Part shown: one piece after another, positions 1 through 64,000 of the stretch | How the letters are laid out: each line of letters begins with the position of its first letter | Position numbering within the stretch: position 1 is the stretch's first letter | NCBI RefSeq assembly: GCF_058153355.1 | Contig: NZ_CM177019.1 | Reading direction: 5' to 3' (one strand) | Length of the DNA stretch: 64,000 bases | Translations under genes and position numbers: made by a program | Notes under the pieces: model-generated | Database searches by the model: none | Seen by the model: only the letters and a program-made list of their open reading frames with translations | What the model was told of the DNA's origin: nothing

Positions 1-1175
<1,175 letters not shown>

Positions 1176-1186
1176 GGCGATCACCA

Positions 1187-3190
1187 TCAGGCACCTTTCA
1201 CTCCCAGTACCTTATGCGCTTTTGCCACAATATTCTCGGCGGTAAAGCCAAAGAACGGGAACAGCTTATCCGCAGGAGCAGATTCCCCATAACCCGTCAT
1301 CCCGACAATTGCCCCTTTCAGACCAACATATTTGTACCAGTAATCGGCGATGCCTGCTTCCACCGCCACGCGAGCCGCAACGTTAGAAGGCAACACCGAC
1401 TCCCGATATTCCTCATCCTGGGCGTCGAAAATATCGGTCGAGGGCAGGGAAACTACGCGTACATTGCGACCTTCTCCCGCTAATTTCTCCGCTGCTTGCA
1501 AGGTGATTTCCATCTCTGAACCAGTGGCAATCAAAATAATATCCGGCTTGCCGCCGCTGTCTTTCAACACATAACCACCGCGGGCAATCTCTTTTACCTG
1601 ATCTGGCGTACGTTCCACCTGGGCCAGATTCTGTCTTGAGAGGATCAGCGCCGTCGGCCCGTTGTGACGCTCGACCGCCAGCTTCCAGCCCACCGCAGCT
1701 TCCACCTGATCACACGGTCGCCAGGTGCTGAAATTCGGCGTTAAGCGCAGACTTGCAAGTTGTTCAACCGCCTGGTGCGTCGGACCATCCTCCCCCAGAC
1801 CAATTGAGTCGTGGGTATAAACCATAATTTGCCGCGCTTTCATCAGTGCCGCCATCCGCGCGGCGTTACGAGCGTATTCAACAAACATCAGGAACGTCGC
1901 GGTATACGGCACAAAGCCGCCGTGGTGCGCGATGCCGTTGGCGATGGCGGTCATGCCAAATTCACGTACCCCGTAGTGAATATAATTCCCCGCTGGATCT
2001 TCCTTCAGCGACACAGAACCTTTCCAGATGGTGAGGTTACTGGGAGCCAGATCCGCCGAACCGCCAAGCAGTTCAGGCAGCATTGGCCCGTAAGCGTTAA
2101 GCGTATTTTGCGAAGCCTTACGGGTAGCGATCTTCGCAGGATTCGCCTGCAACTCATTGATATATTTCTGCGTCGTTTTCTCCCAGTCTTTCGGTAAACC
2201 ACCGCTCATCCGGCGAGTAAACTCTTCTGCCAGTTGCGGATGAGCCTTTTTATACGCGGCAAACTTCTCATTCCATCTCTGCTGCGCTTTTTCGCCTTTT
2301 TCGCGGGCATCCCAGGCGTGATAAATCTCTTTGGGGATCTCAAATGGCGGATGGTGCCAGCCCAGTTTCTGTCGAGCCAGCGCCACCTCTTCTTCACCCA
2401 GCGGTGCGCCGTGCGCCTCTTCTTTACCTGCTTTATTCGGTGAACCAAAGCCAATCACCGTACGGCAGATAATCAGCGATGGCTTATCTTTTACGCTTTG
2501 CGCTTCAAGAATCGCTTCCTTCACCGCCTGCGGATCGTGACCGTCGATTTCATGGATCACATGCCAGTGATAGGCTTCAAAACGTTTTGCCGTATCGTCG
2601 GTAAACCAGCCTTCGGTTTCACCGTCGATGGAAATACCATTGTGATCGTAAAAACCAATCAGCTTGCCCAGCCCCAGCGTGCCCGCCAGCGAACAGACTT
2701 CGTGAGAAATACCTTCCATCAGGCAGCCGTCACCCATAAACACATAGGTGAAGTGATCGACAATTTCATGATCCGGCTGGTTAAACTGCGCCGCCAGTGT
2801 ACGTTCTGCTATCGCCAGTCCGACCGCGTTCGCCAAACCTTGTCCAAGTGGACCGGTGGTGGTTTCAACACCAGGCGTATAGCCAATCTCCGGGTGACCA
2901 GGGGTTTTCGAATGCAACTGACGGAAGTTCTTCAGCTCTTCCAGCGGCAGGTCGTAACCGGTCAGATGAAGCAAACTGTAGAGCAGCATCGACGCGTGAC
3001 CGTTAGAGAGAATAAAGCGGTCGCGATCATACCAGGTTGGATCGGTGGGGTTATGTTTAAGAAAATCGTTCCACAGCACTTCGGCAATATCAGCCATGCC
3101 CATCGGCGCGCCGGGATGACCAGAATTGGCTTTTTGTACCGCATCCATACTGAGCGCGCGAATCGCATTGGCAAGGTCTTTTCGGGACAT
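1187..3190 (-). CDS. tktB: transketolase 2
   Basis: ORF translation [40 protein letters not shown]..., 667 aa from the internal Met of the 688-aa track ORF; thiamine-diphosphate enzyme; synteny with talA. Confidence 0.93.
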
Positions 3191-3209
3191 ATAACACTCC
3201 GTGGCTGGT

Positions 3210-4160
3210 TTATAGTTTGACGGCAAGAAGATCTTCCAGTTTGCGTTGATCAACGGCGAACAGGCGGATGCCTTCAGAGAGTTTTTCTACCGCCATTGCA
3301 TCCTGATTGTGCTCCCAACGGAACTCCGCTTCGCTCATCGGGGCTGGGCGTGGGAACGTCTGAGAAGGCGGGATTAATTTACGCACTACTGGAGAAACTT
3401 TTTCCTGCAGCTCCTTCAGCAAATTCGGCGCAATAGTCAGTCGATCACAGCCGGTTAAGGCGAGGATTTGTTCGGTGCGACGGAAGCTCGCGCCCATTAC
3501 AATGGTTTCGTAGTGGTGTTGCTTATAGTAGTCGTAGATATTGCGCACTGACTTAACGCCCGGATCTTCTTCCACCACATACGGGTCCATCGGCTTACGC
3601 GCCTGATACCAGTCATAAATACGCCCGACAAACGGCGAAATCAGAAAAACGCCTGCTTCTGCACAGGCCCGCGCCTGAGCAAAAGAAAACAGTAGCGTCA
3701 GGTTGCAGTTAATACCTTCTTTTTCCAGTTCTTCTGCCGCGCGAATTCCTTCCCAGGTTGAAGCCAGCTTGATCAGAATACGTGATTTCTCAACGCCTTG
3801 TTGCTGATACAAGTCCACCAAATGGCGCGCCTTCTCAATACTTTTTTCTTTATCAAAAGAGAGGCGTGCATCAACTTCTGTTGACACGCGACCGGGTACG
3901 ATTTTGAGAATTTCAGTACCGAAATTGACCGCCAGTTTGTCACATGCAGCGACCACCTGTTGTTCCTGGGTCTTGCCATTTTTTTTACCCCAGGCGATAG
4001 CATCGTCTATTAAATGCTCATATTGTGATAATCCGGCAGCCTTGAGTAACAGCGAAGGATTGGTGGTGGCATCCTGGGGATGATAATGGCGAATGGACTC
4101 AATATCGCCACTGTCTGCCACGACAGTGGTGAACTGTTTGATGCCGTCTAACTCGTTCAT
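3210..4160 (-). CDS. talA: transaldolase A
   Basis: 316-aa [26 protein letters not shown]...; lies upstream of tktB on the same strand. Confidence 0.93.
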
Positions 4161-4447
4161 AGGAAATACTCCTTGAAAAGTAAAGTGTTAGATGAGTGCG
4201 TTAATTCACACTTCTGAGAAATTTCGCTAAACGCATCAAAAAAGCATAGCAGACAGGCATGGTATTGCTGGATTAAGCAGGTAACATCAGTGTTATAGGA
4301 TTATTACCAAAACATTATGTTAATGGTGAGAGTTTGGACTTGCTCAAAGTCTGTAGGCTCCGGCAAGGTAATAATGTGCGCCACGTTGTGGGCAAGGCTG
4401 TTGCTCACACACTTTATTTGTGAACGTTACGTGAAAGGAACAACCAA

Positions 4448-6727
4448 ATGGATGACCAGTTAAAACAAAGTGCACTTGATTTCCATGAATTTCCAGTTCC
4501 AGGGAAAATCCAGGTTTCTCCAACCAAGCCTCTGGCAACGCAGCGCGATCTGGCGCTGGCCTACTCACCAGGCGTTGCCGCACCTTGTCTAGAAATCGAA
4601 AAAGACCCGTTAAAAGCCTACAAATATACCGCTCGTGGTAACCTGGTGGCGGTGATCTCTAACGGTACGGCGGTGCTGGGGTTAGGCAACATTGGCGCGC
4701 TGGCAGGCAAACCGGTGATGGAAGGCAAGGGCGTTCTGTTTAAGAAATTCGCCGGGATTGATGTATTTGACATTGAAGTTGATGAACTTGACCCGGACAA
4801 ATTTATTGAAGTCGTCGCTGCGCTCGAACCGACCTTCGGCGGCATCAACCTCGAAGACATTAAAGCGCCAGAATGTTTCTATATTGAACAGAAACTGCGC
4901 GAGCGGATGAATATTCCAGTATTCCACGACGATCAGCACGGCACGGCAATTATCAGCACTGCAGCCATCCTCAACGGATTGCGCGTGGTGGAGAAAAACA
5001 TCTCCGACGTGCGAATGGTGGTTTCCGGCGCGGGTGCAGCAGCAATTGCCTGTATGAACCTGCTGGTAGCGCTGGGGCTGCAAAAACATAACATCGTGGT
5101 TTGTGATTCAAAAGGCGTTATCTATCAGGGCCGTGAGCCAAATATGGCGGAAACCAAAGCCGCATATGCGGTGGTGGATGACGGCAAACGTACCCTCGAT
5201 GATGTAATTGAAGGCGCGGATATTTTCCTGGGCTGTTCCGGCCCGAAAGTGCTGACCCAGGAAATGGTTAAGAAAATGGCTCGTGCGCCGATGATCCTGG
5301 CGCTTGCAAACCCGGAACCAGAAATTCTGCCGCCGCTGGCGAAAGAAGTGCGTCCGGATGCCATCATCTGTACCGGCCGTTCCGACTACCCGAACCAGGT
5401 TAATAACGTGCTTTGCTTCCCGTTCATCTTCCGTGGCGCGTTGGACGTTGGTGCAACTGCCATCAACGAGGAAATGAAACTGGCGGCGGTACGCGCGATT
5501 GCAGAACTGGCCCATGCGGAACAGAGCGAAGTCGTTGCTTCGGCGTATGGCGATCAAGATTTGAGCTTCGGTCCGGAATACATCATTCCAAAACCGTTTG
5601 ATCCGCGTTTGATCGTTAAGATCGCTCCTGCGGTCGCTAAAGCGGCGATGGAGTCGGGCGTGGCGACGCGTCCGATTGCTGATTTCGACGTCTACATCGA
5701 CAAGCTGACTGAGTTCGTTTACAAAACCAACCTGTTTATGAAGCCGATTTTCTCCCAGGCCCGCAAAGCGCCGAAGCGCGTTGTTTTGCCGGAAGGGGAA
5801 GAGGCTCGCGTTCTGCATGCTACTCAGGAACTGGTGACGCTGGGACTGGCGAAACCGATCCTTATCGGTCGTCCGAACGTGATCGAAATGCGCATTCAAA
5901 AACTGGGCTTGCAGATCAAAGCGGGCGTTGATTTTGAGATCGTCAATAACGAATCCGATCCGCGTTTTAAAGAATACTGGACCGAATACTTCCAGATCAT
6001 GAAGCGCCGTGGTGTAACTCAGGAGCAGGCACAGCGGGCGCTGATCAGTAACCCGACAGTGATCGGCGCGATCATGGTTCAGCGTGGCGAAGCCGATGCA
6101 ATGATTTGCGGTACGGTGGGTGATTATCATGAACACTTCAGCGTGGTGAAAAATGTCTTTGGTTATCGCGATGGCGTTCACACCGCAGGTGCAATGAACG
6201 CGCTGCTATTGCCGAGTGGTAACACTTTTATTGCCGATACCTACGTCAATGACGAGCCAGACGCAGAAGAGCTGGCGGAGATCACCTTGATGGCGGCAGA
6301 AACTGTTCGTCGTTTTGGTATTGAGCCGCGTGTGGCTCTGTTGTCGCACTCCAACTTTGGTTCTTCTGACTGCCCGTCGTCGAGCAAAATGCGTCAAGCG
6401 CTGGAACTGGTCAGAGAGCGTGCGCCAGAACTGATGATTGATGGTGAAATGCACGGCGATGCAGCGCTGGTGGAAGCGATTCGCAGCGATCGTATGCCGG
6501 ACAGCCCTTTGAAAGGTTCCGCCAATATTCTGGTGATGCCGAACATGGAAGCTGCCCGTATTAGTTACAACTTACTGCGCGTTTCCAGCTCGGAAGGTGT
6601 GACTGTCGGTCCGGTGCTGATGGGTGTGGCGAAACCGGTTCACGTGTTAACACCAATCGCATCCGTACGTCGTATCGTCAACATGGTGGCGCTGGCCGTG
6701 GTTGAAGCGCAAACCCAACCGCTGTAA
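4448..6727 (+). CDS. maeB: NADP-dependent malic enzyme (malic enzyme domain fused to a PTA-like domain)
   Basis: 759-aa ORF; divergent from talA as in K-12. Confidence 0.93.
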
Positions 6728-6744
6728 TTCATTCTTAACTCTCA

Positions 6745-6777
6745 CGCTTACCCTGAATATTCAGGGTAAGCGGTTTT
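6745..6777 (+). terminator. rho-independent terminator after maeB
   Basis: cgcttaccctga-atat-tcagggtaagcg hairpin followed by gtttt. Confidence 0.6.
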
Positions 6778-6779
6778 AC

Positions 6780-7019
6780 TGTAATATATTAGTAAAGCTT
6801 ATTACTAAGTTTTCGAATAATAAAAAAAGCAGCATATAAACTATCTCGATATCATTTTATTTATATTCATGCGTTGCATATGAAAGTTTATGCATCACAG
6901 TAAATATCTCTCCATTCTTAGTGATCTACCTCACCTTTTAAACGCGCTTGCCGAATTTTGTTATTTACTCTGACGAAAAATTGTCACGATACACGAAAGT
7001 TTTTCACAGGCGGCGACTC
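6780..7019 (+). promoter_or_regulatory. AT-rich eut operon promoter region (expected EutR-dependent promoter)
   Basis: 240-bp AT-rich non-coding stretch directly upstream of eutS; no specific operator identified. Confidence 0.35.
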
Positions 7020-7355
7020 ATGGATAAAGAACGCATCATTCAGGAATTTGTGCCCGGCAAACAGGTCACACTGGCGCATCTCATCGCGCATCCCGGCGAG
7101 GAACTGGCGAAGAAAATCGGCGTTCCTGATGCGGGCGCAATCGGCATTATGACGCTAACTCCCGGCGAAACGGCGATGATCGCCGGTGATTTAGCACTAA
7201 AAGCCGCCGATGTGCATATCGGTTTTCTCGACCGTTTTAGCGGCGCGCTGGTGATTTATGGCTCGGTGGGTGCAGTAGAAGAAGCGTTATCACAAACCGT
7301 CAGTGGTTTAGGTCGCTTATTAAATTATACGCTTTGTGAAATGACCAAAAGTTAA
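7020..7355 (+). CDS. eutS: ethanolamine utilisation microcompartment shell protein EutS (BMC domain)
   Basis: [28 protein letters not shown]... from the internal Met of track ORF 6948..7355; 111 aa. Confidence 0.9.
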
Positions 7356-7367
7356 TACGAGGCATTC

Positions 7368-7847
7368 ATGGAACGAATTGCGTTTGTGGGTACCGTCGGG
7401 GCAGGAAAAACAACGTTATTTAATGCGTTGCAGGGGAATTATACCCTCGCCAGAAAAACACAGGCCGTGGAATTTAATGATAAGGGCGATATTGATACGC
7501 CGGGTGAATATTTTAGCCATCCCCGCTGGTATCACGCCTTAATTACCACGCTACAGGATGTGGACATGCTGATTTATGTCCACGGCGCGAATGACCCGGA
7601 AAGCCGATTGCCTGCCGGGTTGCTGGATATTGGTGCCAGCAAACGGCAAATCGCCGTCATCAGTAAAACGGACATGCCGGATGCTGACGTCGCAGCAACG
7701 CGAAAGTTATTGCTTGAAACTGGTTTTGAAGAGCCGATTTTCGAGCTAAACAGCCACGACCCGCAAAGCGTGCAGCAACTGGTGAATTATCTGGCATCTC
7801 TCACCGAACAGGAGGAAGCAGGTGAAAAAACTCATCACAGCGAATGA
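7368..7847 (+). CDS. eutP: EutP, putative acetate kinase / P-loop NTPase
   Basis: 159-aa ORF with Walker A motif GTVGAGKTT. Confidence 0.9.
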   Translation: MERIAFVGTVGAGKTTLFNALQGNYTLARKTQAVEFNDKGDIDTPGEYFSHPRWYHALITTLQDVDMLIYVHGANDPESRLPAGLLDIGASKRQIAVISKTDMPDADVAATRKLLLETGFEEPIFELNSHDPQSVQQLVNYLASLTEQEEAGEKTHHSE

Positions 7848-8523
7848 TATTCGTGAAGCACATGCGCGCGGCGAACAGGCAATGTCTGTGGTTCTGCGCG
7901 CCAGCATTATTACCCCGGAAGCCCGCGAAGTGGCGGACTTGCTGGGGTTTACCATCACCGAATGCACTGAATCGACGCCAGTAGCGGCATCTGTTCCCGT
8001 CAGCGTGCCTGCCGATAAAACTGAAAGCCAGCGTATCCGCGAAACCATCATCGCCCAGCTGCCGGAAGGCCAGTTTACCGAAAGCCTGGTCGCGCAGCTG
8101 ATGGAAAAAGTGATGAAGGAAAAACAGTCGCTGGAGCAGGGGGCAATGCAGCCGAGTTTTAAATCGGTGACCGGCAAAGGCGGCATCAAAGTTATTGATG
8201 GCAGCAGCGTGAAGTTTGGTCGTTTCGATGGCGCGGAACCGCACTGCGTAGGCTTGACTGATCTCGTGACCGGAGACGACGGCAGCAGCATGGCCGCCGG
8301 TTTTATGCAGTGGGAGAACGCCTTCTTCCCGTGGACCCTGAACTACGACGAAATCGACATGGTACTGGAAGGGGAGCTTCATGTTCGCCATGAAGGCGAA
8401 ACCATGATCGCTAAAGCAGGCGACGTGATGTTTATCCCGAAAGGTTCCAGCATCGAATTTGGTACGACATCCAGTGTGAAATTCCTGTATGTCGCCTGGC
8501 CGGCTAACTGGCAATCCCTATGA
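7822..8523 (+). CDS. eutQ: EutQ, cupin-fold acetate kinase
   Basis: 233-aa ORF; operon position. Confidence 0.88.
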   Translation: MKKLITANDIREAHARGEQAMSVVLRASIITPEAREVADLLGFTITECTESTPVAASVPVSVPADKTESQRIRETIIAQLPEGQFTESLVAQLMEKVMKEKQSLEQGAMQPSFKSVTGKGGIKVIDGSSVKFGRFDGAEPHCVGLTDLVTGDDGSSMAAGFMQWENAFFPWTLNYDEIDMVLEGELHVRHEGETMIAKAGDVMFIPKGSSIEFGTTSSVKFLYVAWPANWQSL

Positions 8524-9323
8524 AAGATTTCATCACCGAAGCATGGCTAAGAGCGAACCATACGCTCAGCGAAGGCGCAGAGATCCATCTCCCTGCGGAC
8601 AGTCGCCTGACGCCCTCTGCCCGGGAGTTACTGGAAAGCCGCCATCTGCGCATCAAGTTTATTGACGAGCAGGGCCGCCTGTTTGTTGACGATGAACAGC
8701 AGCAGCTACAGCCCGTTCACGTGCTGACCAGTAGTGATGAACATCCGCAGGCGTGCTGCGAACTGTGTCACCAGCCAGTGGCGAAAAAGCCGGACACGCT
8801 GACTCACCTGTCGGCGGAAAAAATGGTCGCCAAAAGCGATCCGCGCCTGGGTTTTCGCGCTGTTCTCGACAGCACCATTGCGCTGGTAGTGTGGCTGCAA
8901 ATTGAACTGACAGAACCGTGGCAGCCGTGGCTGGCAGATATCCGTTCGCGTCTTGGCAACATTATGCGTGCCGATGTGTTGGGCGAACCGCTGGCCTGCC
9001 AGGCGATTGTCGGGCTTTCTGACGAAGATCTGCATCGGCTTTCTCACCAGCCGCTGCGCTATCTTGGTCACGATCATCTGGTGCCGGAAGCCAGCCACGG
9101 ACGCGATGCGGCGTTGCTGAATCTGCTACGCACCAAAGTGCGGGAAACCGAAACCGTCGCGGCGCAGGTGTTTATTACCCGTAGTTTTGAAGTATTACGC
9201 CCGGACATCTTGCAGGCGCTGAACCGCCTTTCCAGCACGGTTTACGTGATGATGATTTTGAGCGTAACGAAGCAGCCGCTAACGGTGAAGCAGATCCAAC
9301 AACGACTGGGGGAAACGCAATGA
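8520..9323 (+). CDS. eutT: EutT, ethanolamine corrinoid adenosyltransferase
   Basis: 267-aa ORF with Cys-rich motif [10 protein letters not shown]; operon position. Confidence 0.88.
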
Positions 9324-10336
9324 TTATTGAACGTTGTCGTGAACTGGCGTTGCGAGCGCCCGCCACAGTGGTATTTCCGGATGCGTTAGATCAACGTGTG
9401 CTGAAAGCTGCGCAATATTTACATCAACAAGGTCTGGCAACGCCCATTCTGGTCGCCAATCCGTTTGAACTTCGTCAGTTTGCGCTCAGTCACGGCGTGG
9501 CGATGGACGGGCTACAGGTGATAGATCCGCATGGCAACCTCGCAATGCGGGAAGAATTTGCTCTCCGCTGGCTGGCCCGTGCGGGCGAAAAAACGCCGCC
9601 GGATGCGCTGGAAAAACTCACCGATCCGCTGATGTTCGCTGCCGCAATGGTCAGCGCCGGGACAGCGGATGTCTGTATCGCGGGCAATCTCTCTTCCACG
9701 GCAAATGTGCTGCGTGCCGGATTACGCATTATTGGCTTACAGCCAGGCTGTAAAACGCTCTCCTCCATTTTCCTGATGCTGCCACAGTACAGTGGCCCCG
9801 CATTGGGCTTTGCCGATTGCAGCGTAGTGCCACAGCCGACGGCGGCACAACTGGCGGATATCGCGCTTGCCAGCGCCGAAACCTGGCGCGCCATCACCGG
9901 AGAAGAGCCGCGCGTGGCGATGTTGTCGTTTTCCAGTAACGGCAGCGCCCGTCACCCCTGCGTTGCCAACGTCCAGCAGGCGACAGAAATCGTCCGTGAG
10001 CGCGCACCGCAGCTGGTCGTCGATGGCGAGTTGCAGTTTGACGCCGCCTTTGTGCCGGAAGTGGCGGCGCAAAAAGCGCCAGCCAGCCTGCTACAGGGCA
10101 AAGCCAATGTGATGGTTTTTCCGTCGCTGGAGGCGGGAAATATTGGCTACAAAATCGCACAACGACTTGGCGGATATCGTGCCGTCGGGCCATTGATACA
10201 AGGACTTGCCGCGCCGATGCACGATCTCTCTCGTGGTTGTAGCGTGCAGGAAATTATCGAGCTGGCGCTGGTGGCAGCTGTGCCGCGTCAGACAAAAGTG
10301 AACCGCGAAAGCAGTTTACAAACACTGGTTGAATGA
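9320..10336 (+). CDS. eutD: EutD, phosphotransacetylase
   Basis: 338-aa PTA-family ORF; operon position. Confidence 0.9.
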
Positions 10337-10374
10337 ACGGTCCCGTTCTGGACCCCTATAAAGAGGAAAACACA

Positions 10375-10668
10375 ATGGAAGCATTAGGAATGATCGAAAC
10401 CCGGGGCCTGGTTGCACTGATTGAGGCTTCTGATGCGATGGTGAAAGCTGCGCGCGTCAAACTGGTTGGTGTTAAGCAGATTGGCGGCGGCCTGTGTACT
10501 GCCATGGTTCGCGGTGATGTTGCAGCCTGTAAAGCCGCGACCGATGCCGGTGCCGCAGCGGCACAGCGTATCGGTGAACTGGTATCCGTACATGTTATTC
10601 CGCGTCCGCACGGCGACCTGGAAGAAGTTTTCCCGATCGGCCTGAAAGGCGATAGCAGCAACCTGTAA
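10375..10668 (+). CDS. eutM: EutM, major BMC shell protein
   Basis: [28 protein letters not shown]... canonical BMC-H domain, 97 aa from internal Met. Confidence 0.92.
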
Positions 10669-10675
10669 TCACCCT

Positions 10676-10716
10676 GTGTGACGTCGATTCGGGCGTCACG
10701 CTCTCTCCTTTTTCAG
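10676..10716 (+). terminator. Intra-operon hairpin plus U-rich tract between eutM and eutN (possible partial terminator/attenuator)
   Basis: gtgacg...cgtcac stem (10678-10683 / 10694-10699) followed by ctctctccttttt. Confidence 0.3.
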
Positions 10717-10773
10717 TTTACCTTCCGCGGAGGGTAGGGGAGCTTTTACCTGAAATACGCCACGGAGGCGGGT

Positions 10774-11061
10774 ATGAAACTGGCAGTCGTCACAGGACAA
10801 ATTGTTTGTACCGTACGCCATCACGGACTGGCGCATGACAAATTGCTGATGGTGGAAATGATTGATCCACAAGGTAATCCTGATGGGCAATGTGCTGTCG
10901 CCATCGACAATATTGGCGCGGGAACCGGGGAGTGGGTGTTGCTGGTGAGTGGCAGTTCCGCCCGCCAGGCGCATAAAAGCGAAACGTCACCGGTCGATCT
11001 GTGCGTAATTGGCATTGTCGATGAGGTGGTCTCTGGCGGTCAGGTAATTTTCCACAAATAA
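10774..11061 (+). CDS. eutN: EutN, BMC vertex protein
   Basis: 95-aa ORF MKLAVVTGQIVCTVRHHGL...; EutN/CcmL-like. Confidence 0.9.
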   Translation: MKLAVVTGQIVCTVRHHGLAHDKLLMVEMIDPQGNPDGQCAVAIDNIGAGTGEWVLLVSGSSARQAHKSETSPVDLCVIGIVDEVVSGGQVIFHK

Positions 11062-11072
11062 GGCAGAACATC

Positions 11073-12476
11073 ATGAATCAACAGGATATTGAACAGGTGG
11101 TGAAAGCGGTACTGCTGAAAATGCAAAGCAGTGACACGTCGCCCGCCGCCGTTCATGAGATGGGCGTTTTTGCTTCCCTGGATGACGCCGTTGCGGCGGC
11201 CAAAATTGCCCAGCAAGGGTTAAAAAGCGTGGCAATGCGCCAGTTAGCCATTGCTGCCATTCGTGAAGCAGGCGAAAAACACGCCAGAGATTTAGCGGAA
11301 CTTGCCGTCAGTGAAACGGGTATGGGCCGCGTAGAAGATAAATTTGCCAAAAACGTCGCTCAGGCACGCGGTACGCCAGGCGTTGAGTGCCTCTCTCCAC
11401 AGGTGCTGACCGGTGACAACGGCCTGACTTTAATTGAAAACGCGCCCTGGGGCGTGGTGGCTTCGGTGACGCCTTCCACTAACCCGGCGGCAACCGTAAT
11501 TAATAACGCCATCAGCCTGATTGCCGCGGGCAACAGCGTCATTTTTGCCCCGCATCCGGCGGCGAAAAAAGTCTCTCAACGGGCTATTACGTTGCTCAAC
11601 CAGGCGATTGTTGCCGCAGGCGGGCCGGAAAACTTACTGGTTACTGTGGCAAATCCAGATATCGAAACCGCGCAACGCTTATTCAAGTTTCCGGGCATCG
11701 GTCTGTTGGTGGTGACCGGCGGCGAAGCGGTAGTGGAAGCGGCGCGCAAACACACCAATAAACGTCTGATTGCCGCAGGTGCTGGCAACCCGCCGGTGGT
11801 GGTGGATGAAACCGCCGACCTCGCCCGTGCCGCTCAGTCCATCGTCAAAGGCGCTTCTTTCGATAACAACATCATTTGTGCCGATGAAAAGGTACTGATT
11901 GTTGTTGATAGCGTAGCCGATGAACTAATGCGTCTGATGGAAGGCCAGCACGCGGTGAAACTGACCGCAGAACAGGCGCAGCAGCTACAACCGGTGTTGC
12001 TGAAAAATATCGATGAGTGCGGAAAAGGCACCGTCAGCCGTGACTGGGTGGGTCGCGATGCGGCGAAAATCGCGGCGGCAATCGGCCTGAACGTGCCGCA
12101 AGAAACGCGCTTGCTGTTTATAGAAACCCCCGCAGAACATCCGTTTGCCGTGACCGAACTGATGATGCCAGTGCTGCCGGTCGTGCGCGTCGCCAACGTG
12201 GCGGATGCCATTGCGCTGGCGGTGAAACTGGAAGGCGGTTGCCACCACACGGCGGCAATGCACTCGCGCAATATCGAGAACATGAACCAAATGGCGAACG
12301 CCATTGAAACCAGTATTTTCGTTAAGAACGGACCGTGCATTGCCGGGCTGGGGCTGGGCGGGGAAGGCTGGACCACGATGACCATCACTACGCCAACCGG
12401 TGAAGGGGTAACCAGCGCGCGTACGTTTGTCCGTCTGCGTCGCTGTGTATTAGTCGATGCGTTTCGCATTGTTTAA
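11073..12476 (+). CDS. eutE: EutE, acetaldehyde dehydrogenase (acetylating)
   Basis: 467-aa aldehyde dehydrogenase family ORF. Confidence 0.92.
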   Translation: MNQQDIEQVVKAVLLKMQSSDTSPAAVHEMGVFASLDDAVAAAKIAQQGLKSVAMRQLAIAAIREAGEKHARDLAELAVSETGMGRVEDKFAKNVAQARGTPGVECLSPQVLTGDNGLTLIENAPWGVVASVTPSTNPAATVINNAISLIAAGNSVIFAPHPAAKKVSQRAITLLNQAIVAAGGPENLLVTVANPDIETAQRLFKFPGIGLLVVTGGEAVVEAARKHTNKRLIAAGAGNPPVVVDETADLARAAQSIVKGASFDNNIICADEKVLIVVDSVADELMRLMEGQHAVKLTAEQAQQLQPVLLKNIDECGKGTVSRDWVGRDAAKIAAAIGLNVPQETRLLFIETPAEHPFAVTELMMPVLPVVRVANVADAIALAVKLEGGCHHTAAMHSRNIENMNQMANAIETSIFVKNGPCIAGLGLGGEGWTTMTITTPTGEGVTSARTFVRLRRCVLVDAFRIV

Positions 12477-12486
12477 GGAGTAACCG

Positions 12487-13323
12487 ATGGCGCATGACGA
12501 ACAATGGCTTACCCCGCGGCTGCAAACGGCGGCAACGCTGTGTAACCAGACGCCCGCCGCGTCGGAATCTCCGCTGTGGTTGGGGGTGGATCTGGGCACC
12601 TGCGATGTGGTGTCGATGGTTGTCGACGGCGACGGTCAGCCGGTGGCGGTATGCCTCGACTGGGCCGATGTGGTACGCGACGGCATCGTCTGGGATTTCT
12701 TCGGTGCAGTTACGATTGTTCGTCGCCATCTCGATACCCTCGAGCAGCAATTTGGTCGCCGTTTTAGCCGTGCGGCGACTTCATTTCCACCAGGTACGGA
12801 TCCGCGTATTTCCATCAATGTGCTGGAGTCTGCCGGGCTGGAAGTGAGCCATGTGCTGGATGAGCCAACCGCAGTCGCGGATCTGCTGCAACTGGACAAC
12901 GCCGGTGTAGTGGATATTGGCGGCGGCACTACCGGAATTGCCATCGTGAAAAAGGGCAAGGTGACTTATTCAGCGGATGAAGCGACCGGCGGACATCACA
13001 TTTCTCTGACTCTCGCCGGAAATCGCCGTATTTCGCTGGAAGAGGCAGAGCAGTACAAGCGCGGTCACGGTGACGAGATTTGGCCTGCGGTGAAGCCGGT
13101 GTACGAAAAAATGGCGGACATTGTTGCCCGACATATTGAAGGGCAGGGCATTACTGATTTATGGCTGGCGGGCGGTTCCTGTATGCAACCGGGCGTGGCG
13201 GAGCTGTTTCGCAAACAATTCCCGGCGTTACAGGTGTATTTACCGCAGCACAGTTTGTTTATGACCCCACTGGCGATCGCCAGTAGCGGGCGAGAGAAAG
13301 CGGAGGGGCTATATGCAAAATGA
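12487..13323 (+). CDS. eutJ: EutJ, Hsp70-fold chaperone-like protein
   Basis: 278-aa ORF; actin/Hsp70 fold motifs (DLGT, DIGGGTT). Confidence 0.9.
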   Translation: MAHDEQWLTPRLQTAATLCNQTPAASESPLWLGVDLGTCDVVSMVVDGDGQPVAVCLDWADVVRDGIVWDFFGAVTIVRRHLDTLEQQFGRRFSRAATSFPPGTDPRISINVLESAGLEVSHVLDEPTAVADLLQLDNAGVVDIGGGTTGIAIVKKGKVTYSADEATGGHHISLTLAGNRRISLEEAEQYKRGHGDEIWPAVKPVYEKMADIVARHIEGQGITDLWLAGGSCMQPGVAELFRKQFPALQVYLPQHSLFMTPLAIASSGREKAEGLYAK

Positions 13324-14500
13324 ATTGCAGACCGCGCTCTTTCAGGCGTTCGATACCCTGAATCTGCAACGGGTAAAAACATTTAGCGTTCCACCGGTGA
13401 CGCTTTGCGGTCCGGGCGCGGTGAGCAGTTGCGGACAGCAAGCGCAAACGCGTGGGCTGAAACATCTGTTCGTGATGGCAGACAGCTTTTTGCATCAGGC
13501 AGGGATGACCGCCGGGCTGACGCGTAGCCTGGCCGTTAAAGGTATCGCCATGACGCTCTGGCCATGTCCGGTGGGCGAACCGTGCATCACTGACGTGTGT
13601 GCAGCCGTGGCGCAGTTGCGTGAATCAGGCTGTGATGGGGTGATCGCGTTTGGCGGTGGCTCGGTGCTGGATGCGGCAAAAGCCGTGGCGTTGCTGGTAA
13701 CGAATCCCGATAGCACGCTGGCAGAAATGTCAGAAACCAGCGTTCTGCAACCGCGCCTGCCGTTGATTGCCATTCCAACTACCGCCGGAACCGGCTCTGA
13801 AACCACCAATGTAACGGTGATTATCGACGCGGTGAGCGGGCGCAAGCAGGTGTTAGCACATGCCTCGTTGATGCCGGATGTGGCGATTCTCGACGCCGCG
13901 CTGACCGAAGGTGTGCCGTCGCATGTCACGGCAATGACCGGTATCGACGCGTTAACCCATGCTATTGAAGCGTACAGCGCGCTGTACGCTACACCGTTTA
14001 CCGACAGCCTAGCGATTGGTGCCATTGCGATGATTGGCAAATCGCTGCCGAAAGCGGTGGGCTACGGTCATGACCTTGCCGCGCGCGAGAGCATGTTACT
14101 GGCTTCATGTATGGCGGGAATGGCATTTTCCAGTGCCGGACTTGGGTTATGTCACGCGATGGCGCATCAGCCGGGGGCGGCGCTGCATATTCCGCACGGA
14201 CTGGCGAACGCCATGCTGCTGCCCACGGTGATGGAGTTTAACCGGATGGTCTGTCGCGAACGGTTTAGTCAGATTGGTCGGGCGCTGCGAACTAAAAAAT
14301 CAGACGATCGTGACGCTATTAACGCGGTAAGTGAGCTGATTGCGGAAGTCGGGATTGGTAAACGACTGGGCGATGTTGGTGCGGCATCTGCGCATTACGG
14401 CGCATGGGCGCAGGCCGCGCTGGAAGATATTTGTCTGCGCAGCAACCCGCGTACCGCCAGCCTGGAGCAGATTGTCGGCTTGTACGCAGCGGCGCAATAA
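13313..14500 (+). CDS. eutG: EutG, iron-containing alcohol dehydrogenase
   Basis: 395-aa Fe-ADH family ORF. Confidence 0.9.
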   Translation: MQNELQTALFQAFDTLNLQRVKTFSVPPVTLCGPGAVSSCGQQAQTRGLKHLFVMADSFLHQAGMTAGLTRSLAVKGIAMTLWPCPVGEPCITDVCAAVAQLRESGCDGVIAFGGGSVLDAAKAVALLVTNPDSTLAEMSETSVLQPRLPLIAIPTTAGTGSETTNVTVIIDAVSGRKQVLAHASLMPDVAILDAALTEGVPSHVTAMTGIDALTHAIEAYSALYATPFTDSLAIGAIAMIGKSLPKAVGYGHDLAARESMLLASCMAGMAFSSAGLGLCHAMAHQPGAALHIPHGLANAMLLPTVMEFNRMVCRERFSQIGRALRTKKSDDRDAINAVSELIAEVGIGKRLGDVGAASAHYGAWAQAALEDICLRSNPRTASLEQIVGLYAAAQ

Positions 14501-14501
14501 A

Positions 14502-14586
<85 letters not shown>

Positions 14587-14616
14587 ATAAATAACAACTA
14601 ACAGGGAGTAAAGGCG

Positions 14617-15843
14617 ATGGGAATTAACGAAATCATCATGTACATCATGATGTTCTTTATGCTGATAGCTGCCGTGGACAGGATCCTGTCGCAGTTCGGC
14701 GGTTCTGCTCGTTTCCTCGGTAAGTTCGGTAAAAGTATCGAAGGATCAGGCGGTCAGTTCGAAGAAGGCTTTATGGCAATGGGCGCTCTGGGCCTGGCGA
14801 TGGTCGGTATGACCGCGCTGGCACCGGTACTGGCTCACGTACTCGGGCCGGTAATTATCCCGGTTTACGAAATGCTCGGCGCAAACCCGTCAATGTTCGC
14901 CGGAACGCTGCTGGCGTGCGATATGGGCGGCTTCTTCCTCGCCAAAGAGCTGGCGGGCGGCGACGTAGCAGCGTGGCTATACTCTGGGTTAATTCTCGGG
15001 TCGATGATGGGGCCAACGATTGTGTTTTCCATTCCGGTGGCGCTCGGCATTATCGAACCTTCTGACCGTCGTTATCTGGCGCTCGGCGTGCTGGCGGGCA
15101 TTGTGACCATTCCGATTGGCTGTATTGCTGGTGGTCTGGTGGCTATGTACTCCGGTGTGCAGATCAACGGTCAGCCGGTGGAATTCACCTTTGCCCTGAT
15201 CCTGATGAACATGATCCCGGTACTTATCGTTGCGGTGCTGGTGGCGCTGGGGCTGAAATTCATCCCGGAAAAAATGATCAACGGCTTCCAGATCTTCGCC
15301 AAATTCCTCGTTGCATTGATCACCCTCGGTCTTGCTGCCGCGGTAGTGAAATTCCTGCTCGGTTGGGAACTGATCCCCGGTCTGGATCCGATCTTCATGG
15401 CCCCTGGCGATAAACCCGGTGAAGTGATGCGCGCCATTGAAGTTATCGGTTCTATCTCCTGCGTGCTGTTAGGGGCGTATCCGATGGTGCTGCTGCTGAC
15501 CCGCTGGTTTGAAAAACCGCTGATGAGCGTCGGTAAAGTGCTGAATATGAACAACATCGCGGCAGCCGGCATGGTGGCAACGCTTGCCAACAACATCCCG
15601 ATGTTTGGCATGATGAAGCAGATGGATACCCGCGGCAAAGTCATCAACTGTGCCTTCGCCGTTTCCGCTGCTTTCGCCCTGGGTGACCACTTAGGCTTCG
15701 CCGCTGCCAACATGAACGCCATGATCTTCCCGATGATTGTCGGCAAGTTGATCGGCGGCGTAACGGCGATTGGCGTGGCGATGATGCTGGTGCCAAAAGA
15801 AGACGCGACCGCGGCTAAAACCGAAGCGGAGGCACAATCGTGA
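14617..15843 (+). CDS. eutH: EutH, ethanolamine permease
   Basis: 408-aa polytopic membrane ORF. Confidence 0.9.
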   Translation: MGINEIIMYIMMFFMLIAAVDRILSQFGGSARFLGKFGKSIEGSGGQFEEGFMAMGALGLAMVGMTALAPVLAHVLGPVIIPVYEMLGANPSMFAGTLLACDMGGFFLAKELAGGDVAAWLYSGLILGSMMGPTIVFSIPVALGIIEPSDRRYLALGVLAGIVTIPIGCIAGGLVAMYSGVQINGQPVEFTFALILMNMIPVLIVAVLVALGLKFIPEKMINGFQIFAKFLVALITLGLAAAVVKFLLGWELIPGLDPIFMAPGDKPGEVMRAIEVIGSISCVLLGAYPMVLLLTRWFEKPLMSVGKVLNMNNIAAAGMVATLANNIPMFGMMKQMDTRGKVINCAFAVSAAFALGDHLGFAAANMNAMIFPMIVGKLIGGVTAIGVAMMLVPKEDATAAKTEAEAQS

Positions 15844-17243
15844 ACACTCGCCAGCTACTGAGCGTCGGTATCGATATCGGCACTACCACCACCCAGGTGA
15901 TCTTCTCCCACCTGGAGCTGGTTAACCGTGCGGCGGTGTCGCAGGTGCCGCGCTACGAATTCATCAAACGCGAAATTAGCTGGCAAAGCCCGGTGTTCTT
16001 TACCCCTGTCGATAAACTGGGCGGTTTAAAAGAAGCGGAACTGAAAACCTTAATCCTCGAGCAATATCAGGCTGCGGGCATTGCGCCGGAAAGCGTTGAT
16101 TCTGGTGCCATCATCATCACCGGTGAAAGCGCGAAAACCCGCAATGCTCGCCCGGCGGTGATGACGCTCTCTCAGTCGCTGGGCGATTTTGTCGTTGCCA
16201 GCGCTGGGCCGCATCTCGAATCCGTGATCGCCGGTCACGGTGCTGGGGCGCAAACCCTTTCTGAACAACGGTTATGTCGGGTACTGAATATTGACATCGG
16301 CGGTGGCACCGCGAACTACGCTTTGTTCGATGCCGGAAAAATCAGCGGCACTGCCTGCCTTAACGTCGGCGGTCGCCTGCTGGAAACCGACAGCCAGGGG
16401 CGCGTGGTTTACGCTCATAAACCGGGGCAGATGATAGTGGATGAGTGCTTTGGTGCAGGCACTGACGCCCGTTCACTGACCGGCGCGCAGCTGGTGCAGG
16501 TTACCCGGCGGATGGCGGAACTGATTGTCGAAGTGATTGACGGAACGCTCTCGCCGCTCGCGCAGGCATTGATGCAAACCGGTTTGCTGCCCGCAGGTGT
16601 TACGCCCGAAATCATTACGCTTTCTGGCGGCGTGGGCGAATGTTATCGCCACCAGCCCGCTGACCCGTTCTGTTTTGCCGATATTGGCCCGCTTCTGGCA
16701 ACGGCGCTGCATGAGCATCCTCGTCTGCGTGAGATGAACGTGCAGTTTCCAGCGCAAACCGTGCGCGCCACGGTGATTGGCGCGGGCGCACATACTCTTT
16801 CGCTCTCTGGCAGCACAATCTGGCTGGAGGGGGTACAACTGCCGCTGCGCAATTTGCCGGTGGCGATCCCAATTGATGAAACGGATCTGGTGAGTGCCTG
16901 GCAACAGGCGCTGATTCAGCTGGATCTTGATCCCAAAACTGACGCGTACGTGCTGGCGCTTCCCGCCTCGCTGCCTGTGCGTTACGCCGCGGTACTGACG
17001 GTCATCAACGCGCTGGTCGATTTCGTCGCGCGTTTTCCGAATCCGCATCCCCTGCTGGTGGTGGCCGGGCAGGACTTTGGTAAAGCTCTGGGCATGTTGT
17101 TGCGCCCACAGCTACAACAACTCCCGTTGGCAGTCATTGACGAAGTGATTGTCCGCGCGGGGGACTATATCGACATTGGTACGCCTCTTTTTGGCGGATC
17201 GGTTGTGCCGGTGACGGTGAAATCACTCGCATTTCCTTCCTGA
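15840..17243 (+). CDS. eutA: EutA, ethanolamine ammonia-lyase reactivase
   Basis: 467-aa ORF; operon position. Confidence 0.9.
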   Translation: MNTRQLLSVGIDIGTTTTQVIFSHLELVNRAAVSQVPRYEFIKREISWQSPVFFTPVDKLGGLKEAELKTLILEQYQAAGIAPESVDSGAIIITGESAKTRNARPAVMTLSQSLGDFVVASAGPHLESVIAGHGAGAQTLSEQRLCRVLNIDIGGGTANYALFDAGKISGTACLNVGGRLLETDSQGRVVYAHKPGQMIVDECFGAGTDARSLTGAQLVQVTRRMAELIVEVIDGTLSPLAQALMQTGLLPAGVTPEIITLSGGVGECYRHQPADPFCFADIGPLLATALHEHPRLREMNVQFPAQTVRATVIGAGAHTLSLSGSTIWLEGVQLPLRNLPVAIPIDETDLVSAWQQALIQLDLDPKTDAYVLALPASLPVRYAAVLTVINALVDFVARFPNPHPLLVVAGQDFGKALGMLLRPQLQQLPLAVIDEVIVRAGDYIDIGTPLFGGSVVPVTVKSLAFPS

Positions 17244-17254
17244 GGGAACGACTT

Positions 17255-18616
17255 ATGAAACTAAAGACCACATTGTTCGGCAATGTATATCAGTTTAAGG
17301 ATGTAAAAGAGGTGCTGGCTAAAGCCAACGAACTTCGTTCGGGGGATGTGCTGGCGGGCGTTGCAGCGGCAAGCTCACAGGAGCGCGTGGCGGCAAAGCA
17401 GGTGTTGTCGGAAATGACTGTAGCGGATATCCGCAATAATCCGGTGATTGCCTATGAAGATGACTGCGTGACGCGACTGATTCAGGACGACGTTAACGAA
17501 ACGGCCTACAACCAGATTAAAAACTGGAGCATCAGCGAACTGCGTGAGTATGTGCTGAGTGATGAAACCAGCGTTGGCGACATTGCTTTTACCCGCAAAG
17601 GGCTGACCTCGGAAGTGGTCGCGGCGGTAGCGAAGATTTGCTCTAACGCGGACCTGATCTACGGCGCGAAGAAAATGCCGGTAATCAAAAAGGCCAATAC
17701 AACTATTGGTATTCCGGGCACCTTCAGCGCCCGTTTGCAGCCAAACGATACCCGCGACGACGTGCAAAGTATCGCCGCGCAAATCTACGAAGGGCTTTCT
17801 TTCGGGGTGGGCGATGCGGTGATCGGCGTTAACCCGGTGACTGACGACGTGGAAAACTTAAGCCGCGTGCTGGATACCATCTATGGCGTGATCGACAAAT
17901 TCAACATTCCGACCCAGGGCTGCGTGCTGGCGCACGTTACTACCCAGATTGAAGCGATCCGTCGCGGCGCGCCGGGCGGGCTGATTTTCCAGAGCATCTG
18001 CGGCAGCGAAAAAGGGCTGAAAGAGTTTGGCGTAGAGCTGGCGATGCTCGACGAAGCGCGCGCAGTGGGCGCGGAGTTCAACCGTATCGCCGGGGAAAAC
18101 TGCCTCTACTTCGAAACCGGGCAAGGCTCGGCGCTATCCGCTGGCGCTAACTTCGGCGCTGACCAGGTGACGATGGAAGCACGTAACTATGGGCTGGCGC
18201 GTCATTATGATCCGTTTATCGTCAACACCGTGGTCGGTTTTATTGGGCCGGAGTATCTCTACAACGACCGCCAGATTATCCGTGCTGGCTTAGAAGATCA
18301 CTTTATGGGCAAGCTGAGCGGCATCTCTATGGGCTGTGACTGCTGCTACACCAACCACGCTGACGCTGACCAGAACCTCAACGAAAACCTGATGATCCTG
18401 CTCGCCACCGCAGGCTGCAACTACATCATGGGGATGCCGCTGGGTGATGACATCATGCTCAACTACCAGACCACCGCATTCCACGATACCGCCACTGTGC
18501 GTCAGTTACTCAACCTGCGCCCGTCACCGGAGTTTGAACGCTGGCTGGAAAGCATGGGCATTATGGCAAACGGTCGCCTGACCAAACGGGCGGGCGATCC
18601 GTCACTGTTCTTCTGA
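17255..18616 (+). CDS. eutB: EutB, ethanolamine ammonia-lyase large subunit
   Basis: 453-aa ORF, follows eutA directly. Confidence 0.93.
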   Translation: MKLKTTLFGNVYQFKDVKEVLAKANELRSGDVLAGVAAASSQERVAAKQVLSEMTVADIRNNPVIAYEDDCVTRLIQDDVNETAYNQIKNWSISELREYVLSDETSVGDIAFTRKGLTSEVVAAVAKICSNADLIYGAKKMPVIKKANTTIGIPGTFSARLQPNDTRDDVQSIAAQIYEGLSFGVGDAVIGVNPVTDDVENLSRVLDTIYGVIDKFNIPTQGCVLAHVTTQIEAIRRGAPGGLIFQSICGSEKGLKEFGVELAMLDEARAVGAEFNRIAGENCLYFETGQGSALSAGANFGADQVTMEARNYGLARHYDPFIVNTVVGFIGPEYLYNDRQIIRAGLEDHFMGKLSGISMGCDCCYTNHADADQNLNENLMILLATAGCNYIMGMPLGDDIMLNYQTTAFHDTATVRQLLNLRPSPEFERWLESMGIMANGRLTKRAGDPSLFF

Positions 18617-18636
18617 TGACGCGGAGATAACACATC

Positions 18637-19524
18637 ATGGATCAAAAACAGATTGAAGAAATTGTACGCAGCGTGATGGCGTCAATGGGACAAGCGGCCC
18701 CCGCGCCGTCAGAAGCAAAATGCGCCACTACCACCTGTGCAGCACCGGTGACCTCGGAAAGCTGCGCGCTGGATTTAGGTTCCGCGGAAGCAAAAGCGTG
18801 GATTGGCATTGAAAACCCGCATCGCGCAGACGTATTAACAGAACTGCGCCGCAGCACCGTGGCTCGCGTCTGTACCGGTCGTGCTGGTCCGCGTCCGCGT
18901 ACCCAGGCGTTGTTGCGTTTCCTGGCCGATCACTCTCGTTCGAAAGACACCGTACTGAAAGAAGTGCCGGAAGAGTGGGTGAAAGCGCAGGGCTTGCTGG
19001 AGGTCCGCTCTGAAATTAGCGACAAAAATCTCTATCTGACTCGCCCGGATATGGGCCGCCGCTTGTGTGCAGAGGCTGTTGAAGCGCTGAAAGCGCAGTG
19101 TGTTGCTAATCCGGACGTACAGGTGGTTATTTCCGATGGTCTATCTACTGATGCGATCACCGTGAACTATGAAGAGATTCTGCCACCGCTGATGGCGGGC
19201 CTGAAACAGGCCGGGTTGAAAGTCGGCACACCGTTCTTTGTGCGTTACGGTCGCGTGAAGATTGAAGATCAGATTGGCGAACTTCTTGGCGCGAAAGTGG
19301 TGATCCTGCTGGTGGGTGAACGTCCGGGGTTGGGGCAGTCAGAAAGTCTCTCCTGCTACGCCGTTTACTCGCCGCGTATGGTAACCACCGTTGAGGCCGA
19401 TCGCACCTGTATCTCTAACATTCACCAGGGCGGCACGCCGCCGGTTGAAGCCGCAGCCGTCATTGTGGATTTGGCGAAACGTATGCTGGAGCAGAAAGCA
19501 TCCGGCATCAACATGACCCGATAA
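18637..19524 (+). CDS. eutC: EutC, ethanolamine ammonia-lyase small subunit
   Basis: 295-aa ORF. Confidence 0.92.
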
Positions 19525-19533
19525 GGAGGCATC

Positions 19534-20193
19534 ATGCCAGCTTTAGATTTGATTCGACCGTCGGTAACCGCCATGCGGGTGATAGCCTCTGTTAACGCCG
19601 AATTTGCGCGTGAACTGAAATTGCCGCCGCATATTCGTAGCCTCGGGCTGATTTCTGCTGATTCCGATGACGTCACCTACATTGCGGCTGACGAAGCGAC
19701 CAAGCAGGCGATGGTTGAAGTCGTGTATGGTCGCTCGCTGTATGCGGGAGCTGCACACGGGCCGTCACCGACTGCCGGTGAAGTGCTGATTATGCTCGGG
19801 GGGCCAAACCCGGCGGAAGTGCGTGCCGGTCTGGATGCGATGGTTGCGCATATTGAAAATGGCGCTGCTTTCCAGTGGGCTAATGATGCAGAAAACACAG
19901 CCTTCCTGGCGCATGTCGTTTCGCGTACCGGCTCTTATCTCTCATCAACCGCCGGGATCACGCTTGGCGATCCGCTGGCGTATCTGGTGGCACCGCCGCT
20001 GGAAGCGACTTACGGCATTGATGCAGCGTTGAAATCTGCCGACGTGCAACTGGTGACCTATGTACCGCCACCGTCTGAAACCAACTACTCGGCAGCATTT
20101 TTAACCGGTAGCCAGGCCGCGTGTAAAGCAGCCTGTAACGCCTTTACCGATGCAGTGCTGGAAATCGCGCGTAATCCAATCCAGCGTGCGTAA
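19534..20193 (+). CDS. eutL: EutL, BMC shell protein (tandem BMC domain)
   Basis: 219-aa ORF. Confidence 0.9.
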
Positions 20194-20205
20194 CGGAGGT
20201 TGCCG

Positions 20206-20706
20206 ATGATCAATGCACTGGGATTGCTGGAAGTGGACGGCATGGTCGCCGCGATAGATGCAGCTGATGCCATGCTCAAAGCAGCTAACGTTCGTCTGCT
20301 CAGTCACGAAGTGCTTGACCCTGGTCGCCTAACGCTGGTGGTGGAAGGCGATCTGGCGGCGTGTCGTGCGGCGCTGGACGCAGGTTGTGCTGCCGCGATG
20401 CGTACCGGGCGTGTCATCAGCCGTAAGGAGATCGGTCGGCCAGACGATGACACCCAGTGGCTGGTTACTGGCTTTAACCGCCAGCCGAAGCAACCCGTAA
20501 AGGAACCCGACGCGCCAGTTATCGTCGCGGAATCTGCTGACGAGTTGTTGGCGCTGTTAACATCAGTACGTCAGGGAATGACGGCAGGAGAAGTGGCTGC
20601 CCACTTTGGCTGGCCGCTGGAAAAAGCCAGAAATGCGCTCGAACAGCTCTTTTCTGCCGGGACGTTACGTAAACGCAGTAGTCGTTATCGTCTCAAGCCC
20701 CATTAA
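20206..20706 (+). CDS. eutK: EutK, BMC shell protein with C-terminal nucleic-acid-binding-like domain
   Basis: MINALGLLEVDGMVAAIDAADAMLKAANV...; 166 aa from internal Met. Confidence 0.88.
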   Translation: MINALGLLEVDGMVAAIDAADAMLKAANVRLLSHEVLDPGRLTLVVEGDLAACRAALDAGCAAAMRTGRVISRKEIGRPDDDTQWLVTGFNRQPKQPVKEPDAPVIVAESADELLALLTSVRQGMTAGEVAAHFGWPLEKARNALEQLFSAGTLRKRSSRYRLKPH

Positions 20707-20751
20707 CCTGTCGGAGGTGCCGGGTGTCCTACAACACCCGGCATTAACATC

Positions 20752-21804
20752 ATGAAAAAGACCCGTACAGCTAATTTGCACCATCTTTATCATGAACCCT
20801 TACCCGAAAACCTGAAGCTAACGCCGAAGGTCGAAGTGGATAATGTTCATCAACGGCAAACAACGGATGTCTATGAACATGCTTTGACGATTACCGCCTG
20901 GCAGCAGATTTACGATCAGCTGCATCCGGGCAAATTTCATGGTGAATTTACGGAAATTCTGCTCGATGATATTCAGGTTTTCCGTGAATACACGGGGCTG
21001 GCGCTGCGTCAGTCGTGCCTGGTCTGGCCGAATTCGTTCTGGTTTGGCATTCCGGCGACGCGCGGTGAGCAGGGATTTATCGGTTCGCAATGTCTGGGAA
21101 GCGCAGAAATAGCGACGCGCCCTGGTGGAACCGAGTTTGAATTAAGTACGCCGGACGATTACACGATCCTTGGCGTGGTGCTTTCTGAAGATGTCATCAC
21201 CCGGCAGGCTAACTTTTTGCATAACCCGGAAAGGGTGCTGCATATGTTACGTAACCAGTCGGCGCTGGAAGTGAAAGAGCAGCATAAAGCCGCGCTGTGG
21301 GGCTTTGTCCAACAGGCTCTGGCGACATTTTGCGAGAACCCGGAAAATCTCCATCAGCCTGCAGTGCGAAAAGTGCTGGGGGATAATTTGCTAATGGCGA
21401 TGGGGGCGATGCTGGAAGAAGCGCAGCCAATGGTGACGGTGGAAAGCATCAGTCATCAGAGTTACCGTCGGTTGCTTTCCCGCGCCCGTGAATATGTGCT
21501 GGAAAACATGTCCGAACCGGTGACGGTGCTGGACTTGTGTAATCAACTGCACGTCAGTCGCCGCACCTTGCAAAACGCATTTCACGCTATTTTGGGCATT
21601 GGCCCGAATGCGTGGCTGAAACGCATTCGCCTGAACGCCGTGCGCCGTGAACTGATTAGCCCGTGGTCGCAAAGTATGACGGTAAAAGACGCCGCCATGC
21701 AGTGGGGATTCTGGCATCTTGGGCAGTTTGCCACGGATTATCAGCAATTGTTTGCAGAAAAGCCTTCACTGACGCTGCATCAGCGGATGCAGGAACTGGA
21801 GTGA
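20752..21804 (+). CDS. eutR: EutR, AraC-family activator of the eut operon
   Basis: 350-aa ORF with C-terminal AraC-type HTH. Confidence 0.9.
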
Positions 21805-21880
21805 GGGTGAGGGCCGGATGAGGATGGTGTTTGATCCGGTCCATAGTGAAGTTACAAATTACGTTGAATTGCTATGTATT

Positions 21881-22198
21881 TTATTGCCCAACGGGATAGG
21901 CGATAAACAAACCGACAATTGTCAAAATACACGCCAGCAGGAATACCAACATACAATTTACGCGCTTTCGCGAAATTTTAAATAAATAGCAAAATAGTGT
22001 TGTTACCACGATCACTACCGGGATAGTCATAAAATTAATAACGATGAGTGCTATCAATCCAAAACTTGCTCCTCCACCGTGGGGAATAAAAATGTGTTCT
22101 TCAAAATAAACTTCTATAGCAAATGCCAGCACACATCCCAGAAAACTCATATCCAGATGAGGGTGCCATTTACTTTCTTTATGTGATGTGTCTGACAT
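21881..22198 (-). CDS. hypothetical small membrane protein (about 3 predicted TM helices)
   Basis: 105-aa ORF with hydrophobic segments (FLGCVLAFAI, LIALIVINFMTIPVVIVVTTLF, LVFLLACILTIVGLFIAY); AT-rich; co-directional with and 40 bp downstream of the 420-aa ORF. Confidence 0.55.
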   Translation of the reverse strand: MSDTSHKESKWHPHLDMSFLGCVLAFAIEVYFEEHIFIPHGGGASFGLIALIVINFMTIPVVIVVTTLFCYLFKISRKRVNCMLVFLLACILTIVGLFIAYPVGQ

Positions 22199-22238
22199 TC
22201 TTAAATGCTCCCGTGAGCAAACTGGCGCAAAATAATTT

Positions 22239-23501
22239 CTAAGATTGCTGATAAGACGTCGCTGTTGTCCGGCACTCCGGGCAGATAAACGCGTAAATTA
22301 TCCCTTCGCCGTATTGTTCAATATCGGCATAATCCAGTTGCGCAAGAAACATCATTGTGTGGGAACATTGCGGACAGAGAGGATATTCCGCGTCCTGAAT
22401 CCAGGTTGGATGCCCGCCAAGTTGCGAGAAAGAGACAGGTAAAAATGGGTCTGCGGCAAATAACGGTGACCTAAGGTTTCCCTGTCTCATGCTGTTTACA
22501 GGGAGTCGACGCCATTCCGATACATCATCCGGCAGCCAGGCAGGCGGGATATTTTTTGCAGACAAATGAGCGTTACCCTTTGAGTCCATGTAGCCGAAAA
22601 TGGTGCTGTAGGCGGTGCAACATTCGCAAGTCACGACGCGAAAACTGCCGTTATCGCTAAGACCCGTTGCCTTCAGGTCAACGTCGAAAAGATTTGTTAG
22701 TGGCAATGCGCAATTTGGACAGGTATCGTTGCGTTCATCAACAACACGCAAAGCTTCGCAAGACCCGGTGCTTTTCATCTCCAGATGAAAACATTGAGGA
22801 AAATAGAGATTACGCCTTTGATCTTCAGCGGTTAACTCCCAACCGGCCTCATGCGCATATTCTTCAGGCTCGATGTAAAGGGAGCTGCGCCACGGCGGTG
22901 GGCTATTGCGCCAGTGGGCAAAACGTTCAACGACAACGTCATCCCCAATCCATGCCAGACATTGCAGAATACAATTTCTGTTTTCTGCATCATCCTCAAC
23001 CCGTTCTAACAGCCTGTCGCGTACATCTGTGGGGGCGCGGTGGAAAGGCATATAAGAATCATTGTCCAAATCATCGTAAGAGATCCATTCTCTGAAATAG
23101 GCATTCAGATTCGCCTGGGTAAATGCCGCCAGACAAAGGCAAATCTCCTGAGCGAGCTTATATTCACCAGATGCAAAGCGTTCTGTGGCGTAATCAGCCA
23201 TCAGCTGCGCTTGATCGGTGGTCAGTTGTTGATACAGGGCATCTGTGGGAACGGGGCAGGGAGTCCAGTCGATTAACGCATCGAATTTCCGCGGTTGGTG
23301 AATTAATTTCAGCATGACAACCGGATCGCTTAACCCTGCAAACGCATTCACGATCTTTTTGTTTTTCTTGATATATTCGTCGTGCTCACGTTGCTGTTGG
23401 GCCTGCTCGCAGGGCATGCAGTATCCGTTAGTACGCGCTGCGGTTTCCGGAAGAATGGTTGATATACAAGCGGGGCTTTTACAGGGAATACGGTGAGTCA
23501 T
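22239..23501 (-). CDS. hypothetical Cys-rich protein: N-terminal zinc-ribbon-like motif and C-terminal DUF1963 (YwqG)-like region
   Basis: 420-aa ORF; four CxxC motifs (CMPC, CPNC, CPQC, CPEC); C-terminus GGHPTWIQ...CPQCSHTMMFLAQLD...YAFICPEC resembles the DUF1963/YwqG signature as remembered. To my recollection not present between eutR and hemF in K-12. Confidence 0.6.
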   Translation of the reverse strand: MTHRIPCKSPACISTILPETAARTNGYCMPCEQAQQQREHDEYIKKNKKIVNAFAGLSDPVVMLKLIHQPRKFDALIDWTPCPVPTDALYQQLTTDQAQLMADYATERFASGEYKLAQEICLCLAAFTQANLNAYFREWISYDDLDNDSYMPFHRAPTDVRDRLLERVEDDAENRNCILQCLAWIGDDVVVERFAHWRNSPPPWRSSLYIEPEEYAHEAGWELTAEDQRRNLYFPQCFHLEMKSTGSCEALRVVDERNDTCPNCALPLTNLFDVDLKATGLSDNGSFRVVTCECCTAYSTIFGYMDSKGNAHLSAKNIPPAWLPDDVSEWRRLPVNSMRQGNLRSPLFAADPFLPVSFSQLGGHPTWIQDAEYPLCPQCSHTMMFLAQLDYADIEQYGEGIIYAFICPECRTTATSYQQS

Positions 23502-23639
23502 AGAGGCGCTCCTTGCCTGAGGATATTAAGTCGAAAGAGATTATTATTAGATATTAGGGTGTCACTATGGCACACAAATTAAAACAGCATTAATTTTATG
23601 CCACCAACCGAGGGTTATTTTTCTTTTATTTTCATGATA

Positions 23640-24542
<903 letters not shown>

Positions 24543-25412
24543 TTACCGCTTTCTCGAGTGTGCTTTCTGGTTGTCAAACCAGTGAAAATAACTGATCACG
24601 CCTTCGGCAATCGCTGTGGCGATTTTCTGGCGAAATGCCGCCGTGCCTAACAGCCGCTCTTCTTCCGGGTTGGTGATAAATGAGGTTTCCACCAGCACCG
24701 AAGGAACCGACGGCGATTTCAACACCACAAACGCGGCTTGTTCGGTGTTGCGGCTGTGCAGTTTATGCACCGGCTTAATCTTCTTCAGAATATGCGAGCC
24801 GAGCGTCAGGCTGTTTTTAATAGTATCGGTTTGCACCAGATCAAACAGCACTTGCTGCAATAGGTGATCCTTGTCAGTCGCCTTTTTACCGGCAACTTCA
24901 TCGGCGCGGTTTTCGCGTTCAGACAGGTATTTCGCCATTGCGCTACTTGCCCCACGGTTAGAGAGAGCAAATACCGAAGCACCGGCAGCTTTCGGGTTGG
25001 TAAAGCCATCGGCATGAATTGACATAAACAGATCTGCGCCATGTTTATGGGCGATTTCAACGCGATCGTACAGCGGGATAAACGTATCGCCAGAACGCGT
25101 TAAACGCGCATCAATGCCATGATTACGCAAAATGGAACGGACGTTTTTGGCAATCGCCAGCACCACATGTTTTTCTTTCGATCCATTGCGACCAATCGCT
25201 CCGGTATCAATTCCGCCGTGGCCTGGATCGAGAACAACGACACGTTTGCCGCCGCTTTTTTTGGCTTTCGGCTTACTGTGTCCGTTACTGGTTTTTAAAG
25301 GTTCTTCTTTGGCGATGGCTTGCGACATTCCTGACAACGTCAGGGCAGCCAATCCGGCTTTCAGCACCTGGCGGCGCGAAGTGAGTGTTTTTAGTGGTTT
25401 AAAAGTGCTCAT
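24543..25412 (-). CDS. amiA: N-acetylmuramoyl-L-alanine amidase
   Basis: 289-aa ORF with Tat-like signal (SRRQVLKAGLAAL) and amidase_3 domain. Confidence 0.92.
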   Translation of the reverse strand: MSTFKPLKTLTSRRQVLKAGLAALTLSGMSQAIAKEEPLKTSNGHSKPKAKKSGGKRVVVLDPGHGGIDTGAIGRNGSKEKHVVLAIAKNVRSILRNHGIDARLTRSGDTFIPLYDRVEIAHKHGADLFMSIHADGFTNPKAAGASVFALSNRGASSAMAKYLSERENRADEVAGKKATDKDHLLQQVLFDLVQTDTIKNSLTLGSHILKKIKPVHKLHSRNTEQAAFVVLKSPSVPSVLVETSFITNPEEERLLGTAAFRQKIATAIAEGVISYFHWFDNQKAHSRKR

Positions 25413-25625
25413 ACGGCCTGAGTTGTAATAATAAAGTTCCAGATGTTATATCGTATCGCGTAATCCGTTACGACCGTTTGCTGTTGAGAATTGTTTTACT
25501 TTTCATTTCAATAGTTGACAACTCCCCATTATGCCACTTTTTCAACCGATTTTCGTCAGATATTGGCTAATTCGACCGTTCACGCCATAATCAGCCTTTT
25601 AACCCGCAAAAAGGTAACGAATACC

Positions 25626-26051
25626 ATGGAGATACGCGTATTTCGCCAGGAAGATTTCGAAGAGGTCATCACCCTTTGGGAGCGTTGCGACTTGCTGCGT
25701 CCGTGGAACGATCCGGAAATGGACATCGAGCGCAAAATGAACCATGACGTCAGTCTGTTTCTGGTCGCTGAGGTAAACGGTGAAGTGGTCGGAACGGTGA
25801 TGGGCGGTTATGACGGGCATCGCGGGTCTGCTTATTATCTTGGCGTGCATCCAGAGTTTCGTGGGCGTGGGATTGCTAATGCGTTGCTTAATCGGCTGGA
25901 GAAAAAGCTGATTGCTCGCGGCTGCCCGAAAATTCAGATCAATGTGCCGGAAGATAACGACATGGTGCTCGGAATGTATGAACGCCTTGGATATGAACAC
26001 GCCGACGTGCTGAGTCTGGGCAAGCGTTTGATTGAAGATGAAGAGTACTGA
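25626..26051 (+). CDS. ypeA: GNAT-family N-acetyltransferase
   Basis: [24 protein letters not shown]...; 141 aa from internal Met of the track ORF. Confidence 0.88.
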
Positions 26052-26487
26052 GTTTCATCCTGCCCATTATGATGCGCACGGACGCCTGCGTTTACCTTTT
26101 CTCTTCTGGCTTGTGCTGTTGCTTCAGGCGCGAACCTGGGTGCTGTTTGTCATTGCCGGTGCGTCGCGCGAGCAGGGTACTGCGCTGCTAAATCTGTTTT
26201 ATCCCGATCACGATAATTTCTGGCTGGGGTTGATTCCCGGTATTCCGGCGGTGCTGGCGTTTTTGCTGAGTGGTCGGCGGGCTTCATTTCCCCGTATCTG
26301 GCATGTGCTCTATTTTCTGTTGCTGTTGGCGCAGGTGGTTTTACTTTGCTGGCAACCGTGGCTGTGGCTGAACGGTGAATCCGTTAGCGGTATCGGTCTG
26401 GCGCTGGTAGTGGCGGATATTGTGGCGTTAATCTGGCTGCTGACCAATCGACGTTTACGCGCTTGTTTTAATGAAGAAAAAGAATAA
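26032..26487 (+). CDS. yfeZ: inner membrane protein YfeZ
   Basis: 151-aa hydrophobic ORF; synteny; exact start uncertain. Confidence 0.8.
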
Positions 26488-26547
26488 CGGCACTTTTTGG
26501 TGAATTTGCACTCCAAGCAACGTTATTGAATAACCAAAGGAAGTGAC

Positions 26548-27123
26548 ATGAAATCGCTGCGTTTAATGTTATGCGCTATGCCGTTGATGCTGACCGGCTG
26601 TTCAACGATGTCGTCAGTTAACTGGTCTGCCGCTAATCCGTGGAACTGGTTTGGGTCGTCCACCAAAGTGAGCGAGCAGGGCGTGGGTGAATTAACGGCG
26701 TCCACACCACTGCAAGAACAAGCTATTGCCGATGCGCTTGATGGTGATTATCGCCTGCGCAGCGGAATGAAAACCGCGAACGGCAACGTGGTGCGCTTTT
26801 TTGAATTGATGAAAGGCGACAACGTGGCGATGGTAATTAACGGCGATCAGGGCACGATCAGCCGCATTGATGTGCTGGATAGCGATATTCCTGCTGACAC
26901 CGGTGTTAAAATCGGTACACCGTTTAGCGACCTTTACAGCAAAGCATTTGGCAATTGCCAAAAAGCTGATGGTGATGATAATCGTGCCGTCGAATGTAAA
27001 GCTGAAGGCAGTCAACATATTAGCTACCAGTTCAGCGGGGAATGGAGTGGTCCTGAAGGGTTAATGCCTTCGGACGATACCTTGAAAAACTGGAAAGTCA
27101 GTAAAATTATCTGGCGGCGTTAA
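26548..27123 (+). CDS. yfeY: lipoprotein YfeY
   Basis: 191-aa ORF with lipoprotein signal peptide (LMLTGCS). Confidence 0.88.
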   Translation: MKSLRLMLCAMPLMLTGCSTMSSVNWSAANPWNWFGSSTKVSEQGVGELTASTPLQEQAIADALDGDYRLRSGMKTANGNVVRFFELMKGDNVAMVINGDQGTISRIDVLDSDIPADTGVKIGTPFSDLYSKAFGNCQKADGDDNRAVECKAEGSQHISYQFSGEWSGPEGLMPSDDTLKNWKVSKIIWRR

Positions 27124-27134
27124 TTTGCGTCTGA

Positions 27135-28118
<984 letters not shown>

Positions 28119-28175
28119 GCGCTTCTGATTCAATGATTAAAGGCCAGCCAGTAACACAACTGGCTGGCCTTTTTA

Positions 28176-29480
28176 TTACTTCTGCTTTAACGCCGCATAC
28201 ACCTGATCCACCACCCAACCATAAGTTGCAATCGGTAACTGACCGCTTTCGAACATATTGGGATTCTTTTGTGGATCGGCAACTGGCGAATGTGGCTTGT
28301 TGCTTAACATCACAATCGCCATATGATTGACCGGATCGATAACGGTCACCGTCCCGGTCCAGCCCGTGTGACCGTAGGTTTGCGGGCTTGCCAGCGTGCC
28401 AAACGTCGGTGTCATGGTGGCATTACCATTCACGCGCCAGCCAAGGCCAAAAGTGGCGTCTTCCTTAGAGCTGGTGGTGAACATCTTCACCGTTTCCGCA
28501 CTGAACAGCTGCACATCGCCATAGCCGCCGCCGTTCAGCATCGTTTGCATTAACACCGCAATATCGCCGGTATTGGAAAACAAACCTGCGTGCCCGGAAA
28601 CGCCGCCCATCGAATAGAATGCTTTTTCATCGTGCACCTGACCCCAGAGAGTGGAGGTGCGGATATTCGGGAAGTGAATCACGCCATCGCGGGTATTGCC
28701 GTTCAGTTCCGTGGCGGCAATTTGCTGTGGTTTAAAGCCTTTCAGCAGCGGATTAAACACCGTATGCGTCAGGCCGAGCGGGCGATAAATCGACTCTTCA
28801 ACATAGCGGTCAAGCGGCTGACCAGTAACTGACTCGACGATAAATCCAAGCAGCATATAATCGACATCGCTGTAGATATGTTTGCTGCCGGGCTGATATT
28901 CCAGCGGCGTGCGCTTGATCATTTCCAGCGTCTGGCCTTTATCCTGGGAATATAACGCGCCCGCGACGGCTTTATTTGGGTATTGCGGGTCCGCCGGGAA
29001 ACCGCCGCTGTGATGCAGCAGATCAGAAATCCGCAACGTGTTTTTGCCTTTGATGGTGTCATTTGGACTGTCGGCAAATCCCGGAATATATTTCGCAATC
29101 CGATCGTCAGGATGTAGTTTGCCTTCGCTCATTAGCTTTTGTAGGGCGAAGTTAGTGGCGTACATTTTTGTGTTTGAGGCCAGGTCATACAGCGTCTCGG
29201 TGGTTGCTTTTACTGGCTGCTTCATTAACACGCTGCCATCGTACTTTTTCGCCGCGCCCCAGGCTTTGCGATACACAATCTGATTATCTTTAATGATCAG
29301 CAGGTTAACGCCGGGATAACCGGCATCAACTTGCTGGCTAATCCAGCGATCCATCTGGTTAAGCCGTTCCACATTGAACCCTGCTTTCTCTGGCGAACTT
29401 TCTGTCAGAACAGGGTATTCTGCGGCGCTGACGCTACAGCTGACAGCCAGCAGAGAAAAATAGAGCATTGTCCGTTTCAT
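28176..29480 (-). CDS. yfeW: penicillin-binding protein 4B (class C beta-lactamase fold)
   Basis: 434-aa ORF with signal peptide and SxxK motif (ASNTK). Confidence 0.9.
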   Translation of the reverse strand: MKRTMLYFSLLAVSCSVSAAEYPVLTESSPEKAGFNVERLNQMDRWISQQVDAGYPGVNLLIIKDNQIVYRKAWGAAKKYDGSVLMKQPVKATTETLYDLASNTKMYATNFALQKLMSEGKLHPDDRIAKYIPGFADSPNDTIKGKNTLRISDLLHHSGGFPADPQYPNKAVAGALYSQDKGQTLEMIKRTPLEYQPGSKHIYSDVDYMLLGFIVESVTGQPLDRYVEESIYRPLGLTHTVFNPLLKGFKPQQIAATELNGNTRDGVIHFPNIRTSTLWGQVHDEKAFYSMGGVSGHAGLFSNTGDIAVLMQTMLNGGGYGDVQLFSAETVKMFTTSSKEDATFGLGWRVNGNATMTPTFGTLASPQTYGHTGWTGTVTVIDPVNHMAIVMLSNKPHSPVADPQKNPNMFESGQLPIATYGWVVDQVYAALKQK

Positions 29481-29482
29481 AA

Positions 29483-30907
<1,425 letters not shown>

Positions 30908-30910
30908 GGG

Positions 30911-31807
30911 TTATTCCTTGTCTAAAACCTGACGAATAAAGCCGCCGTGTTGATCCAGGCGTTTTTTTGCTTCTGCGGCATCGAGATTTTTCAGCACCAT
31001 CACAATGGCCGTTTTGCAGTTGCGCTCGCAAGCAATTAACGCCGCTTCCGCTTGTTCGGCGTTACATCCGGTGGCGTTTTTAACGATATTGACCTGGCGC
31101 ACATGCAATTTTTCGTTGGTGGCGACCACATCGACCATCAGGTTGCCGAACACTTTGCCGGATTTAATCATCAGCCCAGTAGAAAGCATATTGAGCACCA
31201 GTTTCTGCGCTGTGCCTGCTTTCATTCGCGAAGAACCGGTAACCACTTCGGCACCAACCACCGGAGTAATAGCAAACTCAGCGGTGGTTGAAACGGCGCT
31301 CCCCGGATTACAGGAAATGCCCACTGTGCGGCAACCGAGTTGGCGTGCGTATTCCAGCCCGGCAATCACATACGGTGTGCGACCGCTGGCAGCAATACCA
31401 ACCACTACATCCTGTGTGGTTAAGCCGATATTTTTTAGATCGTTAACGCCACCTTCCCGGCTATCTTCTGCGCCTTCCACCGCGTGCTGAATGGCATATT
31501 CACCGCCAGCAATCAAACCAACCACCAGGCCCGGTTTGACGCCGTAGGTCGGCGGACATTCGCTGGCATCAAGAATACCCAGACGACCGGAAGTCCCCGC
31601 ACCGATGTAAATCAGTCGACCGCCGCCGCTTACCTGGGCGTGGATAACATCGATCGCTGCGGCGATATCCGGCAGTACACGCTCAACGGCAAGTGGTACG
31701 GTTTTATCTTCATCGTTGATAATCCGGCACATTTCCAGCGTTGATACGCGGTCAATTTCAGCCGAAGCGGCATTCGAGCCTTCGGTAATCATCTTTTCAA
31801 GTTGCAT
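30911..31807 (-). CDS. murQ: N-acetylmuramic acid 6-phosphate etherase
   Basis: 298-aa SIS-domain ORF. Confidence 0.92.
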
Positions 31808-31970
31808 CGGTGGTGACCTTACTATTTACGATCAAATAATTGCAGATGGATGGAATCATATATCCCGAATTGACAGACTTAAAGGAATCATTGAGTCTAC
31901 ACTCGCAGAGTGTGAAGAGCGTCATAAGAACTTAAGCGGAATTTTTGCTGCCAGCCCAGGAGAGTGGAAG

Positions 31971-32828
31971 ATGTTGTACCTGACGAAAATACGCAATGCA
32001 GAAAGTGAATTTACCGAGAACGAGCAAAAAATAGCTGACTTTCTGCAGGCCAAAGTGAGTGAGCTGAAATCCGTCTCTTCGCGCAAGATGGCGAAACAGC
32101 TCGGCATCAGCCAGTCGAGTATTGTGAAGTTTGCCCAGAAGCTCGGCGCGCAAGGATTTACTGAATTGCGTATGGCGTTAATTGGCGAATACAGTGCCAG
32201 CCGGGAGAAAACGAATGCCACGGCGCTGCACTTGCACAGTTCGATTACCAGTGACGATTCGCTGGAAGTGATTGCCCGCAAACTGAATCGCGAAAAAGAG
32301 CTGGCACTGGAGCAAACCTGCGCCTTACTCGATTACGCGCGGCTGCAAAAAATCATTGAGGTCATCAGTAAAGCGCCGTTTATCCAGATAACAGGCCTGG
32401 GCGGGTCGGCGCTGGTGGGGCGCGATCTTTCATTCAAACTGATGAAAATTGGTTATCGCGTGGCCTGTGAAGCCGACACGCACGTACAAGCTACCGTTTC
32501 CCAGGCGTTGAAAAAAGGTGATGTACAAATCGCTATCTCTTACAGCGGCAGTAAAAAAGAGATTTTGCTATGCGCCGAGGCAGCGCGAAAGCAGGGGGCA
32601 ACGGTGATTGCCATTACTTCACTGACTGACTCTCCGCTGCGGCGGTTGGCACATTTCACCCTCGATACCGTTTCTGGTGAAACCGAATGGCGTAGCTCGT
32701 CGATGTCCACCCGCACGGCACAAAATTCGGTTACCGATTTACTGTTTGTTGGGCTGGTACAACTTAATGATGTCGAGTCATTGAAAATGATTGAGCGCAG
32801 CAGTGAGCTAACACAACGCCTGAAATGA
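31971..32828 (+). CDS. murR: RpiR-family repressor MurR (HTH + SIS domain)
   Basis: [25 protein letters not shown]...; 285 aa from internal Met of track ORF 31716..32828; divergent from murQP. Confidence 0.88.
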
Positions 32829-32956
32829 TGCATAAAGCAGCGACTGGATTGAGATTTTCCTGAATTAGTGAGCTGATCCGCAGCAATATTTTGTTTATCC
32901 TGTATTTTCAGAGGGAATGGAGTGTAACGCTCTGTATTAACAAGGAGAGCATTAAA

Positions 32957-33748
32957 ATGGGTAAACTCACGGGCAAGACAGCACTGATTACGGGCGCATT
33001 GCAGGGAATTGGCGAAGGAATTGCCAGAACTTTTGCGCGTCATGGCGCAAACCTAATCTTGTTGGATATCTCCCCTGAGATCGAAAAGCTGGCGGACGAA
33101 CTGTGTGGTCGTGGTCATCGCTGTACGGCGGTTGTCGCCGATGTGCGTGACCCGGCGTCGGTAGCCGCAGCTATCAAGCGCGCAAAGGAAAAAGAAGGGC
33201 GCATTGATATCCTGGTGAATAACGCAGGCGTTTGTCGTCTGGGCAGTTTCCTCGATATGAGCGATGAAGATCGCGATTTCCATATTGATATCAATATAAA
33301 AGGCGTATGGAACGTCACGAAGGCGGTGCTGCCGGAGATGATTGCCCGCAAAGATGGTCGCATTGTGATGATGTCTTCGGTCACTGGCGATATGGTGGCC
33401 GATCCGGGCGAAACGGCGTATGCCTTAACGAAAGCGGCGATTGTTGGCCTGACTAAATCGCTGGCGGTGGAGTACGCGCAGTCTGGTATTCGCGTTAACG
33501 CCGTCTGCCCAGGATATGTTCGCACGCCAATGGCGGAAAGCATCGCGCGTCAGTCAAACCCGGAGGATCCGGAATCGGTGCTGACTGAAATGGCGAAAGC
33601 AATCCCGCTGCGTCGCCTCGCCGATCCGCTGGAAGTTGGCGAACTGGCGGCCTTCCTCGCATCCGATGAATCCAGCTATTTAACCGGTACACAGAATGTG
33701 ATTGATGGCGGCAGCACACTGCCGGAGACGGTTAGCGTCGGCATCTGA
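32957..33748 (+). CDS. ucpA: short-chain dehydrogenase/reductase UcpA
   Basis: MGKLTGKTALITGALQGIGEGIA... Rossmann GxxxGxG motif; 263 aa from internal Met. Confidence 0.9.
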   Translation: MGKLTGKTALITGALQGIGEGIARTFARHGANLILLDISPEIEKLADELCGRGHRCTAVVADVRDPASVAAAIKRAKEKEGRIDILVNNAGVCRLGSFLDMSDEDRDFHIDINIKGVWNVTKAVLPEMIARKDGRIVMMSSVTGDMVADPGETAYALTKAAIVGLTKSLAVEYAQSGIRVNAVCPGYVRTPMAESIARQSNPEDPESVLTEMAKAIPLRRLADPLEVGELAAFLASDESSYLTGTQNVIDGGSTLPETVSVGI

Positions 33749-34051
33749 TTCACCTCTGTTTCCTCCCTGCATTTGTGGGGAGGATTTCGTCTTGAACTAA
33801 GTTCACCAGGCTATTTTATTTGTCATTTTGGCCCCGGGCAGTGCTCGAAATCCTCACGTACTATGTGTACGCTCCGGTTTCTCCGCGCTGTTCGTGTCCA
33901 AACTGACTGCAACAATTACGCCTGTTGAACCAAGTTCTTATTCCCTTTTCAACTTCCAAATCACCAAACGGTATATAAAACCGTTACTCCTTTCACGTCC
34001 GTTATAAATATGATGACTAATAGAAAGTCATTTAATTAATAAGGGTGCGCA

Positions 34052-35068
34052 ATGGCCGTTAACTTACTGAAAAAGAACTCACTCGCGCTGGTCGCTTCTC
34101 TGCTGCTGGCGGGCCATGTACAGGCAACGGAACTGCTGAACAGTTCTTATGACGTCTCCCGCGAGCTGTTTGCTGCCCTGAATCCGCCGTTTGAGCAACA
34201 ATGGGCCAAAGACAACGGCGGCGATAAACTGACGATAAAACAATCTCATGCAGGGTCATCAAAACAGGCGCTGGCGATTTTGCAGGGCTTAAAAGCAGAC
34301 GTTGTAACTTATAACCAGGTGACCGACGTACAAATCCTGCATGATAAAGGCAAACTGATCCCGGCTGACTGGCAGTCGCGCCTGCCGAATAACAGCTCGC
34401 CGTTTTACTCCACCATGGGCTTCCTGGTGCGTAAGGGCAACCCGAAGAATATCCATGACTGGAACGACCTGGTGCGCTCCGACGTGAAGCTGATCTTCCC
34501 GAACCCAAAAACCTCCGGTAACGCGCGTTATACCTATCTGGCGGCATGGGGCGCAGCGGATAAAGCTGACGGTGGCGATAAAGCCAAAACCGAACAGTTT
34601 ATGACTCAGTTCCTGAAAAACGTTGAAGTGTTCGATACCGGCGGTCGTGGCGCGACCACTACTTTTGCCGAGCGCGGGCTGGGCGATGTGCTGATTAGCT
34701 TCGAATCGGAAGTGAATAACATCCGCAAGCAGTATGAAGCGCAGGGCTTTGAAGTGGTGATTCCGAAAACCAACATACTGGCGGAATTCCCGGTGGCGTG
34801 GGTCGATAAAAACGTACAGGCCAACGGCACGGAAAAAGCGGCAAAAGCTTACCTGAACTGGCTCTACAGCCCACAGGCGCAAACGATCATTACCGACTAT
34901 TACTACCGCGTAAACAACCCGGAAGTCATGGACAAACTGAAAGACAAATTCCCGCAGACCGAGCTGTTTCGCGTGGAAGATAAATTTGGCTCCTGGCCGG
35001 AAGTGATGAAAACCCACTTCAACAGCGGCGGCGAGTTAGACAAGCTGTTAGCGGCGGGGCGTAACTAA
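34052..35068 (+). CDS. cysP: thiosulfate/sulfate ABC transporter periplasmic binding protein
   Basis: 338-aa ORF with signal peptide. Confidence 0.93.
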
Positions 35069-35901
35069 TGTTTGCAGTTTCTTCCAGACGCGTGCTGCCG
35101 GGCTTTACCTTAAGCCTCGGCACCAGTCTGTTGTTTGTGTGCCTGATTTTGCTGCTGCCGCTCTCCGCACTGGTGATGCAACTGGCTCAGATGAGCTGGG
35201 CGCAGTACTGGGAAGTGGTCACCAACCCGCAGGTGGTCGCGGCCTATAAAGTGACGCTGCTGTCGGCGTTTGTGGCATCGATTTTTAACGGCGTTTTCGG
35301 CCTGCTGATGGCGTGGATTTTAACCCGCTATCGCTTTCCGGGCCGCACGCTGCTTGATGCGCTGATGGATTTACCGTTTGCGCTACCAACGGCGGTAGCA
35401 GGTTTAACGCTGGCCTCGCTCTTTTCCGTGAACGGTTTTTACGGCGAGTGGCTGGCGAAGTTTGATATCAAAGTCACCTACACCTGGCTTGGTATCGCGG
35501 TGGCGATGGCCTTTACCAGCATTCCGTTTGTGGTGCGTACCGTGCAGCCGGTGCTGGAGGAGTTAGGCCCGGAATATGAAGAAGCCGCAGAAACGCTCGG
35601 CGCAACGCGCTGGCAGAGTTTCTGCAAAGTGGTGCTGCCGGAGCTTTCTCCGGCGCTGGTGGCGGGCGTGGCGCTGTCGTTTACCCGTAGTCTCGGTGAG
35701 TTTGGTGCGGTGATTTTTATCGCCGGGAACATCGCCTGGAAGACGGAAGTGACGTCGCTGATGATTTTTGTTCGCTTACAGGAGTTTGATTACCCGGCGG
35801 CGAGCGCAATTGCTTCGGTGATCCTCGCTGCATCCCTGCTGCTGCTGTTCTCAATTAACACTCTGCAAAGTCGCTTTGGTCGGCGTGTGGTAGGTCATTA
35901 A
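35068..35901 (+). CDS. cysU: sulfate/thiosulfate ABC transporter permease
   Basis: 277-aa ORF; operon order. Confidence 0.93.
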   Translation: MFAVSSRRVLPGFTLSLGTSLLFVCLILLLPLSALVMQLAQMSWAQYWEVVTNPQVVAAYKVTLLSAFVASIFNGVFGLLMAWILTRYRFPGRTLLDALMDLPFALPTAVAGLTLASLFSVNGFYGEWLAKFDIKVTYTWLGIAVAMAFTSIPFVVRTVQPVLEELGPEYEEAAETLGATRWQSFCKVVLPELSPALVAGVALSFTRSLGEFGAVIFIAGNIAWKTEVTSLMIFVRLQEFDYPAASAIASVILAASLLLLFSINTLQSRFGRRVVGH

Positions 35902-36776
35902 TGGCGGAAGTGACACAGTTGAAGCGTTATGACGCGCGCCCGATTAACTGGGGCAAATGGTTTCTGATTGGCACCGGAATGCTGGTTTCGGCGTTCATCC
36001 TGCTGGTGCCGATGATTTACATTTTCGTGCAGGCATTCAGCAAAGGGCTGATGCCAGTGTTACAGAATCTGGCCGATCCGGACATGCTGCATGCCATCTG
36101 GCTAACGGTGATGATTGCGCTGATTGCCGTCCCGGTAAACCTGGTGTTCGGGATTCTGCTGGCGTGGCTGGTGACGCGCTTTAACTTCCCCGGACGCCAG
36201 TTATTGCTGACGCTGCTGGATATTCCGTTTGCCGTGTCGCCGGTGGTTGCCGGTCTGGTCTATCTGCTGTTCTACGGCTCTAATGGCCCGCTCGGCGGCT
36301 GGCTGGATGAACATAATCTGCAAATTATGTTCTCCTGGCCGGGAATGGTGCTGGTCACCATCTTCGTGACCTGTCCGTTTGTGGTGCGCGAGCTGGTGCC
36401 GGTGATGTTAAGCCAGGGCAGCCAGGAAGACGAAGCGGCGATTTTGCTTGGCGCGTCTGGCTGGCAGATGTTCCGCCGCGTCACGCTGCCGAACATCCGC
36501 TGGGCGCTGCTTTACGGCGTGGTGCTGACCAACGCCCGCGCGATAGGCGAGTTTGGCGCGGTGTCGGTGGTATCCGGCTCGATTCGCGGCGAAACACTTT
36601 CGCTGCCGTTACAGATTGAATTGCTGGAGCAGGACTACAACACCGTCGGCTCCTTTACCGCCGCGGCGCTGTTGACGCTGATGGCGATTATCACCCTGTT
36701 TTTAAAGAGTATGTTGCAGTGGCGCCTGGAGAATCAGGAAAAACGCGCGCAACAGGAGGAACATCATGAGCATTGA
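35901..36776 (+). CDS. cysW: sulfate/thiosulfate ABC transporter permease
   Basis: 291-aa ORF. Confidence 0.93.
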
Positions 36777-37863
36777 GATTGCCAATATTAAGAAGTCGTT
36801 TGGTCGCACCCAGGTGCTGAACGATATCTCACTGGATATTCCTTCTGGTCAGATGGTCGCATTGCTGGGGCCGTCCGGTTCCGGGAAAACCACGCTGCTG
36901 CGGATTATCGCCGGGCTGGAGCATCAAACCAGCGGGCATATTCGTTTCCACGGCACCGACGTCAGCCGCCTGCATGCACGCGATCGTAAAGTCGGTTTCG
37001 TGTTTCAGCATTACGCGCTGTTCCGCCATATGACGGTGTTCGACAATATCGCCTTTGGCCTGACGGTGCTGCCGCGTCGCGAGCGCCCGAATGCCGCGGC
37101 GATCAAAGCGAAAGTGACAAAATTACTGGAAATGGTGCAGCTTGCCCATCTGGCGGATCGTTATCCGGCGCAGCTTTCCGGCGGTCAGAAACAGCGTGTG
37201 GCGCTGGCGCGCGCGCTGGCTGTCGAACCGCAAATTCTGCTGCTTGATGAACCGTTTGGCGCGCTGGATGCGCAGGTGCGTAAAGAGCTGCGTCGTTGGC
37301 TGCGTCAGTTGCATGAAGAGCTGAAATTCACCAGCGTGTTCGTTACCCACGACCAGGAAGAAGCGATGGAAGTCGCCAACCGCGTTGTGGTGATGAGCCA
37401 GGGCAATATCGAACAGGCTGATGAACCGGATCAGGTCTGGCGCGAACCGGCGACCCGTTTTGTGCTGGAGTTTATGGGCGAAGTGAACCGCTTGCAGGGA
37501 ACGATTCGCGGTGGGCAGTTCCACGTTGGTGCGCACCGCTGGCCGCTGGGATACACCCCTGCGTATCAGGGGCCGGTGGATCTCTTCCTGCGCCCGTGGG
37601 AAGTGGATATCAGCCGCCGCACCAGCCTCGATTCGCCGCTGCCGGTGCAGGTGCTGGAAGCCAGCCCGAAAGGTCACTACACCCAATTAGTCGTGCAGCC
37701 GCTGGGGTGGTATGAAGATCCGCTCACCGTAGTAATGCGTGGTGATGATGCGCCGGTGCGCGGCGATCGTTTGTTCGTCGGGCTGCAACATGCGCGGCTG
37801 TATAACGGCGACGAGCGTATTGAAACCCGTGATGAGGAACTTGCCCTCGCACAAAGCGCCTGA
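36766..37863 (+). CDS. cysA: sulfate/thiosulfate ABC transporter ATP-binding protein
   Basis: 365-aa ORF with Walker A (GPSGSGKTT) and ABC signature ([15 protein letters not shown]). Confidence 0.95.
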
Positions 37864-37935
37864 TAGGTTGAGTGAATGTTAAACGCCCGGAGGCGCTTCC
37901 CGCGATCCGGGCTTTTTAATGGCAAGGTTTTGTAA

Positions 37936-37975
37936 CCTGTAGGCCTGATAAGACGCGTAAACGTCGCATCAGGCA
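37936..37975. repeat. REP element (inverted orientation) downstream of cysA
   Basis: cctgtaggcctgataagacgcgtaaacgtcgcatcaggca. Confidence 0.65.
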
Positions 37976-37997
37976 ACACCACGTATGGACAGAGATC

Positions 37998-38909
37998 GTG
38001 AGTACATTAGAACAAACAATAGGCAATACGCCTCTGGTGAAATTACAACGAATGGGGCCGGATAACGGCAGTGAAGTGTGGTTAAAGCTGGAAGGCAATA
38101 ATCCGGCCGGTTCGGTGAAAGATCGTGCGGCGCTTTCGATGATCGTCGAGGCGGAAAAGCGCGGGGAAATTAAACCGGGTGATGTGTTAATTGAAGCCAC
38201 CAGTGGTAACACCGGGATTGCGCTGGCAATGATTGCCGCGCTAAAAGGCTATCGCATGAAATTGCTGATGCCCGATAACATGAGCCAGGAACGCCGTGCG
38301 GCGATGCGTGCCTACGGTGCGGAGCTGATTCTGGTCACCAAAGAGCAGGGCATGGAAGGCGCGCGCGATCTGGCGCTGGAGATGGCGAATCGCGGTGAAG
38401 GCAAGCTGCTCGATCAGTTCAATAATCCCGATAATCCTTATGCGCATTACACCACCACCGGGCCGGAAATCTGGCAGCAAACCGGCGGCCGCATTACCCA
38501 TTTTGTCTCCAGCATGGGGACGACCGGTACGATTACCGGCGTGTCGCGCTTTATGCGCGAGCAATCCAAACCGGTGACCATTGTTGGTCTGCAGCCGGAA
38601 GAGGGCAGCAGCATTCCCGGCATTCGTCGCTGGCCTGAGGAATATCTGCCAGGCATCTTCAACGCTTCGCTGGTGGATGAGGTGCTGGATATTCATCAGC
38701 GCGATGCGGAAAACACCATGCGCGAACTGGCAGTGCGGGAAGGGATTTTCTGCGGTGTAAGTTCCGGCGGCGCGGTTGCCGGAGCACTGCGGGTGGCAAA
38801 AGCCAACCCTGGTGCAGTGGTGGTAGCGATCATCTGCGATCGTGGCGATCGCTACCTTTCTACCGGGGTGTTTGGGGAAGAGCACTTTAGTCAGGGGGCG
38901 GGCATTTAA
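37998..38909 (+). CDS. cysM: cysteine synthase B (O-acetylserine sulfhydrylase B)
   Basis: 303-aa PLP-enzyme ORF. Confidence 0.93.
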   Translation: MSTLEQTIGNTPLVKLQRMGPDNGSEVWLKLEGNNPAGSVKDRAALSMIVEAEKRGEIKPGDVLIEATSGNTGIALAMIAALKGYRMKLLMPDNMSQERRAAMRAYGAELILVTKEQGMEGARDLALEMANRGEGKLLDQFNNPDNPYAHYTTTGPEIWQQTGGRITHFVSSMGTTGTITGVSRFMREQSKPVTIVGLQPEEGSSIPGIRRWPEEYLPGIFNASLVDEVLDIHQRDAENTMRELAVREGIFCGVSSGGAVAGALRVAKANPGAVVVAIICDRGDRYLSTGVFGEEHFSQGAGI

Positions 38910-38948
38910 GGATTAATAGCATTGGAGGCTGATGACAAACGCAAAACT

Positions 38949-39047
38949 GCCTGATGCGCTACGCTTATCAGGCCTACAAGGTTCCTGTAATATATTGAAT
39001 TAGCAATATTTTGTAGGCCGAATAAGGCGTTTACGCTGCATCTGGCA
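38949..39047. repeat. BIME: two inverted REP elements between cysM and yfeS
   Basis: gcctgatgcgctacgcttatcaggcctaca ... tgtaggccgaataaggcgtttacgctgcatctggca. Confidence 0.65.
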
Positions 39048-39113
39048 TAAACAAAGTGCACTTTGTCAATAATCTGCTTTGTCGGCAGTTGTTGCTGCCG
39101 ACAAATGCAGTTT

Positions 39114-39848
39114 TTAATTTTCGTGTGGAAACGTAGTAAGGTCATCAATCATTTTTTGAAGTATTGGTGAGTCCTGACCATCACCCCATTGAAGAATTTT
39201 TGCGGTAAGCTGATGACGGGCTAGTGCATTGAGTCCCATCTTTTTAAGTTTATGGGAGATTTTACCCATGACTTTAATCTGACCGAATGCAGTTGCGTAG
39301 GTAATCATATTGCTCTGGATAGTGCTCATTTCATCGGCTAGTAATTGCGCACGAATATCCTCTTCAAGAATACTTTCCATAGCGATATATTTCATACCCC
39401 AGATAGTTTCAATTAACATTTGAGGGAAATCAGCACAATCTAGATCCGGCTCTTTACGCAGGCTATTTTCAAGAACGTTTAGAGCATCAGCACCTTCATC
39501 GCTGCCAAAAGGAGATTCTTCATCCCAGCAACACACATAAAGTGGATCAGTAAAATGGCACTGGAAGTTTGGGTGTGACGTTTTAACATGTAACCCAATT
39601 TCTTCATCATCAAAATAGTAGCGATCCATGTAGTTAAAGTTTGGATCTTCTTGATAGCCTTTCTTCATTTTTGCGGCAATCAATTTACTGGCTTCTTTCA
39701 GACACTGTTCTTCATTATCGAACTCTTTTGTCTGGAATTTACCAATACTACCTACCTTGCCATAGTTGATAGCTAAACTATCCCCTTCGTAATCTATCCA
39801 CCAAAATTTATTCGATTTTTCATCGTTATAAATAAAGCATTTTTTCAT
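39114..39848 (-). CDS. yfeS: WGR-domain protein YfeS
   Basis: 244-aa ORF MKKCFIYNDEKSNKFWWIDYEGDSLAINYGKVG... (WGR-like N-terminus); synteny. Confidence 0.8.
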   Translation of the reverse strand: MKKCFIYNDEKSNKFWWIDYEGDSLAINYGKVGSIGKFQTKEFDNEEQCLKEASKLIAAKMKKGYQEDPNFNYMDRYYFDDEEIGLHVKTSHPNFQCHFTDPLYVCCWDEESPFGSDEGADALNVLENSLRKEPDLDCADFPQMLIETIWGMKYIAMESILEEDIRAQLLADEMSTIQSNMITYATAFGQIKVMGKISHKLKKMGLNALARHQLTAKILQWGDGQDSPILQKMIDDLTTFPHEN

Positions 39849-39880
39849 GTTACCTCCTGTAAATGCCTTGCCAAAGCGGA

Positions 39881-40255
39881 TTAATTCCCTTCCGCAGGCA
39901 CCGTTTTATCCGTCTGCGCAATTAACGCATGTAAAAAAGGTTGCGCGTTTTCATCGCTCTTACCGGGCATCTTCACGATATACGGCTTCCCGGTAATCGA
40001 TGATGACGAAGCAACCTTATCAATAAATTGCTCAGCAGTATCAATGCGATTACGGGTATTGCCCAGCTTCAGACGCAAATGGGAAACCGCTTCATCGCAG
40101 GTATGTTCATCGCCGTTGCGCACAAATATCAAATCCTTTTTCTGTGCTAATCCCTCCAGCATGGCGTTGATGCGGGCTTCTTCGTGGGCGGTTAACTTCG
40201 CGTAAGCGGGGAGTGTCATTAGCAGCGTTATTAAAAGACAAATGATTTTCTTCAT
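39881..40255 (-). CDS. yfeK: periplasmic/lipoprotein-like protein YfeK
   Basis: 124-aa ORF with signal peptide; synteny. Confidence 0.8.
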
Positions 40256-40280
40256 TGAATTACCTTATCCTTGTTTTGTG

Positions 40281-40346
<66 letters not shown>

Positions 40347-40358
40347 GAGAAAAATTAA

Positions 40359-41210
40359 ATGAGTAGTTTGTTGTTGTTTAACGATAAGAGCAGAGCGTTG
40401 CAGGCGGATATTGTCGCGGTGCAGTCGCAGGTAGTGTACGGCAGCGTAGGCAACAGCATTGCCGTGCCTGCTATTAAACAGAACGGCCTGAATGTCTTTG
40501 CCGTGCCGACGGTATTGCTGAGCAATACGCCGCATTATGACACTTTCTACGGCGGTGCGATTCCGGACGAATGGTTTAGCGGCTATTTGCGTGCGCTTCA
40601 GGAGCGTGATGCGCTGCGCCAGCTGCGCGCTGTCACCACGGGCTATATGGGAACGGCATCGCAAATCAAAATCCTTGCCGAGTGGCTGACTTCGCTACGC
40701 AAAGACCATCCTGACTTATTGATTATGGTCGATCCGGTGATTGGCGATATTGATAGCGGAATTTATGTCAAACCTGACCTTCCTGAGGCATACCGACAAT
40801 ATTTACTGCCTCTGGCGCAGGGTATTACGCCTAATATCTTTGAGCTGGAAATCCTGACAGGTAAAAATTGCCGCGATCTCGACAGCGCCATTGCTGCCGC
40901 AAAAAGTCTGCTTTCAGACACATTAAAGTGGGTGGTGATTACCAGTGCCTCCGGTAATGAAGAAAATCAGGAGATGCAGGTGGTGGTGGTCACCGCCGAC
41001 AGCGTGAATGTCATTTCCCATTCACGGGTTAAAACTGACCTGAAAGGTACTGGCGACCTGTTTTGTGCTCAGCTTATCAGTGGCTTGTTGAAAGGTAAGG
41101 AATTAACTGACGCGGTACATAGCGCGGGATTACGCGTGCTGGAGGTGATGCGCTATACCCAGCAGTATGGTAGCGATGAATTGATTTTGCCGCCGCTGAC
41201 GGAAGCATAA
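40359..41210 (+). CDS. pdxK: pyridoxal/pyridoxine/pyridoxamine kinase
   Basis: 283-aa ribokinase-family ORF. Confidence 0.92.
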
Positions 41211-41218
41211 AAAAATGG

Positions 41219-41230
41219 CGCCCATCGGCG
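41219..41230. repeat. IS4 target-site duplication, left copy (cgcccatcggcg)
   Basis: 12-bp direct repeat identical to 42657-42668, immediately flanking the IS4 ends. Confidence 0.85.
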
Positions 41231-42656
41231 TAATGCCAGTCAGTTAAGCAACTGACTGGCTCTTTTTCGGGGCTGTGGGGTATTTCCAGGGCCTCTCCTT
41301 TACCACTCTCGGGAAGGCCCTTTCCCTTCTTGTCGGTAATTTCACAAGTTGTCCCATACTTGCAAGATCGCGCATCAGCTCCGGTATACGTCCCGGTGAA
41401 GCGCCCTGCAATGTCATCAGCATTCTCATCACCATTCCGCATGATTCTGAGAAACTCAGTTGATTCGGCCAGTAACCTTTCAGATGTTCCGCCATTTTAA
41501 TCATCTGATATCTCACCAGATTATAAGCCAGTAAGACACCCCACAGCTCTTGCTCCACAAGCTCCGGCTTTTTACTTCTCAGCGTCAGCCTGCTCAGTTG
41601 CATCGTCTGTTTTATCTCCCTGTATCCCAGTTCGATTTCCCAGCGATGACTGTACAGATCCGCCATTTCTCCTCCGGGGAAGCGCATGGCGTCCGTCATC
41701 GACGTCAGCAGATGGCAGACTTTTCCTTTGCGCGTCACGGTCAGCAGGCGGGCTGTCACTTCATTTCCCAGTCCCGGCCACTTTTTTCGTGCCTGCGGGC
41801 TGGTTTTCAGCTTCACCAGATGATCGCCTTTACCCAGTTTTCTGATCTCTTCATATTGCGCTCCCTTTCTGAGAGGTATCATCCAGTGGCGGTGTTCTCC
41901 CGCCAGGCTCCAGGCATTTAACAGTCCCAGTGAGTAATAACCTTTATCCATTAACGTCAGAGTGTTATCGCCGGTTTGTTCTATAAGTTGCTCAGCAAGC
42001 TCATTTTCGCTGTTCTTCATCGTGCCGAAGGCTGCAGCCGTCAGCAGATGGCTGGTCAGTTCCATCTGGCAGACCATTTTGACCTGCGGGTAGAGCGCCG
42101 GGTTCCCGGCATGTGTCTGGCGGGGGAAGGCTGCATCGTTCTCTGGTGTATCCGGTGTGCGCCAGAACACACCATCGATGGCCAGCAGGGTCAGGCCGCA
42201 CCAGTGCGGATGCGGCGTGGCGTTATGCCAGAGCTGCGCTGTTTTCGTGAACACGCGGCGGACAGCCTCACTTCCCAGGCGCTGGCGGGCCTGAATAACG
42301 GCACTGGGGGCAACGAAGGGGCGATTGCCCGGCAGCATGATGTCCAGGCGATTCACAATCTGGTGAAGAGGTTCTTTACGCTCAAGCGCCATGCCAACAA
42401 TACACCAGACCATCATTTCGAGGGGAAGACGGCGCTTGCGTAGCGTTACAGTACCTGATTCGGCAAGGCAACGAGAGATGAGTTCGGGGTCGAGGTAATC
42501 CCCCAGAGAAGTCAGTGGGTTACGCAGAGAATCGTAACGGGATACCAGATCAAGAGCCTGTCCAATGTGCATAAAAAAATCCGGAAACAAGTGAGCGTTT
42601 CCGGATTCTTACACAGCCACTGGATCGGTCAACTGATCCTTAACTGATCGGCATTA
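41231..42656 (-). mobile_element. IS4 insertion sequence, complete (1426 bp)
   Basis: Imperfect terminal inverted repeats (left taatgccagtcagttaag..., right end reverse complement taatgccgatcagttaag...); one long transposase ORF; 12-bp target duplication; length matches IS4. Confidence 0.9.
41244..42590 (-). CDS. IS4-family transposase (DDE)
   Basis: 448-aa [29 protein letters not shown]...; recognised as IS4-type transposase. Confidence 0.9.
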
Positions 42657-42668
42657 CGCCCATCGGCG
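42657..42668. repeat. IS4 target-site duplication, right copy (cgcccatcggcg)
   Basis: Identical to 41219-41230. Confidence 0.85.
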
Positions 42669-42690
42669 CCATTTTTCACTGCGGCAAGAA

Positions 42691-43200
42691 TTATTTCTTG
42701 ATGCGAATAACCGGAGTTTCACCCACAGTCACGCTACCGGACAGTTTGATCAGTTCTTTGATTTCGTCCATGTTGGAGATAACAACCGGAGTCAGGGTAG
42801 ACTTGGCTTTCTCTTCCAGCAGCGGCAGATCGAATTCAATCACAGTATCGCCAACTTTCACGCGCTGACCTTCTTCAGCAATACGCTTGAAGCCTTCGCC
42901 TTTCAGTTCAACAGTGTCGATACCGAAGTGAACGAACAACTCAACGCCGCTATCAGATTCGATAGAGAACGCGTGGTTGGTTTCAAAGATTTTACCAATG
43001 GTGCCGTCTACAGGCGCGACCATTTTGTTACCAGTTGGTTTGATAGCAATACCATCACCAACGATTTTTTCCGCAAAAACGACATCCGGCACGTCTTCGA
43101 TATTGACGATCTCGCCAGAGAGCGGAGCAATGATCTCAATAGTTCCGGTATCCTTCTTGTCGTCGGAAACCAGAGATTTCAGTTTATCGAACAAACCCAT
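42691..43200 (-). CDS. crr: PTS glucose-specific EIIA component
   Basis: 169-aa [42 protein letters not shown]... Confidence 0.95.
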
Positions 43201-43240
43201 GATCTTCTCCTAAGCAGTAAATTGGGCCGCATCTCGTGGA

Positions 43241-44968
43241 TTAGCAGATTGTTTTTTCTTCAATGAACTTGTTAACCAGCGTCATTAACTCGTCCGTTGT
43301 CGGTTGAGCAAGAGCCTGCTCTGCTAACACCTTCGCATCTTCGAAGTTCGTGTTACGGATAATCTTCTTAATGCGCGGGATAGAAATGGCGCTCATAGAG
43401 AATTCGTCCAGACCCATCCCCAGCAACAGAAGTGTAGCACGTTCATCGCCAGCAAGCTCACCACACATGCCAGTCCATTTGCCTTCAGCATGAGAAGCAT
43501 CAATAACTTGCTTGATCAAGTTCAGCACGGACGGTGACATTGGCTGGTAAAGGTGTGAAATCATATCATTACCACGGTCAACTGCCAGAGTGTACTGCGT
43601 TAAATCATTGGTGCCGATACTAAAGAAATCAACTTCTTTGGCTAAATGACGTGCAATTGTTGCGGCCGCTGGTGTTTCCACCATTACGCCGATTTCAATT
43701 GACTCGTCAAACGCTTTACCTTCGTCGCGCAGTTCCTGTTTGTAGATTTCGATCTCTTTGCGCAGTGCACGCACTTCTTCAACAGAGATGATCATCGGGA
43801 ACATGATGCGCAATTTACCGAAAGCAGAGGCACGCAGGATAGCGCGGAGCTGATCGCGAAGGATCTCTTTACGATCCATCGCGATACGGATAGCGCGCCA
43901 GCCGAGGAACGGGTTCTCTTCTTTCGGGAAGTTCATGTATGGCAGCTCTTTGTCGCCGCCGATGTCCATGGTACGAACGATAACCGCTTGTGAGCCACAC
44001 GCTTCAGCTACTGCTTTGTAAGCAGCAAACTGTTCTTCTTCAGTGGGCAGCGCGTCGCGGTCCATGAACAGGAACTCAGTACGATAAAGACCAACGCCTT
44101 CAGCGCCGTTACGCTCAGCACCTTCAACGTCACGAACCGTACCGATGTTAGCGCACACTTCTACCTGGTGACCGTCCAGCGTAATAGCTGGCAGATCTTT
44201 CAGTTTAGCAAGCTCTGCTTTTTCAGAAGCCACTTGCTCCTGAACAGCGCGCATTTTATCAATAACTTCGTTGGTTGGATTGACGTAAACCTGATTATTT
44301 ACGGCATCCAGAATCAGATAGTCGTCATTTTTCACCTGAGAGGTGACGCTACCGGTACCCACGATAGCAGGCAGTTCCAGAGAACGCGCCATGATAGAGG
44401 TGTGGGAAGTACGGCCACCCGCGTCGGTGATGAAACCCAGCACCTTCTTCAGGTTCAGCTGTGCGGTTTCGGACGGCGTCAGATCAGCGGCAACCAGAAT
44501 GACTTCATCCTGAATGGCGCTCAGGTCGATAATCTTCAGGCCCAGGATGTTGCGCAGCAGGCGCTTACCGATATCACGTACGTCAGCCGCACGTTCTTTC
44601 AGGTATTCATCATCCAGCTCTTCCAGGGCAGAAGCCTGACCTTCGATAACTTCATGAGCAGCTGCGTCAGCTGTCATGTGCTTATCTTTAATCAGGGCTA
44701 TGATTTCCTGCTCCAGCTCCTCATCTTCGAGCAGCATAATATGCCCTTCAAAGATGGCTTCTTTTTCTTCACCGAACGTTTCACCAGCTTTCGTTTTGAT
44801 CGTTTCCAGCTGGGCTGATGCCTTGGCACGACCGCTCAGAAAACGTTCAACTTCCTGATCAACCTGGTCGGCAGAAATTTTTTTCCGGTCAATGACAATT
44901 TCGTCTTCTTTCAGAAGCAGAGCTTTACCGAAAGCGATACCCGGGGATGCTAAAATGCCTGAAATCAT
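43241..44968 (-). CDS. ptsI: PTS enzyme I
   Basis: 575-aa [34 protein letters not shown]... Confidence 0.95.
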
Positions 44969-45012
44969 AACCCTACCTTACTTGTGACTGATTTTTAAAA
45001 GAACCCGGGAAA

Positions 45013-45270
45013 TTACTCGAGTTCCGCCATCAGTTTAACCAGATGTTCAACCGCTTTCTGTTCGTCTTCGCCTTCTGCGGAGATAGTCACAACGGTACCT
45101 TGAGTCAGGCCCAGAGTCTGCAGTTTAAACAGGCTTTTCGCGCTGGCGCTTTTGCCGTTGGAAGTCACAGTAATTTCAGAAGTGAAGCCCTTAGCTTCTT
45201 TTACAAACTGGGCAGCAGGGCGGGTGTGCAGACCGTTCGGAGCGGTAATGGTAACTTCTTGCTGGAACAT
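45013..45270 (-). CDS. ptsH: phosphocarrier protein HPr
   Basis: 85-aa [32 protein letters not shown]... Confidence 0.95.
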
Positions 45271-45603
45271 TGTATTTCCCCAACTTATAGGTTTAGTGTT
45301 GTGGAACTAAAGTCTAGCCTGGCGGTTCGACTTTAGCCTGTATTGTTAGCGCCAGTTTTTAACAGACGCGACGCACGAAGAGCGCAATACAGTCCTTTGC
45401 TGGCGGGTGTTGACCGCTGACGTTTCGTACGTCATTAAACATTATGCCGCTAAAGGAAGAATTGAACCAAATCATAAAATCGATTCAGCTATGGCTTTTC
45501 CTGTAACGATTAATTTCGCGCATCAAAATAATTAGTCTGGTTAAATACCAGTTCCGACAGGCTGAATCAATGCCAGGAGGGGCGAAAGTTTGAAGCAGGC
45601 CAC

Positions 45604-45631
45604 AAAAAAGCACCTGAAAAGGTGCTTTTTT
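45604..45631 (-). terminator. rho-independent terminator downstream of cysK (bidirectional hairpin)
   Basis: aaaaaagcacc-tgaaaa-ggtgctttttt. Confidence 0.6.
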
Positions 45632-45653
45632 ACGCATTTTTAACAAGCTGGCA

Positions 45654-46625
45654 TTACTGTTGCAATTCTTTCTCAGTGAAGAGATCGGCAAACAATGCGG
45701 TGCTTAAATAACGCTCACCCGATGACGGTAGAATAACCACAATATTCTTGTTGGTAAAGCTTTCATCTTCTTGTAGTTTCAACGCTGCAGCAACAGCCGC
45801 TCCAGAAGAGATACCTGCAAGAATACCTTCCTCTTCCATCAGACGACGCGCGGTAGAAATAGCTTCTTCATTGGTGATGCCAATGACTTTATCGACCAGT
45901 TTGAGATCAAGGTTAGCCGGGATAAAACCAGCACCAATCCCCTGAATTTTATGCGGGCCAGGTTTAATCTCTTCACCTGCCAGCGCCTGGGCGATAACCG
46001 GAGAATCGGTTGGCTCCACGGCGACAGAGATGAGATCAGTCTTGCCTTTGGTGCCTTTAATGTAGCGGCTGACGCCGGTCAGCGTACCGCCAGTCCCAAC
46101 ACCAGCAATAAATACATCAACCTGACCGTCGGTATCTTCCCAGATCTCCGGACCGGTGGTTTTTTCGTGAATTTCAGGGTTTGCCGGATTGCTGAATTGT
46201 TGCAGCAGTAGGTATTTCTCTGGATTGCTGGCGACAATTTCTTCTGCTTTTTGGATTGCGCCTTTCATGCCTTTAGCACCTTCGGTCAGCACCAGGTTTG
46301 CACCTAACGCTTTCAGCAGCTTGCGGCGTTCAATACTCATGGTTTCTGGCATGGTCAGGGTGAGTTTGTAACCGCGAGCGGCAGCCACATAGGCCAGTGC
46401 AATCCCGGTATTACCGCTGGTTGGTTCAACCAGTTCAACGCCTGGTTTCAGCACGCCGCGCTTTTCGGCATCCCAAATCATATTGGCACCGATACGGCAC
46501 TTAACGCTGAAGCTGGGGTTACGAGATTCCACCTTCGCCAGAATGCGTCCGTTACCGATGCGATTCAGGCGAACCAGCGGTGTGTGACCGATAGTCAGCG
46601 AGTTATCTTCAAAAATCTTACTCAT
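45654..46625 (-). CDS. cysK: cysteine synthase A (O-acetylserine sulfhydrylase A)
   Basis: 323-aa PLP-enzyme [47 protein letters not shown]... Confidence 0.95.
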
Positions 46626-46809
46626 GGCCTGTCCTTAACTGTATGAAATTGGGATACAACAGGTAGCATACCCGCTCAGAGAATATGCGGAAGTAAGGAT
46701 TTAGCATATCTATATGCAGAAGGGAAATAATGACATGCAAGATGGAATAAGGGGTGGCATAAGCCACCCCTGTTTCACACAAACGGTTTACAAAATAACC
46801 GGTAGATTG

Positions 46810-47571
46810 TTACCGCCACATCGCGTGTTTATCGCGATAGCAATCGACCCACATCGCCGTCGCGCCACAAACGGCAACGGGCATAATGAACAGATTAAGC
46901 AGCGGGATCATCGTAAACAGGCTGGTTAAAGCACCAAACTGCATATTGGTGATTTTGCGTGTGCGCAGGGCGGTGCGCATCTCTTTAAACGGCACTTTGT
47001 GGTTATCGAAGGGGTAATCGCAATACTGGATGGCTAACATCCAGGCGCTAAACAGGAACCACAGTACCGGTGCGACGGTTTGCCCAATGCCAGGGATGAA
47101 GTAAAGAATTAGCAATACAATTGCGCGCGGCAGATACCAGGCAAATTTTTGCCATTCGCGTTTCATGATTCGCGGCACATCTTTCATGATACCGAAAATT
47201 CCGGTATCTGGCGGTGTAGCGCCAGTCAGTCTTGCTTCCAGTTGTTCAGCCAATAAACCGTTGAACGGAGCAGCAATCCAGTTAGCAATCGTTGAGAAGA
47301 AATAGCCAAACACTAACAGCGCAGAGATGACAGCCAGGGGCCACAACAGATAGCTCAGCCATTGTAACCAGTCCGGAACATAACTCATGAGAGTCGGGAT
47401 CCAGACATCGAGTTGCGTAAAGAGCCACCAGAATGCGCCCCCCATCAACAAAATATTGACCAACAGCGGTAAAATAACAAAACGCCGAATCCCAGGTTGC
47501 GAGACGAGCTTCCAGCCTTGCGCAAAATAGTAAAAACCGCTGCGTGGGGCAGATGTGAATGATGAAACCAT
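46810..47571 (-). CDS. cysZ: sulfate transporter CysZ
   Basis: 253-aa membrane ORF. Confidence 0.9.
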
Positions 47572-47800
47572 AATCAGGATGAGCTCCTTTTGACCAATCC
47601 CAGGAAAATTCTGCGTATTTTACCGGGTAATTGCGCAATGGACAGTTAGGATATGTTCGAAAAAACAGCAAAAAGCACGATTTCATCTATCTTTGTGCTG
47701 TGAAAGTTAATAGTGCACTTGCACTTGAGGTAATCGGCAAATACTCTTAGTGAGTAAATGTTTGCCGTGGTGGCAAGGTGTTAGAACAACAGAGAATATA

Positions 47801-48799
47801 ATGATGCAGGATTTGCGTCTGATATTAATCATTGTTGGCGCGATCGCCATAATCGCTTTACTGGTACATGGTTTCTGGACCAGCCGTAAAGAACGATCTT
47901 CTATGTTCCGCGATCGGCCATTAAAACGAATGAAGTCAAAACGTGACGACGATTCTTATGACGAGGATGTCGAAGATGATGAGGGCGTTGGTGAGGTTCG
48001 TGTTCACCGCGTGAATCATGCCCCGGCTAACGCCCAGGAGCATGAGGCTGCTCGTCCGTCGCCGCAACACCAGTACCAACCGCCTTATGCGTCTGCGCAG
48101 CCGCGTCAACCGGTCCAGCAGCCGCCTGAAGCGCAGGTACCGCCGCAACATGCTCCGCGTCCAACGCAGCCGGTGCAGCAACCCGTGCAGCAACCTGCCT
48201 ATCAGCCGCAGCCTGAACAGCCGTTGCAGCAGCCAGTTGCGCCACAGGTCGCGTCAGCGCCGCAGCCAGTGCATTCAGCGCCGCAACCGGCACAACAGGC
48301 TTTCCAGCCTGCAGAACCCGTAGCGGCACCACAGCCTGAGCCTGTCGCGGAACCGACTCCAGTTGTGGATAAGCCGAAGCGCAAAGAAGCAGTGATCATC
48401 ATGAACGTCGCGGCGCATCACGGTAGCGAGCTAAACGGTGAACTGCTTCTTAACAGCATTCAACAAGCGGGCTTCATTTTTGGCGATATGAATATTTACC
48501 ATCGTCATCTTAGCCCGGATGGAAGTGGCCCGGCGTTATTCAGCCTGGCGAATATGGTGAAACCGGGCACCTTCGATCCTGAAATGAAGGATTTCACTAC
48601 TCCGGGTGTCACTATCTTTATGCAGGTACCGTCTTACGGTGACGAGCTGCAGAACTTTAAGCTGATGCTGCAATCTGCGCAGCATATTGCCGATGAAGTG
48701 GGCGGTGTAGTGCTTGACGATCAGCGCCGTATGATGACTCCGCAGAAATTGCGCGAGTACCAGGACATCATCCGCGAAGTCAAAGACGCCAACGCCTGA
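47801..48799 (+). CDS. zipA: cell division protein ZipA
   Basis: [26 protein letters not shown]... N-terminal TM helix, P/Q-rich linker, C-terminal FtsZ-binding domain; internal Met of the track ORF. Confidence 0.9.
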
Positions 48800-48860
48800 T
48801 ACACTTAAGGCAAATTAACTCCTCTTCGAACCCCCGCTTGTCGGGGGTTTTTAGCATTGA

Positions 48861-50885
<2,025 letters not shown>

Positions 50886-50886
50886 G

Positions 50887-51105
50887 ATGGAAAAAGAGCA
50901 GCTGATTGAAATAGCCAATACGATAATGCCGTTTGGCAAATACAAAGGGCGTCGCTTAATCGACCTGCCGGAGGAGTATCTGCTGTGGTTTGCCCGCAAA
51001 GATGAGTTCCCGGCAGGGAAGCTCGGTGAGCTAATGCAAATCACGCTGCTGATTAAAACCGAGGGGCTGACGCAACTAGTCCAGCCCCTGAAACGCCCAC
51101 TTTAA
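50887..51105 (+). CDS. ypeB: DUF3820-type small protein YpeB
   Basis: MEKEQLIEIANTIMPFGKYKGRRLIDLPEEYLLWFARKDEF...; 72 aa, directly after ligA. Confidence 0.8.
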   Translation: MEKEQLIEIANTIMPFGKYKGRRLIDLPEEYLLWFARKDEFPAGKLGELMQITLLIKTEGLTQLVQPLKRPL

Positions 51106-52100
51106 GCTTTATCGGCGCTGCTTTCCTGCTGCGCCTGTAACTGTTCGGTCTGGCGTTTGTATCGACGCGCCAGCACCGCACAGACCATCAATTGGATCTG
51201 ATGGAAAATCATCAGAGGCAGCACCATCATACCGATCACCGATGTGGGGAACAGAATGTTTGCCATCGGGATGCCATTTGCCAGACTCTTTTTCGAACCA
51301 CAAAAGACGATAGTAATTTCATCTGCCTTATTGAAGCCCAGTCGGCGTGCCATAAAGACGTTAACTACAATCACGATAGCCAGAAGAACGCAGCTGACCA
51401 CCACGATAAACAGCAATGATCCCCAGCCAACTTTATGCCAGATGCCGTTAACGACGGCTTCGCTGAATGCCGTATAAACCACCAACAGAATGGACGTCTG
51501 GTCAGTTTTCGCAATCCATTTTTTATTACGCGACACCCAGTCACCAATCCACGGCCGGGAAAGATGCCCCAACACAAATGGCAGCAACAGTTGCAGCATA
51601 ATTTTACCGACCTGCTCAAGGCTGCCCCCTGCACCGTGAACATTCATCACCAGGCCAACCAGCAACGGTGAAAGGAAAATCCCCAGTAGGCTGGATGCCG
51701 ACGCAGAACAAACCGCCGCCGCGACGTTACCGCCCGCCATTGACGTGAAGGCAATTGCAGACTGCACGGTAGCAGGAAGAATGCACAAGTAGAGAAAACC
51801 GGAATAGAGCATCGGGGCGACATTTACCGGTTTCCACCAGGCAAACAGCACGCTCAAAATTGGGAACAGCACGAAGGTGCTACACATCACCCATAAATGC
51901 AGTCGCCAGTGACCACCGCCAGCAATAATCGCCTCACGCGACAACTTCGCGCCGTGCATAAAGAACAGCAGAGCAATCGCTGCAGTGGTCAGATTTTCAA
52001 AGAAGGGGACGAAATCGCCTCTGGCCGGAAAGAAAGAGGCCAGCAACACCACCGTGATCAGGGTTAAGGTGAAAGGATCGAGGATACGAAAAAGTTTCAT
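51102..52100 (-). CDS. yfeH: bile acid/sodium symporter family membrane protein YfeH
   Basis: 332-aa polytopic membrane ORF; synteny. Confidence 0.85.
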   Translation of the reverse strand: MKLFRILDPFTLTLITVVLLASFFPARGDFVPFFENLTTAAIALLFFMHGAKLSREAIIAGGGHWRLHLWVMCSTFVLFPILSVLFAWWKPVNVAPMLYSGFLYLCILPATVQSAIAFTSMAGGNVAAAVCSASASSLLGIFLSPLLVGLVMNVHGAGGSLEQVGKIMLQLLLPFVLGHLSRPWIGDWVSRNKKWIAKTDQTSILLVVYTAFSEAVVNGIWHKVGWGSLLFIVVVSCVLLAIVIVVNVFMARRLGFNKADEITIVFCGSKKSLANGIPMANILFPTSVIGMMVLPLMIFHQIQLMVCAVLARRYKRQTEQLQAQQESSADKA

Positions 52101-52189
52101 ATAGACTCCAGATGATCGATGGTTCTATTGTGCTTCTTCCAGTTTGAGAAATAAAATTGATTTATTGCATCCATTCATGAAGAAAACAG

Positions 52190-53116
52190 ATGAATTATTC
52201 TTTAAAGCAATTAAAGGTTTTCGTCACAGTAGCGCAGGAGAAAAGTTTTAGTCGTGCAGGAGAGCGTATCGGCCTGAGCCAGTCGGCAGTGAGTCACAGT
52301 GTGAAGGAGCTGGAAAATCATACTGGTGTTCGCCTGCTGGACAGAACCACGCGTGAAGTGGTGCTTACAGATGCAGGGCAGCAGTTGGCTTTGCGTCTTG
52401 AGCGACTGCTGGATGAACTTAACAGCACGTTGCGCGATACCGGGCGTATGGGGCAACAACTGAGCGGAAAAGTTCGGGTCGCTGCCAGCCAGACCATTTC
52501 CGCGCATCTTATTCCGCAATGCATTGCTGAAAGCCATCGCCGCTATCCCGATATTCAGTTTGTCCTGCACGATCGTCCGCAGCAGTGGGTGATGGAAAGT
52601 ATTCGCCAGGGAGATGTCGATTTTGGCATCGTCATCGATCCAGGCCCAGTGGGCGATCTGCAATGTGAAGCGATTCTTTCCGAGCCTTTCTTTCTGCTTT
52701 GCCATCGCGATAGCGCTTTGGCCGTGGAAGATTATGTACCCTGGCAGGCATTACAGGGAGCGAAACTGGTGTTGCAGGATTACGCGTCAGGCAGCCGACC
52801 GCTGATTGACGCAGCGCTGGCGCGCAATGGTATTCAGGCGAATATTGTGCAGGAGATTGGTCATCCGGCGACGCTGTTCCCGATGGTAGCCGCAGGCATC
52901 GGCATCAGTATTCTTCCCGCACTGGCGCTACCATTGCCTGAAGGTAGCCCACTGGTGGTAAAGCGCATTACGCCGGTGGTTGAACGCCAGTTGATGCTGG
53001 TGCGCAGGAAGAACCGTTCACTTTCCACCGCCGCTGAAGCGTTATGGGACGTAGTACGAGACCAGGGCAATGCGCTAATGGCTGGGCGGGAAGGGGATCC
53101 GTTGTATCAGATATAG
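52190..53116 (+). CDS. yfeR: LysR-family transcriptional regulator YfeR
   Basis: 308-aa ORF with N-terminal LysR HTH ([38 protein letters not shown]). Confidence 0.88.
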
Positions 53117-53154
53117 AGTGAATTCATACTGCCGGGAGCTCCGGCAGTAATCAA

Positions 53155-53919
53155 TCAGAAATTAAATTTGATGGAGTAGATTATCGCATCCTGGTAAAAA
53201 TCTTCGCCCAGTTTGTCATCCGCATAACGATACTGAATCCCTGTGGTGATGTGTGAAGTTGCATTCCACCAAAGTGCGACGGCACCGTTCAGACCTTCTT
53301 TGCCGCCATTACCTGCCGCGTAGGTGGCATCACGATCAAACTCGTACTCGTTCCAGTTGGTGAGGGTGAATTTCTCACTGCCCAGCATAAAGCTGTAACC
53401 TGCAACCCAACCGGCGACATAACCGTTATCGCCGGTATAATAGGTTTGGTCTGTATAGCGTTTTGCAAAGAACGGTTTGAACCACCAACCGCTGCCGGTG
53501 AAATTGTAGCCGATCCCGTAAAGGAACATATCGTCATGGAAATTCACACGATTCGCAGAACCGTAGGTGCCATACGCATGCAAGTAGAGATTAAATCCGG
53601 TGTCACCCAGGTAAATACGGTTGGTATTTTTAAATGTATAACGCTGCTCGCTACCCTGTTTATCATGACGATCATTATAAAAGTTTTCCCAGTCGAAGAA
53701 CCCGTACATTTCTCCCCAACTAAAGTTAGCGCCGCCTTCCAGTTCCAGATATCCAAAATCATCTTTGTGTGATTTGGTCGACGATTTCTCAGTGGTTCTG
53801 CTAGTCCAGTCAAGATAATGAATACCTATATCAGCAAAACCGCCTTTAAATTCTGCATGGGATACTGCTGGTATCGCCAATACAGAAGAGAGTGTCAGAG
53901 TAAAAAGATGTTTTTTCAT
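53155..53919 (-). CDS. yfeN: outer-membrane beta-barrel protein YfeN
   Basis: 254-aa ORF with signal peptide, aromatic-rich, C-terminal F. Confidence 0.85.
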   Translation of the reverse strand: MKKHLFTLTLSSVLAIPAVSHAEFKGGFADIGIHYLDWTSRTTEKSSTKSHKDDFGYLELEGGANFSWGEMYGFFDWENFYNDRHDKQGSEQRYTFKNTNRIYLGDTGFNLYLHAYGTYGSANRVNFHDDMFLYGIGYNFTGSGWWFKPFFAKRYTDQTYYTGDNGYVAGWVAGYSFMLGSEKFTLTNWNEYEFDRDATYAAGNGGKEGLNGAVALWWNATSHITTGIQYRYADDKLGEDFYQDAIIYSIKFNF

Positions 53920-54167
53920 AGCATAATTCCCTATGCCGATCGTTATTAGTTGATTGCTTAATAAAAAGGTTGATTAAAAGCGGCATATTGTTAATGCAAG
54001 GGAAAGGAGAGTACCAATACAGTTTTTTCAGCCTATTAATAGTGAAAAAATATAAATATATCGATATCGAATAACTATCGGATACATGAAAAAAGTGTAT
54101 TGGTATGAGGTAGGGCAATCTCGTTATAAAAAGGCGTTAGATTCCACCCTACAAAAAAAGGATATAT

Positions 54168-55001
54168 ATGTATCAGGCTCAGTTTTCTCATAACCCACTG
54201 TATTGCGTAGATATTATCAAGACTTATAAACCTGATTTCACGCCACGAGTGGCCTTTATTTTAGGTTCCGGGCTGGGCGCGCTGGCCGATCAGATTGAGA
54301 ACGCGGTCGCAATTTCCTACGAAAAGCTGCCTGGGTTCCCGGTAAGTACCGTACACGGTCATGCGGGTGAGCTGGTGCTGGGTTATCTCCAGGGGGTGCC
54401 AGTGGCGTGCATGAAAGGTCGCGGACATTTCTACGAAGGTCGTGGGATGACCATCATGACGGATGCAATCCGTACCTTTAAGTTGCTGGGCTGCGAGTTG
54501 CTGTTCTGCACCAATGCGGCTGGCTCACTGCGTCCTGAAGTGGGGGCCGGCAGTCTGGTCGCATTGAAAGATCACATCAACACCATGCCGGGAACGCCGA
54601 TGGTGGGTCTTAATGATGAACGTTTTGGTGAGCGCTTCTTCTCGCTGGCGAATGCCTACGATGCGGAATACCGCGCACTGTTACAAAAAGTGGCGAAAGA
54701 AGAGGGGTTCCCTCTGACGGAGGGCGTGTTCGTCTCGTATCCGGGGCCGAATTTCGAGACTGCGGCGGAAATTCGCATGATGCAAATTATTGGTGGGGAT
54801 GTTGTTGGTATGTCTGTGGTGCCTGAGGTTATTTCAGCTCGCCATTGCGAACTTAAAGTCGTTGCGGTCTCTGCGATTACCAACATGGCGTAAGGTCTGA
54901 GTGACGTGAAGCTTTCTCATGCCCAAACGCTGGCAGCAGCGGAACTCTCAAAGCAAAACTTTATTAATCTTATTTGCGGCTTTCTGCGCAAAATTGCCTG
55001 A
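54168..55001 (+). pseudogene. xapA: xanthosine phosphorylase (PNP-II) interrupted by an in-frame TAA at 54891-54893
   Basis: Track ORF stops after 241 codons (...AITNMA*); the same frame continues after the stop as GLSDVKLSHAQTLAAAELSKQNFINLICGFLRKIA* to a second stop at 54999-55001; combined length 277 codons equals full-length XapA. Confidence 0.75.
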
Positions 55002-55061
55002 GTAAAACAACAATAAACGGCCTCACTGAGTGAGGCCATATGATGCGACAAGGAAACGATT

Positions 55062-56318
55062 ATGAGCATCGCTTTGCGCTTAAAGGTAATGTCCTTTTTG
55101 CAATATTTTATCTGGGGGAGCTGGCTGGTTACCCTCGGTTCTTACATGATTAATACCCTTCATTTCACCGGCGCTAATGTTGGCATGGTTTACAGTTCCA
55201 AAGGGATCGCCGCGATTATTATGCCTGGTATAATGGGGATCATCGCAGACAAATGGCTGCGTGCAGAACGTGCATACATGCTGTGTCACCTGGTGTGTGC
55301 AGGCGTACTTTTTTATGCGGCATCCGTAACTGATCCGGATATGATGTTTTGGGTGATGTTAGTTAATGCGATGGCGTTTATGCCGACTATTGCGTTATCG
55401 AACAGCGTCTCTTATTCCTGTCTTGCCCAGGCAGGGCTTGACCCGGTGACCGCTTTCCCGCCCATTCGCGTTTTTGGTACGGTGGGGTTCATTGTCGCCA
55501 TGTGGGCAGTAAGCCTGCTGCATCTGGAATTGAGTAGTCTGCAACTGTATATCGCGTCCGGTGCGTCATTGCTGCTGTCGGCTTATGCGCTGACTTTGCC
55601 GAAGATTCCGGTTGCGGAGAAAAAAGCGACTACATCGCTTGCCAGCAAGCTGGGTCTGGATGCCTTCGTGCTGTTTAAAAATCCACGCATGGCTATCTTT
55701 TTCCTCTTCGCCATGATGCTGGGTGCGGTGCTGCAAATTACCAACGTTTTTGGCAACCCGTTCCTGCATGATTTCGCCCGTAATCCTGAGTTTGCTGATA
55801 GCTTCGTGGTGAAATATCCGTCCATTTTACTGTCAGTTTCACAGATGGCTGAAGTCGGTTTCATTCTGACGATACCGTTCTTTTTGAAGCGTTTCGGTAT
55901 TAAAACCGTCATGCTGATGAGTATGTTGGCGTGGACGCTGCGCTTTGGCTTCTTTGCCTATGGCGATCCATCACCAACCGGGTTTATTTTGCTGTTGCTG
56001 TCGATGATTGTTTACGGTTGTGCATTCGATTTCTTCAATATTTCTGGTTCGGTCTTTGTCGAACAGGAAGTTGATTCCAGCATTCGTGCCAGCGCCCAGG
56101 GCCTTTTTATGACGATGGTAAATGGCGTCGGCGCATGGGTTGGCTCGATTCTGAGCGGTATGGCAGTGGATTACTTCTCGGTGGATGGCGTAAAAGATTG
56201 GCATACCATTTGGCTGATGTTTGCAGGGTATGCTCTTTTCCTCGCAGTGATATTTTTCTTTGGGTTTAAATATAACCATGACCCTGAAAAGATAACGCAT
56301 CGTTCAGTTACACATTAA
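55062..56318 (+). CDS. xapB: xanthosine permease (MFS nucleoside:H+ symporter)
   Basis: 418-aa polytopic ORF; follows xapA. Confidence 0.92.
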   Translation: MSIALRLKVMSFLQYFIWGSWLVTLGSYMINTLHFTGANVGMVYSSKGIAAIIMPGIMGIIADKWLRAERAYMLCHLVCAGVLFYAASVTDPDMMFWVMLVNAMAFMPTIALSNSVSYSCLAQAGLDPVTAFPPIRVFGTVGFIVAMWAVSLLHLELSSLQLYIASGASLLLSAYALTLPKIPVAEKKATTSLASKLGLDAFVLFKNPRMAIFFLFAMMLGAVLQITNVFGNPFLHDFARNPEFADSFVVKYPSILLSVSQMAEVGFILTIPFFLKRFGIKTVMLMSMLAWTLRFGFFAYGDPSPTGFILLLLSMIVYGCAFDFFNISGSVFVEQEVDSSIRASAQGLFMTMVNGVGAWVGSILSGMAVDYFSVDGVKDWHTIWLMFAGYALFLAVIFFFGFKYNHDPEKITHRSVTH

Positions 56319-56370
56319 AAGGATTCGCAGCTCTGTTCCTTGGGGCTGCTTTTATGATAAAGGTTAATTA

Positions 56371-56529
56371 GTGAAAGATATTTTATTTTCTTCTGGCGTT
56401 GGTTTTGGCATTGGTGCTTTGTTTACAATCGTGCGATTACCTATTCCTGTTCCAAATGTATTGCCGGGTATATTATCCATCGTGTTTATGTATGTCGGAT
56501 ATCTGGTGGTGAAATACTTTATGCCATGA
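56371..56529 (+). CDS. possible small hydrophobic protein (52 codons, GTG start), not in the ORF track
   Basis: Own translation VKDILFSSGVGFGIGALFTIVRLPIPVPNVLPGILSIVFMYVGYLVVKYFMP*; single TM-like segment with small-xxx-small motifs; weak AAGG upstream. Confidence 0.3.
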   Translation: MKDILFSSGVGFGIGALFTIVRLPIPVPNVLPGILSIVFMYVGYLVVKYFMP

Positions 56530-56569
56530 TAATTTAATACGATGTATTTTTTATATGGAGCACTTAATT

Positions 56570-57454
56570 ATGGAGCGCGCATATAGAACAGATCTTAAGT
56601 TGCTCCGTTATTTTCTTGCCGTAGCGGAAGAGTTGCATTTTGGTCGCGCAGCAGCGCGTTTAAATATGTCTCAGCCTCCGCTCAGTATTCATATTAAAGA
56701 GCTGGAAAATCAACTCGGCACGCAGCTTTTTATTCGCCATTCGCGCAGCGTCGTACTGACACACGCGGGCAAAATCTTGATGGAAGAATCGCGTCGATTG
56801 CTGGTGAATGCAAATAATATATTGGCTCGGGTTGAACAAATAGGTCGGGGAGAAGCAGGGCGGATTGAACTCGGGGTTGTGGGAACGGCAATGTGGGGAC
56901 GGATGCGCCCGGTTATGCGGCGATTCCTTAGAGAAAATCCTAACGTTGAAGTTCTGTTTCGCGAAAAGATGCCCGCGATGCAAATGGCCTTGCTGGAACG
57001 CCGCGAACTTGATGCCGGGATCTGGCGAATGGCGACAGAACCACCGACTGGTTTTACCAGCTTACGGTTGCATGAATCGGCGTTTCTGGTGGCGATGCCT
57101 GAAGAGCATCATCTCTCATCATTTTCCACCGTCCCGCTGGAAGCGCTACGTGACGAGTATTTCGTTACAATGCCGCCCGTGTACACTGACTGGGATTTTT
57201 TGCAGCGAGTTTGCCAGCAGGTGGGATTTTCACCGGTTGTTATTCGCGAAGTTAATGAACCGCAAACGGTACTCGCCATGGTCAGTATGGGTATTGGTAT
57301 CACATTGATAGCGGACAGCTACGCGCAGATGAACTGGCCCGGTGTCATATTCCGTCCGCTCAAAGAACGCATCCCGGCAGACTTATATATTGTTTATGAA
57401 ACGCAGCAGGTGACGCCCGCGCTGGTTAAACTGCTGGCGGCGTTGGCGCAGTAG
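56570..57454 (+). CDS. xapR: LysR-family activator of xapAB
   Basis: MERAYRTDLKLLRYFLAVAEELHFGRAAARLNMSQPPLS...; 294 aa from internal Met. Confidence 0.9.
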   Translation: MERAYRTDLKLLRYFLAVAEELHFGRAAARLNMSQPPLSIHIKELENQLGTQLFIRHSRSVVLTHAGKILMEESRRLLVNANNILARVEQIGRGEAGRIELGVVGTAMWGRMRPVMRRFLRENPNVEVLFREKMPAMQMALLERRELDAGIWRMATEPPTGFTSLRLHESAFLVAMPEEHHLSSFSTVPLEALRDEYFVTMPPVYTDWDFLQRVCQQVGFSPVVIREVNEPQTVLAMVSMGIGITLIADSYAQMNWPGVIFRPLKERIPADLYIVYETQQVTPALVKLLAALAQ

Positions 57455-57534
57455 ATGAGAGGCACGGGAACTGCCGGACATAGTTGGTCTGATAAGCGAA
57501 GCGCATCAGGCAATTTCGCAAATTGCAGATAGCA

Positions 57535-57560
57535 AAAAAGCGCCTTTAGGGCGCTTTTTT
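57535..57560 (-). terminator. rho-independent terminator after the tRNA operon (bidirectional hairpin)
   Basis: aaaaaagcgcc-ttta-gggcgctttttt. Confidence 0.7.
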
Positions 57561-57564
57561 ACAT

Positions 57565-57640
57565 TGGTGGGTCGTGCAGGATTCGAACCTGCGACCAATT
57601 GATTAAAAGTCAACTGCTCTACCAACTGAGCTAACGACCC
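57565..57640 (-). tRNA. lysV: tRNA-Lys (anticodon UUU)
   Basis: Reverse complement is GGGTCGTTAGCTCAGTTGGTAGAGCAGTTGACTTTTAATCAATTGGTCGCAGGTTCGAATCCTGCACGACCCACCA; 76 nt with encoded CCA. Confidence 0.95.
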
Positions 57641-57644
57641 GAAG

Positions 57645-57720
57645 TGGTGGGTGATGACGGGATCGAACCGCCGACCCCCTCCTTGTAAGGGAGGTGCTCT
57701 CCCAGCTGAGCTAATCACCC
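57645..57720 (-). tRNA. valY: tRNA-Val (anticodon UAC)
   Basis: Reverse complement is GGGTGATTAGCTCAGCTGGGAGAGCACCTCCCTTACAAGGAGGGGGTCGGCGGTTCGATCCCGTCATCACCCACCA; gene symbol from remembered operon order. Confidence 0.93.
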
Positions 57721-57766
57721 ACTTCGGTACTTCACATTGTTACAAGAAATCTAGCTGGCGAGAAAG

Positions 57767-57842
57767 TGGTGGGTGATGACGGGATCGAACCGCCGACCCC
57801 CTCCTTGTAAGGGAGGTGCTCTCCCAGCTGAGCTAATCACCC
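57767..57842 (-). tRNA. valX: tRNA-Val (anticodon UAC)
   Basis: Identical 76-nt copy. Confidence 0.93.
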
Positions 57843-57886
57843 ACTTCTCAATTTCTTGCTACACGGCGGAGACTACATAAAGTAGT

Positions 57887-57962
57887 TGGTGGGTGATGAC
57901 GGGATCGAACCGCCGACCCCCTCCTTGTAAGGGAGGTGCTCTCCCAGCTGAGCTAATCACCC
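57887..57962 (-). tRNA. valU: tRNA-Val (anticodon UAC)
   Basis: Identical 76-nt copy; first gene of the operon. Confidence 0.93.
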
Positions 57963-57979
57963 CCGCTGTGTGGAGTCGC

Positions 57980-58007
57980 ATTATAGGGAGAGTTCAAAAT
58001 GAGTCAA
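57980..58007 (-). promoter_or_regulatory. sigma70 promoter of the Val-Lys tRNA operon
   Basis: Minus strand reads TTGACT - 16 nt - TATAAT, followed by GC-rich discriminator gcgactcc, ~18 nt upstream of valU. Confidence 0.6.
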
Positions 58008-58219
58008 CGCATTTTCTAAAGAAATTGTTCGTTCGTCGTAAATTTAAGCAAGATGATCGCAAAACAGACCGTGTTGCGCAATTTCTCAACGAAAACAATA
58101 ATGCATCATGTAGCAACCCGAACTACATTGAGGAATCAGGCGGGAGTGATAGAATATCGCCCACTCAATTTTCCAGGATTTGCCGGTTGTCGGCATCTTT
58201 CTAAACGTAAGGCCATTTC

Positions 58220-59635
58220 ATGAAAATCAAAACTCGCTTCGCGCCAAGCCCAACAGGCTATCTGCACGTTGGCGGCGCGCGTACTGCTCTTTACTCCTGG
58301 CTTTTTGCACGTAACCACGGCGGTGAGTTCGTGCTGCGTATTGAAGACACCGATCTTGAGCGTTCCACGCCGGAAGCTATCGAAGCCATTATGGATGGCA
58401 TGAACTGGCTGAGTCTGGAGTGGGATGAAGGTCCGTACTACCAGACCAAACGTTTTGATCGCTACAACGCGGTGATCGATCAGATGCTGGAAGAGGGCAC
58501 TGCCTATAAATGCTACTGCTCCAAAGAGCGTCTGGAAGCGCTGCGCGAAGAGCAAATGGCGAAAGGTGAGAAGCCGCGTTATGACGGTCGCTGCCGCCAC
58601 AGTCATGAGCATCACGCTGATGATGAGCCGTGTGTCGTACGTTTTGCTAACCCGCAGGAAGGTTCTGTTGTTTTTGACGATCAGATCCGTGGTCCGATCG
58701 AGTTCAGCAACCAGGAGCTGGATGATCTGATTATCCGCCGTACCGATGGTTCCCCAACCTATAACTTCTGTGTGGTTGTCGATGACTGGGATATGGAAAT
58801 CACCCACGTTATCCGTGGCGAAGACCATATCAACAACACACCGCGCCAGATTAACATTCTTAAGGCTCTGAAAGCGCCGGTACCGGTTTACGCGCACGTT
58901 TCTATGATCAACGGCGATGACGGTAAAAAACTGTCCAAACGTCACGGGGCGGTCAGCGTCATGCAGTATCGTGATGATGGTTATCTGCCTGAAGCACTGC
59001 TGAACTATCTGGTGCGTCTGGGCTGGTCCCACGGCGATCAGGAAATCTTCACTCGTGAAGAGATGATTAAATACTTCACTCTGAATGCCGTCAGCAAATC
59101 TGCCAGTGCGTTCAACACCGACAAGCTGCTGTGGCTGAACCATCACTACATTAACGCGCTGCCGCCGGAGTATGTTGCTACTCACTTACAATGGCACATT
59201 GAGCAGGAAAATATCGATACCCGTAACGGCCCGCAACTGGCTGATCTGGTAAAACTGCTGGGTGAACGCTGCAAGACGCTGAAAGAGATGGCTCAGAGCT
59301 GCCGTTATTTCTACGAAGATTTTGCTGAGTTCGATGCCGACGCCGCGAAAAAACATCTGCGTCCGGTAGCGCGTCAGCCGCTGGAAGTGGTTCGTGACAA
59401 ACTGGCCGCGATTACTGACTGGACCGCTGAAAACGTTCATCACGCTATTCAGGCGACGGCGGATGAGCTGGAAGTGGGTATGGGTAAAGTTGGTATGCCG
59501 CTGCGTGTCGCCGTAACCGGTGCGGGGCAGTCTCCGGCGCTGGATGTTACCGTTCACGCAATCGGTAAGACCCGCAGTATCGAGCGTATCAACAAAGCGC
59601 TGGCTTTTATTGCGGAACGCGAAAATCAGCAGTAA
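58220..59635 (+). CDS. gltX: glutamyl-tRNA synthetase
   Basis: 471-aa [48 protein letters not shown]... with HIGH-class motif and KLSKR. Confidence 0.95.
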
Positions 59636-59686
59636 TTAGCGCATAAAAGATAAACGGCAGGAGAGATACCCCTGCCGTTTTTTTAT

Positions 59687-60079
59687 TTATGCTGATTCAT
59701 CAATGTCGAGACGAGCAAGAAAATTACGAATTCCTTCGCGTGACAAAAATTGCGCAACTTTTTCTTGCTCACTGTGAGTCATGTTGTCTATTGCGCTGAT
59801 GATTTGCCGATAAGCAGGAGTGCGAATACCCGGTGCGTATTCGGCAAGGGGTTCTTCGGCTTCCAGAAGCATCGGCGTGTTATGGAAGGCTGGCGTGTTC
59901 TGAATAAACTCGCAAACTTGCGTATCGACCAGAATAAGTCTGGCACGACCGCCTTTCACGCCGGGAAATTTCTCCGTTTTCCAGCCTTTTTCTCTGATCC
60001 AACGGTTAACAGTTTGTTTAGCCACACCGAGGCATTCAGCCAGTTCTTCGGTGGTCATTTTATTGCGTAATCTTTTCAT
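59687..60079 (-). CDS. yfeD: putative HTH DNA-binding protein YfeD
   Basis: 130-aa ORF; paralogous to the adjacent ORF. Confidence 0.8.
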   Translation of the reverse strand: MKRLRNKMTTEELAECLGVAKQTVNRWIREKGWKTEKFPGVKGGRARLILVDTQVCEFIQNTPAFHNTPMLLEAEEPLAEYAPGIRTPAYRQIISAIDNMTHSEQEKVAQFLSREGIRNFLARLDIDESA

Positions 60080-60080
60080 A

Positions 60081-60440
60081 TTATTTGCTATCGCGAATCC
60101 CTAAGCGTTGTAATAACCCGATAATCCCTTCCCGCAGAAGCAAGGATGTAAACTGTTTTTGTTCAACTGGCGTCATCTCTTTCGCCAGTGTCACCAGTAA
60201 CACTTCAAGCGGCGTATCACCAGACAGGGCAGGTGCTTCTCCCTGACCTTCCGGACGTTCAGCATTGCGAATATATTCACGAACCTGTTCATTGACGTGA
60301 ACCAGTCTGGCTTTGCCACCCTGTACGCCTGGTTTTGGTGACGTCGTCCAGCCTTCCTTGCGTACCCATTTATTAATGGTCTGACGGCTATAACCGGTCA
60401 GTCTGGCAAGTTCATCTGGCGTCATCCTCTCCTTGAACAT
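60081..60440 (-). CDS. yfeC: putative HTH DNA-binding protein YfeC
   Basis: 119-aa ORF; start may be the internal Met at 60425. Confidence 0.78.
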   Translation of the reverse strand: MFKERMTPDELARLTGYSRQTINKWVRKEGWTTSPKPGVQGGKARLVHVNEQVREYIRNAERPEGQGEAPALSGDTPLEVLLVTLAKEMTPVEQKQFTSLLLREGIIGLLQRLGIRDSK

Positions 60441-60599
60441 AACAATTCCCTGAATGTATGTAGGTCTATTAGCGGTTCATTTTATAACACCACTTTACAG
60501 GAAACCGTGACATGAATAACTACTGAATGCGAGCGGTTTTCCAAAATTGTTCATTTGCCTGATTTTTCAGCGATTGAAACTACACGCTGCAATTTGCCG

Positions 60600-60628
60600 T
60601 TGACACATTCGGGCGGAATTCATATGAT
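60600..60628 (+). promoter_or_regulatory. sigma70 promoter of the tRNA-Ala operon
   Basis: TTGACA (60600-60605) - 17 nt - TATGAT (60623-60628), followed by GC-rich discriminator gccgccc. Confidence 0.6.
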
Positions 60629-60659
60629 GCCGCCCGTCAACTCGACAAGCTTTACGTGA

Positions 60660-60735
<76 letters not shown>

Positions 60736-60774
60736 AAATTTTGCACCCAGCAAATTTGGTACGTAAACGACTCG

Positions 60775-60850
<76 letters not shown>

Positions 60851-60857
60851 AAATTTC

Positions 60858-60886
60858 AAACCCTCGCTGTAAAGCGGGGGTTTTTT
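60858..60886 (+). terminator. rho-independent terminator after the tRNA-Ala pair
   Basis: ccctcgct-gtaaa-gcggggg followed by tttttt. Confidence 0.6.
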
Positions 60887-61058
60887 GTCTCTGCTTTTTG
60901 CCGCTTTTGTAATACAGTCTACGTCCGGGTCAGCGCCGCCTGGTGAAAGCATCATTGGATGAAAAATCGGCAACAGGCTGGCCTCTGTTTGCTTCGCGAT
61001 GCGAATAAACTTATTATTTGTGTGCCTGAAAACCCCGATCAGTGAGAGTTGTGTACTC

Positions 61059-63248
61059 ATGTTTGTGGAGCATAACCTGATAAAAAATATCAAGATATTC
61101 ACACTAGCGTTTACGCTCACCGTGGTACTTATTCAGCTATCCCGTTTTATTTCGCCACTTGCCGTTATCCATTCCAATTATATCTTTCTGGCGTGGATGC
61201 CACTGTGCGTAATGCTGTCAATCTTGTTTATCTTTGGCTGGCGCGGTGTCGTTCCCGTTTTATGCGGGATGTTTTGCACCAATCTGTGGAACTTTCATCT
61301 CTCTTTTTTACAGACCGCGGTCATGATCGGCAGCCAGGCGTTTGCAGTCCTGTGTGCCTGTGCAATATTACGCTGGCAATTGGGAACGCGTTGGCGTTAT
61401 GGTTTGACCAGCCGATACGTCTGGCAACGTCTCTTCTGGCTTGGTTTGGTGGCACCGATTGGCATCAAATGCAGCATGTATTTTGTGGGGAATTTCTTTG
61501 ATTTTCCGCTAAAGATATCTACCTTTTTCGGCGATGCGGATGCCATTTTCACAGTCGTTGATTTACTAAGCCTTTTCACCGCTGTGCTGATTTACAACAT
61601 GCTTTTCTACTATCTCACTCGCATGATTGTAAGTCCCCACTTTGCGCAGATATTGTGGCGCAGGGATATCGCTCCGTCGTTGGGCAAAGAGAAACGCGCA
61701 TTTACCTTAAGCTGGCTGGCAGCGTTAAGCGTGCTGCTACTTCTGTTGTGCACACCTTATGAAAACGACTTTATTGCCGGTTACCTGGTACCCGTTTTCT
61801 TCATCATCTTTACCCTCGGGGTCGGTAAGCTTCGCTATCCGTTTTTAAATCTCACTTGGGCTGTTTCAACGCTTTGCCTGCTGAATTACAACCAGAACTT
61901 TTTGCAAGGGGTACTAACCGAATATTCGCTGGCATTTATTCTCGCGGTGCTGATTTCCTTTAGTGTTTGCCTGCTCTATATGGTGCGCATTTATCATCGT
62001 AGTGAATGGCTTAACCGACGCTGGCATTTGCAGGCGCTGACCGATCCGTTAACGCTCTTACCCAACTTTCGCGCGTTGGAACAAGCACCAGAGCAAGAGG
62101 CTGGCAAGAGTTTTTGCTGCCTGCGTATTGATAACCTTGAGTTTATGAGTCGTCATTACGGCTTAATGATGCGCGTTCACTGTATCCGCTCAATTTACCG
62201 TACGTTAATGCCGCTGATGCAGGAAAACGAAAAGTTGTATCAATTGCCGGGGAGTGAACTGCTATTAGTACTGAGCGGGCCGGAAACGGAAGGGCGACTC
62301 CAGCATATGGTTAACATCCTGAATAGTCGGCAAATTCACTGGAACAATACCGGGCTGGATATGGGCTATGGTGCCGCCTGGGGACATTTTGATGGAAATC
62401 AGGAAACCCTGCAACCCTTGTTGGGGCAGTTAAGCTGGCTGGCGGAGCAATCCTGCGCACATCATCATGTGCTGGCGCTGGATAGCAGAGAGGAGATGGT
62501 TTCCGGGCAAACCACTAAACAGGTGCTATTGCTGAATACCATTCGTACTGCATTAGATCAGGGCGATTTGCTGCTCTACGCCCAGCCAATTCGCAACAAA
62601 GAGGGTGAAGGTTATGATGAGATCCTCGCGCGACTGAAATATGACGGCGGCATTATGACCCCGGATAAGTTTCTGCCCCTTATTGCTCAGTTTAACCTTA
62701 GCGCGCGTTTTGATTTGCAAGTGCTGGAATCCCTGTTGAAGTGGCTGGCAACACATCCTTGCGACAAAAAAGGCCCGCGCTTTTCAGTCAATTTAATGCC
62801 GCTCACGCTGCTGCAAAAGAATATTGCCGGGCGGATTATTCGTCTGTTTAAGCGTTATCACATCTCCCCGCAGGCGGTCATTCTCGAGATCACCGAGGAG
62901 CAGGCATTTTCTAACGCAGAAAGCAGCATGTACAACATCGAGCAGCTGCATAAGTTTGGTTTCCGGATTGCGATTGATGACTTTGGCACCGGATATGCCA
63001 ACTACGAACGGTTAAAGCGTTTGCAGGCTGATATCATCAAAATTGATGGCGTCTTTGTGAAAGATATCGTCACGAACACGCTGGATGCGATGATTGTGAG
63101 ATCAATTACCGATCTGGCGAAAGCGAAGTCATTGAGTGTGGTCGCGGAGTTTGTCGAGACGCCACAGCAGCAGGCGCTATTGCATAAGCTCGGGGTGCAA
63201 TATCTGCAAGGGTATTTGATTGGTCGCCCTCAGCCATTAGCTGATTAA
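61059..63248 (+). CDS. pdeA: membrane-anchored c-di-GMP phosphodiesterase (degenerate GGDEF-like region plus EAL domain)
   Basis: MFVEHNLIKNIKIF... hydrophobic N-terminal half and C-terminal EAL-type domain; internal Met of track ORF 60999..63248 by synteny with K-12 yfeA. Confidence 0.85.
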   Translation: MFVEHNLIKNIKIFTLAFTLTVVLIQLSRFISPLAVIHSNYIFLAWMPLCVMLSILFIFGWRGVVPVLCGMFCTNLWNFHLSFLQTAVMIGSQAFAVLCACAILRWQLGTRWRYGLTSRYVWQRLFWLGLVAPIGIKCSMYFVGNFFDFPLKISTFFGDADAIFTVVDLLSLFTAVLIYNMLFYYLTRMIVSPHFAQILWRRDIAPSLGKEKRAFTLSWLAALSVLLLLLCTPYENDFIAGYLVPVFFIIFTLGVGKLRYPFLNLTWAVSTLCLLNYNQNFLQGVLTEYSLAFILAVLISFSVCLLYMVRIYHRSEWLNRRWHLQALTDPLTLLPNFRALEQAPEQEAGKSFCCLRIDNLEFMSRHYGLMMRVHCIRSIYRTLMPLMQENEKLYQLPGSELLLVLSGPETEGRLQHMVNILNSRQIHWNNTGLDMGYGAAWGHFDGNQETLQPLLGQLSWLAEQSCAHHHVLALDSREEMVSGQTTKQVLLLNTIRTALDQGDLLLYAQPIRNKEGEGYDEILARLKYDGGIMTPDKFLPLIAQFNLSARFDLQVLESLLKWLATHPCDKKGPRFSVNLMPLTLLQKNIAGRIIRLFKRYHISPQAVILEITEEQAFSNAESSMYNIEQLHKFGFRIAIDDFGTGYANYERLKRLQADIIKIDGVFVKDIVTNTLDAMIVRSITDLAKAKSLSVVAEFVETPQQQALLHKLGVQYLQGYLIGRPQPLAD

Positions 63249-63255
63249 CAGGCGT

Positions 63256-63286
63256 AAAAAAGCCGGGGAATTATCCCCGGCTTTTT
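63256..63286. terminator. bidirectional rho-independent terminator between pdeA and nupC
   Basis: aaaaaagccgggg-aatta-tccccggcttttt. Confidence 0.7.
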
Positions 63287-63302
63287 AATTAATGAATTGG
63301 AC

Positions 63303-64000
63303 TTACAGCACCAGTGCTGCGATTGACGCAGACAGCACACTCACCAGAGTAGAGCCGTAAACCAGTTTCAGACCGAAGCGAGAAACCACGTTACCTTGCT
63401 CTTCATTCAGGCCTTTAACCGCACCGGCGATAATCCCGATAGAAGAGAAGTTAGCGAAGGAAACCAGGAACACAGAGATGATGCCTTCAGCACGCGGAGA
63501 GAGCGTGGAAGCAATTTTCTGCAGATCCATCATTGCAACGAACTCGTTGGAAACCAGTTTGGTCGCCATAATACTGCCCACCTGCAGTGCTTCACTGGAA
63601 GGAACACCCATCACCCAAGCAACCGGATAGAAGATGTAGCCCAGGATGCCCTGGAAGGAGATGCTGTAGCCAAACCAGCCAGTCACAGTGGCAAACAGTG
63701 CGTTCAGCGCAGCGATCAGGGCGATAAAGCCGATCAGCATCGCGGCAACGATAATGGCAACTTTGAAACCTGCCAGAATGTATTCACCCAGCATTTCGAA
63801 GAAGCTCTGACCTTCGTGCAGGTTGGACATCTGAATGTTTTCTTCACTGGCATCAACACGGTAAGGGTTGATCAGCGACAGCACGATAAAGGTGCTGAAC
63901 ATGTTCAGTACCAGCGCCGCAACGACGTATTTCGGCTCCAGCATCGTCATGTATGCACCAACGATGGACATCGACACGGTGGACATCGCCGTAGCTGCCA
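63303..64000 (-). CDS. nupC: nucleoside permease NupC, C-terminal part (gene continues beyond window end)
   Basis: Minus-strand frame ends ...[16 protein letters not shown]; polytopic membrane protein; the track Met at 63986 is internal. Confidence 0.88.

Follow-up and report, generated by a model that had tools for sequence, protein, structure and literature searches.

Introduction

Newbury et al. are said to have described the intercistronic REP of malE-malF as a protective stem-loop in 1987. The REP at malE-malF, and 3' hairpins generally, are now established exonuclease barriers that reshape operon stoichiometry (PMC5927463, PMC4423207), the first of these papers covering many operons across the E. 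coli genome. The eutM-eutN spacer of Escherichia is similar to the malE-malF type in that a stable stem-loop lies just 3' of the better-expressed upstream gene in a read-through transcript and is kept among enterobacteria, and the eutM-eutN site itself carries REP/BIME elements in Salmonella, Klebsiella and some Citrobacter. It differs in that the first hairpin of the spacer (hairpin 1) is single-copy and not a REP in the window, by which we mean the whole 64-kb stretch of DNA analysed here, and in that eut is known here from sequence and published expression tables. According to Dar and Sorek (2018; PMC5927463), most protective structures lie inside the downstream coding sequence, whereas the eutM-eutN hairpin sits in a dedicated spacer.

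A second close case is the selective RNA processing and stabilisation (SRPS) in the cip-cel operon of Clostridium cellulolyticum (PMC4423207), where intergenic stem-loops are found 3' of the most abundant subunit genes of a multi-protein assembly. Most of these stem-loops have no U-run, the downstream genes are still transcribed, and the stem-loops have been gained, lost and replaced in evolution. C. cellulolyticum, however, belongs to another phylum with another RNase set, and in its operon the sites of processing have been mapped and the free energies of the stem-loops found to correlate with transcript ratios. A further difference is that eutM mRNA is not the most abundant segment of its operon.

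Partial intrinsic terminators are known after major subunit genes, as for the papA and fimA pilins and the rplL-rpoB attenuator; they have canonical U-tracts and cause a lasting downstream drop. The eut junction shares with them a hairpin after the gene of a major structural subunit, with minor subunits and other genes downstream. Its U-tract is poor, however, and mRNA recovers after eutN.

ANTAR sites are paired hexaloop hairpins (conserved A1/G4) that overlap true terminators. Such terminators, controlled by the ANTAR protein EutV, occur in eut loci of Enterococcus, Listeria and Clostridium (PMC5821096), so that there too RNA hairpins lie inside or ahead of eut genes and control read-through. 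ANTAR control needs EutV/EutW, whereas enterobacterial eut uses EutR. Since the loop of hairpin 1 is GAUUCG in Escherichia and 4–22 nt long elsewhere, and the loop of the second hairpin (hairpin 2) is 4 nt, the eutM-eutN element is not the ANTAR dual-hexaloop motif.

To build a microcompartment, one operon has to supply shell hexamers, vertex pentamers and enzymes in very different quantities. How this stoichiometry is encoded is poorly understood and matters for the engineering of synthetic compartments. A conserved, swappable stem-loop at the boundary between eutM (hexamer) and eutN (pentamer) offers a concrete and testable handle on it.

Layout of the eutM-eutN junction

The window contains an intact Escherichia eut operon (95–99% identity to E. 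coli) with the gene order eutS, P, Q, T, D, M, N, E, J, G, H, A, B, C, L, K, R, at about 6.95–21.8 kb. The genes eutM and eutN, both on the plus strand, are separated by 105 nt (table 1). The first-pass annotation had called this gap unusually long. This is true of most of the operon, where the remaining junctions are 45 nt or shorter or overlap, but the gap is not unique, as 116 nt separate eutG from eutH. The eutG-eutH gap is filled by an inverted REP pair, and matches to the REP core GCCGGATAAGRCG lie at 14523–14535 and 14556–14568; the window as a whole has six such matches against 0.21 expected. Because eutM-eutN and eutG-eutH are the only long gaps and both carry stable palindromes, the operon has two punctuation points. 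In E. coli LF82, eutH mRNA is 3-fold above that of eutG (514 versus 168 RPKM, PMC6379400), and the BIME junction, too, may reshape transcript levels.

Table 1. Features of the eutM-eutN junction, and the REP pair of the eutG-eutH gap, in window coordinates.
Feature	Position	Strand	Basis	Remarks
eutM, major hexameric shell protein (BMC-H)	10375–10668	+	ORF, translation, RefSeq annotation of orthologous E. coli region	
eutM stop codon	10666–10668	+		TAA
Hairpin 1	10676–10701	+		10-bp stem GUGUGACGUC/GGCGUCACGC (DNA GTGTGACGTC/GGCGTCACGC), loop GAUUCG
Pyrimidine/U-rich tract	10702–10714	+	MFE fold, RNAalifold	UCUCUCCUUUUUC (DNA ctctctccttttt)
Helix 2, 5' arm	10703–10709	+	MFE fold, RNAalifold	CUCUCCU
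Hairpin 2	10720–10735	+	MFE fold, RNAalifold	ACCUUC-CGCG-GAGGGU, nested in helix 2
Helix 2, 3' arm	10736–10742	+	Fold, alignment	AGGGGAG, one G fewer than all E. coli
U4, then invariant motif	10744–10754 (motif 10746–10754)	+	Cross-genus alignment	UUACCUGAA
eutN ribosome-binding site	10764–10776	+		GGAGG 10764–10768, AUG 10774–10776
eutN, pentameric vertex protein	10774–11061	+	ORF, annotation	
REP pair (BIME, inverted) filling eutG-eutH gap	gap 14501–14616; REPs 14503–14536, 14555–14585	not assigned	Sequence	

The 105-nt spacer of the window is in frame with both genes because its G-run is one base shorter than in E. coli; every complete E. coli genome searched has a spacer of 106 nt, which is out of frame. 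We rejected an EutM-EutN fusion by stop read-through, as the window has a second in-frame stop (TAG, 10735–10737) within the spacer and the 106-nt E. coli spacer is out of frame. A single fused 690-bp eutMN ORF has been annotated in S. Typhi CT18 and Ty2 (PMC3548604). Upstream of eutN, CGGAGG is invariant in all aligned spacers, and the ribosome-binding region is no more structured than its shuffles (z = +0.35).

Structure of the spacer

Hairpin 1 begins 7 nt past the eutM stop codon. A gtgacg/cgtcac stem had been noticed here in the first pass; it is present, and is in fact a hairpin of 10 bp, six of them G-C and two G.U, with a loop of 6 nt. Its folding energy is −16.2 kcal/mol (z = −4.4), a value that no sequence among 200 dinucleotide shuffles matched. 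The 64-kb window holds one copy of the stem motif (0 expected), and the motif is single-copy in 5,407 of 5,426 complete E. coli genomes, with a median of one place per genome. A REP/BIME identity was rejected, as GTGTGACGTC...GGCGTCACGC lacks the consensus GCCGGATG...CATCCGGC and is present in one copy rather than dispersed. We also rejected a dimeric operator at the DNA level, since the two half-sites are only 4 nt apart in some spacers and as much as 22 nt apart in others.

The stem is of the kind found in intrinsic terminators (GC-rich stem-loop, about 5–14 bp), and a terminator-like scan lists this GC-rich 10-bp hairpin with the pyrimidine/U-rich stretch behind it, passing permissive criteria only marginally. 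The scan is not enriched over shuffles (28 sites in the 18 kb region versus 21.6 ± 5.2), so the match at hairpin 1 by itself carries little weight. The U-rich tract reported in the first-pass annotation does exist, but it is not a canonical tail. In UCUCUCCU, which follows hairpin 1, four of eight bases are U, interrupted by C and never consecutive, and the U5 run in the tract starts only 8 nt downstream of the stem. Intrinsic terminators carry a U-rich tract of about 7–9 nt immediately 3' of the stem, and the window has none at this place. Instead, most of the tract forms the 5' arm of a second structure: both the single-sequence MFE fold and RNAalifold pair CUCUCCU (10703–10709) with AGGGGAG (10736–10742), which together with the nested hairpin 2 gives a composite stem-loop spanning 10703–10742.

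The composite stem-loop is followed by C-UUUU-A and UUACCUGAA. The UUUUA is conserved in Escherichia, Citrobacter and K. spallanzanii, while UUUU with UUACCUGAA stays unchanged from Escherichia as far as Buttiauxella and Entomohabitans, at which distance neutral sites are near saturation; REP-type spacers do not contain UUACCUGAA. This stretch is possibly a single-stranded cleavage or landing site. A reading in which the conserved CTG in UUACCUGAA starts a small ORF, or extends EutN at its N terminus, was rejected because the frame is broken in Buttiauxella and the loop indels are not multiples of three. A near-copy of the UUACCUGAA region, TTTACCT, is found at 10718–10724.

These features bear on the possibility that the junction is a partial intrinsic terminator, at which a share of the polymerases would be halted just past hairpin 1, or past the composite stem-loop and its UUUU, lowering eutN-eutR relative to eutS-eutM. 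The position of UUUUA immediately 3' of the composite stem-loop in Escherichia, Citrobacter and K. spallanzanii would suit such a site. The tail of hairpin 1, broken by C and sequestered in helix 2, speaks against it, as do terminator-like matches that do not rise above chance in the region. We regard partial termination as unlikely, and termination at this site in Escherichia as weak at most.

Comparison across genera

We fetched 48 loci using EutN, with one genome per species, and compared the 41 distinct spacer sequences from loci in which eutM precedes eutN. The gap was long in every such locus (52–211 nt). Hairpins of the GTGACG type, with the core GTGACG-Y-C ... G-R-CGTCAC and loops of 4–22 nt, were found in Escherichia, the Citrobacter freundii group, Klebsiella spallanzanii, Buttiauxella, Entomohabitans and Yokenella. 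REP/BIME palindromes were found instead in Salmonella, most Klebsiella, C. koseri, C. amalonaticus, C. sedlakii, Pseudocitrobacter and Pluralibacter, and unrelated, unique GC-rich hairpins in Intestinirhabdus, Pseudomonas nitroreducens, Pseudothauera and a Rhodocyclaceae metagenome-assembled genome. Counting the GTGACG type, REP/BIME and the unique GC-rich hairpins, at least six unrelated sequence types occupy the junction. All 41 spacers are more stable than their own dinucleotide shuffles (median z = −2.4), and each of them has a hairpin of −11.9 kcal/mol or stronger that starts 0–22 nt (mostly <12 nt) past the stop. That one hairpin has been exchanged several times for unrelated ones, REP/BIME among them, is a natural experiment and suggests that a punctuation function would reside in structure rather than in sequence.

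A U-rich tail after the hairpin was seen in the GTGACG type only (3–6 U in 8 bases). In REP-type spacers the first 8 bases contain 0–2 U; two Salmonella subspecies, with 3 and 4, are the exceptions. As REP-type spacers mostly have no U-tail, the common denominator at the junction is a stem-loop near the eutM stop and not a terminator. In Buttiauxella, hairpin 1 runs directly into a textbook UUUCUUUAA tail and is the sole terminator-like site in 1 kb; this canonical look is confined to Buttiauxella, where partial termination is more plausible than in Escherichia.

K. spallanzanii (L043) has a spacer of the Escherichia/Citrobacter type together with a 98%-identical EutM, while other Klebsiella (L029–L031, L036) have REP-type spacers. 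This pattern suggests that the eut locus was exchanged horizontally or that REPs took over the spacer independently.

In the Salmonella-type pdu operon (L050–L052, 2501–3594), pduA and pduB overlap by 4 nt, leaving neither spacer nor hairpin. Microcompartment operons thus do not as a rule place a hairpin behind the major shell gene, and we rejected an extension of the design to pdu at pduA-pduB.

The absence of a spacer behind pduA in the pdu operon also bears on whether the eutM-eutN spacer has any function. It might be a tolerated gap that collects palindromes, with REPs homing to intergenic DNA and the GTGACG hairpin a relic, and the wide variation in spacer length and content (52–211 nt), with REPs of several architectures inserted, would agree with this. 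We nevertheless find it highly improbable: the gap is lost in no lineage examined, all 41 spacers exceed their shuffles in structure, and the stem is conserved, with compensatory changes, across genera whose neutral sites are saturated.

Conservation and covariation

Covariation was analysed in an alignment of 22 non-REP spacers, in which Yokenella is not aligned over hairpin 1. The stem core of hairpin 1 is invariant in 21 sequences from five genera, with seven invariant pairs and one running CG/UG/UA; Yokenella has A-U in place of the first core pair, G-C in the other genera. Helix 2 is 91% paired, and three of its eight pairs are changed on both sides. Of the seven pairs in hairpin 2, four have changed on both sides in a compensatory manner; in Citrobacter sp. 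R56/NCU1 and K. spallanzanii, for instance, A-U is replaced by G-C and C-G by U-A. The three-helix structure leaves 93% of alignment cells paired, compared with 43–63% when the partners are slid by 1–3 columns, and its covariation score was reached by none of 500 column shuffles. RNAalifold recovers the same three helices independently. The eutM-eutN spacer is thus a conserved structured RNA, consisting of hairpin 1, the composite stem-loop and a short single-stranded U/A-rich stretch.

Four-fold degenerate sites of eutM/eutN are 60–63% identical between Escherichia and Citrobacter and 42–52% identical between Escherichia and Buttiauxella, Entomohabitans or Yokenella. Because the stem is invariant while these sites are only 42–63% identical, the hairpin 1 stem is under purifying selection. 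The invariance of the stem and of UUACCUGAA exceeds what a generic exonuclease barrier needs, which counts against a role in decay of the kind proposed below.

This invariance, across genera with near-saturated neutral sites and with a constant stem around a loop of anywhere from 4 to 22 nt, would be expected of a sequence-specific regulatory RNA. A protein or small RNA might recognise the GUGACGYC stem and UUACCUGAA, or the spacer might be processed to a stable small RNA, tuning shell stoichiometry to a signal. We consider this very unlikely. Strong G-C stems are slow to change anyway, and Salmonella, Klebsiella, C. koseri and C. amalonaticus have swapped the whole spacer for REPs, retaining only the Shine-Dalgarno sequence; since whole clades have replaced the spacer, its specific sequence is dispensable. 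Rfam 15 gave no match in 10600–10850 even at E ≤ 10, and only tRNAs in the whole window at the gathering score. The RefSeq annotation of about 5,400 E. coli genomes holds no feature at hairpin 1. A more specific version, with just as little probability in our view, is that a factor (ProQ, Hfq, CsrA, a Eut protein or a small RNA) reads the GUGACGYC stem, the CU-rich/G-rich switch helix and UUACCUGAA and sets the amount of EutN and downstream enzymes per EutM. If true, the spacer would be an RNA-encoded controller of microcompartment shell geometry, or the source of a stable small RNA.

Expression across the junction

We then compared the junction with published expression data. In E. coli W3110 grown with ethanolamine and B12, relative iBAQ values are EutQ 100, EutM 96, EutL 39, EutB 37, EutE 27, EutC 24, EutS 11, EutD 10, EutK 8, EutG 7, EutP 7 and EutN 1 (PMC11334477). 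EutM exceeds every downstream protein, as partial termination would predict, and EutE, EutB, EutC and EutL reach about 25–40% of its level.

In E. coli LF82 with bile salts, a single, weakly induced condition in which small genes are measured, the RPKM values are eutS 76, eutP 166, eutQ 192, eutT 83, eutD 357, eutM 177, eutN 62, eutE 149, eutJ 147, eutG 168, eutH 514, eutA 223, eutB 358, eutC 286, eutL 126, eutK 94 and eutR 308 (PMC6379400). Uninduced values are eutM 55, eutN 5, eutE 14 and eutJ 13. The eutM/eutN ratio is therefore 2.9-fold when induced and 11-fold at the basal level, in one published data set and for small genes. The LF82 values show no lasting step-down in mRNA, as eutE, eutJ and eutG stand at about 85–95% of eutM and eutH, eutA, eutB and eutC are higher. 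In these single-condition, suggestive numbers the RNA falls in eutN alone and is back up at eutE, a pattern that segmental decay can produce but a terminator cannot. In EHEC, differential-expression values are level across the junction (eutM 4.37, eutN 4.30, eutE 4.14; PMC6199705). Together, these data suggest that transcription reads through the spacer and that the downstream genes are co-induced and expressed.

An E. coli Term-seq supplement (PMC7815308), in which the operon is uninduced, records no sense-strand 3' end at the spacer. It does list a low-count antisense 3' end in the 3' part of eutM (MG1655 2572217, + strand; about 10599–10658 of the window, minus strand), which implies some antisense transcription across the spacer. 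We saw no convincing antisense promoter in the spacer, and an internal promoter was rejected because no sigma-70-like site is present on either strand, the nearest being a weak match in eutN (10835–10862). The supplements of the E. coli operon-decay study (PMC5927463) gave no eut entry.

The first-pass annotation had also proposed that the hairpin sets the high ratio of EutM to downstream products, which probably overstates its effect. The mRNA of eutM lies below that of eutD (357), eutH (514) and eutB (358). As eutM is not the most abundant segment, any stabilising effect would be modest at most. The eutD message is twice as abundant as that of eutM, yet EutD protein is about ten-fold scarcer than EutM; the level of EutM protein therefore appears to be mainly translational, although this comparison of RNA and protein is drawn across studies and is suggestive only. 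EutM abundance is thus probably set for the most part by translation, with little contribution from the hairpin.

An effect on translation has to be weighed for the spacer as well. Hairpin 1 could modulate termination or ribosome release at eutM, or the spacer could insulate or repress eutN and so keep the vertex protein rare. Liang, Rudd and Deutscher reportedly found in 2015 that REP elements within 15 nt of a stop codon affect termination and ribosome release. As it starts only 7 nt past the stop, hairpin 1 must be melted by the terminating ribosome, and a similarly short distance is seen in all 41 spacers. EutN protein is about 1% of EutM (PMC11334477), yet its mRNA is only about 3-fold lower (PMC6379400). 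The CU-rich arm (CUCUCUCC) and UACCU resemble the anti-Shine-Dalgarno sequence, and RNAalifold pairs UACC with GGUA at the eutN AUG. This pairing shows no covariation in the alignment, however, and the ribosome-binding region has no excess stability and an invariant, strong GGAGG, so that we rejected occlusion of the eutN ribosome-binding site. REP-type spacers are entirely without the CU-rich arm, EutM is among the most abundant Eut proteins, its translation not visibly impaired, and the EutN estimate may be biased by few awkward tryptic peptides. On balance, an element acting at the level of translation seems quite unlikely.

A proposed role in mRNA decay

We favour operon punctuation by differential mRNA decay, in which the eutM-eutN spacer would serve both as a 3' exonuclease barrier and as an insulating spacer, and we put the probability of this reading at roughly one half. 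A full-length eut transcript would read through the spacer, and an endonuclease, presumably RNase E, would cut in the single-stranded U/A-rich stretch after the composite stem-loop or in eutN. RNase E prefers RN↓WUU, which the U/A-rich stretch after the composite stem-loop fits. The 3'-to-5' exonucleases would then degrade back until halted by the stable hairpins near the eutM stop, leaving the eutS-to-eutM message protected and the eutN segment lost faster. The long structured spacer may in addition uncouple eutN translation from the heavy ribosome traffic on eutM; EutN protein is scarce in spite of an apparently strong ribosome-binding site. The structure and its conservation, the unrelated hairpins that take its place elsewhere and the expression of the genes beyond the spacer are observed; that the RNA is cut, that exonucleases are halted and how large the effect is are what we infer for this site.

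The features that mark a protective intercistronic stem-loop are found here: a stable stem-loop at the 3' boundary of a better-expressed upstream cistron in a read-through operon, and a structure conserved at that boundary (41 of 41 spacers, covariation, unrelated replacements). Tests for a REP and for the U-tract of an intrinsic terminator were negative. The genuine REPs at the orthologous position in sister genera are the strongest single argument for a decay barrier; the pduA-pduB junction, which has no spacer, counts against one. Of the two functions first suggested for the hairpin, that of an RNA-stability element fits best, since REP/BIME elements, classic stabilisers of mRNA 3' ends, sit at the same site elsewhere, but that of a partial terminator is weakened in Escherichia by the poor, paired U-tract and by a dip confined to eutN.

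Punctuation by hairpins is of an ordinary kind, previously undescribed for the eut operon, and the literature that we searched gave no description of the eutM-eutN spacer. The element is real, conserved and relevant to microcompartment stoichiometry, and mechanistically conventional. Recombinant eutSMNLK constructs with and without the spacer may behave differently.

Other features of the locus

In the window, eutA (15840–17243) and eutB (17255–18616) adjoin with 11 nt between them. We take K-12 strains to carry the CPZ-55 prophage between these two genes, in which case the window would represent the uninterrupted form of the operon. A strong terminator-like hairpin at 6745–6772 (12-bp stem, then GTTTTACTGT) lies between an upstream ORF of 759 aa (4448–6727) and eutS, and is presumably a terminator that isolates the eut promoter region. 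Two tRNA clusters are found further downstream in the window, with four genes at 57568–57962 on the minus strand and two at 60661–60848 on the plus strand.

Follow-up and report, generated by a model that had tools for sequence, protein, structure and literature searches.

In Escherichia coli K-12 MG1655 (NC_000913.3), the eut operon for ethanolamine use is interrupted by the cryptic prophage CPZ-55, which is annotated in RefSeq at positions 2558691 to 2565480 (6,790 bp) and whose genes (intZ and yffL to yffS) all run in the opposite direction to eut. The prophage has been reported to integrate right behind the stop codon of eutA, accompanied by a duplication of 8 bp, and to be present in 8% of 638 genomes (PMC6379469). 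The site has been named a "prophage insertion hot spot," and a different prophage resides there in one UPEC strain (PMC6652756). Strain BW25113, which bears the prophage, is unable to obtain nitrogen from ethanolamine, and scarless deletion of the prophage restores this ability, from which the authors concluded that it is essential for the eut operon to be uninterrupted; strain W3110 did not grow on ethanolamine as the sole source of carbon and nitrogen (PMC11334477). In a separate report, BW25113 neither grew on ethanolamine plus B12 nor formed microcompartments, and its eutB was not induced although eutS and eutR responded (PMC7617246).

We analyzed a 64,000-nt stretch of DNA (contig NZ_CM177019.1 of RefSeq assembly GCF_058153355.1), referred to here as the window, which spans tktB/talA/maeB to past ligA and gltX on an E. 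coli-type chromosome. With a probability of roughly 95%, we read positions 7020 to 21804 as an intact, ancestral-type enterobacterial eut operon and the junction between eutA and eutB, at 17236 to 17254, as an unoccupied attachment site of a CPZ-55-type integrase. The open reading frames and NCBIfam scans placed 17 genes, eutSPQTDMNEJGHABCLKR, in canonical order on the plus strand (Table 1). Each of the 17 products matched an NCBIfam model over its full length with a score above the curated cut-off. The matching models are gene-specific equivalogs for 14 of the genes and subfamily models bearing the gene's name for eutS and eutB, and eutD and eutE passed generic subfamily models alone (phosphotransacetylase, 405.8 versus a cut-off of 310; aldehyde dehydrogenase, 737.2 versus 403). 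The set thus includes the signature enzyme, EutB plus EutC, with its reactivase EutA, all present at full length; the five shell proteins EutS, EutM, EutN, EutL, and EutK; and EutP, EutQ, EutT, EutD, EutE, EutJ, EutG, and EutH together with the regulator EutR.

Table 1. Coordinates of the eut genes, the eutA-eutB junction, and neighboring features in the window. Bit scores are followed by the curated cut-off of the NCBIfam model.
Feature	Position	Strand	Evidence or remark
maeB-eutS intergenic region	6728-7019	+	maeB terminator-like hairpin at 6745-6772; main eut promoter expected here
eutS, microcompartment shell protein, 111 aa	7020-7355	+	NF012012, 246 bits (123)
eutP, 159 aa	7368-7847	+	NF012011, 347 bits (258)
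eutQ, 233 aa, overlaps eutP by 26 nt	7822-8523	+	NF012001, 497 bits (193)
eutT, corrinoid adenosyltransferase, 267 aa	8520-9323	+	NF011595, 562 bits (226)
eutD, phosphotransacetylase, 338 aa	9320-10336	+	NF007233, 406 bits (310)
eutM, shell protein, 97 aa	10375-10668	+	NF012018, 212 bits (133)
eutN, shell vertex protein, 95 aa	10774-11061	+	NF011992, 210 bits (118)
eutE, acetaldehyde dehydrogenase, 467 aa	11073-12476	+	NF011927, 737 bits (403)
eutJ, 278 aa	12487-13323	+	NF011660, 399 bits (182)
eutG, alcohol dehydrogenase, 395 aa	13313-14500	+	NF011998, 887 bits (556)
eutG-eutH spacer, single ~100-bp REP/BIME unit	14501-14616	+	Sequence comparison
eutH, ethanolamine permease, 408 aa	14617-15843	+	NF011665, 873 bits (574)
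eutA, ethanolamine ammonia-lyase reactivase, 467 aa, GTG start	15840-17243	+	NF007991, 1069 bits (799)
8-bp core CTTCCTGA	17236-17243	+	Single copy; takes in the eutA stop codon
eutA-eutB spacer GGGAACGACTT	17244-17254	+	11 nt
eutB, ethanolamine ammonia-lyase large subunit, 453 aa	17255-18616	+	NF011649, 664 bits (554)
eutC, ethanolamine ammonia-lyase small subunit, 295 aa	18637-19524	+	NF003971, 338 bits (230)
eutL, shell protein, 219 aa	19534-20193	+	NF011934, 402 bits (198)
eutK, shell protein, 166 aa	20206-20706	+	NF012010, 362 bits (218)
eutR, AraC-type operon activator, 350 aa	20752-21804	+	NF007522, 783 bits (319)
Hypothetical protein, 105 aa	21881-22198	-	
Protein with marginal DUF1963 match, 420 aa	22239-23501	-	Pfam

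Compared gene by gene with K-12 MG1655, each of the 17 genes has the length of its orthologue, with 95.6 to 100% amino acid identity and 93.5 to 99% nucleotide identity, and no internal stops, frameshifts, or premature stops were found in any of them. EutS, EutM, and EutN are identical to their K-12 counterparts, and EutB (99.8% identical), EutK, and EutH differ by less than 1%. The amino acid differences amount to ∼1 to 4% in 11 of the 17 proteins, EutA among the compared proteins being 98.3% identical and EutP the most divergent, at 4.4%. The last ∼115 nt before eutS are also identical to K-12; the main eut promoter is expected in the intergenic region upstream of eutS, going by the position described in the Salmonella and E. 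coli eut literature. Gene set, order, and orientation agree with those of the 17-gene operon (EUT1-type) in Salmonella enterica LT2 and in wild-type E. coli, where eutA and eutB are likewise 11 nt apart, and the flanking genes, maeB at one end and hemF/amiA at the other, are those of other E. coli strains.

At most junctions, neighboring eut genes overlap by up to 26 nt or lie no more than 20 nt apart. Longer gaps separate eutD from eutM (38 nt), eutK from eutR (45 nt), eutM from eutN (105 nt), and eutG from eutH (116 nt), and in K-12, too, these four gaps are the longer ones. An earlier note on this DNA, made from the letters and the open reading frames alone, had described all 17 eut genes in one orientation, with short or overlapping junctions and with eutB starting 11 bp after eutA. 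The gene content and orientation are borne out by the open reading frames, the NCBIfam scores, and the equal K-12 lengths; the coordinates given there for the spacer, 17244 to 17254, are exact; and the hidden frameshifts that the note named as grounds for doubt are absent from the 17 genes. The description of the junctions holds for most pairs and fails for the four listed above. Apart from allelic differences, the operon departs from the wild-type arrangement in having one REP/BIME unit between eutG and eutH where other strains have two to four. The spacer holds one copy in the window and in E. coli Z0117EC0005 (116 nt), two in K-12 (216 nt), three in N96 (315 nt), and four in E203449 (416 nt).

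At the junction itself, the eutA stop codon TGA (17241 to 17243) and the eutB start codon, which begins at 17255, are separated by the spacer alone, and the window holds no integrase or prophage DNA between the two genes. The sequence CTTCCTGA occurs once in the window and is followed directly by the spacer and the eutB ATG, whereas in K-12 it is present as an 8-bp duplication flanking CPZ-55 at both ends, and the prophage adjoins the eutA stop codon at one end and, at the other, the same 11-nt spacer that precedes eutB. Over 81 nt around the junction, the window matches the K-12 sequence with CPZ-55 removed, an identity that points to homology rather than a chance match. A BLAST alignment of the window with K-12 breaks exactly at 17243 and skips the 6.8-kb prophage, leaving a 23-nt overlap at 17221 to 17243, which would reflect the resemblance of the far end of the prophage, duplicated 8-bp core included, to the 3′ end of eutA. 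The K-12 strains MG1655 and BW25113 thus share with the window 17 equal gene lengths and identical flanks of the insertion point and differ from it in carrying CPZ-55. The prophage that the earlier note placed between eutA and eutB of K-12 is therefore the annotated CPZ-55, as both the junction comparison and the alignment with MG1655 agree, and on this comparison CTTCCTGA at 17236 to 17243 marks its unoccupied attachment site. A Shine-Dalgarno-like GAGGGA (17242 to 17247) overlaps the eutA stop codon, 7 nt ahead of the eutB start codon. The junction showed no strong terminator-like site, and an internal terminator or promoter there was rejected as a candidate, the weak consensus matches being no more numerous than expected from shuffled sequences.

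The frequency of occupied and empty sites was obtained from 5,426 complete E. coli genomes, with the junction counted as contiguous when one match covered at least 80% of a 2-kb query centered on it. The junction was contiguous in 4,964 of the genomes (∼91%) and the query was split or partial in ∼459, such that about 8.5% lack a contiguous junction. Full CPZ-55 (≥99% identity) is present in 213 of the complete genomes, and every genome among the matches listed is a K-12-type laboratory strain. Approximately 200 more genomes match CPZ-55 at the integrase end alone, with 80 to 90% identity, and in both of the two that were inspected (E203449 and HS-01), integrase-like DNA lies at the same site, beside eutB. 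In the wild human isolate E203449, an island of ∼10 kb (20178 to 30359 of the E203449 locus) separates eutB from eutA and contains an intZ-like integrase, small hypothetical genes, a truncated pyridoxal-dependent decarboxylase, gadC, murI, and IS1. The islands of E203449 and the UPEC strain U71 occupy the same chromosomal target that is empty in the window; their integrase gene is ∼85% identical to that of CPZ-55 at the DNA level, but their cargo differs.

The contiguous junction extends beyond E. coli. An exact match to a 26-mer spanning the junction was found in 32 species representatives from Citrobacter, Klebsiella, Salmonella, Escherichia, Pluralibacter, and Pseudocitrobacter. The 11-nt spacing is kept in all eight loci picked by EutA protein alone (Salmonella enterica, E. 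albertii, Intestinirhabdus, an Enterobacteriaceae isolate, and four metagenomic contigs), and the spacer is invariant among them except for one C/T position. The site is likewise empty in the nearest complete genome, Z0117EC0005. Because the junction is contiguous in ∼91% of E. coli genomes and in other Enterobacteriaceae, its uninterrupted state in the window is expected and not in itself notable; on this distribution, K-12 is the exception, and the uninterrupted junction is both ancestral and prevalent. The earlier note's reading of the locus as the intact arrangement is thus supported with a shift of emphasis, K-12 being the oddity and the intact state the usual one. An intact eut operon with an empty prophage site is ordinary and already documented in published work. 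The finding adds no new biology, and its value is one of annotation, the K-12 reference being atypical at the eut locus.

The expected consequences for ethanolamine use follow from work on Salmonella and other E. coli strains. In the presence of ethanolamine and B12, EutR would activate the promoter upstream of eutS, and transcription from it would pass through eutA into eutBCLKR, across a junction that consists of a single 8-bp core, CTTCCTGA, and the 11-nt spacer bearing the putative eutB ribosome-binding site. Such read-through would supply the lyase, two further shell proteins, and extra EutR; in this strain, ethanolamine plus B12 should therefore switch on the lyase along with eutR and the shell genes downstream. 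In K-12, the oppositely oriented 6.8-kb prophage would cut eutBCLKR off from the promoter upstream of eutS and thereby abolish ethanolamine use. E. coli does not synthesize B12 de novo, and the phenotype hangs on supplied cobalamin. When cobalamin is given, ethanolamine should serve the strain as a nitrogen source at the least; we infer EutR-mediated induction, microcompartments, and growth on ethanolamine from other E. coli strains. Use of ethanolamine as the sole carbon source varies between strains. The relevance of the arrangement for predicting ethanolamine catabolism, also put forward in the earlier note, agrees with the published prophage-deletion and eutB-induction experiments in BW25113. 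By its sequence, the strain counts as genetically equipped for microcompartment-dependent ethanolamine catabolism, which the literature ties to fitness in the gut and urinary tract, and metabolic models built on a K-12 template should not transfer the Eut-negative phenotype of K-12 to it.

The window is 95 to 97% identical to K-12, and its best matches among the 5,426 complete E. coli genomes reach 98 to 98.9% (stretches of 19 to 25 kb searched). An origin outside E. coli was considered and rejected, given that representatives of other Escherichia species are more distant (92 to 96%) and that positions 1156 to 37000 run colinear with the genome of E. coli Z0117EC0005. Identity to Z0117EC0005 per kilobase forms a mosaic of 96.6 to 100%, with 100% at 21 to 23 kb, 99 to 99.8% in several blocks, and 96.6 to 98% from eutE to eutL (12 to 20 kb). 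Much of the eut operon thus lies on a segment more divergent than its surroundings, a pattern that would be expected from homologous recombination. We treat the window as a divergent E. coli lineage.

The empty site could have been restored rather than never occupied, if a CPZ-55-like element had once been present and then excised precisely. The site is a recurrent integration target, as judged from the genomes without a contiguous junction (∼8.5%) and from the use of the site by at least two different elements, and integrase-mediated excision would regenerate exactly the junction sequence of the window. Precise excision is traceless, and the sequence reads the same under either history. However, neither a remnant integrase nor a partial duplicate of the core was found beside the site in the window, and a site that was never occupied is the simpler reading of a junction shared across several genera; prior occupancy is judged very unlikely. 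Either history leaves the locus with an identical structure today and an identical predicted function. In another rival reading, the operon is intact in appearance yet non-working, owing to a regulatory defect or to missense mutations hidden from gene-length checks. The divergence of this lineage, at 93.5 to 99% nucleotide identity to the K-12 eut genes and 1 to 4% amino acid differences in 11 of the 17 proteins, offers room for such changes. Against this, all of the Eut proteins score far above the cut-offs curated for their families along their whole length, the 115 nt nearest to eutS are identical to K-12, relatives of the same lineage have the same eut structure, and the mosaic of 96.6 to 100% identity to the nearest genome is normal for E. 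coli recombination and not a sign of decay. A non-working operon is judged very unlikely, and an intact operon with an unoccupied attachment site remains our reading of the locus.

The strong nucleotide conservation at the junction raises the separate question of whether a functional RNA or DNA element is present beyond the constraints of coding and ribosome binding. Among 34 sequences (33 loci and the window), all of which contain the 26-mer, the junction includes an invariant run of 60 nt. In the 21 of this 26-mer-picked set with ±1,150 nt of flank (20 loci and the window), third-codon-position identity rises to 0.88 to 0.99 over ∼17165 to 17330, versus a background of 0.55 to 0.70. The eight loci picked by EutA protein alone, which were used to remove the bias of selecting on the 26-mer, retain a weaker peak (0.77 to 0.82 versus 0.50 to 0.55). 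Near-invariant third positions and the survival of the peak would favor an additional element, but an internal control in the same loci gave equal conservation at other gene starts, with third-position identities of 0.83 at the eutH start, 0.82 at the eutB/eutC junction, and 0.85 at eutA/eutB, as expected of translation-initiation regions. A stable RNA structure at the junction was rejected, since folding of 17150 to 17345 was not unusually stable on either strand (z = 0.07 and −1.6) and no Rfam family matched the junction. The conservation peak thus probably represents ordinary translation-initiation constraint, and a separate functional element appears improbable. The more specific proposal that the stretch of ∼120 to 170 nt (∼17165 to 17330) acts at the RNA level, on the EutA:EutBC ratio or on mRNA processing, with its conservation possibly drawing integrases, is decidedly improbable. 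The CPZ-55 attachment core does lie inside this highly conserved stretch, a location that fits the general habit of integrases to target conserved sequence.

Outside the operon, the window differs from the wild-type eut region by a rare 1.8-kb insert of two genes just downstream of eutR (Table 1). The insert (21808 to 23639; 1,832 bp) lies between eutR and hemF and is not in K-12. It is present in 28 of the 5,426 complete E. coli genomes, in 9 of them with at least 99% identity, including at least 3 that are 100% identical, and a version with ∼92% identity is present in EPEC E2348/69. A defense role for the two genes was considered and rejected, as PADLOC returned no matches in the insert and Pfam gave just the marginal DUF1963 match.

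Mobile elements are also present at a distance from eut. The window opens inside IS621 of the IS110 family (1 to 1176; 97.5 to 99.4% identical to annotated IS621 copies), with an apparently full-length transposase open reading frame on the minus strand; the best-matching genomes lack IS621 at this position beside tktB. IS621 is an element known for bridge-RNA-guided recombination. A 448-aa open reading frame on the minus strand (41244 to 42590) lies between an open reading frame at 40359 to 41210 and ptsI (43241 to 44968), presumably between pdxK and crr, going by K-12 gene order. It is taken to be the IS4-like transposase annotated in the region. Some complete E. coli genomes, among them M15 and FDAARGOS_1249, cover this region at 100%, IS4 included, whereas it is missing from the closest relatives. 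Two tRNA clusters, of four genes (57568 to 57962, minus strand) and two genes (60661 to 60848, plus strand), look ordinary for this region of the chromosome.

Follow-up and report, generated by a model that had tools for sequence, protein, structure and literature searches.

In the window (the whole 64,000-nucleotide stretch of DNA that was analysed), a complete copy of IS4 flanked by a perfect direct repeat lies between the convergent pdxK and crr genes, both of which are intact (Table 1). Matching copies of the element are annotated as 'IS4-like element IS4 family transposase' and share 99.9% identity with it across 1426/1426 bp. Its terminal inverted repeats, TAATGCCAGTCAGTTAAG and TAATGCCGATCAGTTAAG, agree at 16/18 positions and are thus imperfect; they are the only terminal-repeat matches in the window, where 0.09 would be expected by chance. 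The transposase is encoded on the same strand as crr, ptsI and ptsH. Its reading frame yields 442 aa from the ATG at 42572, or 448 aa from an alternative TTG start at 42590, which is also the start used in RefSeq. The 442-aa form matches NCBIfam NF033592 with 304.5 bits (cutoff 115), and Pfam Nterm_IS4 (PF13006) and DDE_Tnp_1 (PF01609) are found on a protein identical to the transposase of the window. A Y(2)R(3)E(6)K motif was located at residue 307. No Rfam RNA families were found inside or adjoining IS4. The original prediction had described a complete 1426-bp IS4 with imperfect terminal inverted repeats, a 448-aa transposase and a 12-bp target duplication, and each of these agrees with the boundaries, identities and start site given here. 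The element is an intact, ordinary IS4 (IS4 family, IS4 subgroup), that is, a known element in a known type of target. An IS4 copy covering at least 80% of the element is present in 2,479 of 5,426 E. coli genomes, and the best match reaches 99% or more in 1,826 records. The genes pdxK and cysM are locally divergent and recombinant-looking.

Table 1 Features at the pdxK/crr locus (positions of the window).
Feature	Position	Strand	Description
pdxK CDS	40359-41210	plus	283 aa, intact; ORF list; pdxK annotation in syntenic E. coli loci
Left outer arm of former terminator	41211-41218		AAAAATGG; A-run and 3-nt gap before the duplication
Target-site duplication, left copy	41219-41230		12 bp, CGCCCATCGGCG; loop and top 4 bp of either stem arm
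IS4, complete	41231-42656	minus	1426 bp; full-length 99.9% identity to annotated IS4 copies
Terminal inverted repeat, transposase-distal end	41231-41248		TAATGCCAGTCAGTTAAG; 16/18 match to opposite end
Inward-facing terminator-like element	41235-41267	plus	11-bp stem, 4-nt loop, then TCTTTTT
IS4 transposase (InsG-type)	41244-42572	minus	ORF list and profile match; 442 aa from ATG
Hairpin at crr-side end	42573-42610	minus	AAGAAUCCGGAAAC / GUUUCCGGAUU... then U7; ~14-15 bp stem, directly upstream of transposase ATG
Promoter-like site	42605-42632	minus	TTGACC, 16-nt spacer, TG, AAGAAT
Terminal inverted repeat, transposase-proximal end	42639-42656		18 bp
Target-site duplication, right copy	42657-42668		12 bp, CGCCCATCGGCG; perfect direct repeat
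Right outer arm of former terminator	42669-42676		CCATTTTT; 3-nt gap and T-run
crr CDS	42691-43200	minus	169 aa, intact; ORF list; 100% identical to crr of E400634

The interrupted hairpin between pdxK and crr

The stop codon of pdxK (TAA, 41208-41210) lies 20 nt from IS4, and that of crr 22 nt past the right duplication copy. Removal of IS4 together with one duplication copy rebuilds AAAAATGGCGCCCATCGGCGCCATTTTT, a 28-bp palindrome with the layout AAAAA-TGG-(12 bp)-CCA-TTTTT. The naturally unoccupied site of E. coli E400634, a close relative, has the very same sequence, and the site is also empty in K-12 MG1655. In empty-site strains, the palindrome occupies most of the 42-nt interval between the pdxK and crr stop codons. 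The comparison with an insertion-free strain bears out two further elements of the original prediction, namely that excision restores a palindrome, and that the insertion has split an A-run/hairpin/T-run arrangement shared by two convergent genes.

The rebuilt hairpin folds with -21.6 kcal/mol followed by U5 in the pdxK direction, and with -26.1 kcal/mol followed by U7 in the crr direction. On the basis of sequence and folding, the rebuilt site is predicted to act as a bidirectional intrinsic terminator common to pdxK and crr. Each junction now retains only a 4-5 bp mini-hairpin, and the junction remnants fold like shuffled sequence (z -0.26 and -0.13), so the native terminator structure is lost on either side. 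A consensus terminator scan of the empty locus left the native hairpin unflagged, and the crr-side IS4 hairpin was likewise unflagged, because maximal stem extension absorbs the T-run; these two hairpins were assigned by reading the folds, and the scan misses were taken as a limit of the tool. A literature search for experimental evidence of a crr/pdxK terminator found none. A REP element was also considered as the target and ruled out, since the hairpin sequence occurs only once and is confined to the pdxK-crr intergenic region.

The IS4 target rule

The original prediction had proposed looking for the palindrome at other IS4 sites, and this gave a positive result. We compared 17 distinct IS4 sites, drawn mainly from one multi-copy genome and a handful of others, and found a common rule: the duplication, 11-14 bp long, is separated by 3 nt from an A-run on its left and by 3 nt from a T-run on its right. 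The core of the target is G+C-rich, usually with C first and G last. An A is present at -6 and -5 in 17/17 sites and a T at +4 to +6 in 16-17 of 17, while the gap is exactly 3 nt at 12/15 sites on the left and 14/17 on the right. Of the 17 independent sites, 11 show the A-run/T-run signature, as against 0.22% of window positions (binomial P ~7e-26). Folding gives a terminator-like hairpin at approximately 12 of these 17 sites, examples being those after adhE, eno, rpoD, degS/mdh, bipA, aroA, opgH and bamD. The length of the duplication tracks the A-to-T spacing across the sites; staggered cuts placed 3 nt inside each tract give a duplication equal to the A-to-T spacing minus 6. At pdxK/crr, a spacing of 18 corresponds to the 12-bp duplication.

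The rule describes a strong preference that allows exceptions. Three intra-coding sites and the site upstream of nanX fit it partially, and the feaB/tynA site has a right gap of 0 nt. The rule predicts a second site in the window, at 63256-63286 after pdeA, the sole other window site with 18-20 nt spacing; it is empty here but occupied by IS4 elsewhere, in 9 + 6 genomes. At the cysK terminator, where the spacing is 16 nt, 0 of 5,425 genomes show an interruption. For the tRNA-operon terminator (~57548), taken as a negative control, the coverage figures are dominated by tRNA repeats and copy-number variation. The rule predicts population-wide hot spots, the pdeA site being occupied in other genomes and the cysK site never hit.

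A search of the accessible literature for a published IS4 target consensus retrieved none. Mayaux et al. reportedly described in 1984 a target of roughly AAA-N20-TTT, with the pheST attenuator terminator as the example, and the preference of IS4 for A/T arms is already published. A mutation-accumulation study recorded 8 de novo IS4 insertion events, of which 4 were non-coding (PMC5009759).

Hairpins at the ends of IS4

Both ends of IS4 carry a hairpin that faces incoming transcripts. The pdxK-side hairpin, which overlaps the transposase stop codon on the opposite strand, is the top match of the terminator scan and folds with -18.7 kcal/mol (z -4.8). The crr-side hairpin folds with -23.3 kcal/mol (z -6.5) when its 5' arm is included, and with -0.7 kcal/mol if the RNA starts at ~42600. 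It is therefore predicted to form only in RNA entering from outside, in the crr direction. A promoter-like site with 9/12 consensus matches in the promoter scan overlaps this hairpin, such matches being no more frequent in the region than in shuffled sequence. Because its -10 element falls within the hairpin's 5' arm, the transcript predicted to start from IS4 itself would lack that arm.

With a hairpin and U-run at either end of IS4, pdxK transcripts would probably run on for ~58 nt beyond their stop codon, and crr transcripts for ~116 nt beyond theirs. Read-in from pdxK is thus likely to be limited to a few tens of nt, and that from crr to ~100 nt, if the modelled hairpins function as terminators. 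In outside-derived RNA the crr-side hairpin would in addition bury the region preceding the transposase start, while RNA from the predicted promoter, which starts within the hairpin, would remain unfolded at this position. We infer from these folds that the transposase may be insulated from outside transcription. These observations can be combined into a broader proposal, in which IS4 is a specialist for bidirectional terminators that obeys a ruler-like rule, the target itself fixing the length of the duplication (spacing minus 6, for spacings of ~17-20), and swaps the terminator it destroys for its own inward-facing ones; we put this forward tentatively, as a possibility that is still rather doubtful.

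Occurrence, origin and consequences of the insertion

The pdxK/crr site is interrupted in 56 of 5,425 E. coli genomes. IS4 lies within the same 12 bp in 54 of 5,426 complete E. coli genomes, in the crr orientation in 38 and in the pdxK orientation in 16. These 54 occupations represent at least 3 independent events, and pdxK/crr is a population hot spot, struck by separate IS4 insertions of either orientation in other E. coli lineages. The occupied sites examined elsewhere have a duplication with a GATG loop, and the window has a CATC loop, a rare allele found in 18 of 4,975 matching records. Both duplication copies in the window carry CATC, which is confined to the closest relatives, whose site is empty, and this indicates a lineage-specific and fairly recent insertion. 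An inversion of the entire duplication-IS4-duplication unit within the arms of the palindrome was weighed as the origin of the CATC/GATG difference. It was discarded because IS4 would then point the other way, and in the window and SMS-3-5 it has one and the same orientation. The exact junction of the window was found in one other public dataset only (a Logan contig, SRR31441161), and it can be used as a strain marker. The repeated hits on the same 12 bp in separate lineages make a shared IS4 position unsafe evidence of common descent.

The original prediction went further and suggested that, with the terminator split, transcripts of the highly expressed ptsHI-crr operon may enter IS4 in the sense of its transposase, and pdxK transcripts in antisense. 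Taken as a functional reading, this would raise transposase levels, and the orientation and position of the element would be regulatory. Several observations are in line with this: the native hairpin is split, the 4-5 bp remnants fold no better than shuffles, the entry side lacks a U-run, and transposase and crr are co-oriented; moreover, intrinsic terminators are rarely 100% efficient. Against it, this reading takes no account of the structures that IS4 itself carries: RNA coming from crr would meet the -23.3 kcal/mol hairpin and U7, specific to outside-derived RNA, before it reaches the ATG, and the 11-bp hairpin and T-run meet pdxK transcripts within 58 nt. IS4 also sits stably downstream of further strongly expressed genes, for example eno, rpoD, adhE and mdh. 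The co-orientation of the transposase with ptsHI-crr holds as a fact, but the special significance attached to it does not, as 16 E. coli genomes have IS4 in the opposite orientation in the same 12 bp. The read-through reading thus looks weaker than stated, and we consider it unlikely.

The choice of the site itself could be explained differently: IS4 might recognise not the A-tract/T-tract sequence signature but DNA structure, for instance a cruciform extruded at a palindromic terminator or a hairpin formed there at the replication fork. The near-perfect palindromes at ~12 of 17 distinct sites, with insertion always at the top of the hairpin, would be compatible with this. However, the coding sites in DUF4049 and bcsG have little or no hairpin potential (-6.6 and -3.9 kcal/mol, respectively); that in ygeA reaches -15.1 kcal/mol, though not as a single target hairpin. 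All three keep the T-run at a 3-nt gap, DUF4049 also the A-run, whereas the strong cysK terminator hairpin, with the wrong spacing, is never hit. Recognition of structure as such is therefore, in our estimate, quite improbable. A further alternative is that IS4 and its flanks were acquired by homologous recombination from a strain already occupied at pdxK/crr. While the recombinant appearance of pdxK and cysM and the 54 other genomes with IS4 at this site make a donor conceivable, the CATC loop is present in both duplication copies as opposed to GATG at every examined occupied site elsewhere, E400634, a relative with the site empty, has a crr flank 100% identical to that of the window, and no junction among 5,426 genomes matches by >96%. 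Acquisition by recombination is accordingly very improbable, the least credible of these readings.

The reading we favour, and regard as very likely, is that an intact IS4 transposed into the bidirectional terminator hairpin of pdxK/crr because this hairpin fits the IS4 target signature. The event would have removed the native terminator in both directions, leaving the pdxK and crr coding sequences untouched, and is probably near-neutral, the site forming a safe haven between two genes. With pdxK and crr intact, the insertion in the window is in itself of little consequence. More generally, by choosing the loop region of bidirectional terminators that separate convergent, often highly expressed genes, IS4 spares its host, and its own hairpins could, if they fold as modelled, restore termination and shield the transposase. 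Should the quantitative rule and the terminator-swap design not have been spelled out previously, they would, if true, offer a modest new insight into how an IS remains harmless.

Comparison with known systems

The element is the same as IS4 of E. coli K-12 (insG), with which it shares a length of 1426 bp, 99.9% identity, 18-bp imperfect repeats and a single DDE/YREK transposase. Its 12-bp duplication lies within the 11-13 bp known for IS4, the other copies examined having 11-14 bp, and the target is likewise flanked by A and T runs, leaving chromosomal location as the sole difference. The single resident IS4 of K-12 lies near nanX/yjhB, resembling the site seen in L031. In other E. coli strains, for example SMS-3-5 and AR_0013, IS4 has entered this terminator at the very same 12 bp. 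Insertions of the SMS-3-5 type have the orientation of the window, and the IS4 copies of the window and SMS-3-5 at pdxK/crr differ by 2 nt. In sites of the SMS-3-5/AR_0013 type, however, the duplication reads CGCCGATGGGCG, with the loop in the opposite sense, and the pdxK alleles differ from that of the window; the insertions are independent events.

IS10 and IS50 (Tn10 and Tn5) have, close to the transposase-proximal end, an inverted repeat that spans the start region and takes up its fold in read-through RNA alone. The protection predicted for IS4 is alike, with the predicted promoter starting inside the hairpin, and differs in that the IS4 hairpin is followed by U7 and so also resembles an intrinsic terminator. 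A strong preference for short, dyad-symmetric intergenic targets with A/T-rich arms, serving as safe havens, has been described for IS231A (IS4 family), IS1397, IS621 and ISRm22 (PMC1525189, PMC2266710). Their targets differ from those of IS4, being the ends of Tn4430 for IS231A and REP elements for IS1397, IS621 and ISRm22, and the IS110-family members among the REP- and terminator-targeting elements use a chemistry different from that of IS4.

An intact IS4 element between pdxK and crr

The element that separates the convergent genes pdxK and crr has terminal inverted repeats matching at 16 of 18 positions, and these are the sole two matches in the window (0.09 expected by chance). When searched against NCBIfam NF033592 (IS4 family transposase), the 442-aa transposase scored 304.5 bits, the cutoff being 115. 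It contains a Y(2)R(3)E(6)K motif at residue 307, and public annotation of the identical protein lists the Pfam domains Nterm_IS4 and DDE_Tnp_1. Along its whole length the DNA shows 99.9% identity to sequences that carry the annotation 'IS4-like element IS4 family transposase', and among 5,426 complete E. coli genomes, 2,479 have a near-full copy. The element is IS4 itself, every defining feature that was testable being present, and the copy is apparently intact. The full-length identity and the perfect direct repeat bear out the original prediction of a complete IS4 with a 12-bp target-site duplication, and the transposase indeed lies on the same (minus) strand as ptsHI-crr. IS4 seldom transposes in laboratory lines, with 8 of 758 new insertions, four of the eight non-coding, in the figures given by one report (PMC5009759).

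Removal of IS4 and one repeat copy from the window yields GCATAAAAAAATGGCGCCCATCGGCGCCATTTTTCACTGCGG. This exact sequence occurs uninterrupted in E400634, an E. coli relative whose crr is 100% identical to that of the window, and the empty-site reconstruction is thus verified against a real genome; the palindromic hairpin expected on removal of the element exists in an insertion-free strain. Folded as RNA, the native hairpin is predicted to form 8 G+C-rich pairs, lengthened by A-U pairs, with energies of -21.6 kcal/mol in the pdxK direction (followed by U5) and -26.1 kcal/mol in the crr direction (U7). It takes up most of the 42 nt separating the two stop codons and, as judged by structure and position, is built like a bidirectional intrinsic terminator. 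A literature search found no transcript-mapping support for a native pdxK/crr terminator. Our consensus terminator scan does not flag the hairpin in an empty locus from another genome (L013, 3275-3320), because the maximal stem swallows the T-run; the scan is blind to any hairpin with a stem extendable into flanking A/T runs, as the T-run is then counted as stem. Such hairpins are typical of bidirectional terminators, and the scan also overlooks the crr-side hairpin within IS4.

Features of the pdxK/crr insertion and of related loci in the window
Feature	Position	Strand	Description
IS4	41231-42656	-	1426 bp; left end TAATGCCAGTCAGTTAAG, right end its imperfect inverse
Target-site duplication	41219-41230 and 42657-42668		perfect 12-bp direct repeat CGCCCATCGGCG
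IS4 transposase	from 42590 or 42572	-	single long ORF; 448 aa from TTG 42590 (RefSeq start) or 442 aa from ATG 42572
Loop of split hairpin	41223-41226 and 42661-42664		CATC in the window and closest relatives
pdxK	40359-41210	+	coding sequence intact; IS4 starts 20 nt past its stop
crr, ptsI, ptsH	from 42691 onward	-	crr coding sequence intact; its stop 22 nt from right duplication copy
pdxK-side IS4 hairpin (predicted)	41235-41267	+	GCCAGUCAGUU-AAGC-AACUGACUGGC then UCUUUUU; faces pdxK transcripts
crr-side IS4 hairpin (predicted)	42610-42573	-	about 14-15 bp then U7, ends at transposase ATG; faces crr transcripts
Promoter-like site (consensus match)		-	TTGACC, 16-nt spacer, TG, AAGAAT; -10 in 5' arm of crr-side hairpin
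Unoccupied hairpin	63256-63286		AAAAAAGCCGGGGAATTATCCCCGGCTTTTT; 20-nt A-to-T spacing; between pdeA (60999-63248, +) and convergent ORF 63303-63986 (-)
cysM	37998-38909		
yfeS-like WGR-domain ORF	39114-39848	-	
tRNA cluster (Rfam)	57568-57962	-	four genes; adjoins xapR
tRNA cluster (Rfam)	60661-60848	+	two genes

Independent insertions and the lineage of the window

The pdxK/crr point is interrupted in 56 of the 5,425 genomes containing the region. IS4 lies there in the window's orientation in 38 genomes, and in the opposite orientation, at the same position and next to several pdxK alleles, in 16; co-orientation with ptsHI-crr is no special property. In strain SMS-3-5, IS4 occupies the same 12 bp and both duplication copies read CGCCGATGGGCG. 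The loop of the split hairpin is GATG in K-12, N96, SMS-3-5 and nearly all other E. coli, the CATC form of the window being present in only 18 of 4,975 matching records. Given a perfectly palindromic stem, one form is in effect the inverted loop of the other, a change that intrastrand template switching at a hairpin is expected to produce. An inversion of the whole duplication-IS4-duplication unit between the palindrome arms was also considered as the origin of the two forms, and was rejected because IS4 would flip with it, yet the window and SMS-3-5 share one orientation. The loop inversion provides a natural barcode telling IS4 insertion events apart: CATC with the transposase co-oriented with crr, GATG in this same orientation and GATG in the pdxK orientation are all found, and therefore at least three independent insertions occurred in the same 12 bp. 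Since CATC stands in each of the window's two duplication copies, the IS4 here inserted after the loop flip, inside this rare lineage.

For the crr-ptsI-ptsH-cysK side of the window, only 17 records reach 99% identity or more (best 99.8%), the others falling in the range 95-99%. The pdxK gene is a divergent allele with 93% identity to K-12, compared with 97% for crr and 99% for ptsI, and cysM is 92.7% identical to that of SMS-3-5 (a figure that does not refer to K-12). On these identities, the pdxK/cysM region looks like a local recombination mosaic. The exact PdxK protein was found in only one other public contig. The exact junction was present in none of the complete E. coli genomes searched (best full-length match 96.0%); elsewhere in public data it turned up just once, in a 2.3-kb Logan contig (SRR31441161) whose end falls within the junction. 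A pdxK-crr segment with the rare CATC allele was also seen in the 50-kb non-chromosomal record NZ_CP098226.1 (database match H96) of strain Z0117EC0005, whose chromosome has a pdxK-crr region as well; this segment could be a plasmid-borne chromosomal piece or an assembly artefact. The yfeS-like ORF is a presence/absence polymorphism, lying between cysM and yfeK in the window, K-12 and E400634, and absent from SMS-3-5, N96, AR_0013 (another strain with IS4 at pdxK/crr) and others.

A target rule for IS4

Seventeen distinct IS4 sites, the window's among them, were collected from an exact-transposase lookup across public assemblies plus eight E. coli matches, and were aligned at both cuts. Their duplications measure 11-14 bp throughout, beginning with C and ending with G in 13 of 17. 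A is found at -6 and -5 in all 17 sites and T at +4 to +6 in 16-17. A gap of exactly 3 nt separates the A-run from the duplication in 12/15 sites and the duplication from the T-run in 14/17, and duplication length tracks the A-to-T spacing, with 18, 19 and 20 nt corresponding to 12, 13 and 14 bp. Runs of A4 and T4 occur together at 11 of 17 sites versus 0.22% of window positions (P about 7e-26), and approximately 12 of 17 fold as strong terminator-like hairpins with IS4 at the hairpin top, including those downstream of adhE/tdk, eno, rpoD/mug, degS/mdh, bamD, opgH, bipA, aroA and feaB/tynA. The question of whether other IS4 sites share the A-run/T-run palindrome is thus answered in the affirmative. 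At three sites, all within coding sequences, hairpin-forming potential is poor, yet the T-run is preserved at the 3-nt gap, and at one of them so is the A-run; this speaks for IS4 recognising the sequence or shape of the tracts rather than an extruded hairpin. A 1984 study reportedly derived the consensus AAA-N20-TTT for IS4 targets, from sites including the pheST attenuator terminator.

Other terminators, too, are targets that IS4 has hit recurrently. IS4 occurs in both orientations at the opgH/yceK terminator across different genomes (loci L004/L023 versus L018), and five or more genomes have it at adhE/tdk, where the duplications vary slightly (L003, L020, L022, L028, L029). At the ravA/kup target of E. 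coli SCU-172 (L030; NZ_CP054353.1, 19038-22863), IS4 lacks a duplication and is flanked by the expected kup side and by an unrelated truncated GntR-family gene adjoining yidE, which suggests rearrangement between IS4 copies, of which SCU-172 carries 18.

In the 62.5 kb of the window outside IS4, a strong hairpin with both runs is found in only four places, two of which have 18-20 nt spacing: pdxK/crr, which is occupied, and the unoccupied hairpin downstream of pdeA. Chimeric queries joining the pdeA flank, cut at the rule-predicted position, to either IS4 end returned full-length matches at 98-99% identity, with nine genomes in one orientation and six in the other. At the cysK terminator hairpin (about 45618, spacing 16), none of 5,425 genomes shows an interruption; for a tRNA-operon terminator, used as a second control, the signal was confounded by tRNA repeats. 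The tRNA cluster adjoining xapR is annotated as tRNA-Val/tRNA-Lys in matching genomes, and its copy number varies among E. coli. The pdxK/crr site neatly illustrates how IS4 uses hot spots recurrently and by rule.

Predicted transcription into the element

Following insertion, each gene keeps an A-run and a 4-5 bp mini-hairpin without a U-run, and the junction remnants fold no better than shuffles (z -0.26 and -0.13). The native terminator would therefore be lost both ways, and on the split terminator the original prediction was right. The consequences drawn in the original prediction were incomplete, as IS4's own inward-facing end structures were left out. The pdxK-side hairpin is the top match of the terminator scan (-18.7 kcal/mol), its U-run ending about 58 nt beyond the pdxK stop; for the crr-side hairpin (-23.3 kcal/mol, z -6.5), the distance from the crr stop is about 116 nt. 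With such structures at both ends, read-through into the transposase gene is probably limited. According to one preprint survey, sequences resembling terminators are enriched upstream of and within insertion sequences (bioRxiv 10.1101/2025.07.22.666184). The insertion itself is likely near-neutral, which fits IS4's occurrence after numerous strongly expressed genes and its two orientations at pdxK/crr.

The original observation is confirmed in every detail; neither the element nor the kind of target it occupies is new. Relative to the literature reached, three points may be slight advances: the explicit 3-nt-gap rule, whereby subtracting 6 from the spacing gives the duplication; the pdeA site, a second hot spot that the rule predicted successfully; and the predicted replacement terminators at both IS4 ends. 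In the design of IS10 and IS50, incoming outside RNA folds and the element's own RNA stays unfolded. By its predicted folds and putative promoter, the crr side of IS4 may follow this design: RNA entering from outside would fold, and be terminated or have the transposase start region buried, and IS4's own RNA, from the putative promoter with its -10 element in the hairpin, would stay unfolded, an RNA starting near 42600 without the hairpin's 5' arm being unstructured in the fold (-0.7 kcal/mol).

What the first reader, a model, noticed from the sequence alone, without database searches (positions are those of the whole stretch)
54168..55001. xapA carries a premature in-frame TAA; the downstream frame still encodes the C-terminal 35 residues
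The xapA ORF stops at 54891-54893 after 241 codons, but the same frame continues uninterrupted for 35 codons to a second stop at 54999-55001, giving 277 codons in total, the length of full-length xanthosine phosphorylase. This pattern indicates a recent single nonsense change (most simply GAA to TAA) or a sequencing error. It would remove the C-terminal ~36 residues and probably inactivates xanthosine catabolism, while xapB and xapR look intact.
Basis: partly seen in the sequence, partly recalled or inferred. Interest (0 to 1): 0.55.

Follow-up and report, generated by a model that had tools for sequence, protein, structure and literature searches.

The report
Nonsense-mutated xapA pseudogene in E. 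coli
One G-to-T change turns codon 242 of the E. coli xanthosine phosphorylase gene xapA into a stop, cutting off part of the active site and the last helix; this is an ordinary, recent, lineage-specific gene loss in a dispensable nucleoside pathway.

Summary
xapA (54168-55001, + strand) has an in-frame TAA at 54891-54893 after 241 codons. The same frame stays open for 35 more codons to the native TGA at 54999-55001.

The closest intact allele (E. coli 2013C-4282) differs from the window's xapA by exactly one base: G to T at 54891, GAA (Glu242) to TAA. Every full-length relative continues ...NMAEGLSDVKLSH...RKIA.

A sequencing error is unlikely. An independent NCBI draft assembly (GCA_015332025.1, protein EGO8352657.1) of the same lineage carries the same TAA. 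About 60 other genes in the window are intact, with no frameshifts.

The allele is rare. None of the 1,436 complete E. coli genomes that the 61-nt probe could score carries it, and a JGI metagenome scan found none.

The truncation removes the last 33 of 248 positions of the XapA family profile. That covers most of the gate loop, His251 (the equivalent of human PNP His257) and the whole C-terminal helix. Loss of function is likely but inferred.

The xapA promoter region is identical to an intact strain, and xapB and xapR are full-length. Loss of this pathway recurs in E. coli: the locus is missing from about 25% of complete genomes, another lineage has a Cys13 stop, and E2348/69 has a frameshifted xapR. 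The finding is ordinary and of low interest.

The parts
54168..54893 (+). Truncated xapA reading frame: 241 codons plus the premature TAA. It encodes XapA residues 1-241 and keeps Asn239.
   Evidence: It scores 469 bits on TIGR01699 (XAPA; cut-off 370.9) but covers only profile positions 1-215 of 248.
54891..54893 (+). Premature ochre stop TAA. A G to T transversion at 54891 converts GAA (Glu242) to TAA. The next base is G (TAAG context).
   Evidence: It is the only difference from intact xapA of E. coli 2013C-4282. The same T is present in GCA_015332025.1 (L003).
54894..55001 (+). Remnant of xapA: 35 in-frame codons (residues 243-277) plus the native TGA stop. It would encode the rest of the gate loop, His251 and the C-terminal helix. 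It is no longer translated as part of XapA.
   Evidence: identical to the intact allele; alignment to human PNP; Pfam PF01048 spans residues 27-274.
53920..54167 (.). yfeN-xapA intergenic region, presumed to hold the xapA promoter and XapR control region. It has no base differences from the intact strain L001.
   Evidence: the only intergenic differences from L001 across 51168-57582 are at 52102 and 52187. That this stretch holds the control sites is background knowledge, not tested here.
55062..56318 (+). xapB, the xanthosine/proton symporter. It is intact at 418 aa, with one substitution (V289L) relative to L001.
56570..57454 (+). xapR, the LysR-type activator. It is intact at 294 aa, with one substitution (V4A) relative to L001.
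   Evidence: annotation in relatives.
57565..57640 (-). tRNA-Lys with the wild-type anticodon UUU. It is not an ochre suppressor, so there is no local rescue of the TAA.
   Evidence: ARAGORN; Rfam.

Best explanation
A genuine, recent, lineage-specific nonsense mutation has turned xapA into a pseudogene. It is a G to T change at 54891, GAA (Glu242) to TAA. Translation stops after Ala241. The product keeps the phosphate-, ribose- and base-binding core, including Asn239. It lacks most of the gate loop, His251 (the counterpart of human PNP active-site His257) and the entire C-terminal helix, which is the last ~33 residues of the conserved PNP_UDP_1 domain. Such a fragment is expected to be misfolded or catalytically dead. 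The strain should therefore be unable to phosphorolyse xanthosine, and should lose PNP-II activity and growth on xanthosine. The inducer-sensing regulator XapR and the transporter XapB are still encoded. Shown here: the mutation, its uniqueness, its presence in a second assembly, and which residues are lost. Inferred: loss of enzyme activity and the phenotype.
For: There is a single-base difference from the nearest intact allele. All full-length homologues read through this codon with Glu: the E. coli K-12 XapA structure 1yqq and Yersinia 3odg, and E. coli cluster members. The same TAA is in the NCBI draft GCA_015332025.1 contig AAXEGZ010000025.1, protein EGO8352657.1. That contig has 1 SNP across 49168-57725 relative to the window, and it ends at the IS4 copy that the window spans, so it is a separate assembly of the same lineage. 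About 60 genes across the window align full-length to reference proteins with 0 gaps and 0 stops; xapA is the only exception. Of the 51 differences from L001 over 6.4 kb, 43 are synonymous, which is the pattern of real divergence rather than error. Lost elements: TIGR01699 profile positions 216-248; Pfam PF01048 extends to residue 274; XapA His251 aligns with human His257 and Asn239 with Asn243. In human PNP, His257 and Asn243 are binding-site residues, residues 240-256 form the gate loop and 257-284 form an alpha-helix (PMC4308819). Loss of this pathway is common: the xap locus is absent from about 1,325 of 5,426 complete genomes, an independent Cys13 TGA allele is on ~170 contigs, and xapR is frameshifted in E2348/69.
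Against: No read-level data were available. No assay shows that the 241-aa fragment is inactive or unstable. The second assembly could come from the same isolate, which would still be an independent sequencing run but would not demonstrate inheritance. Suppressor tRNAs elsewhere in the genome cannot be excluded from a 64-kb window.
Confidence: 0.87

Rival explanations
1. It is a sequencing or assembly error: the true base at 54891 is G and xapA is intact.
For: It is a single-base substitution. No complete E. coli genome that the probe could score carries it, and it was not found in JGI metagenomes. No reads were available to check.
Against: The same T is in a separately assembled NCBI genome whose contig breaks at the IS4 copy that the window spans. 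The rest of the window shows no frameshifts or stops in about 60 genes. Substitution errors that create a stop are rare in modern consensus assemblies.
Confidence: 0.05
2. The gene still yields functional enzyme. This could happen through ochre suppression or readthrough of the TAA. It could also happen through reinitiation at the in-frame GTG (54906, preceded by AAGG at 54892-54895), giving a 31-aa C-terminal peptide that complements the 241-aa fragment. A third route is residual activity of the truncated protein.
For: The downstream 35 codons are still perfectly intact. An in-frame GTG ORF lies at 54906-55001. Asn239 and the N-terminal core are retained.
Against: The neighbouring tRNA-Lys has a wild-type UUU anticodon. 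TAA followed by G is an efficient terminator in E. coli (background knowledge, not tested). The intact downstream frame is explained just as well by the mutation being recent. Any split product would still lack residues 242-246. The lost segment contains a conserved active-site His and an integral helix of the fold.
Confidence: 0.05
3. The stop is a programmed recoding site, such as selenocysteine, pyrrolysine or regulated readthrough.
For: None beyond the open downstream frame.
Against: The codon is TAA, not TGA or TAG. All homologues have an ordinary Glu codon here. The allele is confined to one rare lineage.
Confidence: 0.01

Closest known systems
E. coli xanthosine phosphorylase XapA / PNP-II (PDB 1yqq, 1yqu, 1yr3; NCBIfam TIGR01699; RefSeq WP_000283878.1)
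   Same: With codon 242 read as Glu, the sequence is identical to WP_000283878.1 and aligns end to end with the K-12 enzyme. The xapA-xapB-xapR context next to yfeN and the valU-lysV tRNA cluster is the same.
   Different: The encoded product stops at residue 241. It lacks residues 242-277: the gate loop, His251 and the C-terminal helix.
Truncated XapA entry EGO8352657.1 (E. coli GCA_015332025.1)
   Same: It has the identical 241-aa product and the identical TAA, and the flanking DNA is nearly identical.
   Different: It comes from a draft contig of 58.8 kb. It differs by 1 SNP across 49168-57725, 2 more further downstream, and the tRNA-Val repeat count. NCBI names it simply 'xanthosine phosphorylase', without marking it as truncated.
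Other natural inactivations of the xap pathway in E. coli: xapA Cys13 TGA allele (P0003 lineage), xapR frameshift in E2348/69, deletion of the locus
   Same: The same dispensable pathway is lost by simple mutation.
   Different: These are different lesions in different lineages. The Cys13 stop sits on the K-12-type allele and is widespread (~170 contigs). The E242 stop sits on the B2-type allele and is rare.
Human/calf trimeric purine nucleoside phosphorylase (PDB 1ula, 1pf7 and others)
   Same: It shares 44% identity, the same fold family, and conserved Asn243/His257 equivalents.
   Different: It is used here only as a structural yardstick for what the truncation removes.

Membership tests
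XapA / xanthosine phosphorylase (NCBIfam TIGR01699 equivalog) | Whole-protein score above the curated cut-off (370.9 bits) | tested here: met
   The truncated ORF scores 469.2 bits and the restored 277-aa protein scores 534 bits.
XapA / xanthosine phosphorylase (NCBIfam TIGR01699 equivalog) | Full-length coverage of the family profile and the PNP_UDP_1 domain | tested here: not met
   The encoded product covers profile positions 1-215 of 248. Pfam PF01048 in the restored protein spans residues 27-274.
XapA / xanthosine phosphorylase (NCBIfam TIGR01699 equivalog) | Active-site residues equivalent to human PNP Asn243 and His257 | tested here: not met
   Asn239 is retained, but His251 lies beyond the stop. 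The residue roles are from PMC4308819.
XapA / xanthosine phosphorylase (NCBIfam TIGR01699 equivalog) | Operon context xapA-xapB with the regulator xapR | tested here: met
   xapB lies at 55062-56318 and xapR at 56570-57454. Both are intact and collinear with annotated relatives.
XapA / xanthosine phosphorylase (NCBIfam TIGR01699 equivalog) | Xanthosine phosphorolysis activity | not testable with these tools
   This needs an enzyme assay or a growth test.
Pseudogene by nonsense mutation | In-frame stop at a position that is a sense codon in functional orthologues | tested here: met
   The codon is GAA (Glu) in L001 and L002 and in all full-length cluster members and PDB homologues compared.
Pseudogene by nonsense mutation | Homology continues in the same frame beyond the stop | tested here: met
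   The 35 downstream codons are identical to the intact allele.
Pseudogene by nonsense mutation | The lesion is real, not an assembly artefact | tested here: inconclusive
   It is supported by a second assembly with the same T and by a clean window. No reads were inspected.
Programmed stop-codon recoding (Sec, Pyl, readthrough) | A TGA or TAG codon conserved as a stop among homologues | tested here: not met
   The codon is TAA. Homologues have Glu at this position.

The most novel reading that the evidence does not exclude
The E242 stop may not be a null allele. Termination followed by reinitiation at the in-frame GTG (54906) could produce a 31-residue peptide carrying His251 and the C-terminal helix. 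That peptide might reassemble with the 241-residue core into a naturally split, partly active PNP-II. Alternatively, loss of XapA with XapB and XapR retained could be selected, for example xanthosine uptake without cleavage, or an altered nicotinamide riboside/NAD salvage balance (that role of XapA is from PMC3923242).
Probability: 0.03. Interest if true: 0.35.

Novelty: already known. Interest (0 to 1): 0.08.

Why it matters
It matters little beyond annotation and strain phenotype. The gene should be flagged as a pseudogene or truncated gene, not as 'xanthosine phosphorylase', which is what the NCBI entry EGO8352657.1 calls it. Metabolic models of this lineage should drop xanthosine phosphorolysis and the minor XapA-dependent nicotinamide-to-NAD route described in PMC3923242. 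The SNP could serve as a lineage marker. It also adds one more example of repeated, independent erosion of the horizontally acquired xapABR module in E. coli (PMC2395238 describes its patchy, transfer-driven distribution).

Tried and rejected
(1) The exact 241-aa product appeared on 14 public contigs, which at first looked like wide support for the allele. Inspection showed that the nine short Logan/ENA contigs shown simply end at or within codon 242. Where bases follow, they read G or GA, which is wild type. Only the NCBI contig L003 has TAA. Two further 10-20 kb contigs with the same neighbours were not displayed and could not be checked.

(2) A scan of JGI metagenome contigs for a 39-nt pattern spanning the TAA found nothing.

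(3) A 61-nt probe against complete E. coli genomes gave no match of 99% identity or better among the 1,436 genomes it scored. K-12-type alleles (~93% identical) lack a 28-nt seed in that probe, so they were not tested for a stop at this codon.

(4) A local ochre suppressor was considered, because lysV lies 2.7 kb away. Its anticodon is wild-type UUU.

(5) Rho-dependent polarity on xapB was considered. The newly untranslated stretch is only 168 nt, with no marked excess of C over G (38 C, 38 G). No strong polarity is predicted, but this was not tested further.

(6) Literature searches for 'xapA pseudogene' and for XapA structure papers returned nothing specific to this allele.

(7) I did not run structure prediction. 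A crystal structure of a near-identical protein exists, and the alignment to human PNP was enough to define what is lost.

(8) I could not name the strain or lineage. The best complete-genome matches to the flanks are only 98.0-98.6% identical.

Full report
**Observation**

The + strand ORF at 54168-54893 encodes 241 residues ending ...SAITNMA and stops at TAA 54891-54893. Translating 54168-55001 in one frame gives 241 codons, the stop, then 35 open codons (GLSDVKLSHAQTLAAAELSKQNFINLICGFLRKIA) and TGA at 54999-55001.

**What the gene is**

With codon 242 read as Glu, the 277-aa protein aligns residue 1-277 to 1-277 of crystallised E. coli K-12 xanthosine phosphorylase (PDB 1yqq/1yqu/1yr3, E=7.6e-182). 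It also aligns with Yersinia XapA (3odg), which likewise reads N-[ML]-A-E-G-L-S-D through this point. It scores 534 bits on the NCBIfam equivalog TIGR01699 (cut-off 370.9), and the truncated form scores 469 bits. The neighbours are yfeN upstream, then xapB, a 52-aa DUF1427 ORF and xapR, followed by the lysV-valU tRNA cluster and gltX. This matches annotated E. coli genomes.

**The lesion**

- The 834-nt stretch matches 4,070 of 5,426 complete E. coli genomes over at least 80% of its length, and none at 100%.
- The best hit, strain 2013C-4282, differs at one base only: G to T at 54891, GAA (Glu242) to TAA. E2348/69 differs at that base plus one synonymous site.
- A 61-nt probe centred on the site found no complete genome at 99% identity or better among the 1,436 it could score.
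- A 39-nt exact pattern found nothing in JGI metagenomes.
- The allele is therefore rare and derived. xapA carries no other change, and the 35 downstream codons are untouched, so the mutation is recent.

**Real mutation or error**

- The exact 241-aa product is on record as EGO8352657.1, 'xanthosine phosphorylase [Escherichia coli]'.
- Most contigs returned for it are short Logan/ENA contigs that merely end inside codon 242. Where bases follow they read G or GA, which is wild type, so they are not support.
- The NCBI draft GCA_015332025.1 (contig AAXEGZ010000025.1, locus L003) does have TAAGGTCTG....
- L003 differs from the window by one SNP across 49168-57725, plus a tRNA-Val repeat-number difference.
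- By coordinate arithmetic, its 58.8-kb contig ends at the IS4 copy that the 64-kb window spans. It is therefore a separate assembly of the same lineage.
- I aligned about 60 reference proteins from two annotated relatives onto the window. All aligned full-length with zero gaps and zero stops, except xapA.
- Of the 51 substitutions relative to strain 2013C-4282 over 6.4 kb, 43 are synonymous and there are no indels.
- The window is clean sequence, and this is not a decaying, Shigella-like genome. I put a sequencing artefact at about 5%.

**What is lost**

- Pfam PNP_UDP_1 covers residues 27-274 of the restored protein.
- The truncated product covers TIGR01699 positions 1-215 of 248.
- BLASTP against human PNP aligns XapA Asn239 with human Asn243 and XapA His251 with human His257. 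I verified that the human sequence I used is identical to PDB 1pf7/1ula.
- In human PNP, Asn243 and His257 are binding-site residues, residues 240-256 form the 'gate' loop and residues 257-284 form an alpha-helix (PMC4308819).
- The E242 stop therefore keeps Asn239 but deletes most of the gate loop, the active-site His and the entire C-terminal helix.
- Loss of activity or stability follows from this by inference. It was not measured.

**Rescue routes considered**

- The nearby tRNA-Lys (57565-57640) has the wild-type UUU anticodon, so it is not an ochre suppressor. Other tRNAs lie outside the window.
- From background knowledge, TAA followed by G is an efficient terminator.
- An in-frame GTG at 54906, preceded by AAGG, opens a 31-codon ORF. 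Reinitiation is conceivable, but the product would still lack residues 242-246 and would have to complement the core in trans. I give functional rescue of any kind about 5%.
- TAA excludes selenocysteine or pyrrolysine recoding.

**Rest of the pathway**

- The yfeN-xapA intergenic region (53920-54167) is identical to that of the intact strain.
- xapB (418 aa; V289L) and xapR (294 aa; V4A) are full-length.
- The newly untranslated stretch before xapB is 168 nt with no C-over-G bias, so strong polarity is not expected.
- Expected phenotype (inferred): xanthosine is still taken up and sensed but not cleaved. PNP-II activity and growth on xanthosine are lost, and the minor XapA-dependent nicotinamide salvage route described in PMC3923242 is lost too.

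**Context**

The xap module is dispensable and patchy.

- It is absent from about 1,325 of 5,426 complete E. coli genomes.
- It has been described as repeatedly horizontally transferred (PMC2395238).
- Another lineage has an independent nonsense allele, Cys13 TGC to TGA, on the K-12-type allele. That allele is on ~170 contigs.
- EPEC E2348/69 has a frameshifted xapR.
- Strain 361 has an IS1 in the locus.

A nonsense mutation in xapA is therefore an unsurprising event.

**Verdict**

This is an ordinary, recent, lineage-specific nonsense pseudogene of a well-characterised enzyme, and the allele is already in a public database. Interest is low. The practical consequences are correct annotation and a predicted xanthosine-negative phenotype.

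Noticed in passing
window 1-1176: The window opens inside a copy of IS621 (IS110 family, the bridge-RNA recombinase element), 98-99% identical to annotated copies. It abuts the transketolase gene where relatives carry ypfG and nudK. The element is cut by the window edge.
   Followed up: partly
window 41231-42656 (target duplications 41219-41230 and 42657-42668): A complete 1,426-bp IS4 lies between pdxK and crr, with a 12-bp target duplication CGCCCATCGGCG. It is inserted in a palindromic, terminator-like sequence (38-nt inverted arms at 41211-41248 and 42639-42676). Strain AREA_492 has IS4 at the same site in the opposite orientation. That implies either a hotspot hit twice or an inversion.
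   Followed up: partly
window 42639-64000, and 24822-42676: Relatedness is mosaic. The yfeR-xap-tRNA segment (about 52-58 kb) has only 1-8 differences per kb from B2-type strains, while the flanks have 14-50 per kb. The 24.8-42.7 kb segment is 93-97% identical to the same strain and closest (98.6%) to a set of Kenyan stool isolates. No complete E. coli genome is a close match to the whole window.
   Followed up: partly
L015 and L016, positions about 1498-1500 (codon 13 of xapA): There is an independent xapA nonsense allele in another E. coli lineage: Cys13 TGC to TGA on the K-12-type allele. Gene callers restart it at codon 14, giving a 264-aa product. It is present on about 170 public contigs.
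   Followed up: yes
L002 5403-6301 (E. coli E2348/69): xapR is annotated as frameshifted in EPEC E2348/69, while its xapA and xapB are intact. This is another route to losing the same pathway.
   Followed up: no
window 57645-57962: The window has three tandem tRNA-Val(UAC) genes plus tRNA-Lys(UUU). Strain 2013C-4282 shows two Val genes in the fetched stretch plus an annotated RtT sRNA, and the draft L003 appears to have one repeat fewer. The copy number of this tRNA array varies or collapses between assemblies.
   Followed up: no
window 55017-55039: A 10-bp GC-rich hairpin lies between the xapA stop and the xapB start. It scores as terminator-like only on the minus strand. It is also present in intact strains, so it is unrelated to the mutation.
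   Followed up: no
window 28182-29480, 31971-32825, 39117-39848: pbp4b, murR and yfeS are present and intact in the window. They are absent or reduced in the B2-type comparison strain AREA_492, which has a pbp4b remnant and no murR or yfeS. This is ordinary gene-content variation.
   Followed up: no

Follow-up and report, generated by a model that had tools for sequence, protein, structure and literature searches.

The xap locus of Escherichia coli comprises, between the permease gene xapB and the regulator gene xapR, a small gene termed xapX, which is almost beyond doubt a real protein-coding gene. The window, i.e., the whole stretch of 64,000 nucleotides that was analysed (NCBI RefSeq assembly GCF_058153355.1, contig NZ_CM177019.1), carries this gene on the plus strand at positions 56371-56529, where it starts with GTG and runs through 52 sense codons to a TGA stop. 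Taken as a whole, the observations are best explained by a real xapX gene that would be expressed through transcriptional read-through, and whose product would form a membrane hairpin and act together with XapB; we propose this composite reading with modest confidence.

The three established genes of the locus also lie on the plus strand of the window. xapA codes for xanthosine phosphorylase and is the first gene of the operon (54168-55001), xapB codes for a xanthosine/H+ symporter (55062-56318), which is located immediately 5' of xapX and is its proposed functional partner, and xapR codes for a LysR-type activator (56570-57454). Between the xapB stop and the xapR start there is a gap of 251 nt, of which the xapX ORF takes up 159 nt (63%), leaving 40 nt from its stop to the beginning of xapR. 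The first-pass annotation had pointed to a hydrophobic 52-codon frame with a GTG start at this place, and its coordinates, strand, start codon and peptide are all confirmed; the gap, which it had called otherwise unexplained, is for the most part accounted for by the gene. An in-frame TAA at 56365-56367, read from the sequence two codons 5' of the GTG, leaves no possibility of an earlier start. The length of the xapX ORF alone is no proof of coding, since the same 4.5 kb harbour more than 12 ORFs of at least 52 aa in non-gene frames, some of them 109 and 147 aa long. What raises xapX above chance is its conservation, along with its match to a curated family model.

Conservation of the frame was assessed in ten orthologues from about eight genera, comprising two E. 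coli alleles and sequences from Escherichia sp., Pseudocitrobacter, Entomohabitans, Phytobacter, Chimaeribacter (two), Citrobacter and Pragia. Stops or frameshifts in relatives, which had been proposed as a check of the frame, do not occur: each of the ten orthologues comprises exactly 52 codons, and the start, either GTG or ATG, occupies the same site in all of them. Pairwise dN/dS values lie between 0.05 and 0.12 with a median of 0.075, the synonymous sites being saturated between genera, and variable alignment columns are found at 20, 10 and 45 of 51 first, second and third codon positions, respectively. The spacers that flank xapX cannot be aligned between genera, in contrast to the constant 52-codon frame. 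This codon-position pattern, combined with a frame conserved between diverged spacers, cannot stem from a signal in the DNA itself, for instance a promoter, and the protein encoded by xapX is subject to strong purifying selection. A comparison of the window allele with that of E. coli MG1655 shows 7 differences in 159 bases, each of which is synonymous. Covering at least 80% of its length, the ORF is present in 4065 of 5426 complete E. coli genomes, and gene callers also predict it in Salmonella and Enterobacter assemblies.

The xapX peptide matches the NCBIfam model TIGR03510 ("XapX domain") with 64.2 bits at a cut-off of 27.8 (E = 5.8e-18), the alignment spanning residues 4-50 of XapX and positions 2-48 of the 49 model positions. 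E. coli XapX and the TIGR03510 family are the same thing, with no difference at the sequence level, and the position between xapB and xapR is the site from which the family takes its name. The evidence for the gene had initially been rated as weak; the family match and the strong conservation speak against that assessment. Moreover, PGAP calls a CDS with identical boundaries, designated "DUF1427 family protein" in all full-length RefSeq E. coli records sampled (e.g., WP_000651752.1). The reference record of strain MG1655 (NC_000913.3), on the other hand, lists no gene between xapR (b2405) and xapB (b2406), which is a gap in the K-12 annotation. The earlier description of the frame as unannotated holds for this K-12 record but not elsewhere, where PGAP calls the same CDS and TIGR03510 names XapX. 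Databases already list xapX, under a name that derives from this very locus, and the gene itself is no discovery. In a literature search no paper was found that mentions XapX or TIGR03510, and the single paper found on DUF1427 notes species distribution only. For two Ribo-seq studies of E. coli (the Stringer 2021 preprint and a 2023 acid-stress study), which used cells without xanthosine induction, the supplements contain neither xapB or xapR nor the MG1655 coordinates or the peptide.

The product name used in RefSeq overstates membership of the Pfam family DUF1427 (PF07235), to which the relationship is at most distant. Scanning E. coli XapX against Pfam yields zero matches even at E ≤ 1, and the XapX-domain relatives tested reach 13-26 bits with the DUF1427 model, below its gathering score of 27.1. 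With 84 positions this model is longer than the 52-residue XapX, and distant XapX-domain proteins align to approximately its first 50 positions.

XapX is predicted to be a two-helix membrane hairpin with a proline-rich turn. AlphaFold2, provided with a 56-sequence family alignment, models helices at residues 2-20 and 31-50 (mean pLDDT 93.4) and a non-helical segment at residues 21-30. The hydropathy profile likewise comprises two hydrophobic peaks, with a dip at R22 and the following proline-rich stretch. This stretch, LPIPVPNVLPG (codons 23-33; 56437-56469, plus strand), forms the loop or turn that splits the hydrophobic sequence and contains prolines 24, 26, 28 and 32; its LP-x-P-x-P turn is the most conserved motif throughout the family. 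The first-pass annotation had envisaged a single-pass protein, whereas the model and the hydropathy profile give two helices separated by four prolines; its broader proposal of a plausible gene for a small hydrophobic membrane protein is supported. Its description of glycine-zipper-like spacing is also fair, as helix 1 contains two interleaved GxxxG pairs formed by G9, G11, G13 and G15. In the family alignment (A3, 56 sequences), conservation is at least 90% at G11, G15, L23, P24, P26 and P28 and complete at G43. The few charged residues (K2, D3, R22 and K48) do not settle the topology. Foldseek found no match to the XapX model in the PDB, and a sequence profile search of the PDB returned only coat proteins of filamentous phages at E ~0.4, a resemblance that we reject as an artefact of hydrophobic helices.

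Translation of xapX is preceded by a Shine-Dalgarno-like AAGG (56360-56363, plus strand), located 7 nt 5' of the GTG and predicted to form an anti-SD duplex of -3.4 kcal/mol. The motif had been characterized as poor, and it is indeed weak, yet it is present and has an equivalent in every orthologue: a purine-rich SD-like motif lies 6-9 nt before the start in all ten, and the duplex energies extend from the -3.4 kcal/mol of E. coli to the -12.3 kcal/mol of the AAGGAGG in Chimaeribacter arupi. A five-codon mini-ORF (ATG ATA AAG GTT AAT TAG; 56354-56371) ends in a stop that overlaps the xapX start (TAGTG), and the same arrangement is found in Pseudocitrobacter (L006) and Phytobacter (L008). The overlap could serve translational coupling, or it could merely be sequence common to close relatives.

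Directly 3' of the xapB stop, a terminator scan and folding identified a nine-pair RNA hairpin followed by UUUU (56327-56353, plus strand). The K-12 and window stems differ at four positions, all of which keep the pairing, and a hairpin of unrelated sequence is found at the same place in nine of the ten orthologues. With a fold z-score of -0.5, the 65-nt spacer is unremarkable. We infer that this structure may act as a partial terminator or attenuator between xapB and xapX, or as a 3' hairpin that stabilizes the mRNA. The hairpin and its U-tract could also constitute a full terminator, in which case xapX would need another promoter; no promoter-like site was detected when the xapB-xapR spacer was scanned for sigma-70 promoters.

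The gene order of the locus is strongly conserved in Enterobacterales. In every enterobacterial locus examined, xapA (PNP_UDP_1), xapB (Nuc_H_symport) and xapX lie upstream of a XapR orthologue (64-98% identity), and the order xapA-xapB-xapX-xapR recurs in Salmonella and Enterobacter assemblies. The distance from xapB to xapX amounts to 34-107 nt in all Enterobacterales loci examined, which represent three families. Pragia fontium harbours a gene for a DeoC-family aldolase between xapX and xapR (L012:5180-5950), yielding the order xapA-xapB-xapX-deoC-xapR; this insertion sets xapX apart from the regulator and puts it among the catabolic genes, and we regard xapX as one of the structural genes of the xanthosine cluster. 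Of 5426 complete E. coli genomes, 4087 carry xapB, 4077 carry xapX and 4113 carry xapR, and about a quarter of the genomes are without a detectable copy of each. In E. coli RM14721 (L003), an IS1 element has eliminated xapA, xapB and xapX together with the 5' end of xapR. Furthermore, the N- or C-terminal part of some "XapX" variants in the database (P0019, P0021, P0024, P0028, P0034 and P0038) consists of unrelated sequence; we read these variants as probable fusions resulting from insertions or deletions.

On these grounds we propose that most xapX transcripts originate at the xapAB promoter, which xanthosine induces, and arise from polymerases that read through the RNA hairpin behind xapB. 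Read-through would keep the output of XapX lower than that of XapA and XapB, and translation would initiate at the GTG codon behind its weak SD. The membrane hairpin would sit in the inner membrane, perhaps self-associating via its glycine face, and would act with the XapB permease by affecting its stability, assembly or activity. If the gene is real, a role of XapX tied to XapB or to xanthosine uptake seems moderately probable. We infer the link between XapX and XapB from gene order, and solely from gene order within the Enterobacterales.

Several small membrane proteins of E. coli bind and modulate large transporters, as exemplified by the pairs AcrZ-AcrB, MgtS-MgtA, KdpF-KdpABC and SgrT-PtsG. 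Like XapX, proteins of this type are hydrophobic, comprise about 50 residues and are encoded beside a transporter gene or co-regulated with it. AcrZ, MgtS and KdpF form a single helix each, whereas two are predicted for XapX, and no sequence relationship of XapX to AcrZ, MgtS, KdpF or SgrT was found. With regard to co-occurrence with a transporter gene, xapB precedes xapX in each of the ten orthologous loci as well as in the assemblies of Salmonella and Enterobacter, an arrangement that distant family members do not share. By analogy, proteins of this type provide a working model for how XapX might act.

The strongest alternative holds that xapX is real but independent of XapB, a generic two-helix module that is attached to many operons; we consider this possible, though rather doubtful. 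Such a protein might be a small homo-oligomeric pore, a membrane organiser or an aid to solute passage, and its location in the xap locus would reflect co-regulation or history, not physical partnership. The wider family provides most of the arguments for this reading. Among 1.84 billion representative proteins, a profile search retrieved 75 at E ≤ 0.001, which mostly comprise 50-90 residues and have the motif in common; TIGR03510 is matched by each of the 56 family members aligned in A3. Distant XapX-domain genes are found 3' of an FMN reductase gene, 3' of a PEP-hydrolase/UPF0261 operon, 3' of DUF1934, adjoining a CsoR-like repressor gene and rlmH, or overlapping a phosphoribosyltransferase-like gene. 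Tandem pairs of XapX-domain genes also occur (L013:4688-5138 and L014:73-438), and in a Syntrophorhabdaceae MAG such a pair is positioned between two acetamidase/formamidase (FmdA_AmdA) genes. A census of gene contexts across the family yielded no common partner gene.

Freshwater metagenome contigs contain one XapX-domain subfamily in abundance, and at least 347 of its stretches were confirmed (L026-L105, e.g., L034:4001-4153; L019:3065-3220). The scan of metagenomes used a narrower alignment and recovered only this phage-like subfamily, the genes of which are always located inside a phage-like replication/recombination module, not in a lysis cassette. Genes of the module code for a DNA polymerase, a MazG-like pyrophosphatase, UvsX/RecA, a Holliday-junction resolvase and a Cas4-like nuclease. 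A PHROG search found no family that matches the subfamily.

Given that distant members are encoded beside unrelated genes, the XapX domain is a general small membrane module that is not specific to nucleoside permeases, the permease link being confined to Enterobacterales. The unrelated operons and phage-like contexts of distant relatives weaken the proposal of XapX as a partner of XapB. An independent function fits the distant members beside unrelated soluble enzymes and within phage-like replication modules, as well as the tandem pairs adjoining formamidases. It is likewise consistent with the interleaved GxxxG pairs and the very short loop, which are typical of self-associating helices. Against it stand the invariable position of xapX 34-107 nt after xapB across three enterobacterial families, the nearly equal numbers of complete E. 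coli genomes with xapB and xapX (4087 vs 4077), and the finding that XapX matches neither holins nor channels nor any other functional family.

Class II holins and pinholins resemble XapX in that they are small, contain two helices and feature GxxxG-type (glycine-zipper) faces, and phage-like contigs frequently harbour the XapX-like subfamily. Holins, however, are encoded in lysis cassettes, while E. coli xapX lies in a catabolic operon and the copies in phage-like contigs belong to replication/recombination modules. Holin identity was rejected: the best model score amounts to 15.4 bits, reached by one relative, at a cut-off of 28.4 bits, and no Pfam or PHROG holin is matched above threshold.

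According to a further reading, which we judge very improbable, the xapX ORF is a translated leader (uORF) that controls xapR and yields a functionless peptide. Leader peptides usually keep their position rather than their sequence. The XapX peptide, however, is under strong purifying selection (median dN/dS 0.075) and is a member of a widespread family of proteins, deoC separates xapX from xapR in Pragia, and LysR genes are not found downstream of the distant homologues. The ORF is close to xapR and has a hairpin upstream, as a leader might, and xapR is reported to show constitutive expression of its own (PMC7205307). Furthermore, in vitro gSELEX revealed a binding peak of RNA polymerase-sigma54 in the xapB-xapR spacer (PMC8743547); yet no sigma54 consensus with up to 3 mismatches is found within 56319-56569, and such matches are fewer than expected by chance across the whole window. 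The least credible reading takes xapX for a chance ORF in a non-coding spacer, conserved through DNA signals such as the xapR promoter: the frequency of frames of this length in the region, the GTG start with its weak SD, the missing entry of the MG1655 curators and the two Ribo-seq supplements from uninduced cells would agree with it, but it conflicts with variation in 45 of 51 third as opposed to 10 of 51 second codon positions, with seven of seven synonymous differences between E. coli alleles, with an exact length of 52 codons in about eight genera despite wholly diverged flanking spacers, and with homologues both among the 1.84 billion proteins (75 representatives, E ≤ 0.001) and in genome assemblies of Syntrophorhabdaceae and Candidimonas. 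Accounts of xapX as a xapR leader or as a chance ORF are therefore both poorly supported.

Returning to the proposed partnership of XapX with XapB, a more far-reaching version would make XapX the founder of a new class of two-helix micro-subunits for membrane transport or for nucleoside/nucleotide metabolism. The protein would be a dedicated partner of XapB in E. coli, and the phage-like subfamily would do something comparable during infection; we regard this extension as speculative and, as it stands, unlikely. To our knowledge, a small-protein subunit has not been described for any nucleoside permease of the MFS type.

Should XapX act in the proposed manner, the xanthosine system of the textbooks, with its three genes xapA, xapB and xapR, would in reality comprise four. 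Neither the deletions described as ΔxapAB or ΔxapABR nor quantitative models of the xap switch (e.g., PMC7205307) consider a fourth gene between xapB and xapR. More generally, the reference annotation of E. coli K-12, taken as ground truth in many studies, lacks a conserved gene. The XapX family is named in databases only, and its relatives are widespread in bacteria and phage-like contigs; if the proposal is true, an inducible, non-essential K-12 operon would offer a tractable entry to this family.

Upstream of xapX, the xapA gene of the window contains an in-frame TAA at codon 242 (GCG TAA GGT; 54891-54893), where the other strains compared encode glutamate. Either the xanthosine phosphorylase of this strain would be truncated, or the TAA would be a sequencing error. 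A 61-nt probe placed over the TAA has no exact match in the 5426 complete E. coli genomes; its best match, found for instance in Nissle 1917 and ATCC 11775, differs by one mismatch.

Follow-up and report, generated by a model that had tools for sequence, protein, structure and literature searches.

The 64,000 bp stretch of DNA analyzed here (the window; contig NZ_CM177019.1 of RefSeq assembly GCF_058153355.1) contains two small adjacent genes, yfeC and yfeD, which are true full-length tandem duplicates. The pair is already known and belongs to the ordinary core gene content of E. coli and related bacteria. It is a textbook example of a core bacterial locus in which the two copies from an old tandem duplication have diverged asymmetrically, and its significance extends little beyond annotation hygiene. 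Taking all of the evidence together, we consider it highly probable that the genes derive from an ancient duplication, have an architecture like that of the phage Mu repressor, share a constrained promoter region, and encode dimeric DNA-binding proteins that act mainly as repressors.

Organization of the yfeC-yfeD locus

Both genes are encoded on the minus strand. yfeC (60081–60440) codes for a 119-residue protein from its first ATG, beginning MFKERMTPDELARLTG and ending at a TAA stop codon (60081–60083), and yfeD (59687–60079), the downstream and faster-evolving paralogue, codes for a 130-residue protein beginning MKRLRNKMTTEELAECLG. A RefSeq locus with 98.9% identity carries a matching annotation of the yfeC open reading frame, and both the RefSeq PGAP call and the window support a YfeC length of 119 aa, whereas the K-12 annotation begins at Met6 and gives 114 aa. 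The genes are the same, and at the same locus, as E. coli K-12 YfeC (b2398) and YfeD (b2399), which are named in RefSeq as 'DNA-binding transcriptional dual regulator YfeC' and 'MerR family transcriptional regulator' respectively; DNA identity with K-12 is 95.8% for yfeC and 89.8% for yfeD, and there is otherwise little beyond allelic differences. The pair is flanked on one side by gltX and on the other by the divergently transcribed tRNA-Ala(GGC) genes alaX and alaW, and the arrangement gltX, yfeD, yfeC, two tRNA-Ala genes and pdeA is matched in 5425 of 5426 complete E. coli genomes. A first-pass annotation made from the letters of the window had reported two adjacent minus-strand open reading frames exactly here, and the peptide strings that it quoted are both present in their products; its names, YfeD and YfeC, agree with the gene order in these genomes.

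The yfeC stop and the yfeD start are separated by a single nucleotide (TAA-T-ATG; 60077–60083, minus strand), as read from the sequence, and because this leaves no space for a promoter or a terminator at the junction, the two genes form one operon and are probably translationally coupled. The spacing is tight in 80 of 80 species loci (the best 80 of 267 genome matches), with 5–32 nt between the aligned parts of yfeC and yfeD, and a terminator scan places the only terminator of the operon 3' of yfeD. Here, between the convergent gltX and yfeD genes, lies a GC-rich hairpin (59652–59680), which is likely a bidirectional terminator. The scan identifies its 12-bp stem on the minus strand, and the sequence read on the plus strand has TTTTTTT after this stem. 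The two tRNA-Ala(GGC) genes (60661–60736 and 60776–60851, plus strand) are predicted by ARAGORN and match Rfam RF00005 with 63 bits each, and they are followed by an intrinsic terminator (60858–60883, plus strand; terminator scan) with an 11-bp stem and a T-run.

YfeC and YfeD are full-length paralogues

Comparison of YfeC with YfeD by BLASTP gives a score of 85.5 bits (E=1e-27) with 38% identity and 57% positives, in an alignment spanning residues 4–129 and 2–118 of the two proteins and reaching both C-termini. The last 44 residues alone align ungapped with E=7e-9 and 37% identity. Both proteins are also strong members of the Pfam YfeC-like family PF07037, formerly known as DUF1323, for which the full model has 122 positions and the gathering threshold is 22.9 bits: YfeD scores 206.1 bits (E=2e-61; residues 8–129 on model positions 1–122) and YfeC 171.8 bits (E=8.6e-51; residues 6–118 on positions 1–122). 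YfeC and YfeD have nearly identical recognition helices (QT[IV]N[KR]W[IV]R) and wings (GV[KQ]GG[KR]ARL), and most of the divergence between them lies in the linker. The proposal of the first-pass annotation that the genes align along their N-terminal halves as a tandem duplication stands as to similarity and as to duplication, the latter being supported by full-length PF07037 membership, the fixed gene order in the 80 species loci, and single-copy outgroups and the tree described below; it understated the extent of the similarity, which runs to the C-termini.

Domain organization

An AlphaFold2 model of YfeC contains a winged helix-turn-helix at residues 5–61 (60258–60428, minus strand; block pLDDT 80–86), with the order strand, helix, helix, strand, strand, helix and the wing motif GW..S.KPGVQGGKA. 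A disordered stretch (residues 63–74) separates this from a C-terminal helical hairpin at residues 77–112 (60105–60212, minus strand; helices 77–87 and 91–112, block pLDDT 81–85), which we infer to be a putative dimerization module. Structure prediction, one of the checks suggested with the duplication proposal, supports the same architecture in YfeD. In a model in which the two proteins are fused, the YfeD winged helix-turn-helix at residues 7–61 (59897–60061, minus strand) has the same order of secondary structure elements, and its C-terminal hairpin at residues 88–123 (59711–59818, minus strand) corresponds to helices 237–247 and 251–272 of the fusion. The family motif of the hairpin, M-T-x-x-E-Q...LL-R-E-G-I-x-G-L-L-x-R-L, is kept in both paralogues.

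The N-terminal fold class of YfeC and YfeD is that of the MerR/excisionase/BldC superfamily, and Foldseek gives domain-level matches of the N-terminal domain to BldC (6ama), the Pukovnik Xis (4j2n), CarH, 1tns and the Mu repressor (1qpm). There are no full-length structural neighbors at E<=0.001 in Foldseek searches of PDB and BFVD, in which the meaningful matches are to the N-terminal domain only. YfeD scores 31.3 bits with HTH_17, and the excisionase model TIGR01764 is near its threshold; the MerR_1 model gives E=0.19 and 0.15, at about 12 bits against a cutoff of 21.6. In contrast to MerR, YfeC and YfeD have neither the long antiparallel coiled-coil helix nor an effector-binding C-terminal domain, and the C-terminal two-helix hairpin is specific to the YfeC/YfeD family. 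The RefSeq designation of YfeD as a 'MerR family' regulator is loose.

The control region shared with the tRNA-Ala genes

A 220-bp divergent control region (60441–60660) separates yfeC from the tRNA-Ala genes, and its length varies only from 216 to 225 bp in the 78 loci in which both flanks are measurable. It is 98.2% identical to that of K-12, more than the 95.8% of yfeC and the 89.8% of yfeD, and its mean pairwise identity of 74% compares with 56% at gltX 4-fold degenerate sites in the same genomes. The strong divergent tRNA promoter of the first-pass annotation is readily recognized in a promoter scan as the alaX/alaW sequence TTGACA-17-TATGAT (60600–60628, plus strand), which agrees with the consensus at 11 of 12 positions, is located 32 nt upstream of tRNA-Ala(GGC), and has a GC-rich discriminator GCCGCCCGTC downstream; its -35, -10 and discriminator show little or no variation in 78 species. 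A conserved block, TTCAATCGCTGAAAAA.CA.GCAAATGA (60551–60578), is evident in the conservation profile 22–49 bp upstream of the tRNA -35 hexamer, and is a candidate for an upstream activating (FIS/UP-type) or shared operator site.

The candidate yfeCD promoter (60481–60489, minus strand) has an extended -10 sequence, TGtTATAAA, and no good -35; it is near-invariant in the 78-species alignment, which suggests a promoter function, and it was not picked up in a scan for consensus promoters. Transcription of yfeC would be predicted to start at about 60472–60474 (minus strand). A Shine-Dalgarno-like AGGGA (60447–60451, minus strand) is located 6 nt before the first yfeC ATG and takes the form cAGGaAA or cAGGGAA across species. 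An Rfam search revealed the two tRNAs and no additional RNA elements in the intergenic region. We propose that yfeC and yfeD are co-transcribed from a promoter within this constrained 220-bp region, which they would have in common with the divergent alaXW promoter.

DNA binding, regulation and dimerization

The description of these proteins as having uncharacterised function is outdated for YfeC, for which a regulon determined by ChIP-exo and RNA-seq, an extracellular DNA (eDNA) phenotype, and an in vivo colonization phenotype have been published (PMC8464067, PMC5847654). ChIP-exo identified 50 sites for YfeC and 36 for YfeD, and 16 of 20 direct YfeC targets are repressed (PMC8464067); YfeD has ChIP-exo sites without an assigned role. 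In a yfeC deletion, yfeD mRNA is increased by log2 4.33 (padj 5e-133), which is a hint of autoregulation by YfeC, although the increase could also derive from the resistance cassette or a polar effect. The published yfeC-deletion phenotypes may partly reflect 20-fold over-expression of yfeD.

In NC_000913.3 coordinates, the YfeC peak that was published under the name 'yfeC' is located about 400 bp away from the start of this gene, where the distal tRNA-Ala gene has its 3' end and terminator, and not at the yfeC promoter. Genes for tRNAs are hot spots in ChIP experiments. For each protein we took the six strongest sites from NC_000913.3, adding the 'yfeC' site to the YfeC set, with a coordinate conversion accurate to about +/-3 bp. 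The K-12 yfeC intergenic region and the six YfeD sites have no 7-mer in common, inspection of the seven YfeC sites by eye showed no clear inverted repeat shared by them, and the reported 'TTC-rich inverted repeat' was not located in the yfeC promoter. Most likely, YfeC and YfeD would bind DNA as dimers through the C-terminal hairpin and would mainly repress dispersed targets, with YfeC probably repressing its own operon.

These dimers could in principle be of either kind, and the proposal that YfeC and YfeD are diverged subunits of an obligate heterodimer recognizing asymmetric operators is a plausible but unlikely alternative. The genes are always together, in the same order and tightly spaced in the 80 of 80 species loci (best 80 of 267), a constant pairing that favors 1:1 synthesis of the two proteins; the hairpin is kept in both, and they have a ChIP-exo peak in common at the 5' end of sfsB. 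However, the published lists of 50 and 36 sites overlap at essentially one site, and because YfeC and YfeD have almost the same recognition helix and wing, there is no obvious need for asymmetric recognition. A single-chain AlphaFold2 prediction of YfeC-(GGGGS)6-YfeD using 33 paired orthologues yields no confident assembly and supports no particular complex, nor does it count against one (pTM 0.31); confidence in the C-terminal helices is below that of the YfeC monomer, and the output has no inter-domain error map. Moreover, the outgroup functions with one copy and one Enterobacter locus (L051) has three.

Age, distribution and evolution of the duplication

The order pdeA< tRNA-Ala< >yfeC >yfeD <gltX is present in the window and in 80 of 80 Enterobacteriaceae species loci, these being the best 80 of 267 matches, with all 80 in this family; distribution beyond the Enterobacteriaceae was assessed from a representative search and a few look-ups. 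Single copies are located beside gltX in Chimaeribacter, a Yersiniaceae outgroup, and on one unplaced metagenomic contig (L087). In a distance-based neighbor-joining tree, constructed without bootstrapping, the first-gene and second-gene proteins constitute separate clades, with the Chimaeribacter and P0266 singletons outside of both, and these separate clades together with a single-copy outgroup in the same neighborhood argue for one old tandem duplication. We propose that a gene for a small DNA-binding regulator of the chromosome was duplicated in tandem once, long ago, to give yfeC and yfeD, and that this probably took place at the base of the Enterobacteriaceae or close to it.

Within the same genomes (best 80 of 267), YfeC orthologues are 69–94% identical to the window protein and the second-gene products 38–96%, with YfeD orthologues dropping to about 40–55% identity where YfeC holds at 70–80%. 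YfeD has evolved faster than YfeC since the duplication. The open reading frames are intact in every complete locus recovered, the two loci with one detected open reading frame (L076 and L089) being cut at a contig end, and the dN/dS values relative to K-12 (0.020 for yfeC and 0.083 for yfeD) indicate that both copies are under purifying selection.

The faster change in YfeD raises the question of whether it is a decaying or neofunctionalized copy without sequence-specific binding, acting for example as a modulator that titrates YfeC. Relative to K-12, dS is 0.449 for yfeD and 0.185 for yfeC, there are 8 amino acid differences in YfeD and 1 in YfeC, and the YfeD ChIP-exo footprints are very narrow (8–10 bp) and yield no motif. 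Nonetheless, a yfeD dN/dS of 0.083 reflects strong purifying selection, the gene is nowhere disrupted in the complete loci, all of the invariant helix-turn-helix and wing residues are kept with most of the divergence being held by the linker, and YfeD associates with DNA at 36 ChIP-exo sites, such that we regard loss of specific binding as improbable.

All of the species examined have the pair as a fixed core locus, and it is not mobile. No phage relatives were found among 50,697 phage records, and the PHROG matches are weak and mostly confined to the helix-turn-helix. There are 13 matches in the plasmid collection, 12 of which are to non-mobilisable elements; among the 12 matches listed, at least five are chromosome-sized (1.4–5.4 Mb) and the others are of 50–727 kb. 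Three long multi-HTH proteins (P0282, P0289 and P0300) score on the family profile, but are generic HTH arrays and were rejected as relatives.

Relationship to the phage Mu repressor

The nearest characterized relative of the YfeC-like family, across both the DNA-binding and central regions, is the phage Mu c repressor. Alignment of the two families with hhalign gives a probability of 97.1% (E=5.6e-11) over 112 columns, with YfeC-like family columns 6–122 on Mu c repressor residues 14–134, and the Mu c repressor itself just passes the PF07037 cutoff (23.1 bits versus 22.9; residues 42–132). YfeC has a phmmer match to the MuA I-alpha domain (1tns; E=0.0097), Foldseek matches 1tns and 1qpm at the domain level with probabilities of 0.97–0.99, and some YfeC orthologues are already labeled in UniRef as 'HTH Mu-type domain-containing protein'. 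On PF02316 (HTH_Tnp_Mu_1), YfeC scores 14.7 bits (E=0.038) against a threshold of 23.3, and YfeD is not listed.

Mu c (Rep, 196 aa) and MuA I-alpha have in common with YfeC and YfeD a winged helix-turn-helix with the wing GW-x4-5-GV(K/Q)GG(K/R)A, and the homology to the Mu repressor covers the DNA-binding domain, the linker and the next helical segment, which reads LE-P-x-E...LKLLSKGGL in Mu and M-T-x-x-EQ...LLLREGI in the YfeC-like family. The YfeC hairpin aligns to Mu repressor residues of about 100–134. The C-termini of YfeC and YfeD correspond to residue 134–140 or thereabouts of the Mu repressor, the last ~55 residues of which (about 140–196) are missing from both; this C-terminal tail governs sensitivity of the Mu repressor to ClpXP. 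The architecture of YfeC and YfeD, consisting of a winged helix-turn-helix of the Mu-type/MerR-excisionase class, a disordered linker and a hairpin, is homologous to Mu c residues 14–134, and Mu c offers experiments on these proteins a concrete template in both structure and function.

It is tempting to suppose that yfeCD is a domesticated and duplicated Mu-type immunity repressor that has kept part of the c/ner logic, but we think this very unlikely. The ChIP-exo peak that YfeC and YfeD have at the 5' end of sfsB is the strongest of those for YfeD, and sfsB (nlp) is the chromosomal homologue of Mu Ner. In a Mu prophage the repressor gene is followed by a divergent ner and then by transposase genes A and B; yfeCD is not in a prophage, and no ner or transposase genes are adjacent to it; its neighbors are gltX, tRNA genes and pdeA. 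If the supposition were true, there would be an unlinked cellular repressor/Ner-like switch in all Enterobacteriaceae, a Mu-like circuit of phage regulatory parts fixed across a whole bacterial family. Such a switch might also cross-react with the operators of Mu-like phages, or with the unusually constrained control region of the neighboring tRNA-Ala genes.

Toxin–antitoxin and other assignments

The yfeD/yfeC genes were listed by RASTA-Bacteria as a high-confidence new toxin–antitoxin pair (PMC2374986), a label repeated by later papers. As in type II modules with a DNA-binding antitoxin and a toxin, the two genes are small, adjacent, tightly spaced and co-directional with a helix-turn-helix in the product, and there are sub-threshold matches to PF15943 (YdaS_toxin; E=0.0014 and 0.039). 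These matches are limited to the helix-turn-helix, however, and no toxin family scores above threshold with either protein in Pfam, NCBIfam or PADLOC. Unlike the partners in a type II system, YfeC and YfeD are paralogous DNA binders that agree in their two-domain architecture and in their conserved DNA-binding residues, a single-copy ancestor exists, the locus is core and immobile and not patchy, and yfeC deletion mutants are viable (PMC8464067, PMC5847654, PMC11508082). A toxin–antitoxin role is thus extremely improbable and the label should be dropped.

The chance that YfeC and YfeD resemble one another merely as generic helix-turn-helix proteins, by accident or convergence and with no duplication, is negligible: many HTH families do give weak cross-matches to both, but the reading is refuted by the full-length E-value and by that of the 44 C-terminal residues outside of the HTH, and the PF07037 matches of the two proteins each span all of its 122 positions. 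As for membership in a defense system, there is a sub-threshold HTH match to the MADS component mad1 only, and this candidate was rejected.

Organisation of the yfeCD locus

The yfeD (59687-60079; 130 aa) and yfeC (60081-60440; 119 aa) ORFs are both on the minus strand, as placed in the first-pass annotation, and their names match the RefSeq annotation. A 1.1-kb stretch of the locus is matched in 5425 of 5426 complete E. coli genomes, with the top match (98.9%) annotated as gltX, yfeD, yfeC, two tRNA-Ala genes and pdeA. Gene order is identical in K-12, with 97.5%, 95.8% and 89.8% identity for gltX, yfeC and yfeD respectively, and these similarities indicate that the window derives from an Escherichia chromosome somewhat diverged from K-12.

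The yfeD gene is convergent with gltX (58220-59635, plus strand), and yfeC is divergent from the two tRNA-Ala(GGC) genes (60661-60736 and 60776-60851, plus strand). A single base separates the yfeC stop from the yfeD start (TAA-T-ATG; 60077-60083, minus strand), and a GC-rich hairpin at 59652-59680 lies beyond the yfeD 3' end, where it also ends gltX; from this organisation we infer that yfeC and yfeD must form one transcript, with their translation probably coupled. Divergent from gltX is a tRNA cluster of the valU-valX-valY-lysV type (three tRNA-Val(UAC) and one tRNA-Lys(UUU); 57565-57962, minus strand), such that two stable-RNA operons bracket gltX and yfeCD, a layout also present in Cedecea and Chimaeribacter.

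The yfeC start is ambiguous (60426-60440, minus strand): the K-12 protein is 114 aa, starting at Met6, and PGAP and the window ORF have 119 aa from an upstream ATG. Synonymous variation of the Arg5 codon over the species loci (CGA, CGG, AGG, AGA and CGT, with rare ATG variants) favours translation from the first ATG. The Lys3 codon is always AAG, generating a Shine-Dalgarno-like AAGGA 7 nt 5' of the second ATG, and both starts may be used. The mechanical pdeA ORF begins at 60999 (plus strand; 749 aa), and the 729-aa RefSeq product in near-identical genomes implies a start near 61059, which would leave 60999-61058 outside the gene.

Paralogy of YfeC and YfeD

The first-pass annotation proposed that YfeC and YfeD are related along their N-terminal halves. 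The relationship is well supported (BLASTP E=1e-27, 38% identity between YfeD residues 4-129 and YfeC residues 2-118) but is not limited to the N-terminus, as the C-terminal 44 residues alone align without gaps (E=7e-9). Both proteins cover all 122 positions of the 'YfeC-like' family PF07037 (206 bits for YfeD and 172 bits for YfeC; threshold 22.9), and together these matches refute the reading that the likeness is that of a generic HTH. Alignment of 12 sequences, including both paralogues from several genera, reveals two conserved blocks joined by a variable linker of differing length. The first is the HTH and wing (T-x-x-E-L-A...Q-T-[IV]-N-[KR]-W...G-W...G-V-[KQ]-G-G-[KR]-A-R-L) and the second is C-terminal (M-[TS]-x-x-E-Q...L-x-R-E-G-[IL]-x-G-[LF]-[LM]-x-R-L).

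The earlier description of these proteins as uncharacterised no longer holds for YfeC. The pair itself has been catalogued before: each gene has a name, the two fall in a single Pfam family, and they have been partly studied, with ChIP-exo data published. The present analysis adds that the paralogy is full-length, that the duplication can be dated and was asymmetric, and that the control region shared with the tRNA-Ala genes is strongly constrained, together with rejection of a toxin-antitoxin label and an extended homology to the phage Mu immunity repressor (Mu c).

Distribution and history of the duplication

Scanning a single genome for each species identified 267 relatives, and the best 80 of these were analysed. 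All 80 are in Enterobacteriaceae (Escherichia, Salmonella, Citrobacter, Enterobacter, Klebsiella, Kluyvera, Kosakonia, Atlantibacter and Yokenella), and in every one another member of the family comes immediately after yfeC. Wherever the contig is long enough, the tRNA-Ala genes and pdeA are on one flank and gltX is on the other, except in Kosakonia-type loci, in several of which gltX was not found adjacent. Enterobacter sp. BIGb0383 (locus L051, 4001-5144) has three tandem members, yfeC and two yfeD-type genes that are mutual closest relatives, pointing to a second, lineage-specific duplication. The more distant representatives recovered by exhaustive searching with the family profile, in Cedecea, Cronobacter, Scandinavium, Entomohabitans and a number of metagenomic contigs, are for the most part the second genes of pairs; one metagenomic contig (L090, 1054-3561) has a methionine-type ABC transporter (lipoprotein, permease, and ATPase with a NIL domain) between the yfeD-type gene and gltX. 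Chimaeribacter (Yersiniaceae) has a single copy in an equivalent neighbourhood, in the order nupC, two tRNA-Ala genes, a gene for a formate/nitrite transporter, the lone yfeC-like gene and convergent gltX, and another singleton adjoins gltX on an unplaced contig.

In a neighbour-joining tree the first genes group in a clade with short branches and the second genes in one with long branches, with the singletons outside both. This topology indicates that a single duplication took place close to the base of the Enterobacteriaceae, after which YfeD evolved faster. In the same genomes, identity to the window protein is 69-94% for YfeC and 38-96% for the second-gene products. The tandem duplication proposed in the first-pass annotation is thus borne out by full-length similarity, synteny and tree topology; its observation was correct and its interpretation essentially right. 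The dN/dS values relative to K-12 (0.020 for yfeC and 0.083 for yfeD) show that both genes are still under purifying selection, and the yfeD value, with conservation of the DNA-binding residues, contradicts the idea that YfeD is decaying. The dS of yfeD relative to K-12 is unusually high (0.449, versus 0.185 for yfeC and 0.116 for gltX) and E. coli genomes fall into two identity classes for this stretch (95-99% and 90-95%), suggesting either a long-standing allelic dimorphism at yfeD or recombination there.

The YfeC-like family is small, and its members are chromosomal. Of 1.84 billion cluster representatives, just 270 match at E<=0.001, many of them fragments; a search of 50,697 phage records gave zero relatives, and at least five of 13 matches in a plasmid collection are to chromosome-sized records (1.4-5.4 Mb). 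Three longer proteins (P0282, P0289 and P0300; 427-1312 aa) were rejected as relatives, having 7-13 tandem HTH units that match dozens of generic HTH models in Pfam. The pair has been predicted to be a toxin-antitoxin system (PMC2374986; repeated in PMC5847654), a label that fails because the partners are paralogues, neither contains a toxin domain, and the locus belongs to the core genome and is not mobile.

We consider it very probable that one ancestral small Mu-repressor-like regulator underwent a single old tandem duplication to give yfeC and yfeD, which would be expressed as a two-gene operon and both be kept by selection as DNA-binding proteins; the evolutionary part of this explanation is held with greater confidence still.

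The control region shared with the tRNA-Ala genes

The strong tRNA promoter reported as divergent from yfeC is present as TTGACA-17-TATGAT (60600-60628, plus strand), matching 11 of 12 consensus positions and followed by a GC-rich discriminator upstream of alaX/alaW. The yfeC/tRNA-Ala spacer (60441-60660) is 216-225 bp in the 78 loci measured, with a mean pairwise identity of 74% compared with 56% at gltX 4-fold degenerate sites in the same genomes; relative to K-12 it is 98.2% identical, above the yfeC and yfeD coding sequences. Alignment of 78 distinct species sequences shows invariant blocks that include the tRNA -35, -10 and discriminator, and an extended -10 element, TGtTATAAA (60481-60489, minus strand). 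The latter is a candidate promoter that likely drives the yfeCD operon. A conserved 28-bp block upstream of the tRNA -35 (60551-60578) might serve as an operator or as an upstream activating site. Rfam searches of the intergenic region report tRNAs alone. An Escherichia-specific inverted repeat (CGGGCGGAAT/ATGCCGCCCG) flanks the tRNA -10 hexamer (60610-60636).

Predicted structure and relationship to the Mu repressor

The AlphaFold2 model of YfeC (mean pLDDT 75) places a winged HTH at residues 5-61 and two helices at 77-87 and 91-112, with residues 63-74 disordered, and YfeD is predicted to have the same order of elements. The C-terminal hairpin is a likely dimerisation module. A PDB sequence search retrieves 1tns, the I-alpha domain of MuA (E=0.0097), by way of a wing motif, GW...GVKGGKA, and Foldseek neighbours (BldC, mycobacteriophage Xis, 1tns and the Mu repressor domain 1qpm) match at the domain level only; a BFVD search gives generic MerR/excisionase-like HTH matches alone. 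Matches to PHROG 'transcriptional repressor' families are weak but span both domains, and the family was therefore compared with Mu c. Mu c residues 42-132 score 23.1 bits on PF07037 (gathering threshold 22.9), and hhalign of a profile of 23 YfeC-like proteins with one of 12 Mu-type repressors gives a 97.1% probability (E=5.6e-11) over 112 aligned columns, with family positions 6-122 on Mu repressor 14-134. The whole YfeC/YfeD architecture thus corresponds to the DNA-binding domain and central region of Mu-type repressors, whose last ~55 residues have no counterpart; the C-terminal tail of the Mu repressor governs ClpXP sensitivity. YfeC and YfeD also differ in not lying in a prophage, and they are not members of HTH_Tnp_Mu_1 (PF02316; 14.7 versus 23.3 bits). 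Some orthologues already have the database name 'HTH Mu-type domain-containing protein', so that all that may be new, a modest point, is the continuation of the homology past the N-terminal domain. RefSeq names YfeD of a near-identical locus a 'MerR family transcriptional regulator', but MerR Pfam models score ~12 bits (E=0.15-0.19) compared with full-length PF07037 matches, and the name is right at the superfamily level only.

Binding sites and regulation

ChIP-exo of the tagged proteins identified 50 sites for YfeC and 36 for YfeD, with a TTC-rich inverted repeat reported as the YfeC motif (Gao et al. 2021, PMC8464067). Deletion of yfeC gave 205 differentially expressed genes, 16 of 20 direct targets were repressed by YfeC, and an earlier eDNA-release phenotype is cited (PMC8464067). 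We recovered no common motif among the strongest YfeC and YfeD sites, nor in the yfeC upstream region. The two site lists are nearly non-overlapping, which argues against an obligate YfeC-YfeD heterodimer. The proteins may act as homodimers, as heterodimers or as both, and an AlphaFold2 model of the fused chains (pTM 0.31) favours no particular arrangement.

In the supplements of PMC8464067, yfeC deletion raises yfeD mRNA 20-fold (log2 4.33, padj 5e-133) and lowers ybaQ 36-fold (log2 5.16), and YfeD has a strong RNAP-associated site in the ybaQ promoter (NC_000913.3 508186-508193), ~25 bp 5' of the gene start. These changes fit repression by YfeC of its own operon and by YfeD of ybaQ, but could equally be a cassette effect, since the deletion construction is not described in the text examined. 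Autoregulation of the operon by YfeC is likely, and some 'YfeC' phenotypes may be caused by YfeD over-expression, given the yfeD rise, the ybaQ fall and the YfeD site at ybaQ. The published 'yfeC' peak, when converted, falls where the distal tRNA-Ala gene ends and its terminator lies, ~400 bp away from the start of yfeC, and does not demonstrate binding at the yfeC promoter.

The sole site common to both proteins is within codons 8-18 of sfsB/nlp (NC_000913.3 3334932-3334961, converted), and is the strongest for YfeD (signal-to-noise 57.6). The unrelated factor YciT peaks ~50 bp away, so this may be a ChIP hot spot, and sfsB is absent from the genes reported as differentially expressed in the yfeC deletion. 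The sfsB/nlp gene is the chromosomal homologue of phage Mu Ner, notable given the likeness of YfeC and YfeD to Mu c; that the three represent a domesticated Mu-like repressor/Ner circuit seems to us very improbable.

An E. coli K1 yfeC mutant is less lethal and a poor coloniser of the small intestine in neonatal rats (PMC5847654), and yfeC deletion in EHEC does not lower LEE1 expression (PMC11508082). Most papers that use the names 'yfeC' or 'yfeD' concern an unrelated iron/manganese ABC transporter, yfeABCD, from Yersinia, Haemophilus and Actinobacillus.

Follow-up and report, generated by a model that had tools for sequence, protein, structure and literature searches.

The spacer between the convergent genes pdeA (yfeA) and nupC in the 64,000-nucleotide stretch of DNA analysed here (the window) is, with high confidence, the native intergenic region of these two genes, carrying no insertion sequence (IS) and representing the majority state in E. 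coli, an unoccupied target for IS186. The preliminary description of the window had reported no IS between pdeA and nupC and a 54-bp spacer with one bidirectional terminator hairpin, and both the coordinates of the flanking genes and the folding of the spacer agree with this. An empty IS186 site is in itself ordinary strain variation and already known biology; the addition made here is the recurrent landing of IS186 at the pdeA/nupC hairpin, which provides a natural example of the known target preference of this element.

The spacer is exactly 54 bp long, extending from the base after the TAA stop codon of pdeA (63246-63248, + strand) to the base before the stop codon of nupC (63303-63305, - strand), as determined from the list of open reading frames (Table 1). 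Translation from the ATG at 61059 gives pdeA 729 codons, the same length as annotated in RefSeq, and the frame remains open further upstream, to an ATG at 60999. The names of both genes are based on 97-98.7% DNA identity to genes annotated in RefSeq (5,424 genomes). A 1051-bp query spanning the junction found matches of 95-99% identity in 5,424 of the 5,426 complete E. coli genomes, and the features beneath these matches were pdeA and nupC. The partial nupC open reading frame also matched TIGR00804 (NupC) with an E-value of 2.8e-85 over profile positions 167-400 of 401. In an NCBIfam scan pdeA gave matches of the EAL/GGDEF type, to other proteins, and every one of these was below its family cut-off; the identity of pdeA therefore relies on the near-identical annotated RefSeq genes.

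Table 1. Features of the window and the IS186-occupied pdeA/nupC junctions inspected in other genomes.
Feature	Position	Strand	Basis or remark
Partial IS621 (IS110 family)	1 to ~1170		97.5-99.4% identity to annotated IS621; window start cuts element
Two-gene 1.8-kb segment	21807-23640	-	Between eutR and hemF; absent from K-12
IS4, 1426 bp	41231-42656	- (transposase, 41244-42590)	NF033592, E = 9e-91; alignment boundaries
pdeA (yfeA), c-di-GMP phosphodiesterase gene	61059-63248	+	Open reading frame list; RefSeq annotation under 97-98.7% identical matches
Spacer between convergent pdeA and nupC, 54 bp	63249-63302	.	Without IS, without REP element
Predicted bidirectional intrinsic-terminator hairpin	63257-63286	.	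Folding of both strands
Unoccupied IS186 target motif, GGGG(N6)CCCC	63265-63278	.	Motif match
10 bp GGAATTATCC	63267-63276	.	Duplicated around IS186 in K-12 and four other inspected genomes
nupC 3' part (nucleoside permease)	63303-64000	-	~232 codons including stop; window end cuts gene
Junction in K-12 MG1655 (L001)			pdeA allele WP_000497400.1; IS186 in K-12 orientation
Junction in FCI23 (L013)			pdeA allele WP_001296277.1; IS186 in K-12 orientation
Junction in ST131 strain 5506 (L012)			pdeA allele WP_001296277.1; IS186 in opposite orientation
Junction in E200086 (L007)			Two-hairpin spacer; IS186 in K-12 orientation
Junction in Z0117EC0005 (L006)			Two-hairpin spacer; IS186 in opposite orientation

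There is only one hairpin in the spacer, AAAAAGCCGGGGA-AUUA-UCCCCGGCUUUUU, composed of a 13-bp stem (63257-63269 and 63274-63286) and a 4-nt loop. Its G+C core, GCCGGGGAATTATCCCCGGC, spans 63262-63281 and is bordered by an A-run at 63256-63261 and a T-run at 63282-63286. The folding energy of the hairpin was -22.3 kcal/mol for the + strand (z = -5.85) and -22.7 kcal/mol for the - strand (z = -5.72), and none of 200 shuffled sequences folded as well.

The absence of IS186 extends to the entire 64-kb window, as its end sequence was not found there with up to three mismatches allowed, and no part of the window aligned with the K-12 copy of the element. The spacer itself, at 54 bp, is too short for any IS. 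The preferred target of IS186 is given as 5'-GGGG(N6/N7)CCCC in a passage of PMC6925257 that cites Chong et al. (1985) and saiSree et al. (2001), and the core of the hairpin, GGGG-AATTAT-CCCC (GGGGAATTATCCCC), fits this consensus. It is the sole match in the window at either spacing. Since one match to GGGG(N6)CCCC is close to the 0.64 expected by chance in 64 kb, this count alone is weightless and the argument is carried by the insertions observed at the junction. A full-text literature search for IS186 together with nupC found no paper.

The preliminary description had also placed an IS186 copy at the nupC-yfeA junction of K-12, which is borne out by the annotation and sequence of MG1655 (NZ_CP009685.1). 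An "IS4-like element IS421 family transposase" (WP_001300563.1) is annotated between pdeA and nupC in that genome; this is the transposase of IS186, and the copy is the one catalogued as insL3 (b2394). The MG1655 junction reads ...AAAAAAACCGGGGAATTATCC / CATAAGCGCTAACTTAAGGGTTG ... CAACCCTTAAGTTAGCGCTTATG / GGAATTATCCCCGGCTTTTTT..., where the slashes mark the IS186 borders. The element is 1339 bp long with 23-bp terminal inverted repeats and is located within the pdeA/nupC hairpin, where it lies between two direct copies of a 10-bp sequence, GGAATTATCC, that comprises the loop and inner stem and is equivalent to 63267-63276 of the window. Removal of the IS and one duplicate from the K-12 sequence leaves a 49-bp spacer and rebuilds the hairpin, whose core then differs from that of the window at one position, where the left arm begins with A in K-12 and with G in the window. 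By comparison, the two halves of the split hairpin in K-12 have z values of 0.08 and -0.44 and fold no better than shuffled sequence. In K-12 and the other occupied genomes, IS186 has thus entered the loop and inner stem, duplicating GGAATTATCC and splitting the hairpin into two non-folding halves.

It is therefore K-12 that is derived at this locus, and the window has the pre-insertion form. The locus, the hairpin and the bases of the 10-bp target duplication are the same in the two, whereas the window is without the IS, its spacer is 54 bp rather than the 49 bp reconstructed for K-12, and its right flank differs. As the hairpin is split by IS186 in the K-12 laboratory strain, RNA 3'-end data from K-12 would miss the intact site. 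Studies of pdeA and nupC 3' ends in K-12 would consequently be unrepresentative of most E. coli, because K-12 is without the intact, predicted terminator.

The relative frequencies of the empty and occupied states were obtained from 5,426 complete E. coli genomes, many of which are clonal or are laboratory K-12 derivatives, so that the counts are not numbers of independent events. The junction was uninterrupted in 4,460 of these genomes (~82%). IS186 was present in the K-12 orientation, in which the pdeA end is joined to the IS186 end, in 474 genomes, and in the opposite orientation, in which the same flank is joined to the other IS186 end, in 467. These two classes make up 941 of the ~964 interrupted genomes, and ~17% (about one in six) of the complete genomes are occupied. 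All five of the copies that we inspected (Table 1) have an identical insertion point, the GGAATTATCC duplication and a 100% identical 1339-bp IS, and they are distributed over three flanking backgrounds and both orientations. In the ATCC 8739 group the opposite orientation is combined with a left arm of the A type, as in K-12, which brings the total to six combinations of background and orientation.

Since a change of orientation requires a new insertion, these combinations mean that the site has been occupied repeatedly, and the closeness of the flanking differences to the IS, within 11-30 bp, argues against a single insertion that was spread by recombination. Based on these observations we lean towards the view that the pdeA/nupC hairpin is a natural hot spot for IS186, with at least ~6 independent insertions at the same bonds, in the two orientations at nearly equal frequency (474 and 467 genomes) and in at least three backgrounds. 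The 100% identity of the IS186 copies suggests that this activity is recent and continuing. If the hairpin is indeed a hot spot, the site could act as a natural reporter of IS186 activity, and there would be an argument for recognition of the palindrome by IS186, possibly as an extruded hairpin or cruciform, beyond the G and C runs. The preliminary description had considered the difference from K-12 useful for strain typing. The presence or absence of IS186 at the junction is a weak marker: with the empty state in the majority and occupancy recurrent in both orientations, it is unsuitable as a lineage marker.

A site from which IS186 had been precisely excised would be identical in sequence to one that was never occupied. 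We infer that the site in the window was never occupied rather than precisely vacated, and we regard it as improbable that IS186 was formerly present in the lineage of the window and was lost, whether the element was excised precisely or the occupied segment was replaced or deleted through recombination. What lends some substance to a past occupancy is the make-up of the spacer. The common E. coli spacer is 49 bp (O157, CD306 and the reconstructed empty site of K-12), compared to 54 bp in the window, and that of the window is a hybrid: its left arm is of the common E. coli type and its right flank, AATTAATGAATTGGAC, was otherwise seen only in a lineage with a 142-bp spacer, in which two copies of the hairpin are separated by a REP element. 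In the two-hairpin spacer the first hairpin has decayed (GCAGGG...) and IS186 occupies the intact second copy, its orientation varying between strains. On the nupC side, the nearest genomes to the window all carry this 142-bp spacer (E200086 and Z0117EC0005, both 99.5% identical over 63266-64000, and 2020CK-00188, 98.7% identical over 62750-63800), and IS186 is in the second hairpin of E200086, Z0117EC0005 and E600003.

Relative to E200086, the divergence of the window is ~2% from ~58000 to 63265 and 0.5% after 63266. This step at 63265/63266 could reflect a recombination joint at the hairpin or close to it, as past occupancy followed by replacement would have it, and the alignment suggests that the window is a mosaic formed by recombination and joined near the hairpin. 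However, there are 0 mismatches to E200086 across 63012-63240, so that the position of the joint is not sharp. Several observations argue against past occupancy itself. The window has no scar, extra duplicate or IS fragment, and the two-hairpin spacer is uninterrupted in 18 genomes, 2020CK-00188 (L002 1990-2140) and 17 others, which indicates that the two-hairpin lineage is not uniformly occupied. Furthermore, the left arm and the 3' end of pdeA in the window are unlike hairpin 1 of that lineage, and the spacer of the window is therefore not reproduced by simply deleting the stretch between both hairpins. A site that was never occupied therefore remains our preferred reading. None of the 5,426 genomes carries the window's version of the junction as a single piece, the best one-piece match having 93.4% identity.

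Other variants of the junction were also seen. In strain ST2747 nupC is absent altogether. Strain 25DN (L010) has a 1-bp deletion in the loop, GGGGAATTACCCC, which retains the stem and reduces the spacing to N5, outside the N6/N7 quoted for IS186, and this strain is a natural test case for the target requirements of the element. A 50-kb plasmid record of Z0117EC0005 (NZ_CP098226.1) has a 201-bp stretch at 26231-26431 that contains REP, a hairpin half and an IS186 end and is identical to this strain's own pdeA/nupC junction on the chromosome. This stretch results either from an error of assembly or from the capture of chromosomal DNA beside an IS186 copy.

With respect to its function, the hairpin is most likely a Rho-independent terminator that serves the two convergent transcripts. 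It has the attributes expected of an intrinsic terminator, being a stable stem-loop on both strands, each with a U-tract directly after the stem (for the + strand TTTTT at 63282-63286, for the - strand TTTTTT, the complement of the A-run at 63256-63261), and it is situated just downstream of the convergent stops, 8 nt past one stop codon and 16 nt ahead of the other. The RNA of either strand would form a G+C-rich stem followed by a U-tract, resulting in termination of the pdeA and nupC transcripts. A simple terminator scan found only the version with the inner 5-bp stem, and only on the - strand. The hairpin is a perfect palindrome, and a true REP element is located beside its second copy in related genomes, but it is very unlikely to be chiefly a REP/BIME-type repeat, a small RNA or a protein-binding palindrome, given its classic terminator layout (near both stops, with U-tracts on both strands), the low copy number of the junction (a 121-bp query had a median of 1 matching place per genome and a highest of 2, which argues against a dispersed repeat) and its best Rfam scores, all over the hairpin, of 14-22 bits relative to gathering cut-offs of 50-114. 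No family reached its gathering score in the Rfam scan, which covered 62800-63700 at a permissive E-value, and the sub-threshold matches on the stem were dismissed as chance. In the test for REP/BIME elements, the spacer of the window was without the REP unit, of the GCCTGATGCG...CATCAGGC type, that is present in the two-hairpin relatives.

Elsewhere in the window, the preliminary description had noted IS4 and IS110-family elements and an IS load unlike that of K-12, and this was correct, with both elements absent at these places in K-12. The IS4 copy is situated between pdxK and crr, within the terminator palindrome AAAAAAATGGCGCC-CATC-GGCGCCATTTTT, and has a 12-bp duplication, CGCCCATCGGCG; in K-12 the pdxK/crr hairpin is intact (-22.9 kcal/mol). 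The IS110-family element is the partial IS621 at the start of the window, which lies between the expected place of ypfG and tkt and adjoins a REP palindrome (GCCGGATAAGACGCG...GCATCCGGC). There is no IS at the place of IS621 in either K-12 or E200086; the latter has an IS3-family element in pdxK and is without IS4 or IS621 at the places they occupy in the window. The IS content of the window thus differs even from that of its relatives E200086 and Z0117EC0005. The segment at 21807-23640 was considered as the IS110 element and rejected, as it has no transposase domain. Its two genes encode products of 420 aa, with a weak match to DUF1963, and 105 aa, with no match (a DUF1963 protein and a hypothetical protein in RefSeq), and the segment is present in only 28 of the 5,426 complete E. 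coli genomes, with 100% identity in 9 of the 28.

The window aligns to the K-12 interval from tkt to nupC with 94.6-96.8% identity by block. In the window eutA and eutB are adjacent (~17221-17243) and the CPZ-55 prophage, which in K-12 occupies 6.8 kb from yffS to intZ and interrupts the eut operon, is absent, which leaves this operon intact. The best match to a complete genome had 98.3% identity over 43000-64000, and none of the complete genomes matches the window throughout. E200086 has 98.5% identity to the window over 40 kb. Identity to the nearest relatives changes blockwise, from 99.5-99.8% in some stretches to ~98% in others, and these comparisons of sequence indicate that the window is a mosaic produced by recombination and belongs to a lineage with few sequenced members.

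Bidirectional Rho-independent terminators between convergent genes are a known kind of element from 3'-end mapping in E. coli. The hairpin of the window shares with them its G+C-rich palindromic stem, the flanking A-run and T-run and its nearness to both stops, and it is in no way distinctive among such terminators generally. The IS4 copy at pdxK/crr offers a parallel within the window itself, since both it and the IS186 copy at pdeA/nupC in K-12 are IS4-family elements inside the palindrome of a predicted bidirectional terminator, although the element and the site are different and the states are reversed, with pdxK/crr occupied in the window and empty in K-12. If the pdeA/nupC hairpin is a hot spot, this IS4 insertion would fit a wider tendency of IS4-family elements to insert into bidirectional terminators. 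A further counterpart in terms of IS186 is the hot spot at the lon promoter, where the element has been found in both orientations at one position (PMC3045373). A GGGG(N6/N7)CCCC-type target and the repeated use of one position in both orientations are common to lon and pdeA/nupC. The two sites differ in that the lon site is a promoter at which insertion has a strong phenotype, whereas the pdeA/nupC site is a predicted terminator between convergent genes.
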